This document shows, one piece after another, positions 1 to 64,000 of a stretch of DNA of 64,000 nucleotides. The position numbers were made by a program, and so were the translations under genes. This DNA is from Bugula neritina. Its lineage: Eukaryota; Animalia; Bryozoa. The stretch covers positions 10,426,581 through 10,490,580 of the forward strand of contig OZ037767.1 of the NCBI GenBank assembly GCA_964035545.1, given 5' to 3'. The notes below the pieces were generated by a model. It was not told the origin of the DNA and made no database searches. It saw only the letters and a list, made by a program, of their open reading frames with translations. Position 1 is the first letter of the stretch, and each line of letters begins with the position of its first letter.

Positions 1-29
1 TTTTGCTATGCTCTATCACATTTCTTTAG

Positions 30-428
30 ACTACAAAAGAGTCACCAGCCATTTCTCCAGCTTCTGCAACCTCGAACCACAAAACTGTAAAATATTCTTT
101 GGACTTTTGCACATCTGCAGATGAAAATTTAAATGGTAAACCAACATCAAGCACTTTAATCAATTGTTTTCCAAAATATTGAGTTTTCCATTACAAAAAT
201 ATACTGTGCCAACTGTAGTTTGGTGCTCATTTTAAATTGTGTACTATTGTTAATATAAGTCATGAATTATATATATATAGCATTGCATTATGACCATTTA
301 ACAATTTTGTAGAAAAGACAATTCCTTTCTCAGATTCTTCAACAGATGCAGATTCTCAAAGTTCGGATGATGACCCCCGATTTAACATATTCAGTAAGAA
401 AAAAGTTATCAAAAGAAGAAAACTCTGA
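30..428 (+). CDS. Last two coding exons (30-135, 334-428) of an unidentified gene that begins upstream of the window
   Basis: tttag|ACT...AAT G|gtaaac and ctcag|AT TCT...CTC TGA join in phase 1. Peptide: TTKESPAISPASATSNHKTVKYSLDFCTSADENLN-DSSTDADSQSSDDDPRFNIFSKKKVIKRRKL*, ending in a basic NLS-like tail. ATTAAA at ~642. Confidence 0.55.
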
Positions 429-1660
429 ACTAATTATTGTGGAAGCAGAACAGCAATTTGTGGACGCGATCTTTTAGTATAAATGCAATTCTGACTAGAT
501 GTTGCAGTCTAAGCAGTTCATTTTTTAGAATTTGGAGTTGCTGTTCCAATTAGCTACAAATTTGCAGTTTTATTATGGCAAATAGATAATACTAGCTGAT
601 AGCTAAAAAACTTTATGCCAAAGTGTGAATTACAAATGAAGATTAAAAAGGACACATGTAAATTTTATTATAGTTTATTATTGTATATATTATTTTGATA
701 ACATTAACAAAAATAGCATACCTTCATAAAAGATAAAACACTATACATGATAACATAGGGGGAATAGAGTGCTGATATATAACGTAAAGTCTCTATCAAT
801 AGCAACAGGATTGCAGGGATATAAGTGTCAGCAGATTCTGAGATGGGTGGGTACCTGAGGTACTCGATGGTGGGGCACACATCTCAAAGGAATTTGGGCT
901 ATACACATCATTGAGTAAGAAAATGTGCTGAGCGATAAAGCAACGGATAAAAGGGTTAAAACTGAGATCATAGAAAATTGAATTTGTGTGTTTAATGGGG
1001 CCATTGGCATATATATAGCTGTTTCCAAAGCAAAAACTGCTACATTGCTATGAATACTAGATTTAGGAGTGAAAAATAAATACAAGGTTTGTACAAAGTA
1101 ATTTACATTCAACTGTACATCATTGTCATACAATTATCTAACCGACTCTAAAAACAAATTAAAAAACTGGGCGTGTTGTATAAACAGCGAACATACATCA
1201 GCGAACTAGTATCCACTGGCAAATTATGAGCAAGATATTGCATATATGGATGAGCAAACGGCATGTTGCATTTGATGAACTGTCCAGTGTGTACAACTAC
1301 ACTAAACAGTATGGAGCACTCAGCAAAATATTCTTATTTATAATACATGGAGTTAAAAACCTTACCCAAGGAATATAATGTACAGCACCAAATGCTAACG
1401 TTAACTGTTTATGATAGAAGGTAAAAAGAGGGGAGCATAACACCTGGAAATATTAGACCACTGGAGGGACCTCAACTGACTGGGCTGAGATCTGAACTTG
1501 GCAAGACATATTAAAATATAACAGCACCTAATACTAAAATATGGAGCAATAATCTCTATAGAATATTCAGTTTTTTTTCTCACTAACCACAAAGTTAAAA
1601 ATACTCAGGAAACAGTAATATGATATAAAGTGATAAAACAACGTATGATGGTGGAGCCGC

Positions 1661-4600
1661 TTATTCTTTCAGAGGATCTCCAAACAATTTGTTTAGAATG
1701 GAGTTTCTTCGTCTTCCAGGATTAACATTTTCAGCCGTTTCTCTGCTATTTCCTCTAGTTTCTCTGCGGTCAACATTCTGCTGTTGCACCTGTTGCTGTA
1801 ATAGAATTGGTACAAGGTGATTGTCACACAGTGAGTACATAGAAACTGCAAGGTGATTGTCACACAGTGACTACATAGAAACTACAAGGTGATTGTCACA
1901 CAGTGAGTACATAGAAACTGCAAGGCGGTTATCACATAGTGACTACATAAAAACTGCAAGGTGGTTATCACATAGTGACTACATAGTAACTACACAGTTC
2001 ACAAAAACATGGTATAGTATTCTATTATATCAAATGGTGGTCTGCATCTTCTCCCACTTTACACCCATTTCCTATTATTACTCAATACACCCGATATTCT
2101 AGTACACAGAAAGGCCAAGGGTCCTATGGTTACATGGTGCTAGAATAAATAATATCCTGTTCATATGTTTCAAGACATTTAGCCCTCCTATAATATTATT
2201 ATGGAATATATTATGTTTTACAAAACGCAATGTTGGTTTATATTAACTAGTTTCAAGGTCTCTATAGCCAAGTAGAGGAAGGCTTAGTTTGAGAGCCACT
2301 AATGACTTATGAATCACTCGGATAAGTACCTAAGCAGTGGAGATCAGTTCGAAGGTAAGGGGGGTTAAATCTACCCCCAAACATTCCCTGCTAGTAGGTT
2401 AGTAGACTGAAGGGTAGAGATGTTGAATATAAAGCTAGATTCCCTTTAAATTTGTTTGATTGTAAACATTGCACAAGTTAGGAGTATGTCTGTATCATAG
2501 ATACGACCACTAGAACTTTGCTAAAGTTGGGGATTAAATTTTCCACTTTTAAATAAAACTTATAACTACAAGCTTTTTTCAAACTATATTGCCATTTAAA
2601 ATTGTAGTTTGTTACTTTTACCAATTGCTTAATACTTCATAATCATTTACAAAATATAGAACATTTTAGTATATTCAGTGATTATTTTGTTTATTCTGTA
2701 AATTGATTACTTTTTAAATTTGCTATAGCCTATTGTATGTGAACTCATGCTTATACAATGGTGAATATACCAACCATCAGGTTATGCTGGTTATGTCGTC
2801 TTCTAAGGCTCAAAGCACAAAACTCATCCGAGATGTCCCTCAAACTGGTTCCCATCTGCCTCAAAGTGTAAGGGGAAAGGAGGGCACTCTCTGACAAAGC
2901 CCGAGATCTCAATCCTCCACGTGGAACTACATCAGGGAGGGGCCCAGTGACATTTGCCATCTGTCCATCAGTGCCCTGCACTAAACACAGCATAGAACTA
3001 ATAGAATACTCAGACTAACACTTGGATGGGGGGGGGGGAGGGGGGAACTCAGATCTGCTATGATATAGAATATGAACCTGAACTGAGTTTGAATCTCCAG
3101 TTACATCTAAACAAATTATAAATAGCTTCAAAAGAAAAAAAAACTGGGAAGAATGAAACACTAAACTGGATGTGCTTGTTCGAGCTTGAAATAATAACAG
3201 TGATAATAACAAAGCAAGATGAATATTCATGCACTGGATTGTTTTTCAGATTATGATTCGTACTGCTTATTGCTGATTCAATTAAAACTGGCTTACAGAT
3301 AATGAGTAACTCATGACGTAAAAAGAAACTACATATGACATAGTTGGGAAATTTGTAGTCATGACTGGGAAATTTGGCTATTTAGGAAGTTTTATTATAG
3401 GCTGGCTTTTCCAAGTTCCATGTAGTATTATATAAGCTGACCTTCGACCTTATAGTCAGCCAGCTCTTCCATGCTTCTAAAATTAACTGGGCCAATTCCA
3501 ACTAATAATTTCAACACTTTTGGCAGAGTAGGCCTACATATAACTGAGCTAATTACTAAAACAAAACACCCCAATACATTGTGAGCCCAGCTTCTGATAC
3601 AACCACTAAAGTACTATGATTATTTCTACTACAGCTTTTTGTTTTTACAAGTTGTGGCAGACATGAATAAGATGGCTGCTGACCTACTCTAATATAGCAG
3701 ACATGATGCATATCATTACACTAAGATGCAGTGTCAAATTATTTTCCCCAGGGTCACACACTATTACCCCATTATTAGGCTGTTAAAGCCCAGTGTGTGA
3801 AGTATCTACCGAATCTTCACTACTGACATCCAGGGCTCAGCTAAAAGACAAGCTGCCTCATTACCAACAGCTTTCAGAGTAAAGATTACCCTTAATACAA
3901 AGTCTGTTGTTATATGCAGGTGCCTCTAAGTACGTGGCCCATAAAATACCCTTTCAAAGTATATCTCAGAAAAATCAAACTAAACTGAATTTGGTGGAAT
4001 TGTCAACTACTACAGTTGACTGTAGATTTTACAATTAACAATTTGGGTAAACAGTGTTTTTCCAGTTACTAATATCTATAATGAAGCAGTTTCCATAGAG
4101 CTGGGCTAATAACCATAGGCAACTTCAGTAAAATTTAATAAGTGGCTATACAATCTCCTTTTAAGAATATTATACTTATATTTTGAGCTACAGTGGTGTG
4201 ACAGGGTGTTATATTAGTGTGTGTTAAAATATATGCAATTATGCTGAGGTGTTCCAGTCTGCAGGATAATCTGACTGAAGCAACTATTAAGTTGTTTGTA
4301 TTGAAAGGAAGAAGAGAGATGGAGTTATTAGGGAGGCAGGCTAGTAGAGGGAGTGGGATGGGGGAGGTGAGTAGAGGGGTGTGGCTAGTAGAGGGAGAGA
4401 GGGGTGTGGCTAGTAGAGGGGGTGTGGCTGGTAGAGGGGGTGTGGCTAGTAGAGAAGAGAGAGCCAGCAGAAGAATTGCCAACTACTAGTGACAGAGCTT
4501 TACATCTGTGTGCCAATAAGCATCACATTATATATTACTGTATAGAATAATGTTTTGTTAATATTTTGGCAGATGACCAGAGAGATTGAAAATCTTTGTT

Positions 4601-7600
4601 AATTACAAAAGGCAAAGTGCCTTTTGAGCAAAATATTGCCATGGTGATGTGTCACGGAAAATTAATTTATCAGTTTAGTGCCAAAGCTATGATCTGTCAT
4701 AAACTTTAAGTAAAAACTAGTTTATGACAGATGGGGTTTAGAAAATATAGAAAAGCGTCATAGATTTATACAAATAATTATATAATACTAGAGCGTTTAA
4801 TTTAATCCTTAAATATTACATCCATCATTCTTCAACAGAGATAGTAAACTTCTTAATTGAAAAGCTTAAAGCCTACATTAACGGACCAATACTATGTTAG
4901 TTACATGCAATAAATTGTAGTGTATTTCTGTGTGCCAACTGTTGACAAGCATATCCTGTGCTATTAATAAACATCAAAATACAAAAACTACATGATTTAT
5001 ACACAACTGCTTTCTATTAAACTACTTGCAATGAATTTCTAATTATAAAACAACTTTTAGTAGTATCACGCTATAGAGAAATGCAAAAATATCACAATTA
5101 CCGCAGTCATAGTTGGCAAAGTGCCATACAAAACAGAGAAATCCTGTCCCTTATCTGAGGCGAGATAGTAACTGTGGAGAGAGAGTTCAATGTTAGAGAT
5201 ACTGCAGAGAATTAGTGGGTTCAGCATTACCTCATTTACACATATATCTACACACAGCCTACTGTATTCACACATGTTGACAAACTCACACACTCTGTTA
5301 GTTAGTATTCAACTGCGGAAAAACAAGCAAAACAGATGAGAATTCAAAAACTTTGAACCTACTTCTGCCATATCCTGAATGTGGCCTCTCTCCGTGTGTG
5401 TCTCCCATCACAGTCTGCCTTCGGGTCAACAGAGAATGAGAAGCTGCGGTTGGAGCAGAGGCGGCAGCAACAGATACAGGAGCAACAGCGCCCTCGCCAC
5501 TGAGGCAACTGTGGGTGACAGCAGACCATTTGCGTGGTATGTCTATAGGACTGCTGGTCGGGCTGTCATCATCTGCTAGTTCTATAATCAGAAGAGAAGA
5601 GTATTACATCCACCACTGACTGTCCAACCACTCAATGGACATCAGCTGAGGATTAGCTTCCATCTGGCAACTTGCCAACTCAGAATATTCAGGAACTGGG
5701 AGGCAAGAAGACACACTCTGGTCACTGGTCAGACTGAATATCCCAGCAGCTACACTGACCTGACAAGCTAGTGCTGCCAGTGAGATATATGACACCTAGC
5801 ACACCTGGCAGACACCTTGCATAGCTGTCAGAAGCAGCAGGTACTATTTCGGCAGCTGCTGACACAGCATAGTGAAAGCCACCAGTCAATATCTTAGGTG
5901 GCAGGAGTTGTGGTTTAATAAACCAGAGAGGTGATATAACAGACATGTATTATATAATCACTTCTGTATACCACATGATTATACCATAGCCAAGTGTAAA
6001 AACTTATTGCTGGCAGGCAGCCAAGATAGGAATAACAGCTAGAAGGACACGAACTACAGGATCCTACCCTATACACCTAGTCCCTACCTACTCTACACCT
6101 AGTCCCTACCTACTCTACACCTAGTCCCTACCTACTCTACACCTAGTCCCTACCTACTCTACACTTAGTCCCTACCTACTCTACACTTAGTCCCTACCTA
6201 CTCTACACCTAGTCCCTACCTACTCTATACCTAGTCCCTACCTACTCTACACCTAGTCCTTACACATATAGCAACTTGTTTTGTGAAATGCAGTTAGCTG
6301 ATAGTATGGAAGCAGGCAATTAGTGCATTGTTTGATAATGCCAATAGCCATAACAACTCTACTATTTTTGTTCAAATGAACTCTAATTAACTCTAAGTGA
6401 GCATAAACAGGAACATTATTGGGGTCAGCTAGTAGCGTGCTGGAGGGAGGAGTCAAACAGCTAGTGTGTACTGTGTAGAGTAGAGTTCATCTGCAGCTAA
6501 CAGAGTTCATCTGCAGCTTACAGAGTTCATCTGCAGCTTAGGGAGTTTATCTGCAGCTTACAGAGTTTATCTACAGCTAACACGAGATCATATAACATGT
6601 AAATTGATGGCCAACACTCACTAAACTCTGCAGTGACAAACTCCTCCCCTTCCTCAGTTGATGAGTCATCACCGTCAGTGCAGGTGCTGGGGGTGTGGTC
6701 ACTGAGCTGACTCATCTCAGAAGTGTCGTACTCTAAACATTCAACAAGGCAATGTCAAGGCTACAGCTGATATACTGAACTGTGACTTAGTAGCAGTACA
6801 ATACATTCAAACATGCATCCCACCAGTGGCAGTTCCTTGCCTCAATTGTTATACAAATATAATGACCAAGTAAAAATATATAAAAAAAACTTTGAAGTAT
6901 ATATTGTTTATAGCCCTGCCCCCCACTTGGTATTATTTAGTCATAGTAATTCACTCCATTAACTGCTATCAATAGTAGATGATTATATAACTAATAATTG
7001 TATAACCCCAGTCATGCAGAAGGGTGCTACTCCGATTTGTTCACTGTTTTTACAAGTGTTCACTCGAGCATAACGAGCACATGCGACTACGTGACAGCTG
7101 ATTCTTATCGTTGTACTAGACAGCTGTATTATATGGCGTGACCTGGCTAACTAGTAGCCATGCCGTGCGAAGTGTGTGCAGACGACAATTGCAGCCATAG
7201 TAATGTAAACTTGTCCGGACACGTTGAAGTGGGCCAGTCTGGTGCCTAGACCAAGAATTGATTATGTAAGACTTACCACCAGAATGGATGCCAAAACTCT
7301 GTATGCCAGAGTCGACAAATACATCATCATCGTCTTCTGCACAAGAGTCTGTATCGTACCTAGCAGTTGGCATTTCTTCCATGGATAAGTGACTGGCCTG
7401 GTGGTCGGTGGACTGATCACTCTACAGTACACATACTATAATATAGTACTACCACTACTACTACTATTATTACTACTACTGCTACTACTACTACTGCCAC
7501 TACTAGTACTACTACTACTGCTACTACTAGTACTGCTACTACTACTTCTACACACTACTACTACTACTACTACTACTGCTGCTAATACTACTGCTAATAC

Positions 7601-8570
7601 TACTACCACTACCACCACTACTACAATTAAGTACTACACGCAAATATTTACACCATTTTCTACATGATTACCAAATCTTATTATATCTTTAAACTTTCAA
7701 AATGAACTCACATGAACTCACAATCTTTCAAACTCATTCTGCTACTTCCTAATAATACTTTTATACCAAATCCATTGGGCTGATTGATTTCTGGTTACAG
7801 GCCAGAGTATGGGTCTACCCACAATCCCCTTCCCAAACAAGTTCTTAGATGTCCAGATTTAATATGTTAATTGTTGGCAAGTGTTCATTTGTTACTCACT
7901 CCACCAAGCTATAATTGTTATCACTACGTAGTTATACCCTACTGCTTTACAAACTGCTATTGCAAGAAACGTAAACATTATTTCCAAAGCCATTGCTTCA
8001 TTTTTCAACCAAATTTCTAAATACTTGGGCATGAAGTAAATAATCATAAACTAACATACAAGTTAAATGACTGAACGTAGGAGCTACTAGTAAACTGGCA
8101 ATATGCCAAACTGGTGTATTAAAAGTAAATGAAGTCAGAGAAAAACCCACTGAGCAAGTAGAGAAGCAATTAGCCTGTCAATAGCAACAGCCAGGTGCAG
8201 CTGCGAAAACAAAAAGGGTGACACTGCCATGCTGTAGCTGAATCAACAGAAAGGTGTTTAAAATTAGCTCCAGACACACACTTTTAACACGACTGTGATA
8301 TAATATTGCTAGAGTAACCAACTAATATACATCCAGCAGTTAATATGCAGTATATTGAGACCATGTTGCACCCATCTCTATAGTTACAGTATGATTTATA
8401 ATTGTAGAAAGTTCTAGACTATCTGAGCATTTGATTACCCACAAGCAAAGATATGATGATAGCCTTAATTCCTACGGTGACTAGCTACTTACCGGAGGGG
8501 TGCTGTGCACTGGATAAGTAGAAGAGATAGATTCACCAAACAAGAACCTGTCTACCGGAGATTGCGCCAT
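1661..8570 (-). CDS. BH3-only pro-apoptotic protein, BAD-like (~297 aa, 6 coding exons)
   Basis: Exons 8570-8493, 7421-7277, 6732-6622, 5581-5363, 2980-2775, 1795-1661. All introns are GT-AG and phases are consistent (0,1,1,1,0), total 894 nt. The start lies in an ACCATGG Kozak context. Exon 5 encodes GLRSRALSESALLSPYTLRQMGTSLRDISDEFCAL, compared with human BAD [28 protein letters not shown]. The rest is low-complexity and acidic/Ser-rich. Confidence 0.75.
1812..1990. repeat. ~39-bp minisatellite (~4.5 copies) next to the last acceptor of the BH3-only gene
   Basis: Unit ~caaggtgattgtcacacagtgagtacatagaaactg. Confidence 0.85.
4325..4465. repeat. G-rich degenerate tandem repeat (ggtgtggctagtagaggg)
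   Basis: Visible repeated ~18-bp unit in an intron. Confidence 0.7.
6066..6260. repeat. 22-bp minisatellite (tacacctagtccctacctactc) x~9
   Basis: Directly visible. Confidence 0.9.
6482..6582. repeat. 20-bp tandem repeat (agagttcatctgcagcttac) x~5
   Basis: Directly visible, ~40 bp into the intron after exon 3. Confidence 0.8.
7446..7624. repeat. (TAC/CTA)n trinucleotide microsatellite
   Basis: Directly visible; accounts for the poly-L/T/S/V ORFs. Confidence 0.9.
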
Positions 8571-11500
8571 GGTAGCAGTAGCTGGAGAGCCAGTGTAACA
8601 CCCGCTGTCCCTACAAAGTGTCTCACTAGATTAAGGAAAGAGAGGGGCAGTGAAGATGAACAAATTGATACTGAAGATGAATCACTTCGACTGACACAAT
8701 CAGTTAATAATGTAGTTATCACAAATACAATGCAAATAGAAATGATCATTAATAGAACATAATCACTACTCCCCAGGCATGACCTGGGTTGACCCCACCA
8801 AGCCAAGGCAAGCCCGAAACCCCTTAGACCTGTAATTATAAGTTGTTGACAAACACTTGATAAAACAATAGGTCTTCCCCAACCACACTCCACACCAGCC
8901 ATCACCTGACTTCACCATACCTGACTACCCCATACCTGGTTACAGGTCTGTCATCAATTTTGATGGCTTTTGGGAGGATTCCTTTAGGTTGCGTGCACTT
9001 TTTACCAGTTTGACCTGAAGAATCGTTGTATTCTTTTGGCATTCCAGCAGATGCCATAATATCTACAGTATTAAAATGGCACACTGCTATATCAACTGTA
9101 TATACAATATTACAATGGCACCCTGCCACTGTAGCTATATATAGTAGTATAATTTGATGTTGCAAATTACACTAATGATACATTAAATGCCCATTAGTAC
9201 ATCTAACAGCACTTTACAAGATGATAAAAATTCAGCAAAAAAACGTTGTTGTAAAACATATTCAGTAAACTACAATCACGCACAGATAAGTGGTTAGGTA
9301 AAATGATCACTTATGATAATTATTCCCTCCTTAATAACTTACTAGCAATGGTGGCATTAACAAAAATAAGCTACATTTTACTGTATAAATTGCACCAAAA
9401 GCATTTCATTAACTGTGCGTGGCTTGTTAACCATGTCACTTATATTAGACTGGTAAGTAAAAGCAGCAGGTAGTTCTTTATTCTATAATAAATACTGCTA
9501 CACTTGTCTTTGGACCCTGGCTAATCTATATTTATGAGTCTAAGCTCATATCAAATGCTGTACAAATACTATGATTACAATGCATGATGCAATGCTTACC
9601 TGAGTACAGATTATTATGTGTAGTTGAACTATCAAGACTCTACTTGAATGTGGACCACACTTCGGCTCAATCTACAAATTAAGTGCTGTGATTATATAGT
9701 AAGGAGTGCTACACCTGACTTTCACCACTCAAAGCTAATTACATTGTTGAATGAGCAGAGATTAGAATGTTAAAATAAATCCCTGACACACTTCATTTTT
9801 GCAGTATTAAAATATTTATATAAGAATATATCTTAGCTATCATCTAATACTGAGGTCGGCATACTTGGACAATTTTGTTTTCTAAGAAATTTCATGCTCA
9901 TGCTAATGATGTTTCTGTTTGCATTGGAGTTGGTGATGTTATAAAACTAATAGTAGTTATTACTAACTTATATAATACCACTGACTATACAGCTAAACCA
10001 AACATTATGAGCATGAACACAGAAATTATTATAAGAGACAATCATTTGAGCATACAAACCTCAGTTTGTAGATGATAGCTAAGATATACATGAATATTTT
10101 AGTGATACATAAATGAAGTGCTTCAGGGATTCATTAGATTAAAACAAGAGAAATTACTAGCAACACAAAGACATGGCTGAACTGCTTTTGTAAACCAGTG
10201 ATAATGTAAAGACCCAACATATTGCCTGTGATAACTGAGCAGCTATCAACAAAATCTCTTTAGCGATGGAGGCTACAAAATCAGATTAACTCACCAGGCA
10301 AAGAAAGAAACTTCTAAAAAAGGGGTGCCAAGTCGTTTGATATACTTGAAGTTTTACTTCATTCAATTTGCTGATAAAGTAAGAATCTACTTTGCAGTCT
10401 CTTTGGTGAGATCTGTCAAATAAACATTGTTATAATAGTAGAAAAAGACGACATTATCATTTTGATAATGACCCAAAAGAGGTTAAAATTGAAAGCATTA
10501 TCGTAAATGGGTGCAAGACCATTTTCGAAAGCAAGTTCCTTATTTTCAATGTTGGGCTTGACTAATACTTGAAAAACTAAATTACGAAGTGTTAATAGTT
10601 TCCACTCTAAGATATCACTTTTCATAAACAAAGTTGGCTAGTATGAAATTACACAATTGAAATATAACAGAAATTACTCGAGCCTAAAATGACTTGATTC
10701 AATATAGTCGTGAAACTAATAGCTTTTGCAAAAAGGTGGCTTTTCAATTTTAGTGTATGTAGATTTCAAGTTGGTAGATCAAAATGGACTCCAATTGTTT
10801 ATTCACACTATGACTTGCTATGAAAATTACCCAAGGCATTACAGAAGATTATTTTATTTAGTCGAGTAAAATAGTAAATACAAAAATGTAAACATAAGTA
10901 AACATAGACTACACCCCTCCATCAATTACTAAAACCCCTTGATCTAAACCTAATGCTTAGGAAGCATTATCTTATTGTTATTTATTTCCGTGGTCTAAAT
11001 CATAATTATAATACTTGCAGCAGAATTCAAAATTAAAATAACCATTTATTGTCTTATTGGTATTCATTATATTTTAAACCACATTGTGAAGTTTGAACAA
11101 ACTGGTATGATAAAACTAACATTGTAGGTACTACAGCTCTGTTGCAATGCCACTCTTATATTTTTACTTTGTGACGTACAGCTAGTGTTACAGCTACTAT
11201 GATCATCGCTATCAGCAAAACTGTATTCAAGAGTAGCAGTGTTACATTCTTGCAATTAAATTCTGAGTCAATAGATTATAATGCTAATCCTAGAATAACA
11301 ATAACTAATAAGTATTTGTAATACTAATAGCAATGGCAATTGCCAATTGTATTTGTACTAAAAAAACTCAATAGACTTAAACTGAGTCTCCTGACTATCA
11401 CCATTACCATCATTACTCCTTAGAGTTACAGTTACTCTTTCTGTTAGTTGAACCAAATAGTAAATCAGAATGTAACAATAAACTACCAAGACAATAACGA

Positions 11501-12223
11501 CATATTGATAATATAAATAATAATTAGACTCACAATCAATCTCAGTATCAGTATGAATAACAAGTAGGATTACAATAAATACTGAATTTAAATAATATAT
11601 AATAATAATTATTATAATATTATTTGAGATAATTTGATTACAATACTTATCATAATCATCTGATCTTACCATAACAATAATTATACTATTAATATAATTA
11701 TAAACCATTATCCTTATAATAATATTTACAATAAAACGAGTAATACTAATACTTATACTAATAGTAATACTAATAGTTATGATCAACACTCATATTTTAA
11801 TAATAATTAAAATATGGATATAATAAAATAATAATATTGAATGCCGATATGAAACTGAAATTCAATATGAATAATAATATTAAACTGAGAAGCCGTAGGC
11901 ACTGTTGGTTAGTATTACTGTTAGTATTACTCGTATTCAATTTGATATGCGATTAGTTTGAGTTCAGTTGACTGTTGACGTAACGGACTAACGCCAACGG
12001 TAGTACTAGTACTTACTACTTAGTAGGACCAGATGGATGTAATTGTATAAAATAAATCCAAGTTTTAAACTGAGTTTATAAGCAATACAACTGTATTTAC
12101 TAATAAAAAGACCAACAGTTACGTTATATACTGCTGTTAAACTTTATAATCTAACAAAATGGTTTAGTTGGCTAGAGTAGCGTTGAGAAGTATTAGTAGC
12201 TTTACTAATAAGCATTCGTCCAC

Positions 12224-12402
12224 CACGTGATATGGAGTGATACTGGGCGGGCGAAAGTTTACTGTTGACTCTGTACGTTTGCGTTCTGTCGTAGGGACCA
12301 ATAAAATAACGCGTGATAATGAGTGACCAATAAAATACAAATGTCAAGTTTGTTATTACTTAACGGAATTTCCATGCTAAGCAAGCATGCCCAAACACGT
12401 TT
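12224..12402 (-). promoter_or_regulatory. Putative promoter of the BH3-only gene: E-box, GC/E2F-like box, twin CCAAT boxes, kB-like and p53-like elements
   Basis: CACGTG 12224-12229; GGGCGGGCGAAA 12245-12256; GACCAATAAAATA at 12296 and 12325 (29-bp spacing); GGAATTTCC 12365-12373; AAGCATGCCC-AAACACGTTT 12383-12402. Local CpG enrichment. A candidate non-coding-exon donor (gtaagt, - strand) lies at 12016-12011. Confidence 0.5.
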
Positions 12403-12875
12403 TCTTCAAAACCCGCCATGACCTAGCATTGCCCATATTGGGCACCCAGGTCCCGGAGTACTGTTGAGTTATAGAAGATAACTCCGGTAACTTTAGGGCT
12501 TGGGCATAATATTATTTGGGTAGACGAGTAGTACAGGCACTAAAAAGTTTTCATTTCAAATTTTAAACCTACCCTCTTCAACAATAAACATTTCTACCTC
12601 TTAGCATCCTGCAAGGTTGTGCTAGCTTTTAAATAATATTTTTAGAAAAAAACAAACGCTTACTTCCAGTAAAAATGTCTTGTCATTTAAAACAAAATTG
12701 TATATAGAAATTATTGCTTTTATTTTTGTGTATATAAATTATATGTTACAATTACAAATTCATTAGTTAACTCTGAAAAATATTCAGCATACATAATATA
12801 CTTTTAAAATTGAAGTTTTGAAGGTCAAACATTGTTATTTAATTGCTAGGTAAAAACTTTGCAGTTACTACACCT

Positions 12876-13160
12876 GGGTACGACGTTAAACTGCACCCTG
12901 GGATACCCTTGAGCAAGGTCGGAACCCTACTAGCTCCCCTGCCAGGGTTACGGTGAAGATGTCGGCAGCAAAGCATTGGATGGTCACCTTGGCGGAAGAA
13001 CTCTTAAGAGTCAACGGTTGGCATTAAGTCAGGATTACTAGCATCCCATTGCGGAACTTGGAAAGGGATGGGCGCCGCCAAGCTTACTTGCCCAAGACAC
13101 ACCACTTTTTTAGTGGTGCCCCAACGGTCGTCCCGACCAAGGGATAGGTACAGGTACAGG
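12876..13160 (+). mobile_element. Short non-autonomous retroelement with an RTE-LINE-like 3' tail
   Basis: GC-rich 285-bp island ending GTGGTGCCCCAACGGTCGTCCCGACCAAGGGATAGG(TACAGG)n, which resembles RTE-clade 3' ends as I recall them. It is flanked by TACACCT at 12869-12875 and 13161-13167, a possible TSD. Confidence 0.5.
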
Positions 13161-14626
13161 TACACCTAAACAAAAATGATCAATAAACTTTGAAAAGTAT
13201 TGTTGACTAATAGCATACTTTTTTCTTTAAAACGCAGCATGAAAAATTGCTAACTGTTATTTTGTTGACCACAGTATATGCATTTTATTGAGTGATATTT
13301 AATGTTAAGGTAGATGACTGTAATACATCATCAGACTCTATAATAAGTGAATTTACAAGTACCAAGTTAGCAAATTGTTTTATAATTGTATCTGTAAGAC
13401 CATTAGTGGGGAACTGCAAATTATGACTAACATCAAGAATTTAAGATTTTAAACTTATTTTATTTTTTTTTTAATGCTCAACATGTTATCAGCATAATAT
13501 TAATTGCACATAAAGCTTTATTAGGAGCACAGTAACATATAATATAAGGGCTAAAAGGTAAAGTAAACGAAAAGACAAATCTAATATGTTTAATCCAAAA
13601 TTCAAATCAAGAAACACAAGTTATTTAAAAAATGAAGGAAATAACTATACATGAAAACAAGGCAAAACTAGAATTTTTAACACTTTTTACTTAATTTAGC
13701 AACTCAACTTAAAATAACTAGCTTGACTCAAAATGGGTTATGATAGGTCAGGTTAGCTTTAAATGAACCTATCAAATAGTTCATGTATAATATTGTATTA
13801 ATTATAATTGAGCTACTACCGCTACCCGAACAGGACAAAGCAGAGATAGGTGAGAATATAATAGAGCTACTAAAATATATACAATTTTTGTAAGCTGTAT
13901 TATATATTATACATAATATAATATTTTCTCTTGCAAGAGACATTTTGATTTTATCACTAAAAATGTTATCAACATTAGCTTAGTTTGATTAAAATTGCAA
14001 TGAATAATTCAATTTAGTTTTATGAAAAACATTTGTGATATTTCAATATTATAATTATAATTGAAATGGTCCTGAACAAAAAATTTCTAAACAATACATG
14101 CGGTACTTTGTAATAATATAAGAAAACAATAATTTAATCTATTTATAGCTTTGGTAAACACTTAATTTAAATTATTAGGTACAAGCAGCTGCTAAACCTA
14201 TAGTTAGATGATGAGTTGAGTGAATGTAATAAACCCACACATTTGCAATTTGCCCCAGCTTTGCCATTTGGAGTCAGCAGTTTGTAGCAAGGAGTAATTA
14301 TAGAGGAGATAACTCTAAGACTTTGCGCATTGATAACTATTGTTTATTGTTGAGAAAAATTAGTAAGGACAATAGCCTGTTGCTAGAAATATTATTATTG
14401 GTAACAGTTGGCAAAATAGCATTAAATAGAAAAACTAGTGATAACAGCAAGTGCATTTACATTCATTTTGTGCTACCAAAATACCACACTGCAAAATCCT
14501 GCCTGTCTGCGATTTCACTAAAAATAAACTGGAAACGCTAACTTGAAATAGTTTTGCATGATTGTTGCCATTTGTCACTTTTACCCTATCTATCGAATCA
14601 CGTTCTTGATTACAACTTTAAACAAA

Positions 14627-17600
14627 ATGGCAAATATGAATGAATGCGTTTCTCCGTTTTGGCAAAATGGACCTGCTCCAGGAGCATTTTATAACTTTCC
14701 AAATTACAAGTCGCCAACTGTTACTACTCACAAACCAAGTAAACATACTATGTAAGTATTTGAATCACTGATGGTGATTATGTGTTCTTTTTTATTCTGT
14801 TCTAGTGTTGGAAAATCACACAGATATTTTTTTTGTTCTCACTTCGACTTTCAGTTTCAGTTACTGTTAGAGTTTCTGTCAGTATCACTATGACATTAAC
14901 TATGACTATGAGTATCAGTGTATTACCATCAATTTCAGTGTCACTATTAGTGACTTGATTTTCAACTTTAAATTGAAAGGTCAAGATGGCTTACTTGTTA
15001 TATTTTTTTCTATAAAATTAAAATTAGTAATAGCCTACTAGTACTAGTAGTAGTACTAGTACTAATAAAACATTTAAGTTTAATTTTTGATGGTCGCTGG
15101 AAATAGAAGTGGAACTGGAAGTTGATGCTTTATAATTATTGATTTTAGATGTAAAGCTGTCTTTGGCCTTGGGTTTATGTGTCTAAATTTACTACAAGTA
15201 ATCATAATGAAATATTAATATGCTTGTCCTTGGAGAGTACTAGTAGTGGCTGAAGATTTAAATAAAAATTGAAATTGACGCCAAAATTTGGATCAAAATA
15301 TCATGATAAGGCTTCTGCTGTATTGACATTCTGATAGTGATTCGATGGAAAATGATTCTACAAATAATAAAAATTGGTAGAGGTATGAATGATAACATGA
15401 TGACTGCTTTTTCAAAATGATAAATATTTATCATTATAGCTAGGAAACGTAGTACTAACAATAAAACTAAATGTACTCATTTACTCAAGCTAATAATCAA
15501 ATTATAACGTTACTTATAATAGCTCTAGTAATAATATAATTATGGTAATATGATTTTGTAAGTGTGTGACTTTTAGAATGATTTTACTCATTCACATGCA
15601 GACTAGGTGGATTTCTATGTGGAAAAGAGGATTACAAGCAACATAATATCAATTGAAATATGATCTAAGAATAAGTATATTCTTTTTCAAAATCTTGACT
15701 TTGCTTTGTGTTCTGTTTAATTTTTTAAGCGGAAGCTTGTCAGAGTTTTTAAAATCATGTATCTGTATAAAAAATTGAGGCAAATGAGAATATTTTGCTT
15801 ATTTTCTTATTTTTAAACTGATCAATCTCACTGCTATTGAGTAAGTTTCAATTCATGTCATTACATGTTTAAGTCATGTCATAAAATGTTCAAGTCATGT
15901 CATAACATGTTCAAGTCATGTCATAACATGTTCAAGTCATGTCATCAAATATTCAAGTCAAGCCTGTGTGTCAAGTCAATGTACTAAATTTGATTTACTA
16001 AGTTAATTTGATGCTGATTGTCCACAAAACTTCAATGAACTTCATTTTGATATTTTTTAAAAATCATATAAGGAAATTTTCACTTGTGTGCAACATTCTA
16101 AGCGCAATAGTTCAATAAATGATTAATAATAACCATACATGATCTATTAGTGCTCTTTCAATTGGTTTCTGCTATTTAAGTGCATTTGTGTCTAACATCC
16201 TTAGTTTTTTGTTTTATTATTCAGTTATAGTATCTACCAACTGTTGTTGTTACTTTTAGGAATCCAACTTCTAGTGGCACTTCAGTGCTGGCTATGAAGT
16301 TTAAGGGTGGAGTTATTATAGCTGCCGATACATTGGGATCTTATGGATCAATGGCTATGTTCAGAGACGTTGACAGATTGATTAAAGTAAATAACACTAC
16401 AGTGTTAGGGGCGGGAGGAGATATTGCTGACTTTCAGTATCTACAACATGTAATTGAAGAACGTGTGTAAGTCACCTGCAGAAGGAAGTCGTATATCGAC
16501 TTCTGTCTAAAATTCTTCCGTATAATTTACTAAAAAATACAAACTGATTGATTTATTGATTGATTTATTACATATCACAGACATGCGAAATGCAGTATAA
16601 ATACTGGCTATAATGAGTAGGCATGAACAAAATTGAAAAAAAGTCAGAACTTTGTAGGATTACTTGAAATAAAAGATCATTTAAAGTATTTACAAGGTGT
16701 CGTAAAAAGCCATCTCTGGCCCATGCTCCTCTATATTTGATGGTTCTATATCTTTCAGAGGGGCATTGCCTCAGAAACTTGTTGATAAAATGGTCATCGT
16801 CATTTATGAGCTTCGCAGGTCTAGTCAATTATCTGTATGCTCACTGATACACACATTGCCGGTATATATGCAGGTTGGAAGAAGACTGCCTGAATGATGG
16901 GTTTCATTACACACCCAACTCTCTCTACTCATGGCTCACGCGAGTCATGTATTATAGAAGGAGTAAATTTGATCCTCTGTGGAACACAGTTATTGTAGCT
17001 GGGTTAGAAAATGGAGAACCGTGAGTAATAACTCTTGGCTGTTTTGTTATGCAACCATGGTGACCAATAAGTGTATTGACTGAACACAAATAATCTATGT
17101 ACCTTGTGGTGACTTCTATATGGTTTAGTGTAGACTGTATCAATTTTAGTTCAAGTTCCATGCTGCAATAGGTGAAGTCATTCAGTTAATAATTTCCACT
17201 CTTCAATGGTATCTATGTCGCTACACTGCTTTATGAGACTGGATCCCGTTTCAATCTTTATACACGTTTATAGGCGCAATTTACCGACAAGTGCTGTTGT
17301 GCGTTTTGACTGCACTTGAATGCTCATTTGGCTTACACTTGTCAGACTCATTCCAATTAGACCCACACTTGTCTGAATCTTTTTAATTGGACCCACACTT
17401 ACCGACTCCTACCTAATAACTTGCAGGCCATCTATATAATATAAGTTTGTTCTGTTTTAGGTTCCTTGGTCAAATAGATAAGATAGGGTGTGCTTTCACA
17501 GCACCCGCTCTTGCTTCTGGATTTGGCGCATACATAGCTCTGGTAGGTTTATTTTCTGTACAATAATTATTACTAATGTTTACCATTCTAAATAACCAAC

Positions 17601-19145
17601 TCTTATTTGATCAACTGTAGATTTTATTTTCTGAACATCTTACACTTGACTATTAGTATTTAAAGAAAATGTCAGTAGATGTTTATGAATTTTTATCATC
17701 ATTTAGCCACTACTGAGGGAAGCTGTAGAAAAGAAGCCAGATATGAGTGTTGAGGAGGCCAAGGAGCATATGGATAAGTGTTTGAAAACGTTATTCTACC
17801 GGGACTGCAGAGCACTGAATAGAGTAAGTGTTGTGGGTTGTCTGCTTTATGTTGACTACTGCATTATTACTAATTATATTGTTGTTTAGCAATGAGATAG
17901 CCATTCTTATTGTATCGCTATGAGGCATGTTAAATGTAGGTACTCTGTTACTTTTATTTAGTCATAATATCATTGTTTGAAACTAAGTAGTGTTTGATTT
18001 ATTATAGTTTAAAGTTTTAAACTGTATAAAATATTAAACTATGTAGCCGAATCATGAATAAAAAAACTCACGCAAGTATATAGTCATTATCCCTGTGAGA
18101 ACCCCTGATGGAAATGATTTTTTAAAGTGGGCCAAGGACTTATTCATATGAGGCACAGAAGCAATTATGACTGAATGCTTTTCCTAACATCACCAATGGC
18201 CTTTTCCTGGGGATTGAACCCATAACCATGTGTTTACTAAACCAAACACTTTAACCTTAAAGTCTGCTGCAAACTCTGTGAGCTTCTTCTACCAGATTGC
18301 TCAGAGTCAACACAAGTTGACTGTTTTAACTCAGTTGTTGAAGTTTTATCAAATTAAAGAAAATTCTCAACTTGTTGATACTTTTTTGATCAGAAGACAT
18401 ATAAACTGAATCAAATAATAATCTTTTTATCATTAATCAAAGGATTTATTTATTTTAAAACTCCTAATTTCAAATTATTTCATATAAATTTATTTCACTC
18501 TATTGTTTCATAAATATAACCAGTTGAGACGCTATCACTGGTTTTATACTCTAACCGGCAAGATTTTCTTAGGAAAATAATTAAGTTTTACTTTTCTAAG
18601 GCTTTTGAAAATTACCATATTCAAAACCCTGAGTTAGGTTGAGTTAGTGAAGAAAGCATCTAAATAAGTTGAAAAGACATTTGTCTAAATGTACAGGTTT
18701 TACCGAACTCAAATACTGTTCTATGTGAATGAAATAACATACACAAGACTTTACGATGCTAAAACCGTTATGATTTATGTTCAAAATAAATCTTTTTCAA
18801 TAGTTTTTATGAAAGCTAGTGTCAGTTATTGATATATTGGAGCATAATTGTTTATGTGATTATATTGTTTTTTATTTAGTATAAAATAGCAATAGTTACT
18901 GCGGAAGGAGCAAGAATTGAAGGGCCTTTTACTTCTAAAACTGATTTCTCAACAGCAAACATGATCAAGTATGTATTTTATTCTCATTGGTACGAGAACT
19001 GCAGCATCACTACTATTAAGTTGACAAATCTGTTGGAACTGTTGAGATATTTAATAAAGCTGTGTTTATTTTTCACATTCTTTGCGGTACAGTTTCTTTC
19101 TTTGGCATCACAATTATTATTATGTGTGTTTGTAGGGGCTACTGA
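14627..19145 (+). CDS. PSMB4: Proteasome subunit beta type-4 (beta7), ~258 aa, 7 exons
   Basis: Exons 14627-14751, 16260-16466, 16874-17020, 17461-17542, 17707-17823, 18880-18968, 19136-19145 (777 nt, phases consistent). Motifs [76 protein letters not shown]. Confidence 0.96.
15853..15960. repeat. ~21-bp tandem repeat (catgtcataacatgttcaagt) x~5
   Basis: Directly visible in PSMB4 intron 1. Confidence 0.8.
18085..18270 (-). mobile_element. tRNA-derived SINE (family A), copy in PSMB4 intron 5
   Basis: Shares gggccaaggacttattcatatgaggcacag...ttcctaacatcaccaatggcct...gaaccca with copies at 33555 and 34130; B-box-like GGGTTCAATCCC on the - strand. Confidence 0.75.
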
Positions 19146-20595
19146 AGAGCTATTCTGAAGAAAATGTTGTCCCTGCTTTATTTATAAGCTTCATGTAAAC
19201 ATTTATGACAATATAAACAAATTCCAAATTTATGACATTATATTATAATTACATTGTAATAAATTCTACATTTTCTTTCTTTGCAATTTTTTGTTTTCTT
19301 CTATTTCTAAAATTGAGTTTTTATTTTGAACATATAAAAGTGTGGTATTATGGAGAAAGCGCACTAGGTTTGTAGTTCTGCTCTCAGGGTTTATAATAGT
19401 CCTGGTGTTCCTTTTTACTAAGTGGCATTAAATTTTCTGAACTCAGCCTACAAACCAGCTGCTGCAAATTTAGCTGCTGTTGATTATGCTGTATCCTGAA
19501 ATTGAAAAAGGTTTCTACTCAATCAGCTGTGTTTCTCTACTTGCTTTGTAGTAATTGCATTAAGTTTGTTATTTTGTCTCGTAATTTTACTGAATTAGAT
19601 GTGTAAGCTGAAGTTTTATTGTAGTATAGTCGTAACACTAGAAAATACATGAATTTGACACTTACAAGTGAGTGTTTAGTGATGAAGCAGGTGCTTGCAG
19701 GTGTATATAAAGGAGCTGGCTAATAACAATACATTTGAAAATTTGTTGTTGAATCCTGCAGTTGACTCAATTAGCAGATTATTTGATGACTCAGCCCTCA
19801 GGAGTGTTTCAAGTTTTTGACAGTGATGCACATATTATATACCACACACACCTGCACATACAGGCAAATATATTAGCCAAAATTTTGTTTTATAATTATT
19901 TCAAGGAAATACATATAGAATCAGGATCTTTACCCTTACATACATTTGTGCTACACCCACCCAGACACACATATTGTTGAAGTTATTCGAAAATGAGAAA
20001 ACTTAATGTTATAATTTGTCACTTCAGGATTATAAAAAAGAATGAGTCACTGCCCCTTCTGACCTATGCAGTATTTAACCATGTCACCAAGATCATGGGG
20101 AGGCCAAACAAGCCATTGGATACACCAGATATAATTCTCTCTCACTTTATGCTCAGCAATGACATTCAGTGAGTGAGTGCGTTCTCTAATCATGGTCACA
20201 AACTCAAGCTGCTAGCATTTCGCAAGGCTCATGACCCCTAGAGTCACTTGAGCTCTCTGGCTTGAGTTTACACACCTTTTGAAAATGCTTTATAGTAGAA
20301 ACATAGGTTTCTACTGCTGAGAAGGTGTGGGCCATGGTACTCTGTTCTGTGCTGATGAGGGGACAAATCCCAAACAGCTGCTGTCTACAGATTGATAAAA
20401 TATACACGTGCGCACGCACGCACACACACACATATATACTAATATATATGTATATATATACATATATATATATATACATATATATATATACATATATATA
20501 TATATATTTAAATATATCTTTACGAGCTAGCAATTTAATTATAAATAGGTATACGAGAAACATTGTTGATTTATTACTTTATTATAGGTAAAATA

Positions 20596-20644
20596 ATTCT
20601 ACTAATATTTCGGGTACCACTGTACCCATCTTCAGAGTAGCAAT
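20596..20644 (-). ncRNA. Minimal type I hammerhead ribozyme, inverted copy
   Basis: Reverse complement reads attgctactCTGAAGAtGGGTACagtgGTACCCGAAAtaTT^agtagaat. Stem I cuacu/aguag pairs fully. Confidence 0.8.
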
Positions 20645-20891
20645 GAATGAAATTCAAAAATTATTATGTTACGTTAGACGTTATGCATGACACAAAGAAT
20701 AGAGAGTGGCAGTTATTGTAAATTATTGAAACTTAGGGAGATAATCTTATTTTATATATTACGCAGGTCAAAAATTAATTATACTGATTGTTTTGCATAA
20801 AAAATAAATTAGAGTTGACAAAAAAAATATAGATATCCAAGTATAAATAGCAAGAATTAGTGAAACTATGCGAGGGTTGAGTAGTGTGGAG

Positions 20892-21239
20892 CTATTGATA
20901 TAGTTTTAGTGGTATGGAGTAATTTTGTTTATTGAGTTGCGGTTTTATTTGTTTAATGTAGAGAGCTTCGGCTACTTTTCGATGGTGGATTCCTTTAAAT
21001 GAATGATTTAAAACTGTTACATTGTCTATTGATATGTTTCCATGATTAGTGGTGGAAGAGTGTTGATAAATTTTGGAATTGATGTCATGGCAGTGTTCAT
21101 GTATCCTGTGTGATAGGCGACGTCCGGTTTCGCCTACATATGTTTGTTGACAGGTAGCTTCAGGGCAGGTTATTTTGTAGACTAGGTTGTGAATGTGTTC
21201 TTTATTGGTTTTATCTTTGAGATTAAAATGTGAACTTAA
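20892..21239 (-). pseudogene. 5'-truncated GIY-YIG endonuclease ORF of the Penelope-like element
   Basis: LSSHFNLKDKTNKEHIHNLVYKITCPEATCQQTYVGETGRRLSHRIHEHCHDINSKIYQH...RKVAEALYIKQIKPQLNKQNYSIPLKLYQ*. It shows LVY/YVG, the CCHH-type Cys/His residues, R..EH and E..I...P.LN motifs. The + strand ORF 21230-21457 is its inverted partial copy. Confidence 0.88.
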
Positions 21240-21700
21240 GGGGGTTCCTTGAACACTGCCATGACATCAATTCCAAAATTTATCAACACATCTCCACCAC
21301 TAATCATGGAAACATGTCAATAGACAATGTAACAGTTTTAAATCATTCATTTAAAGGAATCCACCATCGAAAAGTAGCCGAAGCTCTCTACATTAAACAA
21401 ATAAAACCGCAACTCAATAAACAAAATTACTCCATACCACTAAAACTATATCAATAGCTCCACACTACTCAACTCTCACATAGTTTCACTAATTCTTGCT
21501 GTTTTTATATTTGGATATCTATTTTTTTTGTCAACTCTTATTTATTTTTTATGCAAAAAAATCAGTATAACTTTTGACCTGCGTAATATATAAAATAAGA
21601 TTATCTCCCTAAGTTTCAATAATTTACAATAACTGCCACTCTCTATTCTTTGTGTCATGCATAACGTCTAACGTAACGTAATAATTTTTGAATTTCATTC

Positions 21701-21749
21701 ATTGCTACTCTGAAGATGGGTACAGTGGTACCCGAAATATCAGTATAAT
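21701..21749 (+). ncRNA. Minimal type I hammerhead ribozyme (Penelope-associated)
   Basis: attgctact-CUGAAGA-u-GGGUAC(AGUG)GUACCC-GAAA-ua-UC^aguauaau: conserved core, 6-bp stem II and a palindromic AUAU in place of stem III. Confidence 0.8.
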
Positions 21750-21827
21750 TACTTTACCTAATAAAGTAATAAATCAACAATGTTTCTCGTATACTTATTT
21801 ATAATCAAATTGCCAGCTCGTAAAGAT

Positions 21828-22202
<375 letters not shown>

Positions 22203-22938
22203 ATCAGGTATCGTAGAAAATGTCTATTTCTCCTATTCAGGTTGTAGAACCCATATTGATCGGAGGACAAATTTGATATACTTAAGATTAAAGTTTTACA
22301 TAAAGTTAGTAATAATGACGTAGTTTTAATTAGTTCTTGAAATGTAGGTAACCTTTGTTAGTCTTTCATGTGCTCATGTACAAAATCAATATCTGTCTGA
22401 AACTGTTTGAAGTTTTGTCACATGTGATACCCTTGTACAACAACAAACATTTAATGGACAATACACAAATGTAAACGAATACAACACTTAACTTATTGTA
22501 TAGTTGCAAAAACTTACACATGGATATTAAAATAACTTCATAAAAGTTTATTATTTATTATCTAAAGAGTACAGTTGTAATTTGTTGTAACAGTTATAAA
22601 AAGATTAACATTTAGGCATGTACTTCGAGCTTATACTCTGTTATCTGGTTTCGCTAATGAAAGTGTTTTGATAGAGTCGTATTCCAGTGCATCTAATCAT
22701 TCTAACCTATTTTAAGCCATAGATACAAGAATGGTTAAACTATGTGATGATAAGTAATAGTAGTATTAAAGACATCAAAAGTCTAAGCAGACAACAGCTG
22801 AACAATGCAGCGTAATGAAACCAAATCAAAAGATTCTTAAATCATTTTAAAAGTCAAGAAACAGAAATGCCACATAATAGTAAAAGCTGTATCGATAGCA
22901 TATATATTGCTGGAATTATGTTGAAATTGTAAAATAAT

Positions 22939-23010
22939 TGCCCCCACTGGGAATTGAACCCGAGTCCTCTGGCTTGCAAGCAAGTGTGCTACCATTACAC
23001 CACGGAAGCC
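22939..23010 (-). pseudogene. tRNA-like sequence (SINE head or tRNA pseudogene, Ala-TGC-like)
   Basis: GCTTCCGTGGTGTAATGGTAGCACACTTGCTTGCAAGCCAGAGGACTCGGGTTCAATTCCCAGTGGGGGCA has A and B boxes and a cloverleaf with mismatched anticodon and T stems. Related degenerate heads occur at ~24020-24062 (-) and ~58735-58795 (+). Confidence 0.6.
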
Positions 23011-23059
23011 ACTGGGTAAACTCAACACTACAGAAATAGTTTACAAAGATGTACGTCAA

Positions 23060-25029
23060 TCAGATTCCATGAACCTCAACTTCACCAATATTCAGAGAAG
23101 TTGTAGCATTTAACAGAATCTGAACAAAACGGCCCATGATTGGTTGTTTACACGTAGCTAGGGTGTAGAATGGGTTAAGAAATCCTTGATGGTAGTAACA
23201 CAGGACTTCAGAGTTAGTTCCAGTAAACTCTATCTCTTCTTCTATCGTAGATACTGTAACCTCGGCATTCAATAGTCTTTTCCAAAAATCTTTATAAAGA
23301 CCTTTGAAAGGTAAAAATATAAAGCATATAAAGCTGTTTACAAATACATCTTATTCTGTTATTAATAATGACAAAGAAGTACAATGCCCAAAATGCTTAA
23401 AATCTGCGTTATTTTACAGTCATAAAATCTTATGAGACAAAAAGGTAAGTAGCCTACTTTTTAGTATAGTGGCATAATTAACATTATTAACCTACATATA
23501 CCTAAAATACTTAAAATACTATACTGTACAACAAGGAGTAAAAGCTATTCAAATTTACTCATATTTGTAAAATTAACTAATATGAACACATTTTTAAACT
23601 GGGGTTATTGAACTATTTAAAATAACAGGTGGGTTAACTACAGTGACTAAATTAGTTTGTTGTGAAAAAGACAGCATTGTAATCATGCATTTAAACATCT
23701 TCTACATAACAAAACTGATGGCAGTCTCTAAATTTGTTACAAAATAATTGATCCAATATAATTGAATAACCTGTTCTCTTACATTGAACAAGCACCCATG
23801 GCAATTCCATTGCAATAAATTTACTAAATTGATTTTCCAATATTAATAACTTTTATTTTTTTCCTATAATACTGTTTCCATTCATGTATGAGAAATGATC
23901 TATTTTGCCAATACCAACTTTAGAAACATATAGTGGAAGCAAAGGATTTGCCCAATTGAAATTATTTCTAAAAAAGAGTTGAGCTGCACTGTGATATGGC
24001 CATAAAAACTGTAAAAACTTCTGAATTGCAAGCCAGCCTGCTAACCATTACACAATAGGAGAGGGGAGGGGGGTTACGCATGGGAAATTACAACACTAGA
24101 CAAATTTTAAGCAGAAAAATTATTAGATATTATCAACTATGTAGATTATCCACATCTGTCATCTAAATTTGACTACGTCTCAGGAAAATTTACAGAAGAT
24201 GAAGTATCAGTCCAACTAAATGGTATATGACTAAATAAATGCACAGATTTTGATTCAAAAGCAAGTTTGTAAACTCTGTTTGATAAGCAAGTCATTTAGA
24301 CATGCATGCAATACACGAGTACCTCTGTTAAGAATTTTGACAGCCCAGACACAGTGAGTATCAACCAGATCCACCCTCCACCAGGGTCTGTGCTCCTCAT
24401 TGCTGTTGGTAAATGATATTACTTTTGCATTCTCAGTATAAATGCCATCAACAGCCACTAATGCTGGATACTTGGTTGGTCTATTCACACTGGAAAGTTT
24501 GGCAGGTTTACCTGTAAATAAGATAAATAAATTATCAAACAAAATATAGGTCCTTTTATTTGAATGACTTTTTCACAATTCAACCAGTTATCTCCATCGA
24601 AGGTTATTGTCGCTTTTTATTGACACGCTATCACACCCTATAGAACATATAAAAGGACATTTTACAACATGCGATAAGACATACTATTAACATCACTGCT
24701 ACCTCGTGCTAAAAGTTGGTTTGGAAACTCATTTGCTCTCTGTGAAATGGAGATACGATAGCCTGTGTTTTCCCCATCCCACTCTGTAAAGAGATGAGGA
24801 TTCACACACTGCTTCATGAAGCATCTTTTATTCTGAATATCATAAACTATTCCCAGACATTTCTTGTCTTCTGTACATCTCAGCAGACAGATTCCATGAA
24901 CTGGACTGAATATTGATTCACCAATCAAATGATCTGTGATAGACCTGCTCTCTGGTACACTGTGTCTTCTGAATCTGTCAGTGGCAATGGTGCATTGGCT
25001 ATCAACAGCTGCTTCAAGGTGCAACAACA
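23060..25029 (-). CDS. PAN/apple domain plus F-type lectin (fucolectin / F5-8 type C-like) domain protein; 5' exon(s) unresolved
   Basis: Exons 25029-24703 (CLLRCTEDKKCLGIVYDIQNKRCFM, PAN-like Cys spacing), 24511-24323 (GKPAKLSS...AVDG...PWWRVDL...V.ILNR) and 23301-23060 (KRLLNAEVTV...C...GRFVQI...LNIGEVEVHG*). Both junctions are phase 1 GT-AG. Confidence 0.8.
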
Positions 25030-25139
25030 CTAAAATAAATATAAGTGCTGTTGAAATTACTCAACTATTAAGCTTTTTCAAACAAATATGAGTAAAAGAT
25101 TTCTATGTTTAATATTATTTGAAAGTCAAATTACAGTTT

Positions 25140-25445
<306 letters not shown>

Positions 25446-26392
25446 ATTAGTGCACCTATGGTATTTATATGTGAATAGTTATGTATAAATTAAAAGTGTA
25501 ATACTTGCAAAGGTTGGCTCATCAGCTATATACTTTTTAAATATGTACTCAGTACTAACTTAGACAGAAAGTCAAGTACAAATCATGCAGTTGTAATTAG
25601 CCTAATATCCACCAATAGACTAACTTTCTTTGTTGATGCACTATAATAAAATGATGCAAATGACCCCTTTTCATAAAACATTGGTTGCCAACACAAATAA
25701 TTAAATATAGTATCATGCGCTATTAAACAATAACAGAAACTCTGCACCATTATAAAAGCTAACCCTTATTTTTTTTTATTTATTAGAACAAAAAATCTCC
25801 CACTTTACTTGTACTAGCTTGCAAATATATAATATTTTTCAAGAAAAAAAAATATATAATTATATTCTTTTACATAAATCATTAGGTGACCAACCAACCT
25901 GCTAAATAAAAAATATTCATTCTTCTTGAAGTTTTAGATTTTCCTCTCCTACTCTATTGTTGCTGAGCTCATAATGGTCCTGTAAACAACTTGTAATACT
26001 CTAAGAAGAAACTTTATAATAAAATCAATGATATGTAGTTTTAATTAACTATTAAAGTGTAAGTAACCTTTTTGCAATCTTTCATGTGTTTATGTATAGA
26101 GTTATTATGCGTTTAAAAGTTGAAACTGCATGTCTGAGAATGATTTCCAGTAATGGTTTTAGGAAGATTATAAAGCTTCATGTCACAAAAATTAGTTATT
26201 AGCTTCTTTCGTACACGTCTAAATAGTTGTTATAATATTAGCAACTAGTTTTAAATATAATGTTCAAAGAAAAGCTGGGTTAATGACTTTTTTTCTCAAA
26301 ATATGCGCAAGTGGAAACAGCTCAAACAATTATTACACTGTTAGTTTAAATGTATTAATGGAAGTAAGAAATATTTGCATTTAATAAAATAC

Positions 26393-26898
<506 letters not shown>

Positions 26899-27571
26899 TA
26901 TCATCAGCATCCTAATAATGGATAACTATTGTATAAAGTTATTTATAATTAGGAGTTGTGCTTTCTATTTAATAGAAAAAGCGTTAGCCTTTCAAACTAT
27001 ACACTTATTTTATGTCCGGGGTTAAGTGTGATAGCATTTGTTAGAAACAGCGTAGCGTTGTGGGTGACTAAGCTCACAGAACTGTTGTAGACGAACTTCA
27101 GTCCTAACTTTGATCCCAAACTGCATGCTGCTTCAAGCGATTTCCAATTTTCTTACAAGTTTCTTTTGATCAGGCTTAGCATGCATAGTTTTTGCAAAGC
27201 GTTTTACATAGAAACATCAGAATAGTCAATAGATATCTATCTCAGTAATGATTGCCATCACTTATTTTTTATGTCTCATTCTTATCTATTCTACCAAGTT
27301 CAATAGTCTCTTCCATGCTGTTGAATTAAGTGTACCAGTAAGTGTAACACAGTTACAGTTACTGTTGGTGTTACTGCAACTGCTCCTAGTGCTAGTGTTA
27401 GACTTATGACTTACAGTTAAACTTACGACTTACACTAAGTCTAACTTAAACTACTAAGAATAAGTGGCAAGTCTAACTAGTACTACTTCAACTCCAAGTC
27501 TAGTACTACGTCTACTACTAGTATTGTATTTGTGGTAGTATTACTATTACTATTAGTATTACTATTAGTAT

Positions 27572-27612
<41 letters not shown>

Positions 27613-30168
27613 CTCTCACACTAACTCTAAGTCTTACAGTTACAGTACCTCTATGCCTAACAGTAACAATAACTGAGTAACAGTAACACTAACAGAGTAA
27701 CACTAGCAGTATCAGTATGTGTAACAGAAAGTGTAACTGTGTGTGTAAGACCAACTTTAACAGTCTTAGTCTAAATGCTTTTGTAACACTAACTATAAGA
27801 CTGATTATCAGTAGGTATAAGATTAACTTTAAGACTAAGAGTAGTAAATTGTGACACTGACAGTAAATGTAATCAGTAATGACTAAGGATTAATAGTAAT
27901 TAGTAATGCCAGTACATTTACTGATTACAATTATTACAACTACAAGTACAAATAGCAGTAGTAATCTTTTAATACGAGTACTATTACCACGTCTAATGTC
28001 TAATAACAATACTCAATCCTTAATAGTGATCATAATGATGATGATAATGGTTGATGTGTTACATTGCAGTTACTACTGCTAATACTAATAGTATTACTAG
28101 TATAGGTATTAGTTTTAATTGGGGATACTATCAGTAAGTGTAATTCAATTACACTTATTGTCACAGTTTCTGTTGGTAGCTAGCAATAGGAGTATTGTTA
28201 TAACTATTGGTATTAGTCTTTGAGTTGATATAATTTTAAATATAAGAATAACTACAAGTATATTATAAATATAAGCCTAAGGCATAAACAGTAGCACAAC
28301 ATTAAGTGTAAGTGTAGTTTTCAGACTGTGATGGTAATTGAAGTGATTGAATAATGAACATTTAGTTTTACATTTCTAACTTTACTGTCTTATAATTTTT
28401 CTATCAACTTGGCAGCTTCTTTTTTTCAGTCACTTTTAGTTTGAATTTGACATTTGCTGCCAAAATAAGATAGTTTCAATAATGTTTAATTATATCTTAA
28501 AAAAAAGATCTATATATGTATGTATATATCTGAATACTTTTACTTAATACAAATTAGTAAAACTAAGCAACCAATTTTTTAGCGACTGAAAAACATTTTG
28601 ATGCAATTAGTAGTTTTTTTTCAGTTACAAATAATTAAAATAGTGTACGCCACAATCTCTATCTCTGTTAAACAGTAAAATAAAGTCTTTACTTTGACTG
28701 TGGGCCACTAAATCTCAAGTATACATTTTGCATACCTAATTACATTGATGGTATAGTAGTGTAGGTTGCTAAGTATAGTAGTTCAACTATTAGTAGTAGC
28801 TACATTTTTATTCATAATCAATTTAGCTTATTTTATATATTATATATTATATATTATATATTATAAGTCAACAAAAATAAAGTCTAGTTATTGTATGTGA
28901 CCTCTGAAAATACAAAAACCTCATACCAAGTTGAAGTAACTATTAAACCAATAAGCAGTTCAGTGCATTTACCGAGGAGTGAATAAACACATAGTTTTGC
29001 TTTTTTCATACTGCAAATTGCTGTGTATAGCTGTTTGATCATTAATGTAACCTTAACAGTTATAATTATTTTTTACCCAAACAAACTGGAGCTAAAAAAA
29101 CCATGATTTTAGCCTTGGTATTGTTCTTCACTTTACTTGTTTTTCTTTATTGTTTTTTCTTGTAGGTTTACAATTTTAATCACATTTTATACATTATATA
29201 TTAGATGATTTTAAATCCACATTTAGATGTAATAAAAGTTGCAGTTATTAGTGTAACTAATTATACTTGTAACAGTTTTAAGGTTTTGTTCTGAATAGGA
29301 CTTGGTTAAAATTTATTTAATGATAATCCTCAAATTTGGGTTTGATTGCAATATGAACTAGATTTTGTTTGAGTAGATTGAAGCATTCTAACCCCATGGC
29401 CTTTCAATGCTTAGAGTAGTTAACTGCTTGATGGCAATGTAATTAGTAAAGTTTTGACAAAGCCCTACAATATCACTAGAATTGACTTTCATATTAGCAA
29501 AACAATTAAGTGTAAAATAAATATATGTAGGGATGAGCCGTAATCGACATATATAATGTGCTTTCAAAACTCCTAACATTATTTCACTTTACTTTGGATG
29601 TTTTAACTAAAACAAATTTCTGTTGCCAAACTGTTTTCAAAATTTAGAAAATTCTCTAATATTACATGATGTTACTCTCAACACAAAAGCTTTTTGCACA
29701 TTTGTCTAATCAAGCTTTTAGTATTTACTCACCAGTATTCAGTGTATGATGTTTAAACACAATAAGTAATTCAATTCTTATCTTTATCAAGTTAGTGTTG
29801 AAACGCTAAAAACTGAAGCCTTGTTAAAATAATTTACTAGCTTCTCATATTTTTTCACCAGGGTTTATTGTTTTCTTTCAGTTTTGTGGATATAATATAA
29901 TGATGAGACCCATGAGGTACTCTAATACAATGAATAATTCTTTGATTAATCTTTCTTTAGTTTTCCTAATATGTCAAATATAACAAAGAGATGAAGTTAA
30001 ATGAAGATTATATGTTGTTGATATTATAGTATTGTTTCTACATGACTTAGATTTGCAGGACAACTTTCAGCAGTCAATACGCTTGTCTTATCAGAATGAT
30101 CATTTCTAGTAACTAGTAACTTAGTAGCTATTGATAGTCATTGTGATTTTATTACAGGTGTGTGATAA

Positions 30169-33100
30169 ATGGAGGATGCTAGCAGCTTAGTTCTGTATGT
30201 TAATGGGAAAAAGGTGAGTGCTAATGGACATCTTACACTGACACAGCTTATGTTGATTGATTGTCATTATATGTGTATGTATGTATGTATATAATAGTTA
30301 TTATAGTATGTTATATAACATATAATACATATATTTTAATATCTGTAGTATACGTTATCTAAATATATATTATAGTTATTATAATATATGTTAATTGGTA
30401 TTATAATATATTTGATTTATAATTGTAGTTTTGTGTTGACAATCCTGATCCTGAAGACACACTGCTGCAGTTTTTAAGAGAGAAATGTAGCCTGAAAGGA
30501 ACCAAACTGGGATGTGCAGAAGGGGGGTGTGGTGCCTGTACCGTCATGGTATCTGAATGGAATGAGAACGAAGGCAAAATATTGTATCCTTGCATTGCTC
30601 TACCAATCATATAAGCTGATCAGCATTCTAATACCATAGAAACAGTCTTACATGTAACATACAAGCCATTAGTGTAGTTTCTAAATTATAATTTAGACCA
30701 TTTATTGTAACCAGAGATACTCAATTTCATCATAAAATGTAGCTGAGGTAGCTTCTCTACTTTGTAATGTATAGTTTGATGAAAACTAAGTTTTACAGAT
30801 TCTGACATTTAAAATAAACATTGTCTTCAATCAGCATTTCTTTCATAAGTTGAGAAAGATTGCACAATTGGAGTCGGGACAGTATTTATACGAGTATATA
30901 CACACATGGTAATGTTATCAACACACCTAGTTGAACAAATCTCAAAATGGCTCCTAAATTTATCTGCTGACTCTCTAGCTGTATACTGTGTTTCAATATT
31001 ACTGTTTACTTTCAAATATAAACATGGTTACTTTGACTTTGAAGTAGTGTTCTTGATCTAATTTTGGCAATTAAATTTGATTTGGTTGGAGAATGTGCTG
31101 GAGGGGGGGGGGGGGGGGGGGGTGGTAATGCCAAACTTTCCTCTATTTCATTGATTAACATAGCCATTTCTGACAAAATTCTAATTCTTTTTGTTCAGAA
31201 ATTTGGAAATAAAAGATATTTCAATAAGTAAAATTTTTATTAGGAAACAAATTGTTCAAGTAAGATTTAGAATATAGAGGTTTTTAAATGAAATAAATAA
31301 AAGATTGAATTAGCTCTCTGAAGTTGGACTTTTTCTGAGTTTTGTGATGACCTAATTTGCCTTTGAAACTTTTATTAAATAAATTCTTGATTGTTGAATT
31401 ATAAACTATTATAAAACTGCAAGTATACCTAGGCTGATGGTTTGGTTGTTTAGAACTTTTCAAACTGTTGACGTGATTTCTTTAGTCAAGCATTTAGTTA
31501 ATATTTCAAAAATTGTATGTTTTGACAACTGATGAATAAGATTTTTCCGCAAATTTCCTTAACTGGCTGCTAGACATTATGCAGTAAATGCTTGCTTGGC
31601 TCGACTAGTTGCAATGCACGGCAAATCTGTCATCACCGTGGAGGGAATTGGGAGCACCAAGACTAAACTTCATGTCGTGCAGGTGTGGCAACACGGAGTT
31701 CTGTAGCAACATAACAAACACTGTAACATAATGACTCATTTCATTTTAATTATTAGTAAAAAATGTCATTAGCTTTTTCATGATGCTTTGACTCCACTTT
31801 ACCATTTAATCTTGCAATTCAACTTCCAGTGCATTTGAACTTAGCTTATAAACTTGGCACAGATCCAAGTAAATAGATTGCTGTTTAAAGATATATAGTG
31901 CTAAATGCTGGCTAACACTATCTCTGCCATTTAGAGTAAAGATCAAGGCCAAAAATTCTTTATTACCACCTTAGAGCTTTTGTTTATCATTCTAGTGGCA
32001 CTGATAATAGTATCTGTAATCATTCTTAGATATGCTAAGTTTAGTTTTTGTACTTCAATTCGATACAATTTAACAATTAGGAACTAAGTGAAAACTTTGA
32101 AATTTGTAAAGATGTGTAACATAAAGATATATTTTGTTTTTTCCAATATTATAGTAAAGTAAAATTTGGGTTAAAGTTATTAATGAAAAGCTATAATTTA
32201 ATTACCTAAATATTTGCGATTGTTAGAAGTTCTTTCAGACAGAAAATTTTTTAGTAGTTTTATAATAGTCAAGAAAGCTAAAAATTGATAGCTTTAGCCA
32301 ATACATATTTCTAGTTCTATCTTTCTCTATTTTATTTTACCTGCAGCTTCCTCTGCTATTGGAAGAATATATTACACTCTATAATATTGTATATGACGCT
32401 ACTACAAGTTTCAATGGCATATATTACTACTATATATATTACCACTGTAAATATTACTACCATATGTTATATTAATACTATATACACTATATATTATTAC
32501 TGTATATATTACCACTGTTTATATTACTACCATATATTACCATAGTATATATTATTGCTGTATATATTACCACTGTATATATTACTACCATATATTATTG
32601 TACTGTATATATTACCAAGGTATATATTACCACTCTATATATTACTAATATATATTACACACACAGGAGAGACTGGCCAAATCACATGGATCACAGTGTG
32701 GTTTCTGTACTCCTGGCATTGTCATGTCAATGTACACGCTACTGAGGAATTCTCCCCAGCCCACCCAGGAGGATCTGATGAGTGCCTTGGAAGGTCAGTT
32801 TCAACTTGATTTACTGAGAACTACTTGGTACTACTGAGTACTACTGAGTAGTACTGAGTAGTACTCAGTAGCACTTAGTACTACAGAGTCCTACTCAGTA
32901 GTACTTTGTAGTACCCAGTACTACTTAATAGTACTAAGTACTACTAAGTAGTACCTAGTTATATCAGTTTACTACTATGATTAAGTATGTAGAGTACATT
33001 TCCCTGATAATCAGTTAATGTAAGATGTGAACTTTTTTGTTAGGTACAACTATATTGTATTTACATAATGGTATTTCAATATTTTAGTGCAACTGACCTT

Positions 33101-36100
33101 GTCTAACTATTAACAAGTAGTAAGCTCATGTCCTGTATTAAAACACCTTGCCTCATCTGTCATATGTCACATTGACACATGTGTGTCAGATGTCAACACA
33201 CTTATGTTAACTCAATCAGGACTTTGTGGTAGCTACATGACCATTTCAATGGTAACAATGCTCTCACCATGACTTTTATTATGGATGCTGAATGCTGGAT
33301 GCAGGACACAACTCAACTTTTTGCTTAATGCCAACAGTTTATATTTCTCACAAAACTTTAACAATTATTCAGGCAATACAGTCTAAGTTGCCTGCATCTT
33401 TAACAAAAGCAAATTTTCCTCTTTCAGTTCTTGAGCTGTACTGACTCATCAAACAAAAGCTACCAGTAAAAAGCTATTGCAAAGGTGGTCACAAAAAAGC
33501 TTTCATCAAACAATGTTTTACTTGAAGCTAGAACAAATAGCTGCTGTAACAACCGTCCCTGATAAAAGGGGTTTTTGTTAAATTGGGCTAAGGACTTATT
33601 CATATGAGGCACAGGAGAAATTATGACTGGATGCTCTTCCTAACATTACCAATGGCCTTTGTTTGGGCTCGAACCCATGACCTCGTGCTTACTAGGCAAA
33701 TGCTCTAACCCCTAGACCACGGCTGCTCCCTTTTTCACTTTTCTTATTGACTCCAAAAATAAATAGTACTTTAGCAGTTTTTTGTTCAAATAAATTAAAA
33801 TACATAAATTTTAACTAAGATTAATTATAGAAGACTAAAAATAATTATAACATGTTATTAGTGGTAATAATCTAAGGAGCAGCTGTGGTATAGTAGTTAG
33901 AGCACTGACCTAGTATGCCAGCCTGCTGTGCATGCGGTCATTGACTGGACCATTGATGATGTCAGAGAGGGCATGCAGTCATAATTACGCCACAGTATAC
34001 ACAAAACTTACCATTAAGGCTTCTCACTAAGCCTTAACAAAACAAGTGGGAGTTGTGGAGTGGCATGAATTGGTTCGTTAGTGTATCAACTATTCTATTT
34101 GAAATAAACTCATGTGGGTTTATAGTCGCCATCTCTGTGAGAATCCCTGATAGGAAGAGCTTTTTTAAGTAGGCTAAGGACTTGTTTTCTATTGTAACTG
34201 GAAACAATCATGACTGAATACTCTTCCTAACATCACCAATGGCCTTTACTGGGGTTCGAACCACTGACCTTATGTTTACCAAACTAATATTCTAACCTTT
34301 AGACCACAGCTGCCCAATACAGAAGTGGACCTGAAACTTTACTCATGTCATTAGCTTGTAGTGTGTAGGAAAAGGACAGTAAAATGATCTTTTGAGAGCT
34401 GCTATTTGTATGTTTCCATCATTCCTATTTTTGACTGCAGCTTTTTGCCTAGGTTAGTTTATTAGACACAAAAACCCAGAGCTGAATCTTTTTTTGTTAA
34501 TTTTAAAAAGTGATTGAATTAATTACAGCAAATATAGATTTATTTTATATTTTGATATAAATTATCTATTTATAACTATATACAGTTATATAACTATATG
34601 AAACTATATATATTATATAGTTTCATATAGTTTGTGTGGCTTCAAAAATATGTCTAAAATCTAACAAAATAATTCAATTAAATATGTTAGAATTTGAGTT
34701 GAATTTCAGTCATCGAATGTAACCCATAGTTGAAGGTCATTGCTTACTATTTATAATGCTTTCATGCAGCTATAGTGGAATAACCTGTTCCTATTAGTTG
34801 ACCCAATGTGAATAGCCATTCTATTCCCATTAGTTCATTTAACCAGTTCTAGTTTACATACTAGTTACGGTTCCACCTCAATGGAACTTTTGGCCAATAG
34901 TTTAGGACTTATGTGACGCTTTGCCTTACTGTATTGTGTAGTACTGAACATTTCATAATTTTTAGAGTTGTGCTCACTTGATGAGTTTGTTCGCCAATAA
35001 TAGCATTTGATTTTAATGAGAGTCACATTACAAAATTCCACATTGACATGCGAATTTCTAGATAAATACAAGTTTACAATAAAAGACAAGTTTACAGGAA
35101 ATGCTTGTCGGGTGACCATAATGACAGGAAGTGATGTATTAAAGAGCTGCTATCAACCTTAGCTGCTCTCTATTTGTAGGAAACTTGTGTCGTTGCACTG
35201 GTTACAGACCAATTCTTGAGGGATTCTCACAATTCACTAATATGTCGTGTGCTATGGGAGATAACTGCTGCAAAGTGAAAGGACCCGGAAAAAATTCCAA
35301 ACCGGCAGACAACGAAGAGGAAACAACTCCACAGAATGTGTATGATCCTTCACAAGAACCTATATTCCCACCTGAGTTGAAGGTAACTCAAGGTTATCAC
35401 AACGTCGCACGTTTTCAGTGCTACTGCTAGAGATTTTCAGTCATCACTATGACTATGTTGTGTTGTTGTAGCTCAACGCCTTTCACAAGGAGTTCAGACA
35501 TTACAGAGGTGAAAGGGTCGAGTGGTATCGGCCAGTAGAGTTGAAAGAGTTGTTGGAGCTCAAGAAACAGTATCCTTCTGCCAGACTTGTCTGTGGCAAT
35601 ACGGAAATTGGTAGGTATTTAGAATATGTAGGAACAAAGGCTGTGTGTTGTTTATTTTATATACAAATGTTGAAGTAGCGTCGCTCTTCATAACCTCTCC
35701 TATCTCCGCTCTGTCCTGTTTGGGTAGTGGGTGTCTGCCGGAGGCCTAACCCTATCTAACGCTGTATATAACATCCTCTTCAGTAAGGGAACAGCATGAT
35801 TTCCAAGGATGTTTTTCCTTCCTTTGACTCTCATCTCGTGTACTCTTCTGATGCCATCATCGTCATTTCTCTCTCTCCCTCTCTCCCCCTCCCTCTCTCC
35901 CCCCTCCCTCTCCCTCCCTCCCTCCCTCCCTCCCTCCCTCCCTCCCTCCCTCCCTCCCTCCCTCCCTCCCTCCCTCCCTCCCTCCCTCCCTCCCTCCCTC
36001 CCTCCCCCCCTCCCTCCCTCTCTCCCTTCCTCTCCCTCTCTCTCTTTCTCTCCTCTGCACATATCATGTTCAAATCACTGCAACATTCTTATCATCATGT

Positions 36101-39100
36101 CTAACACATTCGTGACACTCACTTCTAGCTTTATGCTTTTATTGGTTTTGTGCTCCCAAGACTGATTCCCAGACAGTATCAAAAGATTATCATCTCACAT
36201 ACACTAAAATCTCTCCGCAATATAATTCCCCAATGGCCATGTTTTAGCTCCATACAGTAGCACTGGTCGTATCACTGTCTTGTAAATGAACACTTTCACT
36301 TTCTTTTGGACTGTCTTGTCACACAATGCTACCTTCAGCTCCTCCATTCATTCTGGGTTCTGCCAGTGTGCACTTGTACCTCTGCCTTAGTGAATTATAA
36401 TGACTCTTCATCATGTGTCTGTTATATTGGCCTTCCTTTCTTAAGGAGTGGAAGTGAAGTTTAAAGGCCTCCACTACCCCGTGATAATAGCCCCGACTCA
36501 CGTGGAGGAACTGAATCAGGTTGAGGTGGGTGAGACTGGGGTCTGGTTTGGCGCCTCCGTCACTCTGACTAAGATGGAGAAAGTTCTAGAAGGACAGATA
36601 CACTCTTTGCCTGAGCATGCAACTAGAATCTACTGCGAGATTATTGAAATGCTGAAATGGTTTGCCGGCCGCCAGATCAGAAACGTCTCAGTGAGTGAAG
36701 CTTTTATTTAAATGTGAAGCTGAAAATGTCCGGCGACAGAAGATGTTTTGTGTACTGGAAGAATGTGTTCACAGCCTATTAGGGACGCCCTGTATGCGCT
36801 GTTGAATATAATACAAGTAATATGAACTGTTTTGTGTGCTCACAGGCTATTGCTGAATGTTCTAGAATGAAATTTGTAGTCTATAGCTGGGAATCTGATG
36901 ACCGCCAGTCCGATTTCTGACTTGAATCCCCTCTACCTGGCAGCAGGGGTGAAGATCAAGGTCATGTCAGCAGGTGTGTATATACTGACTTCTACTGAAT
37001 ATACTGACTTCTACTAAATATACTGACTTCTACTGTATATACTGACTTCTACTGTGTATACTGACTTCTACTGTGTATACTGACTTCTACTGTATATACT
37101 GACTTCTACTGAATATACTGACTTCTACTGTATATACTGACTTCTACTGTGTATACTGACTTCTACTATATATACTGACTTCTACTGTGTATACTGACTT
37201 CTACTGTGTATACTGACTTCTACTGTATATACTGACTTCTACTGAATATACTGACTTCTACTGTATATACTGACTTCTACTGTGTATACTGACTTCTACT
37301 GAATGGTATATGCATACATATATGAAGTATTTTATTATAAAATAGTATAACTCAACTATGTAGGTAGAAAGTAAAATAATTTAAATTATATGTAAGCTTA
37401 TTTATTATTTCTCTGAAGTAAAGACATTTACACTCATTCTAGATCGTTACACGTGCTTTATACTTTTTTATGTCATATTGAATGTATCTAATGTGTCTGG
37501 TAGTGCAATGCTTAATCAAGTTATTATCTAGTGTTGATATTTTTAAGTACATACGAAGAGTACATCCGTGTTGCACACAGTTTTAGTGACGTACCTGCAT
37601 ATACTTGATGTACGGGTATATTTGTAACACAAGCAGTTCAAAGTTCCACATTAACGTATCAGCATTAGTGAATTGTGGCTTGTGTTTACTAACTTATAGA
37701 CCTATGATATTCATATTCATATACTATGTGTATATCTATCCTCACTACATATGGAGATGAGCATATATCATATCTTTATACAAGTTTGTATCTATTTAGT
37801 GTATTATATGTCTCCTTAGCTGCATATATACAAGCATACATGATACATATATACAGCATGTGAATCCTATATTATAGCCGCCTATATTGCTGTTATTATT
37901 TCAGATAGAGGTGCAAGGGAGATAACACTAGATGGAAATTTCTTCATCAGTTATCGTAAAATAGCTGTGGAACCAGATGAAGTGTTAATAAGTGTTCATA
38001 TCCCTCAAACTAGCCAGGTATATTATACTATCATACATTGTGCATACTATTCAGGTATATTATACTATCTTACACTGTACATACTATTCAGGTATATTAT
38101 ACTATCATACACTGTACCTACCTACTATTCAGGTATATTATACTATCATACACTGTACCTAGTACCTACCTACTATTCAGGTATATTATACTATCATACA
38201 CTGTATATACTATTCAGGTATATTATATTATCATACACTGTATATACTATTCAGGTATATTATACTATCATACACTGTACATACTATTCAGGTATAATAC
38301 ATTGCTTACTGTATATATTATATAATACTAACATACTCACTGTATAATAACACTAATACACTCACTAACTAACCAATACTCACTACCAGTGACTGTAGGT
38401 TAGTGATCATCCCAGAACTATGCACACATTATTTCTAGTGTTTTATTCTTTGAAGTGTGAGTTTTTTGCCGGCTACAAGCAAGCACACAGGAAAGGAGAT
38501 GATATCGCCACTGTCAACTCTGGAATTAAAGTCAAGATGGACAAAACAATGAAAAAGGTGACCTTTACATAACCTTCATCCTGTATTCAACTTTATTATG
38601 TAATATCTAGATACTGTGCATACTGACACTCTGTTTCAAACGAATTTCCTGGAAATGTTCATCAATGTTGGTGAGCAAAGTTTATTTGTTTTCTTCTAAT
38701 TTCCTGTGTGACAAGGTGTTGGTGATATTATAGGTAGAGGAGATTTCACTGGCGTTTGGTGGAATGGCACCGATAACGAAGACATGCCCACGGACCTCTG
38801 CAGCTCTTGTAGGCAGGTCAGTGTTGTATAAGATATCAGTTCTACAGATACCAAATCATCCGCAAGTGAGTCATTATCCTGAATTAATTCAAGTCATCTA
38901 TGTACAAAATTTGCTGTAAAACCAATATGTTTGCACATACTACCCTGAAGTTGTATTTAACTGATATTCAAGATATATATAATATTGGTGAATAAGTAAA
39001 TACTGAATAAATGTAATGTGTGGGACTGAAAATTAGTGCTACCATTAAACATATTCTTTGCGAAGGTTTTTAAGAGTTGCCCCATCTTTTCATTAACTGA

Positions 39101-42100
39101 TTTAGCAAAAACTATTTCTAAGGAAAAGAAGAAGTTATAAAACTAACACATTTCGGCATACCACCCTGAAGTTGTATTTAACTGATATTCAAGATACATG
39201 TGAATAATTTAATACTACATAGATGTAGCGTGTTCGAGATTCTTCAGGTAGACCTGCTGATTTTGAAATGACTTTTGTGGGCAGTGTTAGAGTGTTAGTA
39301 ACATACTGTAGTGATAGTAACATACTGTAGTGATGGTAACATACTGTAATACAGGGAGTGGGACGAAGCTCTACTAGAAGAAGCTATCAAGTGTCTGAAA
39401 GAAGATCTCCCATTGGCTGATGGAGCCCCTGGTGGTATGATAAACTACCGCAAGACTTTAACCATCAGCTTTTTCTTCAAGTTCTACGAGACAGTAAAAT
39501 ATAGAATATCTAAGTTACAGGTAGCTACAGGTTCTTTGCAATAGTTCTTATCTAGACTCTAGAGTGTTCATGTCCTGTAATAATGGTGGTGAAAGACAAA
39601 AAACAAATGCACGAATGTTCTCTCATCTACTCTAGTGTATTTCTGTTAGATAGTTATCTTCAATACTAATCAGGAAAATTTTATCTATATGCTGACATCA
39701 CTTTGATATTTTAGTATTGATCATTCTTCTAATTTTACCAAAATTTAGTACATTTTTTATTAAGACTATCACAATAAGTTCGCTTTCTGTCAACTCTAGT
39801 GCTTAACTGTAGTCCTTATCGGTCCCAAAATTCAATTCCAAGATTTTAATTCAGATAGATGTTCAATTATTTTTCAAAAGTAGAGTTTAAAGGCTTCAGT
39901 TTTTGCAAAATGAAACCGAGAATAAGCTAACTAATATAAAAAGTGGCCAAATGAAAAGTATTTGGGAAAATTAAAAATATTAACAACATTTTACCTGCAA
40001 CGCATCTGGTAAACTCATGTGAAATTGCTAACCACTTTTAATGTTGCTAGGCTAAAGAGTGTACTGAATGTAATGTTGCAGAGTTCTGAGGAGAATGGTT
40101 CAAAGCCAGACTTGAGTTGCATTGAGAGGCTGGAAAGAGGACCAACAAAAGGTATTCAGATCTACCAGGAGGATACAGAGAATGCGTCTGCTTGTTGGAA
40201 GGCTTTGCCAGCTCATTCGGCTGAACTTCAATGTAGTGGAGAGGCTCAGTATGTTGATGACCTGCCTACATACACAGGTGCTTACTTACTCTACATGTCA
40301 TAAAATTTCACTCACTTGCTCTACATGTCATAGGGTCTTGCTCACTTACTCTACATGTCATCAAGTATCACTCACTTGCTCTAGGTGTCAAAATATTACT
40401 CACTTTCGCTACTTTTCATAAAATGTCACTCACCTGCTCTACATGTCATCAAGTATCACTCACTTGTTCTATGTGTCATAAAATATTTCTCACTTGCCTT
40501 ACGTGTCTAAATTTTTTTTATAATTTAATAAATGGTTTACATCATGACAAATTTTATACTAACTCTAGAGCTTCAATGATTGTAGACGAGTTGTATATGG
40601 CTCTGGTGTTTAGTTCAAAGGCTCATGCTAGAATACTTTCGATTGATACCAGGGAAGCCATGAAGTGTTCAGGTGTCAGGAGTTGTCTCACTGCTAAAGA
40701 TGTGCCTGGCAGTAATAACACTGGTCTATTTGGTGATGAGCTCATATTCGCAGCAGATGAGGTGAACACTTGTTATACATTTTTTTACTGGATGAATAGA
40801 GTTATGTTCTCATTCACTTGATCCTTGTAATTCCATGGTAATGTATTCTCTCGTTTTCGTTTTCAGTCACTGATTGGTAAGCTCAATGAGTCTGGTTCGC
40901 TAATACTTCTTCTCTCACAAACAACATCTACAATGACTTTTAAATTTATTTTAAAATAATGTTCAAGTCAAAATCTCACATGTCTATCATTAGCACTAAT
41001 TTGGACACTGCATGTCTTGGTAAAACCAACCAAAGCACTGAAATGGATAAGAATTTTTCTTATCAAGTAGGCAACAATTGGTACTGTTGAAATTGAAAAT
41101 CTTAGTTAGTTCAAGACTAGTAACTAATAACTATTTCAGACAAACCACAACTTTAGTTGGAATGCTAGACCATCAAATGTTCTAGCATTGATCAGTTTAG
41201 ACAGTCACCCGAATAGGTTTCAGCTTAGTTGGAGTTCTTATGATTAGTTAATTGGTAAATATCAAGAGGACAATGCACTTGGTGAATCATTCACAAAAGT
41301 ACAGCAGATTGTAATAAAATAATCAACTGATTTTCATGAGAATTTTTTACTTCTGCTGTTCATTAGCAAAAATGTAGTCAGTATTCTTATTTAAAGCACT
41401 TGTCAGGGGCTGAGCCAGTTATATTTTATTTGGTGTATCCTCATTAGATTAAAAACTATACAAATAGGGATATAGATGAAATATTATTGCACTTAGTTAT
41501 AAATTTCTTTTTCTCTTTTCTCACCTGAAATTCTGCAGTCGTGTGTGGGTAGCTATAGTCTATTAATTATAAATAATTTGCTTAGTTTTACTTTTGTAAT
41601 TAAATCAATAAACCTATAAATAAATAAAGCTTTAAATATTTATAATAGGTAAATATTTACTAAAGAATGATCATAATTACTGTATTAATAAATGGCATTA
41701 CGTCATTAGATGATAAGGTTACTTGATGCTAATGGTCTGTGGGAATGCAAAGATGAAATTAATACATGGACAGCAAACATTGATCAGTTGAGACTATTCT
41801 TTGTTGACGTGACTATGACTATCATCCTATCTCTTAGATATATGTAGATCTAACCCTAGGCAGTAGTGAAAGTGATGAAATCAAATTTAAATTATATTTT
41901 AATTATGAAAACTATGCATATGGTGTCCAGTTTAGTGATTTTTTAATATTTAATTAAAACTTTGGTGCTGGTAATGCATTAAGTAGTTACTCAACTATTA
42001 TTGTAGGGTCTTTGGCCAGCTTAGGATATGACATCATCGTTTGCAAAGGGTATCAGTACTATCAACATCTTACTGCTATCAATACTATTTCATTATTAAA

Positions 42101-45100
42101 ATTCAACTGAGGTTTATAACTTTACATATAAATCAGATCTAATGCAATAACACTGACTATGTTATCAGTATAAGGTGCCAGTTCCATATGTTTAATTCTA
42201 ATTTCTTCAGGTACTTGTCTGTGCATGCTATACACTCTTCTCAGTAGTTGTCTACCCTCTGTCCTCATCTATTGTCTACTCTACTCTAGCTTTACTCATT
42301 GTATGTATGTGTTGGACTCTTTCTAATCTCTCACTTTACTACCTCCTACACAGGAGAACTCCTCTAACCTAACGGCTCACTCGATTGTATAGGTTTATAA
42401 GTGAGTTGAATATACGCAGTAAGAATAATTGAAGTTGCATTACTAGTGTCCATGTTGTAATAATTTCAGCTTTATTTCAGAATTACTAAAGCGAGTCTCA
42501 TTAAGTGCCATGTGACAAAACAGTGGAGTGTGTAACTGGGTGGCTGGTATCTGTACAAACCTATTCAGCAGAGAATCCCATCTTCTGTTTCAGGTGACTG
42601 CACACGGTCAAGTTATTGGGGCGGTGATAGCAGACTCGCAGAGGCATGCTCAGCTAGCTGCTAAAAAGGTCAAGGTTGAATACGAGAACTTGCCTGCCCT
42701 CATTACTATCCAGGCAAGTTTCGAGATTGTGAATTTAACAATACATTTATTGATATATTTTAAAGCCTTATATGGATATTCTCGTATTATTATCATAATG
42801 TATATAGGAAAATATTTTATAGGAAAAATTCAATATTGTAAGTTGTCTTAATATAGGTTTTAAAAATAATGGCTAGTTTATTTACATTTTTTATGTTAAT
42901 AAAATGTCTAATGTGGTCAGTTACCATGTTTGTTTGTAAAACACTCAGTTTTCAGTTGCAGTTTTAGTATCTCTAACAAATGTTTACATAAATTTACAAA
43001 ATGATTGTGAGTGGTGGACTCATTCAGGATGCGATCAAAGCGAATTCGTTTCATGGTGATAGAGTGTTGGTGAAAGGAAATGTTGAAGAAGGATTCACTC
43101 AGGCCGAGCATATTCTCTCTGGAGAGATCAGTGTTGGGGGTCAAGATCATTTCTATTTGGAGACCCATGTATGTATGTATGTATGTGTATGTATGTATGT
43201 ATGTACATGTATTTATGTGTGTACGCATGTATGTATGTATGTATGTATATGTGTGTATGTACGTATGTATGTATGTATGTATGTACGTATGTACGTATGT
43301 ATGTATGTACGTATGTATGTATGTATGTATCTATGTATGTATGTATGTATGTATGTATGTATGTATGTATGTACGTATGTACGTATGTATGTATGTATGT
43401 ATGTATGTATGTATGTATGTATGTATGTATGTATGTATGTATGTATGTATGTATGTATGTATGTATGTACGTATGTACGTATGTATGTATGTATGTATGT
43501 ATGTATGTATGTATGTATGTATGTATGTATGTATGTATGTATGTATGTATGTATGTATGTATGTACGTACGTATGTACGTATGTACGTATGTACGTATGT
43601 ACGTACGTGTGTACGTATGTATGTGTGTATGTGTGTACGTGTGTACGTGTGTATGTGTGTACGTGTGTACGTGTGTATGTGTGTACGTGTGTACGTGTGT
43701 ACGTGTGTGTGTGTGTATGTGTGCGTGTGCGCGCGTGCGCGCGTGTGCGCGCGTGTGTGTACATGTGTGTACATGTATGTACATGTATGTATGTGTGTTC
43801 GCGCGTGCATGTGTGTATTCATATGCATGTGTAAGTATATGTGTGTGTATGTGTGTATGTATATATATATATGGGCTGCTCTTGTGTAGATTTTCAATAT
43901 TTTAGTGTTTTGCAAGTTATATTTAGAGTAATAGTGTGGTGTATTTGTACATATATCAACATTGTGTATATATCTACACTGTGAATATATTTATCACGTA
44001 TGTATGCATTGTGTATATGTATTCGCAGTCTGTTCTGTGTGTACCACGTGATCACGGAGAAATGGAAATATTCAGTTCTACACAAGACGTCTCTCTCGTA
44101 CAGTTTGCTGCTGCACGAGCTCTAAACGTTCCATCAAACCGAATACACGTTAGAACAAAGAGATTAGGTATGTATTATGCTTTATACTCACTTGAGTACG
44201 TGATATTTAAGTGAAACTTAAAGTTTTAATATTTGATCTCTGTGGTAGTTATCTTACGCTGCATCACTACACGTTGACATTCTCACAACCTCTCAACCTT
44301 TGTTATATAAACACACATTGAATGGTAGAAAGCTCAACCAATCGGATAAATTAAAGCTTGTTTATTTCTTTTCGCTTTGCTTTTAAGGAGGGGGATTTGG
44401 AGGAAAGGAGTCCCAATCAACTTATCTAGCCCTGCCCGCCGCTGTAGCTTGTCGCAGGTATTTGATGACATAAATGATAGCTGAAATATTTATATGATTT
44501 GGTAGAATGTTTATACAAGCTATAGATAACTTTTATACGAGCTAGGTAGATTGTTCACGCAGTTTCATAAAATGGTTATACGGCGTCATTGAATGATTTT
44601 GCAGCTTTTATGGAATGTTTTTTATGACTTATTGAATGGTTATATGTAGTTCTACCCAATAGGCACGAGGTACCTATAAGGTGTATGCTAGACAGAGATG
44701 AGGATATGATTATTACTGGAGGGAGACACCCTTACCTGGCCAAGTATAAGGTATAGATATAGAGTATACTGTATAGATATAGAGTATAGTGTATAGATAT
44801 AGAGTATAATGTATAGATATAGAGTATAATGTATAGATATAGAGTATACTGTATAGATATAGAGTATAGTGTATAGATATAGAGTATAATGTATAGATAT
44901 AGAGTATAATGTATAGATATAGAGTATAATGTATAGATATAGAGTATAATGTATAGATATAGAGTATACTGTATAGATTTAGAGTATAGTGTATAGATAT
45001 AGAGTATAATATATAGATATAGAGTATACTGTATAGATATAGAGTATAAGGTATAGATATAGAGTATACTGTATAGATTTAAAGTATAATATATAGATAT

Positions 45101-48100
45101 AGAGTATAATGTATAGATAAAGAGTATAAGGTATAGATATAGAGTATAATGTATAGATATAGAGTATAAGGTATAGATATAGAGTATAATGTATAGATAT
45201 AGAGTATACTGTATAGATTTAGAGTATAGTGTATAGATATAGAGTATAATATATAGATATAGAGTATACTGTATAGATATAGAGTATAAGGTATAGATAT
45301 AGAGTATACTGTATAGATTTAAAGTATAATATATAGATATAGAGTATAATGTATAGATATAGAGTATAAGGTATAGATATAGAGTATAATGTATAGATAT
45401 AGAGTATAAGGTATAGATATAGAGTATAATGTTTAGAGTGTAATGAAGTAAAGCGTATAGAATATCATCTATGATGTAATATCCTGTGTATAGCGACTGC
45501 TAATCTTTTAGGTTGGCTTCAACTCTGATGGTAGGATCATAGCCTGTGATGTCCAACTATACAGTAATGCGGGCAACTCTCTTGACCTCTCCATAGGTGT
45601 AAGTGGTGAAACTGGTCACTAATATTCCACACTATGTTACTTATTACAAAGCTTTTATATCCAAGTTACTAGCTAGCAGTGATCAGTGAATGGTATATAT
45701 TTGGCTCTAGTTTAACTGGTTTTTATTTCAATTCTACATGCATAGTTATATTGGCTGGCTGTTGAGTCACCCAATTGTTTTGAAACACTTATAGATGTAG
45801 AACTTAGGCTAAACAGAAATGCCCTTACTCAAGTTACTTAGCACCTTGTGTCAAGAGTGACTCAACTACGAGCAGCCCTGGGTTGGGTAGACATATATGC
45901 TTGTGTTTATTTAAACTGTGCAGGTGAATGACAGGGCGTTGACGAGTATAGACAATGCCTATAACATCGCCAACATGAGGGTTCAAGGTTGGATGTGTAA
46001 GACTAATATATCCAGTAACACGGCTTTCAGAGGGTTTGGTGGTCCGCAAGGCATGTTTTTCATGGAGCATATCATTTCAGAAATATCCTCCAAGCTGAAT
46101 ATGGAAGATTCTAAGGTTAGGCTTGCTATGTATGTTAGGTGGGTGTGTTTCACATGGTTATTGTAATACTGTGGTACATTATGTTAATAACACTAGTAAT
46201 ATACTGGTGTGTATGTACGTTATGTTAGTATTGTAGTAGAGCTTGTGTTGTCGTGTGTATATATCCAGTATTGACGTCTGTATACACCAGCTGTTCTGTA
46301 CTTCCGTGTTATAGTTCTGCTATACTGGTCTTATTATAGCAGACCTATTCTACTGGTCCTATTCTGCTGGACCTACTTTACTGGACCTACTATAATGGTC
46401 CTACTGTTTTGACTTTAATTTACTACTTAAACTGTTCTGAATGTACAGAACAGGGCCTACAATTTTGGGCCAATACCACCCGACTGGAAGTACTGGGCCT
46501 ATTCCACCGGTTGGTCCACCCTAATATGTACTTTCAGATACGAGAGATGCACCTGTACCAGGAAGGCGACTGCACCCACTACAAACAACCCATCATAAAC
46601 TGTAACATCTCCAAGTGCTGGCAACAAGTCCTTCAGCAAAGTGACTATGAGACGCGAAAAGCTGAGGTCATCAAATACAACAGGTGGGTGCAGCTTATCT
46701 AATCGCCGTTATTCTCTAAAGATTAGCAGACGTCTTGATATTGGTTTGAAACGTGTCGGTGTGTATAATGTAAAAGCATGGTTCTATAAGCAGCTTCGAG
46801 CTGGGGGTGAATAAGTGCAGTAATTTGGGGTTTTCGAACTTGGACTTGGGAGACTAACTCCAAACTTGAGAACCACAAACTACTGCACTCAGTCACCCCC
46901 AACTCGAAGCTGCTTATAGAACCATTCAACGTAAAAAGTGTTGAAAAAATAGTTGGAGAACTGTAAAGGTGGGAGATTACAAGGGGGAGCGGGGTTGGAT
47001 TTAATAAACCATCTTCCCTACTGATATTACTACTAGCAACTGTGACAAAGTACCCTCAACAACATGTAGTACTAACTAGGAGTCTTTTCTTATCTGCGGT
47101 TAAAATTTAATTGCTAGAAAGACTGCAAACTTTAATGAAAACTTGACTTTAGCTGTAAATTTTTGTAGCCAAAACCGATATAGAAAGAGGGGTATTTGTG
47201 CTATGCCCACAAAGTTTGGAATTGCGTTTGGTGTTGCTTTTCTAAACCAAGCCGCTGCTCTCGTGCACATATACAAAGATGGGTACGTGCTCTTGTCACA
47301 CGGAGGTATAGAGATGGGGCAGGGCGTCTTCACAAAGATGATACAGGCTAGTAAACTCTATTCTGTCATACATTTTGTAATCCATTCGGTAATGCATTCT
47401 GTATTCTATAATATATGGTATTGTGCAAGACCTTGCTTGTATAAAATTGTATTCTGCTTTATATTGTATTGCACTGTATATACTATATATATTGTAGTAC
47501 GCTGTATATAATATATTACTGTATATAGTAATACACTGTATATAGTAACGTACTGTATATAGTAATACACTGTATATAGTAATATACTATATAGTAATAC
47601 ACTGTATGTAGTAATACACTGTATATAGTAATATACTATATAGTAATACACTGTATGTAGTAATACACTGTATATAGTAATAAACTGTATATAGTAATAC
47701 ACTGTATATAGTAACACACTGTATATAGTAATACACTGTGTATAGTAATACAATATATATAGTAATATACTGTTTATAGTAACACACTGTGTATAGTAAC
47801 ACACTGTGTATAGTAATATACTGTATATAGTAATACACTGTATATAGTAATATACTGTTTATAGTAACACACTGTATATAGTAATACACTGTGTATAGTA
47901 ATATACTATATAGTAATACACTGTATATAGTAATATACTGTATATAGTAATACACTGTATATAGTAATACAATATATATAGTAACACACTGTATATAGTA
48001 ATACACTGTATATAGTAATATACTGTTTATAGTAACACACTGTGTATAGTAACACACTGTGTATAGTAACACACTGTGTATAGTAATACACTATATATAG

Positions 48101-51100
48101 TAATATACTGTATATAGTAATACACTGTGTATAGTAATACACTGTATATAGTAATACACTATATATAGTAATACAATATATATAGTAATACACTGTATAT
48201 AGTAACACACTGTATATAGTAATACACTGTGTATAGTAACACACTGTATATAGTAATACACTGTATATAGTAACACACTGTGTATAGTAATACACTGTAT
48301 ATAGTAATACACTGTGTATAGTAATACACTGTATATAGTAACACACTGTATATAGTAATACACTGTATATAGTAACACAGCTGCTCTACTGTTACACCAC
48401 ACTACAATGCATACTGCAGGTGGTAAGCAATGCCCTAGACATACCAGCTAGCAAGATACACACCATGGAGGTCTCCACCACTACTGTGGCCAACACTTCA
48501 GCCACAGCTGCTAGCACTGGCTCCGATCTTAATGGTGCCGCCATATTGGTACGTTCTTGTATAGGTGTTCTTCTACGTAAGCCTTGGCTCATATTATTGA
48601 GATGTACCCAAGTAAAACTAGTTCTACTAGCATGTTATTAACTAGAAGTCCTTGCTTCAAACTCAATTGAGTAGACTATTAGTATTAGCATTCACACATT
48701 GAAGAGAGTATGTTGGACATCCACAACTGAGATACTATGTAACATCCAATCACATCATCTTATACAGTGTAGCATCCAATCAAATCATGTAATACAATGT
48801 ATCATCAAATCATTTGATACAATGTAACATCAAATCATGTTGTGTAAAATTGTGTGACGTCCAGTTATATGATATAATACTATGTGATATCCAATCATAT
48901 TTTAGGATGCCTGTGGAAAATTGAAAGAGAGGTTAAAGCCATTTGTGGACGCTAAACCGGATGGTAAATGGGAAGATTGGGTCAATGATGCATACTTTGC
49001 CAGAGTTTCTCTCTCAGCCACTGGTTACTACGCGTGAGTCACCTCTTTGTTTCCTACTTCCTCTCCATTTTCATTGGTCGCATTTGTTGTGGTGATTAAC
49101 CAAGTTTAATACGTGTCTTCCCTATTTAGACTGAGTGCTTTAGGTTATGAGCCCTGGTAGTACTTATTGGTGGTAAGCTGAGACTATTGTTATTCTAGAA
49201 CTCCAGACCTGTACATGGACTATAGCACAAGCACTGGTACACCGTATGCCTACTTCAGTTTCGGTGCTGCTGTGACGGAGGTAGAGATAGACTGCCTTAC
49301 CGGTGACCACCAGGTTAGTGTAGAATCTCAGTCTAAAGTTCACAGCACCTGCAACACACCTGCTTTACCTCATCGCTGCTTCGGTTGAGAAAGAACTTCT
49401 ACCGCAGATATGCTGCTGCCAGCTGCTAGACGAATATGTTTGAGTGGCAGCGGGTTTTACTCCTCAGCACTTATGAAAAAATATTTTAATTCAACTTTTG
49501 AAGATCTCTTGCAAAATTTCAATTGATTTCAACATGTATTTGCTAAAATCCTACTGTAAATAGACTCTTTTTTATACAATATCAAACGTTTGTTGTTTAG
49601 ACCACATGCTACAGTCTTTAGGAGCTTATGTATCGTAAGTTGATGGAGAGCCTGAGTTTTGGTAGAGGATTACATGGGTTATACATGTGACGTAATTTTA
49701 TAAACTGTGTAGAATTATCTTTCCTTGCTCAAAGTGCATTCTGTGTTGGCAGCTCATAAAAACCGACATCGTGATGGACGTTGGGAAGAGCTTGAACCCG
49801 GCCATTGATATTGGACAGATTGAGGGGGCGTTTGTTCAGGGATACGGCTGGCTGTGCTTGGAGCAGCTTAAGGTTGGCTTCTTTGATCTCTTCTTACTCT
49901 CTCTAATATAGTGTGTGTGTGTGCGTGTGTGTGCGTGTGTGTGCGCGTGCGCGTGTGTGTGCGTGTGTGTGCGCGTGCGCGTGTGTGTGTGTGAGTATAT
50001 TATTCTATAATAATACTGTATTATCAGTAATATCATATCAGTAATACTATATTATCAGTAATATATCACTACTACGTATTCCGCAACACAGATGATGGCA
50101 AGCACAGGCACTGCGCTAACCTGTGGCCCAGGGAACTACAAGATCCCAGGGTTTAGTAACATTCCGCAGGAGTTCAACGTCACCCTTCTCAAGGATGTTC
50201 CTAATGTCAAAGCCGTTTACTCTTCTAAAGTAAGATAATCACAAATTTTATTATTTTTAATGCCCAAAGTTATGCACTTTTATGGTGCTCAAATTTTCAA
50301 CTTCAAAGTGTGCTGTTGAACAAACCTCTCCTAACAAGCTTTTGTTAAAGAATCCTTGACACACTTTATTTATGCAGTATTAAAATATTCCTATATAATT
50401 TAGCTATCATCTACACACTGTTTTAGGGTTGTTTTATTTTATAATAAATTTTGTGTGTTCATGTGCAGAATCAGTTTAGAATCTTTGATTGCTTGTTAAT
50501 GACGTTTTCAGTTCAAAGTTCAAACTTTTAAGCCAGCTCAGTGATAAGCCGTGTGTTTTAGCAGCTAAGAACAGCAAGCAAAAAAGTTGGCAATAATTAT
50601 TATTATTTTTATGATATCACAGGCTTCAGCACCGACTGGAGACTTCATCAGCAAGTGATGAGATATCCCAGAGTGATTCCAACATGTTTGCGTAAAATCT
50701 ATTATAAAGCAAACTTGTTTGGGCATGCGAACCTAAAACAGCCTGTAGATGATGGTTAAAATATATGTAAGAGTATTTTAATACATGGTAAGTGAAGTGT
50801 GTGAGGGACTCTATCAGGAAGTTATGTAATATTATTAATATCTATGTCAGGCTGTTGGTGAACCACCTTTGTTCCTGTCGGCATCAGCTTTCTTTGCCAT
50901 CAAGTCAGCGGTAAAAGCAGCGAGAGCCGAGGCTGGAGAAGATTTGAATTTTATCCTCAATGCGCCGTGTACTCCCGAGAGAATCAGAATGGCCTGTGTT
51001 GATAGACTGAGTAGTGAGGTGAGCAATTCTACATGTTATATAATCGTATGTGTGTTATGTTGTATAATATTCACGCTGTATGTTATTCTAATTGTGATAT

Positions 51101-51256
51101 AACACCATTCAACTTATAGAGCACTAATGTAAAGTTAGTAACACATAACAAACTTTACTATAAAACTAATGTATAGTATACTTTCCGTTCCTCTTTTAGT
51201 TTGCATCTTCCTACGACCCCAACATACCACCCACTTCCTTTTTCATTCAGCCGTGA
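30169..51256 (+). CDS. XDH: Xanthine dehydrogenase/oxidase, ~1322 aa, 30 coding exons
   Basis: Exons 30169-30213, 30429-30583, 31574-31682, 32667-32793, 35180-35382, 35472-35610, 36446-36690, 36880-36973, 37905-38017, 38456-38557, 38734-38816, 39355-39520, 40082-40277, 40586-40761, 42594-42713, 43028-43168, 44029-44167, 44388-44457, 44663-44750, 45512-45598, 45924-46115, 46538-46683, 47169-47346, 48420-48548, 48906-49033, 49199-49313, 49753-49872, 50092-50229, 50851-51018, 51200-51256 (3969 nt, in frame). 2Fe-2S motifs: [29 protein letters not shown] region: [16 protein letters not shown]. Moco region: GGGFGGKES (Glu802 equivalent), DRAL (Arg880 equivalent), [15 protein letters not shown] (Glu1261 equivalent). 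The retained Glu802/Arg880 favour XDH over aldehyde oxidase. Confidence 0.96.
30584..31573 (+). other. U12-type (minor spliceosome) GT-AG intron in XDH
   Basis: 5' site GTATCCTT at 30584, branch site TTCCTTAAC at 31555-31563, AG at 31572-31573, no polypyrimidine tract. Splicing gives KIL|HYAVNACL in frame. Confidence 0.93.
32420..32660. repeat. Degenerate ~15-bp repeat (tatattactactgta) abutting the XDH exon 4 acceptor
   Basis: Directly visible. Confidence 0.8.
32820..32960. repeat. Palindromic-unit repeat (gtactactgagta)
   Basis: Directly visible. Confidence 0.75.
33555..33730 (-). mobile_element. tRNA-derived SINE family A (best-preserved copy)
   Basis: The - strand reads GGGAGCAGCCGTGGTCTAGGGGTTAGAGCATTTGCCTAGTAAGCACGAGGTCATGGGTTCGAGCCC (A and B boxes), then the body GGCCATTGGTAATGTTAGGAAGAGCATCCAGTCATAAT. 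Confidence 0.8.
33876..33995 (+). mobile_element. SINE family A, degenerate + strand copy
   Basis: ggagcagctgtggtatagtagttagagcactgacctagta...gaccattgatgatgtcagagagggcatgcagtcataatt. Confidence 0.65.
34130..34315 (-). mobile_element. SINE family A copy
   Basis: Aligns along its length with the 18085 and 33555 copies. Confidence 0.75.
35868..36052. repeat. (CCCT)n/(CT)n polypyrimidine microsatellite
   Basis: Directly visible. Confidence 0.95.
36976..37303. repeat. 19-bp minisatellite (gtatatactgacttctact) x~17, starting at the XDH exon 8 donor
   Basis: Directly visible. Confidence 0.93.
38015..38300. repeat. ~37-bp minisatellite containing CAG|GTATAT, starting at the XDH exon 9 donor
   Basis: Unit tattcaggtatattatactatcatacactgtacatac, ~7-8 copies. 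Confidence 0.9.
40280..40510. repeat. ~30-bp degenerate repeat (ctcacttgctctacatgtcat...) starting at the XDH exon 13 donor
   Basis: Directly visible. Confidence 0.8.
43169..43872. repeat. (GTAT)n/(GT)n compound microsatellite starting exactly at the XDH exon 16 donor
   Basis: Directly visible. Confidence 0.95.
44743..45432. repeat. 20-bp minisatellite (gtatagatatagagtataat) x~34 with a 240-bp higher-order duplication
   Basis: Begins at the exon 19 donor; 44941-45180 is nearly identical to 45181-45420. Confidence 0.95.
46778..46925. mobile_element. ~148-bp foldback MITE-like hairpin
   Basis: atggttctataagcagcttcgagctgggggtga... pairs with ...tcacccccaactcgaagctgcttatagaaccat; the stem extends almost to the centre. 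Confidence 0.75.
47490..48378. repeat. 17-bp minisatellite (gtatatagtaatacact) x~50
   Basis: Directly visible; accounts for the Y/I/T-rich ORFs. Confidence 0.95.
50505..50600 (+). repeat. Dispersed repeat fragment also present at ~57598-57692
   Basis: agttcaaa..tt..aagccagctcagtgat.aagc..tgtgtt..agcagctaa.aacagca...aaaaa.tt.gcaataatt is shared by the two copies. Confidence 0.65.
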
Positions 51257-52716
51257 GCAGTTTATCGAAAACCTTGGAGTTCTTTTTAGAATATATTTCT
51301 AACTATAAATTTTATAACTAAATTCTTTTAATATTTCTATACACTTTCAGGTAATATCACTAATATGTTTTAATATTTCCAAAGATGATTTTATTGAAAT
51401 GCATTTATTATAACTTTTCACAATATTGGAGCTTGATTTTATATTCAATTTTTTTCTATAACTTTATATTGCCGATTTAGTAACTTACTGAAAGTTATAT
51501 TTCTGTATGTCTTTACTTCAATGGTCTATAATACGTGTTCTATCCAAATTTTATTATTTACCTTTATACATATATGACAGAGAGGGCGATTATCTTAATA
51601 AATGGTGCAAACTGCATTTGTACATTTTTGCTTTTAGTTTTGGTTTAAAATCCCTTGGGACTTTGCTAAAGTTTGTTGATCAATTGATACTAGTATCTAT
51701 TTCACTCCAAAGGAATTGCTATACTGAACTTATACCGTAAGGCAACACTTTTGAGCTAATCCAAGATTTCTAACTAAGCTTGAGATCTTTATTCGGTCTA
51801 ACAAAGATGGGGGTGGGGTGAAGTGACTAGATAAAGGTTCGGCAGCACTTTGTCAGCATCTGTTACCCACCAGATGTACACTTTCCAGTAAACTGAAGAT
51901 AAAATTAGTGGGCAAGCCATGATTAGTGATCTTAAACTCCTGTCAAGCATTCTAGAACCCAACAAAATGATGAAGGCAGAAGTTATTTTCTGTTAATGTT
52001 TGATGGTTATGTGGTATATTGAAGAACTTAAAGTAATTGAAGAAAATGTTATTTGAGTCATGCAGTGATGATACTGTAGCAATTGGAGATGAAGAGAAGA
52101 ATCCTAAAAAGTACAGGTCTGCTCGAAGCATGTATATTGTGTGTTTTAACTTTCACCCATCATAAGTGTATAGTTTACCTCGAAAGAAAACTGTTGACAA
52201 CTTGCTAAATAAAAACTTGTACTAACTTTTGCATGACAATTATAAACTTTTCCTGGTGAAATGTGTCAGCAGTTATTCTGCATATTGCACATTTTAAATT
52301 TTCAGCTTTTCAACCTCTTGAGGAGTGCATTGCATCACAATAAATTTATTGCCATCAAAGTTTCGTATTTTCAAAACAGTTATAGTAATTTTCAAACTTA
52401 CATAAAGAGATTATTCATGTTACAGTCTAGAGTCTAGACATATGAGCAAACTTTGAAAAAACTTCACAGAGCTTATGGTTCTATTATTAAACTTTTAGCA
52501 AATATAGTTATATTGTAAAGAATCTGTTAATCTACTTAGTATTGTGAATTGTCTACAAAAAACATCAAAAACAAGACATGGTTAACTTGTTACAGCACTA
52601 ATCCAAAATCCAACAATTCCATATAAAAATAAATATACAACAATTGTGTTCAACAAAACCAGATGAAAAAATACATGACAACAAAAATTTCTGTTAATTA
52701 TTGGAGTAAATGGAAG

Positions 52717-55700
52717 TTAGCCTTCAACTCCATAGTGTCCATTTATTTCCTGCTTTTCTTCAACTCTTGCAGAATTTGGTATCAAGTAATATTTTTCCAC
52801 TTCATTTAGCTTTTCTCTCTCCTTGAGCATCTTATGAGCCAATAGGCTTAAGGGCATCTTTCCTGGCTGGTAGTCAGTGGATGTCATCTTATCTTCAGGT
52901 TTTTCTTCCAAATTTGAGGTTAAAGCATCTGCTGGGCTGGTGTCACATGTTGGAGCTACTTTCTCATTTGCTGTAATAGTTACACGGCTCAACTTCACCA
53001 GTTCAAATAAAACTGCATTCATTAACATATTATAGATCTGCCATCAAAGGCAGCGAGCATGTAATGAAGGTTACAGCAGTATTACCTGCTCTACAATAAA
53101 TAGAAATATAAGCAGCTTATAAAAGCTTTAACTACTTACAGCCACATGAGCCTGTTTCAGGTGAGCCTATGAGCAGCAATTTTTCTGTCTCTTCCTGGAT
53201 AAGTTTCCAGTCAGTTTCCAGGTCCTCCTTGGTTGTTCGAGGAGACGTAATGGTGAACCTGAATAATTTGACAATCGGTTTAATCAGATAAATACAGAAA
53301 TTAGGAAAAGCCTGTGTTTTAGATAAAAATGCAGCAAAAGAAGTTATGTATTCACTAGAATTTCAACTCGAATCTAAAACCAAAATCCATAGATAAAATT
53401 AAAAATCTTAGACTATTGAAATTTCTCCATGGCTGTACCTAAATATTATGATAACCACAACAAAACTAACTTTTTCCTCATTGCAGAAAAAAAGGTTAAG
53501 GCTATTATAACAGTTATGTGAAGGTACAAACCTAATAACATAGGTATCCTTCATTAGAGCAGGGACCATGTGAACTTTGCCGGTCTTGTTTAAATTGGCG
53601 AGAAGCTTTTCAGATTTCTCATTTTCTCCTTTTAAACGAAAGACAATCAAACCCAAGTGTCTCTTAGCAGGTATTTCAAATCTGTCGTCTTTTCTTACAA
53701 GATCTTCGAAATACTTTCCAAGCGCCACATTCTAGAAACGTAGTTGTAAAGTTTTGTAACACAACAACCAACCGAGGCTGCTTTGATAGGCTTACATCTT
53801 GTGGGGGGGGGGTTATGACCGGCCTACAGGCACTGTACAACAGTAATAGTAGAAATTATAAATTATACCATGTTAAACTCTAGACCACCTAGAATGACTC
53901 AATTCCTGACCAGCTATCAGGCTATCTACCAAAATTACTTCTAATTATTAAGCTTAGTTATAATATCCAGGCTATATAACAGAACATAGCCAGCTTGACT
54001 AGGCTATTCTAATATTTTTCTAAATATAAGCAAGGCAAATGGGGAATGTATACAACACAAAGTACTCCTTCTACTGCAAGATAACACTGTTAAGTTATCT
54101 CAACTTCTAAGTCTCTGTTTTTATATAATTTACACTGTGCTGTATAAACTTTAATTTAAATGTAATAGTTTTTTCTTGTATTCTGTTCCATAGCATTGTC
54201 ACTTGATTTTTATATATCATATTTGATATGTTATTTAATTTACTGCAGGTTTAACAGTTGGATTTAGAACAATGTTGAACTAGATAAAGGTTGTTAGAAA
54301 CAAGATTGTTGGCTAAACCTATTTGGATCTGATAGATAAAAAAACAGATAAAAACTAGCCAGCAAGCGCACCTTCTCAATCTTAACAGCATAAAAAATAG
54401 AGTAGAACGGTAGCTACAAAATCTACAGTGAAACCTTAAAGCAAAACTCTGCAGTGAAACCACATGTAAATTTATGCATGTGATCCTACCCTAAATTAGT
54501 TACAGACTATTGGAGTTGTCTGTTCAGTGTATAGGAAAAGGGGATCTAGAAATCTTACGTATCTGATGTGCTCCTGCAGCCCCTCAACTCCATAACTCCT
54601 CATCACAAACCACAACTTCAATGCTCGAAACCTTCTGCTTAGAAATGGTTGCCAATTCTATATAAAACAATTGTTAATCGTTCTGTACACTGAAGAAGCA
54701 TTTGCACTAACATAAAATAAATTGAAAGCTGTTTCAGTTTTTCCTATGCAACCGCTACGACAAAACTTTATTATTTAGGTTTTCCGCTAACTAGTTTTTA
54801 TTACTCATGATACATGCAAATATTATATATTATTTATTAGAAACTGAAAAGTATGGGTGACGTTACGACATGCTCCATAAAGACCTTTTTGTTTTAGGTA
54901 TAACATGTCGAATTTTGTAGTTAGAAAAATATTTTAAAGTTGTCTCACCATGTAGTTGGTAACATTGCCATTGTTTGCATGTCTCAAGTACAATGGAGCA
55001 ACGCCAAGAGTGCTTCGCAAAGAATTGCTTCGTTTCACCCTACAAAATTTTAAATAATGCAATAGAATATCATACATGAAAAAGAATTAAATTTATATAT
55101 TTACCAAAAAAATATCATTATATAAAATATTATAGATAATATATCATTCTGTCAAGTTATATAAAGTTATATAAAGTTTATATAACTAAAATCAAGTTGA
55201 AATGAATTTTATCCATCATAACACAGTCACCAAATAATGAAAATGGTAACATTACCACAATGCTGTGCAGTCAAAGTTCACCAGAAGCCATTTGCTAGGG
55301 TTGAATACAAAGCTTTGAGCGAACTCAATCCCGGCAAGGAAGTGTCTGAACTCAGGACAAATAAATGCTGACCCAGCGTAGGCAGCGTCCACATGCAACC
55401 AGATGTTTTCTTCCTTACCTTTCAAGCATAAAGAAATTATATAGCCATGTGAAGGAAACTGCTTTTCTTGGTGTTAGAGCTGCAGGCGGTGTAGTTCTTA
55501 CTTAAAGTCGATCACTAAACTCTCTAACGTACCCAGTGTAGGATGATACCCCTTTTGATGTCTAGGATATTATTATATATTTGGGCACAGAAATCACTTG
55601 TCTAGACATCATGGAATGTATGTGTGTGTTTGTGTGTGTGTTTGTGTGTGTGTGTGTTAACACTATTAGGCCTACTACAGACTCCTGAATGAAGCGTTTA

Positions 55701-58700
55701 ATTTTTTAATTTTCAAAGTCCCAATACAGAAACAATATACTTGGGTGGATGAAACTAATTAATCTCTTAGGTCTCATCTAGGAAAGTGAAATGACCATTT
55801 GGCAATGTAATATTACACACATAATGTAATTATATATGAATACTTTCCTGGTTTATAATTATTATGTAGGCCGACATAATATAGCCTAAGTCATCACACC
55901 CAACTAATTAACAGCTATTCTTTGACTTTCAGCAATAACACTATTTGATAATTAAAACTTCTTAGTTAAATTGATTGTAGCCCAAAAATTTTCAAAGTAT
56001 ATGTGAGAATTTTCATGTAGGTGTAAATGACATTAAAGCCCAATACCCCAATGCCCTACATAGCATGGAAACTGCTTGAGGCAGCACAAAGTACAAAGGT
56101 CAGCGAGAGGAGTGGTTTAAGGAATTACGGCTCTCCTTTGGGGTTGAAGACAATGATGCTTATATAAATACAGTGTTCGATGACCCCAAAATTTATGCTG
56201 CTTTAATCGATTCCCACATAGCACCTGATTGCTGTGTGCTGGTATAACTAGTACTTACATACTGGACCCAGTTCTTCAAGTCTGTCAAATGAAGAGCAAC
56301 TTGTAGTGCCTAGGGAGGCGCACACCTATCAAATAATCATACTAATTGTGATATCAATTGATAAGATAATCAAACTCATGTATTTGACCATAATAATTAT
56401 CATTGAATAATATCCGAAGTCACGAAATTCACTCGTATTCTATACTAAAGTATTGCCTGACAACCGATTTCAACCAGTTCAAAAGATATAGTGATAGACT
56501 AAGCTCCTATTCATGATTCTTACATAGAAAGGTAAGAGGCCTTGTTCCCTGTCTTTTTTTATAACATCCTTCAAAGTTGCACCTCTCAGGCTATAGTTCT
56601 CATCAGTGGCCAAATGTCTCACCTTCACTAAACTCATCAAGCCGGCCTTCTCAATGGAAGAATGGCCCTGAAGAATATAGCCCCAAGTGTCTAAATTGTA
56701 CCGATATTACATGCTCCCAGACCAGCTACACAGTCTGTTGTTCTACTTGTAGCAAGTGCAAATTATTAAGCTAGCCAAAGTAATAAAAGCTGTTTTTATA
56801 GAATTATTGAGAACTAATATGGAATAAGTGGGATATTGAAGTGAAGTGCAGGAGTATGATCTCACCTCCTCAGAAGTGTAGGCTACCAGCCTGCTGACAA
56901 TGCTGCCGTCACTCTCATTGGCTGCTGACTTATTGCTGACTCTCTCTCGATTTATAGCTTCAGTCCTTGCGGCTAGCATAGCCACAAACGTGGCTTCACT
57001 GGCGTTGGTCTAGATTCATAGTTTTATAGGACATGTTAGTACATCGTAAGTACAGTGTATATGCAATGTATGTACAGTATATAGTATACATGTGTATACA
57101 CAGCATTTACCCAGTGTTAGTACATCATATTTATATTGTACATAAAATATGCACACCTTATGCATATTATATAGGAATTGTAAGTAAATTGTCTATTAGA
57201 ACTAAAATCAATCCAATTAATAACTAATTCAATGTTTGCCATCTGTTATAATTCAGTGGTCAATTTAAACAGAAGTATGACCACCAATAAGGAAGTAGCT
57301 GTTAGCAAAGCATAGTTGTATTTAGATCATAATTGCTATTTCTAAAAATAGAATCTGATGATGTCATACTTGCAAGACTCCGCCCCCACCCAGCAAGTCT
57401 CCTTCCATCTCGTGATGGAGGAATTCATCCGGGAGTCCAATAGCCTTTCCTAACCAATTAGTAACAATGACTTCTAGTTCAGTGCTGGCTGGGCTTGAGG
57501 CCTGTAGATACATACACTGAAGCTATTCATTTTACGCTTTGCAATCGTTCAGGCTAGTGAATATATTTTGACTAATATTCCTTACAATACTGGCTTAAAA
57601 GTTCAAAGTTTAAACTTTTCAGCCAGCTCAGTGATTAAGCTATGTGTTACAGCAGCTAAAACAGCATGGAAAAATTGTCAGCAATAATTAGTATTAATTT
57701 TATAATACAAAATTTATTATGAAACAAAAATTGTTTGAGCATACAGCTATTGAAAAGTCTGCATATGATAGCTAAGATATAGATCAAAGGTGGGCAACTT
57801 CTCTTGCATGAGGGCCAGGTTAAGATGTTCGCCAAAATGAAGGGCCACATGATGGTACACATTTTAAATTTTGTTATAAGAAATTAATTTGTCACCAAAC
57901 CTATACTGTGCTAATCAGAATGCATATAACAGTTTTTTACTCATCTTAAGCATTAAAAGGGCCACTGAAAAATGGGCAAAGGGCCACAGGTGGCTCCCAG
58001 GACCCCAGTTGCACACCCTGATATATATGAATATTATAATACTGCATAAATGATGTGTGTCTAGGGTTGATACTTGTGCATCACAGTCCTTCAAGCAGTC
58101 AAAAACAATTTGCAAATATTAGAATAATTCAGGATATACAATGAGAATAGTTAAAGCCAACTCACACCTGGGTTGATAAACTCACCCAAGTGAAGCCAAG
58201 AGCATTGATGCCATCTGCCAGCATATCTCCGAGGAGAGATGGGTAGGAGAGAGTGGCGGGGAAGTAGCCATGCATGTGCGGACTCTGCCAGTGGGTTAGC
58301 TACAGGGTCGAGTGCAAAGATAATTTAATTATATAATACGGTATAATCTGGTATGGCTATAGTACCATTTTTTAGAATAATTATGCTAAATGTACATTAA
58401 TTTAATAATATAATATTATATGATTTAGCATAATATTTTCCTATTTGAACACTAAAAGAACAAAAGTGAATTTTTCAGGTTACCATTCTAATACAATCTA
58501 AAATGAAATGTGTGTAAATGTACGATATATTTTATATTACCTACTATGTATATAACAGCTTAAATATGTGTTTTAAATGTTCTATATTCTATGTCTATAC
58601 AAGGTCTGCATCAGTATATAGACTTGTGAGAAAATTATTATTAACATTTGTGAGCAAGCTGAGTGATTAAAAGCTCATTGGTGAGTTCATATAAAGCTTG

Positions 58701-61700
58701 TTATTTTAGTAGAAGGCACACAGCATCACTCTACTGTTGGGATTCCCCAGTAGGTGGCAAGTTGGAGATCTGGGTTCGAATCCCAGTACAGGCAAAAATT
58801 TTTACATTTTAGCAAAAACCATTTTAACCTGCAGTACCTCAGCTACCTACATCAATGCTCTTGAAGCCTGCTATAGAATTTTAAATGACCAATAAATTAT
58901 AGCATATTATGTAAATAGCCCATTATATATCATGTTTTATCCAATTATACTTCTAGCATAAAATATGAAAGATGAGATTAGTAGAGTGAGATGTACATTA
59001 GTATATATAAATATAATATGTTGTCAGCATCAATTTGTGATAATTAACGAATAGCTCTCTGTTAATCAATAGTGAAGGACTGAATTGATTAACTGAACAC
59101 TTAATTCTTATATAACTCAACTCCTCAAATAACGCTAATTGCTTTCTCAGGTATCTCCTTTAAGTAGAGCAAAAAGTATAAAATATTTATAAGTTTGTTA
59201 AATTGACACTGAATGTCACGAGAACAGGTTTTAATTCTTCTTTATAAATAAAATTGATTTTTAAGCGAAGCTTATGCCCAAAACTGGGACCTTGGCTTTA
59301 TTGAAAGATGTAGATTTTTGTTCAGTTTCAATTTTTCATATGAATTATTTATTTTGTCACCAACTTTATGTGTAAGAAAACATCTGTTGTAAAATGTAGT
59401 CTAAAAAAGAAAATTACTAAAGTTTGCACTAAAATGAGAACAATTTTGGCATTCGAATTTTGGTATTGGCCTTGGTTGGTAGCAAAAATGGCAGTTTGTA
59501 ACAAAAGCTTTACGGTAAGATATGTGTTAGAATCGATCTATTATTAATATTATAAAATGCTTCACTTGCTCAATCAGTTTTTAAATGTGTATCACAGAAA
59601 TGCCTTTAGATGTCATAGTCACTGGTTTCTATGTGTCAACATCAGCACAACCAAAGTCATGCGTTCTACTAGAGACTTGTGTTCATTAAATTGTTTTTAT
59701 TATTTTATTAAACAAAGTTAAAACTTTGCTTAATAAAGTAATTAAAACAAAATGTTTCTTGTAAACCTTTTCATAATTAAATTGCTAGCCTGTAAAGATA
59801 TATTTAAATTGTTTTTCCATTTACTCACTCAGTCCTATCTTGCATAGTTGACGCTTATGTAAAAGCTATGTAGTAGTAAATTTGGCTGTTTGTACTTAAG
59901 TCACAGTAGTCAAAGCTCCACATTTTTCATGTACTATTAAACATATTTTGTTAATAGGTAATGTAATAAAAGTTTTTGTGGACAGACTACTTTTTCCACC
60001 TCTTTAGTGTACGAATCTGATGTTTTCATGAAATAAAAAGTCAGAACAGACGGAATGAACTTGGCCTGCGTGTATGTCTTGAACTGACTGAGATTGAACA
60101 GAGGGTGATATATTGGAGGCTGGCAAATTATGCAATTGTTTCAATCAACACGAATCACTATATGATCTAAACCTTCTCAAAAACTGAGTGTTCTTCAAAC
60201 TTGGTAGCCTTTTAACTCCTTATAACTTACATATAGCCACAAGTAAAGGTAGAGGTGTAAGTGCATGTGTAAGTGTAGATGTAAGTACAGGTGTAAGTGT
60301 AAGAGTACGTACAGGTGTAAATACAGACATAAGTACAGGTGTAAGTGTAGGTACATAGCAGCTTAAGGTACATGTACATGTGGTTACCAATTAAGTATTA
60401 TATTGTAAAGGTTTTATTGGTATATTTGATGAGTTACCCCAGGCATGACAACCCTCTCCACGTCTGCAATTATGTCCTCCCAACTTTCACCTTTGTGTGG
60501 AGCATCCTTGGGTATGAGCTGACTCATGTAACCAGGGGACACGTCAGGATACACCCTTCTTTCTCGTATTGTCTCCAGGTAGTTGGCTATGTACTCTACC
60601 ATCTCGCCCCCTGTGGGAACAAAAGACATTGTCACACATGGCTAGTGCGTTATTAAATAGAAATCATAATATTGTACATTTATCTACTCATATATTATGT
60701 GTTATATAATAATATGCATAGAACGTGACGTTGATGTTGTAATGTCATAGCATAATATTGGCGCAAACAATGTGTTATAAGGATTATGTTAAATTTGTAG
60801 TAATTAAGTATCATCAGTCAATTTCAATAAAGTAGAGTTAAGTTAATTATGAATAAAATAAAATTATAAAAGGCCTACAATAGTCAACAATGCTATATCT
60901 TATGATCATATGTGATATTGAGGGGTAAATAATTTTGTAAGTACGAATTGAGATTTGGAGCATAATGACAGACATCAACTCTCTTGATGCAACTCAACTA
61001 GTTCTTGTTGAAACAGGAAGATGTGGGTAAAAAATGAGAGTTTATACTGATAACATGAAATATAGTCTGTTGCCTGAAGCATGTTCTCACATTAAGCAGT
61101 TGCCAGTTGAAGAGCAGCAGATTAGACCGAGACCCACAGAATTAAACTATGATTAAATTAAGTTGTGTTCAGTGCAATCGATTTGATCTTTTATAGTTGT
61201 GCTTTCTTAAAAGCAACATATTAAGATCACCTGTCTGCAATGATGAAGGCTACACTTTTTATGTAAAAATTGGCTGTTTGTTTGAAAACATCAATAATGA
61301 ACTGAGATAATTCACGAAGAAATTGGTAATTGGCTGAAATTCGAACTGAGTTCCAGTTGAACAAACCGACTGGCTCAGACCAGTTTTCATGTTTCGAACT
61401 TGTAGACTTTACTAAAATCAAATAAACTACACGAGTTGTTTGTTCATACATTCCAGATTACATATATGTAATATATTCTATGATGCTATATATGTTAGAT
61501 AATGCTATATTTGTCTATATTGTGTTATATAGAATATACATATTCTGTACTATATATGAATGCATTCTAAGTCATAGTATATGTAGTGTTGACACCAACA
61601 TTTCCTTACATTTGTGATAATGTTTATTAGTCAATTCCAATTAAGTTATAAAACTAAGTTGCGTATAATCTATGTCATATATGCATGAACTCTACATTAA

Positions 61701-61877
61701 ATTACATGCATACGATTCAATTTGTGAGGAAGCACGTTCATGAAATTTTATGCCAACAACAATTGAATTGTTTCTAAATAATAAAATTTACAATTTTTTT
61801 GTATTAGTTTTACTTTCAAATAGCCTGAGATTTAAACAATTTTTCTTACCATATTTCTTGTACTGGAGAGAGTCCAT
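52717..61877 (-). CDS. HDC: Histidine decarboxylase-like PLP-dependent (group II) decarboxylase, ~575 aa, 13 exons
   Basis: Exons 61877-61850, 60610-60438, 58299-58186, 57501-57370, 57009-56866, 56667-56524, 56325-56259, 55418-55256, 55039-54949, 54657-54559, 53731-53532, 53258-53140, 52970-52717 (1728 nt, in frame). HDC-type motifs [22 protein letters not shown] (PLP Lys), YLRHAN.G, LSRRFR (Ser354 equivalent), [11 protein letters not shown], plus a C-terminal extension. Confidence 0.85.
59730..59808 (+). mobile_element. Diverged ~80-bp fragment of the Penelope-like element terminus
   Basis: taataaagtaattaaaacaaaatgtttcttgtaaaccttttcataattaaattgctagcctgtaaagatatattta matches 21758-21835 (ctaataaagtaataaatcaacaatgtttctcgtatacttatttataatcaaattgccagctcgtaaagatatattta). 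Confidence 0.7.
60252..60355. repeat. Degenerate 12-bp repeat (gtgtaagtacag)
   Basis: Directly visible. Confidence 0.65.
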
Positions 61878-61975
61878 AGTCACCAAAAGTGACTAGAGAT
61901 AACTTCACAAAGTAGATGTCAAAGCGAAAGAAGTAGAGACAGAAGAGTTTGCTTGGGAGGTTTAACATCACCTGT

Positions 61976-61982
61976 TTTTATA
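61976..61982 (-). promoter_or_regulatory. TATA box of the HDC-like gene
   Basis: The - strand reads CCCTATAAAAACAGG ~100 bp upstream of the ATG; CCAAT at ~62045. Confidence 0.55.
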
Positions 61983-64000
61983 GGGAGACGTAAAAACAAA
62001 ATCAATATTTTATTAGTTTGATTTAACAGCAAGAATAATCTTAACCAATGAGAATGGGGGAAAACTTGGATATATGTTTGAATTTGTCAGAAGTTGCACA
62101 AATTGTTTCCCAGTTCATAGCCTGAAACAATGACATGGTAATAAATAATACAATAAAAATATAGTCACAGTAAAACAGCAGAAAAATTAAAAAACTGCCA
62201 TTGTTTTCTCAAAATGTAAAGGAAGTATAAAGGCATAGATAGAAAGCACAATATAACATTCTGTTAGAGCAGTCATTAACCTCTGACACTTGCTACATGC
62301 TAATTGTTGATGCTTTGGGGACTGTAAAGTTGTGAACATAAATTACATAGTGTAATATGCATGCGTGACACCAGGGCATTGGCTAGTTTCAAACACTTTA
62401 GTTCATGAGCTATAATATAGTATTTCATCATATCAACTTTCCATGAAAATATTATAATGAACACATTTAAATAATATTATAAATAAATGTAGTGGCAGAG
62501 ACACGTCACCAAATAGTGGCTATTGTAAAATAATGACCCATGATGAATGATTTTCATATTGCATTTTGTGTTTCTTTTTTAATTTGTTCAATATTGGGCC
62601 AGAGAAATGTGATTTTATCTATTTTCATTATGTATGCAATATAAATATAAAAAAAGAACAAACAAAATAGAGAGGATGAGGCTTTGAGGCTTTATATATT
62701 TAACATTTTCATATAATCGATACAAAGTTTCATAGCATCATTACCTCGAATTTTTAATTTTTAGCCAAATGTTTTGCCTTGCATTGGCGAAACCATTCAC
62801 TTCTTGATTGCTGAGTTAAGCCTTACATTTGAATCATTGTACATAAAAACTTTTAATATCCATCAAGCTCTAAGCTTTTTTAAAGATAAATCAGACATAA
62901 AAATGCTTTTAGACATTCATTCTACGAGTTTCTTACCATAGCCTTTGTGCCAGTTTTAGAGCTCAATGCGCAGCCTCAACCTAGCTTCAATAGTTGGTAT
63001 AGTTGTTAAACCTGAGTCTTTAAGATTAGAAGTCAATGTCGTTTCAAAAGAATCATAAAACATTATAATGTAGCCCTTAAAAAAGCAGTTTAGCCATCTT
63101 AACTTTTAATAAGCTACTATTTGTGCATGACCGTGCATACTTAATGGTTTAAAAGTAACACTAGCATACAAACCACAAGTTAAAAACTTTTAATTTGCAC
63201 TCTTTAGTATATTTGATGTTAATGTATGAAGTTTTTGTATATATATTTCTACACTTGATTTTGCATCATTATAATTGCTGAACACTGAAATCCTTAAGCT
63301 CTTCTTATATAAAATACTTTATATTGGGTATATTTGTTATTTGTTGCCGTTTTCAGAAGGATGACCTTACATTTGGCGTCTTCATATCGATGGCCTTTAA
63401 TACCTACAAACAATGCTTAACTTTCAATTCAAATTGCAAAGAGATCCCTATTAAGATGAATTTATTTTCAGCACAACTTTTCATGCTTGAATGTATATGA
63501 ATATGAATATCTTTATAGTGGTAACATTTGAATCATTGACGGAGCAAAATTTGAAATTACTCTGTGGTTAAGATTGTTGTGAATAGCACCTGTAGCCGGG
63601 CAGTGGCCATTATGGATAGAAAAGATATTATCTTATACTGAGCTGCCTTCAGATTAAGCTTATAAGCAGAGGTATTATTTGCAAAGAAATCTATAAAACA
63701 AGAAACAGCTAAATTTGAGTATTTACGGAAGCACAACCTTAAGTTGCCTTTATACCTTCACAACCTTACAGAACTATTTAAATGCACAGTACTATGTACA
63801 CATAAAGTGGTATCCGCGATGACACATTGTATGGAAAGACTGGATTATTGGTAGCACTTAAATTTAATCTTATAATTAAAACTCTTACAAAGAAATTTAG
63901 TGATTTTGAGAATTCCCTATCACGAAAGTTATTAAGATAACTTTAAACGAGCTTTTTTTGTGGAAACATTCTTGGAGTGTGCAGGCCTTTATTGTGATAT

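Follow-up and report, generated by a model that had tools for sequence, protein, structure and literature searches.

BH3-only proteins are stress sensors of mitochondrial apoptosis. The catalogue of these proteins is drawn almost only from vertebrates, nematodes, a few flatworms, Hydra and, since 2023, Drosophila (PMC8998228, PMC10107002), and it is this narrow because conservation is limited to a short motif. A locus in the bryozoan Bugula neritina, contained in a stretch of 64,000 nucleotides (the window), raises the question of whether such a protein is encoded there and whether it is related to vertebrate BAD, as a sequence-only reading of the window had proposed. No bryozoan BH3-only protein is reported in the titles and abstracts of the best-ranked full-text literature matches. 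The best explanation, to which we give a slightly better than even chance as a whole, is a single-copy gene of a cheilostome bryozoan with seven or more exons, whose disordered product of about 300-350 aa acts as a BH3-only protein. This product is probably a lineage-restricted BH3-only protein with a BAD-like motif grammar. It is a good candidate for a BH3-only trigger of cell death, which would be the first in Bryozoa.

Gene model and bryozoan family

The sequence-only reading had joined six minus-strand exons that the open reading frame track leaves separate (Table 1). A splice-site and phase check confirmed this chain: GT..AG is present at every intron, the phases agree (entry phases of the six exons 0/0/1/1/1/0, with split codons for E, K and M), and the joined exons give 894 nt including the stop codon, that is 297 aa. 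A profile of exon 5 compared with the whole genome matched this locus only, so the gene is single copy and has no paralogues.

Table 1. Exons of the gene, with the short motifs they encode, in window positions
Feature	Position	Strand	Remarks
Tentative first coding exon	9057-8936	-	MAS..., 40 codons + 2 nt; from a phase- and donor-constrained scan
Extended exon 1	8611-8493	-	Acceptor TTTGTAG/G; degron-like DSGCYTGSP (8609-8592), then ATG 8570
Exon 1 (sequence-only model)	8570-8493	-	Extended form 8611-8493; donor GTAAGT; ATG at 8570
Exon 2	7421-7277	-	Acidic tract, then DSGIQS (7313-7296), beta-TrCP-degron-like
Exon 3	6732-6622	-	Acidic and Ser-rich; motif DDSST..GEF.TAE; colinear with Watersipora exon 4
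Exon 4	5581-5363	-	PIDIP motif; RRQT (5423-5412), a PKA/AGC-type site
Exon 5	2980-2775	-	GPLPDVVP (2945-2922), RSRALS (2909-2892), BH3 core MGTSLRDISDEF (2855-2820)
Exon 6	1795-1661	-	Gln/Arg-rich tail, RRRNS (1714-1700) then ..LF, TAA stop

Single exons or the database orthologue from Watersipora were used as search queries. An exhaustive HMMER search of 1.84 billion proteins with the BH3 exon found relatives in Bryozoa only; the matches P0003 and P0004 were rejected as low-complexity or repeat proteins. The orthologue of Watersipora subatra (XP_067942067.1) has colinear exons, and its conservation at the protein level spans all exons at common intron positions. Its database name is 'uncharacterized protein', the label that had been foreseen for this gene. 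Exons were placed on it by pairwise tblastn; MAFFT alignments of single exons, which misplaced exons 2-4, were set aside. A third species is represented by open reading frame fragments in ENA contigs L009 and L010. A word search with exon 5 alone, covering only proteins of 37-119 aa, gave no match, and one with the full-length Watersipora protein returned only itself. None of the 239 pattern matches in JGI metagenome contigs was confirmed, and Pfam assigned no family at E<=10 to the six exons, to the HMMER match P0001 or to the full-length Watersipora orthologue. Since no relatives were found outside Bryozoa, functional annotation cannot be transferred.

The protein had been described as mostly disordered, and this was borne out by the composition of the window protein (70% disorder-promoting residues, 22% Ser+Thr), by the ESM Atlas model of the Watersipora protein, whose low values (pLDDT 0.44, pTM 0.17) are consistent with disorder, and by AlphaFold2, in whose model of exon 5 residues 36-67 form a helix and the rest is coil. 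In this exon, pLDDT lies at 80-90 across residues 31-60 and is highest over the BH3, the BH3 stretch being the only confident helix.

The BH3 motif and its predicted partner

In the three aligned species the BH3 reads MGTSLRDISDEF (window), VGSKLQKISDEF and VGSNLRDMCDEF. The signature hydrophobic-G-x-x-L-x-x-I/M-S/C-D-E-F is thus kept in three bryozoans, as a conservation check proposed for this motif had asked, and the distance from SESA to DEF is identical in all of them (18 residues). All eight signature positions are retained, those of the small residue and the Asp among them, while the positions between them vary (T/S, S/K/N, R/Q, D/K). A six-frame translation of the window, 128,000 residues in all, contains a single match to the corresponding regular expression. 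From residue frequencies we estimate the chance rate of the pattern at about 1e-6 per position, and therefore several chance matches are expected per proteome. Two other readings of this region were dropped: an LC3-interacting (LIR) motif in DEFCAL, of which the +3 hydrophobic residue varies in the other species, and a PP1 RVxF motif, of which the spacing does not fit.

The same helix could belong to a disordered signalling or adaptor protein and bind a partner outside the Bcl-2 family (for example a kinase, phosphatase, 14-3-3-linked or ubiquitin-ligase complex), the likeness to BH3 being coincidental or secondary. We regard this as a possible, if rather doubtful, alternative. BH3-like motifs are common and degenerate, and have been found in many proteins other than death ligands (PMC9171138); no family model or homologue ties the protein to apoptosis. 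The strongest conservation moreover falls outside the BH3: in the three-species alignment of exon 5 (42% identity) the most conserved block is GPLPDVVP, which has no role in the BH3-only model. Together with PIDIP, two DSGxx[S/T] and three RRx[S/T] motifs, this block belongs to a set of conserved short motifs of a kind that hub or substrate proteins typically carry. The adaptor alternative is opposed by the retention of the eight signature positions while others drift, by a search of 177,635 PDB sequences in which no motif-level matches other than BAD BH3 peptides appeared, and by the outcome of complex modelling.

The genome encodes two Bcl-xL/Bcl-w-like proteins (L001 and L002) and one BAX-like protein (L003). 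The sequence-only reading had suggested complex modelling with the organism's own Bcl-2/Bcl-xL homologues, and the prediction places the BH3 in the groove, far above controls: three runs with the BH3 stretch and the Bcl-xL-like protein gave 0.85, 0.85 and 0.86, and the best control reached 0.01. The runs agree on at least 90% of contacts, and pLDDT is at least 67 for the partner, from whose model the last exon (end of BH2 and tail) was omitted. The register is canonical: the modelled groove contacts include M42, L46, I49 and F53 (exon 5 numbering), and Arg108 in the BH1 motif (QWGR) lies in contact with both Asp51 and Ser50. In a calibration that excludes peptides and disordered chains, 51 of 78 solved complexes and 2 of 108 mismatched pairs attain the score mark of the candidate pair. 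The score is the confidence of the model itself, which may draw on memory of solved BH3:Bcl-xL complexes and would then express likeness, not binding. Binding of the BH3 to the Bcl-xL-like groove is a prediction of the complex model.

If the BH3-only reading is correct, the four hydrophobic residues of the helix M42-G-T-S-L46-R-D-I49-S-D51-E-F53 would enter the groove of a pro-survival protein of Bcl-xL/Bcl-w type, whose BH1 Arg would pair with the BH3 Asp. Occupation of the groove would free or activate the BAX-like effector encoded in the genome. As for BAD and BimEL, phosphorylation by survival kinases and SCF-type turnover would determine how active the protein is.

The BH3 had been called the only recognisable motif of the protein, which proved too narrow: two DSGxx[S/T] phosphodegron-like motifs and three basophilic (AGC-kinase type) sites, namely RRxT, RxRAxS and an RRxS near the C-terminus, are also conserved. 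PIDIP and RR.TV are common to the candidate and Watersipora, and so is DSG[IL]QS in exon 2. GRRNS....LF is likewise shared with Watersipora, and contig L009 has RRKS....IL. Given these three basophilic sites and two DSG motifs, the activity is probably controlled by phosphorylation and turnover. The motif match and the conservation make the DSG motifs putative degrons. Killing activity, the kinases involved, 14-3-3 binding and degradation are inferred.

If binding holds, the gene would complete a triad of pro-survival, BAX-like and BH3-only proteins in a lophotrochozoan phylum without apoptosis genetics, and would offer a testable case, outside vertebrates, of BH3-only regulation by kinases and degrons. 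The multi-motif alignment is usable for finding hidden BH3-only genes in neighbouring phyla.

Relationship to BAD and to other BH3-only proteins

The gene had been proposed to be an orthologue or analogue of BAD. A true orthologue, diverged beyond recognition with Akt/PKA and 14-3-3 gating retained, would be a sub-case of the BH3-only reading, and we consider it improbable. An RxRxxS site upstream of the BH3 is indeed present, as had been pointed out: R-x-R-A-[LM]-S-E-S-A is invariant in the three species, with Arg at -5 and -3 and 22 residues N-terminal of the BH3 Asp. The 14-3-3 site of BAD has the form RSxpSxP, with Pro at +2; the bryozoan site lacks this Pro, which belongs to the mode-1 14-3-3 motif. 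Of the three aligned species, the window species and Watersipora resemble BAD in having Ser before the BH3 Asp, and the third has Cys there; the Arg at -3 relative to the BH3 Ser is Gln in Watersipora. Because of these two replacements, a switch of the BAD-Ser155 type is probably not a feature of the family. Among the differences listed for RNA contigs of a sibling species (a partial list), none alters the BH3 Ser.

Searches with family models speak against orthology. The Pfam model Bcl-2_BAD (PF10514) did not match the exons or the full-length Watersipora orthologue at E<=10, and in a six-frame search of the whole genome it left the locus unmatched, its best matches lying elsewhere at chance level (E about 3). 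The profile search of exon 5 against the BAD family that had been recommended thus gave no match, and neither BAD nor any non-bryozoan relative was among the matches of the exhaustive HMMER search. In the PDB profile search, three of the four matches were BAD BH3 peptides, which ranked above all other BH3 peptides at a non-significant E of 0.3-0.4. The only language-model lead, from an ESM Atlas feature search, was a cluster containing BMF, whose score of 0.79 is one that shuffled sequences also attain; ESM Atlas structure matches were discarded as meaningless, the model being disordered. The BH3 itself is identical to that of human BAD at 7 of 12 positions (BAD motif from PMC9171138, Table 1), and 'potential' candidates seeded with BAD, Bim and Bmf have been reported in other invertebrate phyla (PMC8998228). 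As far as sequence comparison goes, BAD membership fails every test, and orthology cannot be claimed on twelve residues of a degenerate motif.

The resemblance to BAD can be described feature by feature. Both are disordered proteins of small to medium size without a Bcl-2 fold. The candidate shares with BAD a BH3 that ends in xSDEF and has Gly after h1, a basophilic RxRxxS site about 20 residues upstream, further RRx[S/T] sites, and a predicted affinity for a Bcl-xL/Bcl-w-type groove. It differs in having no detectable homology outside the motif, in being about twice as long, in the variation of the BH3 Ser and -3 Arg within its family, and in being restricted to bryozoans as far as seen. It also carries DSGxx[S/T] and GPLPDVVP, of which the BAD family model has no sign. 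There is a slim chance that the bryozoan gene and vertebrate BAD descend from one ancestral gene. If they did, a survival-kinase-gated BH3-only sensor (RxRxxS, about 20 residues, a BH3 ending in SDEF) would have been present in the bilaterian ancestor, and the DSG degrons and GPLPDVVP would be ancestral parts lost in vertebrates.

Other BH3-only proteins offer further comparisons. The level of Bim can be controlled by phosphorylation-dependent beta-TrCP degradation (PMC12369272), and the DSG motifs of the candidate resemble beta-TrCP degrons. BimEL and Bmf are of the same disordered BH3-only type; the BH3 of the candidate is confined to one exon, like those of the candidates in PMC8998228, and the weak language-model lead points to Bmf. 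The candidate differs from both in having no sequence match to Bim or Bmf, and no hydrophobic tail resembling a transmembrane segment is evident on reading its C-terminus. Invertebrate BH3-only proteins are unrecognisable across phyla by sequence search (PMC8998228, PMC10107002), and the candidate resembles EGL-1 of C. elegans, the schistosome and Hydra BH3-only proteins and Drosophila sayonara in that membership is by short motif alone. Like these lineage-restricted proteins, it would complete a triad of pro-survival, effector and BH3-only members. It forms, however, a separate and apparently bryozoan-specific family richer in regulatory phospho-motifs; its gene has several exons, and the protein is far longer than EGL-1 or the cnidarian proteins.

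The 5' end, transcription and splicing

Directly 5' of the ATG at 8570, in frame and behind an acceptor at 8611 (TTTGTAG/G), lies RDSGCYTGSP, which is shared with Watersipora exon 2; the nucleotide differences are synonymous in four of four cases. As the reading frame runs past the ATG to this acceptor, at least one upstream coding exon is missing from the model. The start proposed by the sequence-only reading is thus probably wrong and the model 5'-incomplete. A scan for the missing part yielded the exon at the head of Table 1, which has a good Kozak context at its start and the donor CAG/GTATGG; joined to the G at 8611, its last two nucleotides would form an Arg codon. It gave no BLASTP alignment with Watersipora exon 1, and for this reason it is kept as tentative only.

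RNA-seq contigs were compared with the window over positions 1620-7460. Contigs X1 and X2 come from a sibling species and are 90-95% identical to the window; X3 is from a DNA run. Junctions 6732>7277 and 2980>5363 are exact in both RNA contigs. Junction 6622>5581 is reached through a 30-letter loose end of X1 (28 of 30 letters matching), and junction 1795>2775 through loose ends of X1 and X2 (12 of 13 and 16 of 18). None of these four joints is present in X3. The proposed RNA check of the junctions was therefore positive for four of the five; the fifth, between exons 1 and 2, lies beyond the span compared. Moreover, exon contigs are much deeper than intron contigs. The gene is spliced and expressed. 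That the locus is a chance chain of open reading frames, a non-coding transcript or a pseudogene, which its absence from the protein collections searched and its incomplete 5' end might suggest, is extremely improbable in view of GT..AG junctions exact in RNA and absent from DNA, a frame open over all junctions, conservation with Watersipora through all exons with only synonymous differences where the peptide is identical, and the single copy of the gene. Exon 3 is spanned by RNA contigs without differences, with both of its junctions visible.

Relatives and shared motifs

A word search with exon 5 of the gene, covering proteins of 37-119 aa, gave no match. Exhaustive searching of the same exon by HMMER against 1.84 billion representative proteins returned four matches, two of them true relatives; the other two were repeat artefacts and were discarded. 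The first relative is a 346-aa protein of Watersipora subatra (Bryozoa, Cheilostomatida; XP_067942067.1, E 2e-6), which carries the label "uncharacterized protein", the kind of annotation foreseen by the sequence-only reading. The second is a cluster of ORF fragments from two ENA metagenome contigs (L009 and L010) of a third species; these contigs include the last exon as well. No additional relative was obtained with the full-length Watersipora orthologue as query or among JGI metagenome contigs, and relatives confined to bryozoans are consistent with the phylum of the window. Seven coding exons make up the Watersipora gene (L011), and the six exons of the window are colinear with its exons 2-7, with coinciding intron positions. 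A large F-box/LRR protein gene (weak Pfam matches) lies upstream of this orthologue, at L011 1-5355. In the 216-Mb genome of the window, the gene is present in one copy.

The same short motifs follow one another in identical order along the window and Watersipora proteins: DSGCYTGSP, DSG[IL]QS after an acidic stretch, DDSST..GEF.TAE, PIDIP, RR.TV, GPLPDVVP, R.RA[LM]SESA, DEF after a further 18 residues, and a C-terminal GRRNS....LF. The third species, compared over the last two exons only, has GPLPDVVP, R.RA[LM]SESA and the spaced DEF, with RRKS....IL at the C-terminal position. DSGxxS/T is the beta-TrCP phosphodegron, and RRx[S/T] and RxRxxS are PKA-type and Akt/RSK-type consensus sites, respectively; the copies in this protein are putative sites. 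Disorder-promoting residues constitute 70% of the window protein and Ser plus Thr 22%, and the ESM Atlas model of the Watersipora orthologue has a pLDDT of 0.44 and a pTM of 0.17.

The BH3-like helix and the Bcl-2 family of the genome

In the three-species alignment of exon 5 (pairwise identity 42%), the hydrophobic positions h1 (M/V/V) and h3 (I/I/M), a small residue (S/S/C), and Gly, Leu, Asp, Glu and Phe are kept, all three sequences share an extra Leu three residues ahead of h1, and the four positions between the signature residues vary. As read from the alignment, this is the pattern of a single conserved helix face. The BH3 signature and the R.RA[LM]S site, whose conservation in relatives had been anticipated, were both seen in all three species. 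From the three-row alignment, AlphaFold2 predicts coil for residues 1-35 and helix for residues 36-67, and the ten-residue pLDDT means are highest (81, 90 and 80) over residues 31-60. The signature, written as a regular expression, occurs once in the six-frame translation of the window. Its chance, estimated from residue frequencies, is ∼1e-6 per position, which gives several matches per proteome, and the evidential weight therefore lies in conservation and docking, not in the motif match.

The multimer model suggested by the sequence-only reading was built from exon-5 residues 27-68 and, from L001, the best Bcl-2-family gene of the genome, the 158 aa of exon 1 up to ...NGGW. The complexes scored 0.85, 0.85 and 0.86 versus 0.00-0.01 in three controls, a mark that 51 of 78 solved pairs reach, as do 2 of 108 mismatched ones; the tool has no calibration for disordered chains or peptides, and a family whose complexes have been solved may pass because the tool has already learned them. 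At least 90% of the contacts were common to the docking runs, with a partner pLDDT of at least 67. Confident contacts involve L34, T38-R40, M42-R47, I49-D51, F53, C54, S57 and L58 on the exon-5 side and helices 2-5 of L001, with Asp51 and Ser50 placed against the BH1 arginine (Arg108, in QWGR). These models argue strongly for likeness to a BH3:groove complex, which is as far as they uphold the suggestion; they are not evidence of binding itself.

PF00452 gave eight exon-level matches in the genome. L001 and a second gene, L002, each have a single long first exon ending at a conserved GGW. In the PDB they match Bcl-xL and Bcl-w best (E 4.5e-21 and 4.4e-13), with BAK ranking lower. The multi-exon gene L003/L008 matches BAX best (E 3.7e-12) and has a BH3-like LRQIGDEL exon upstream. 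Pro-survival-like and effector-like partners are thus both present.

A 2022 survey reported no BH3-only proteins in sponges, placozoans and urochordates, experimental support in nematodes, schistosomes and Hydra, and only "potential" candidates, seeded with Bim, Bad and Bmf, in echinoderms, hemichordates, cephalochordates and some lophotrochozoans (annelid, brachiopod and molluscs); bryozoans were absent from its sampling (PMC8998228). A 2024 study of lophotrochozoan apoptosis covers neither BH3-only proteins nor bryozoans (PMC11463336), and a literature search on bryozoans and BH3 gave nothing relevant among the best-ranked matches. Phosphorylated Bim is degraded via beta-TrCP (PMC12369272), so that degron control has a precedent among BH3-only proteins. 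The reading that we consider most likely, with moderate confidence, is that the gene encodes a lineage-restricted BH3-only protein, which would be regulated by basophilic kinases and phosphodegrons. Its main rival, a disordered hub protein, would share the disordered chain and the helix, the latter binding another partner; set beside the conserved helix face and the docking, we consider it rather unlikely.

Relation to BAD

Like BAD, the protein has an RxRxxS site (Arg at both -5 and -3) and, ∼20 residues further on, a BH3 ending in SDEF, and this BH3 is identical to human BAD at 7 of 12 positions (BAD motif: PMC9171138, Table 1). Unlike BAD, the bryozoan RxRxxS site has no +2 Pro, the BH3 Ser is Cys in one bryozoan species and the Arg at -3 from this Ser is Gln in another. 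A three-sequence profile run against 177,635 PDB sequences (E<=10) gave four matches. Three were BAD BH3 peptides (6fbx_B, 1g5j_B and 9o14_B; E 0.3-0.4), aligned over ..G..L...SDEF, and these non-significant matches are suggestive of the subtype; the fourth is an unrelated isomerase aligned to the GPLPD region. Pfam Bcl-2_BAD had no match in the exons, the full-length orthologue or, in a whole-genome six-frame search, the locus, and the exhaustive exon-5 search returned no BAD. Given these null results, the variable BH3 Ser with its -3 Arg and the missing +2 Pro, the gene is not filed as BAD, and of the first proposal (a BAD orthologue or analogue) the orthologue half is not supported. Common descent with BAD is possible but unsupported, and seems improbable to us.

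Exons, transcripts and the 5' end

Coordinates of the gene and of the Bcl-2-family loci (window positions unless a contig is named)
Feature	Position	Strand	Remarks
Tentative first exon	9057-8936	minus	constrained scan, single candidate; starts MAS...
Exon 1 ORF piece	8570-8493	minus	AG/GT bounds, donor GTAAGT
Exon 2 ORF piece	7421-7277	minus	AG/GT bounds, donor GTAAGT
Exon 3 ORF piece	6732-6622	minus	AG/GT bounds, donor GTGAGT
Exon 4 ORF piece	5581-5363	minus	AG/GT bounds, donor GTAGGT
Exon 5 ORF piece	2980-2775	minus	AG/GT bounds, donor GTTGGT
RSRALS	2909-2892	minus	exon 5, upstream of BH3
BH3 core MGTSLRDISDEF	2855-2820	minus	exon 5
Exon 6 ORF piece	1795-1661	minus	last
L001	G000:C4:4808381-4811677		Bcl-xL/Bcl-w-like
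L002	C5:9336936-9340226		Bcl-xL/Bcl-w-like
L003/L008	C4:13461837-13465177		BAX-like, multi-exon
L005/L007	C3:19925854-19931150		tandem pair, weaker BH1/BH2-like matches; same chromosome-scale contig as window

The proposed chain of six phase-consistent exons is borne out by the AG/GT bounds, by compatible phases (0/0/1/1/1/0; three split codons, E, K and M) and by a sum of 894 nt, or 297 codons plus stop; the observation is confirmed, with its start corrected. The G+C content is 40-55% in exons versus 34-44% in introns.

The RNA-seq runs X1 and X2 are labelled metagenomic ("symbiont metagenome"). Their contigs share 90-95% identity with the window and therefore derive from a sibling species or lineage. 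Among sampled words of the 7.1-kb stretch, ∼11% are present in X1/X2, roughly the exon share, versus 83% in the DNA run X3. Contigs of the three runs were placed on 1620-7460, a span that excludes junction 1/2. In X1/X2, the joints 6732>7277 and 2980>5363 are exact and have CT..AC ends, a loose end of 30 letters at 6622 matches 5552-5581 (28/30), and 1795 is joined to 2775 by loose ends (12/13 and 16/18 matches), in which a T>C changes the final Met of exon 5 to Val (M68V). X3 has none of these joints over the same span, and word depth is ∼300-2900 in exon contigs versus ∼5-130 in intron contigs. A close relative thus confirms four of the five proposed junctions. Set beside these joints, an artefactual gene is extremely improbable.

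In X2, junction 3/4 is not exactly placeable on the exon-4 side because the sequence differs there, probably through an in-frame length difference near the exon-4 start (5533-5581). The same transcript has a 12-nt in-frame insertion just upstream of DSGIQS (window 7315). The incomplete list of exon-5 differences in the sibling transcript comprises R20H, G21R, L28F, P36S and M68V, none of which alters the BH3 core.

Upstream of the proposed ATG, the frame reads ...RDSGCYTGSPATAT-M, preceded by an acceptor, TTTGTAG/G, at 8611 and then a stop. The second coding exon of the Watersipora orthologue opens R/DSGCYTGSP-M, and the 27 nt for DSGCYTGSP show four differences from the window, all third-position and synonymous; the stretch is therefore coding. 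Judged by this comparison, the model first proposed lacks at least one upstream exon with the true start. The candidate found has A at -3, G at +4 and a donor, CAG/GTATGG, that would complete AGG (Arg), and it would give a protein of ∼351 aa versus 346 aa in Watersipora. Similarity to Watersipora exon 1 was not measurable, and the candidate stays tentative. About 3.3 kb upstream of it, GGAATTTCC occupies 12365-12373 and AAGCATGCCC, a single perfect p53 half-site, occupies 12383-12392; the adjoining half-site TTCCATGCTA fits the p53 consensus poorly (site span 12365-12402).

The introns contain tandem arrays with units of ∼20-36 nt (1820-1990, 4340-4460, 6060-6260 and 6480-6580), for example ...ctagtccctacctactctacac... 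in ∼9 copies, with no evident function. A ∼200-nt tract of 3-nt periodicity (ACT/GCT/ATT repeats; 7440-7640, intron 1/2) adjoins the exon-2 acceptor upstream. Elsewhere in the window, ORF translations examined by eye show exons resembling xanthine dehydrogenase/aldehyde oxidase (40000-48400, plus strand) and aromatic amino-acid decarboxylase (52700-53730, minus strand), with long TG/CA and TAC-type microsatellites among them.
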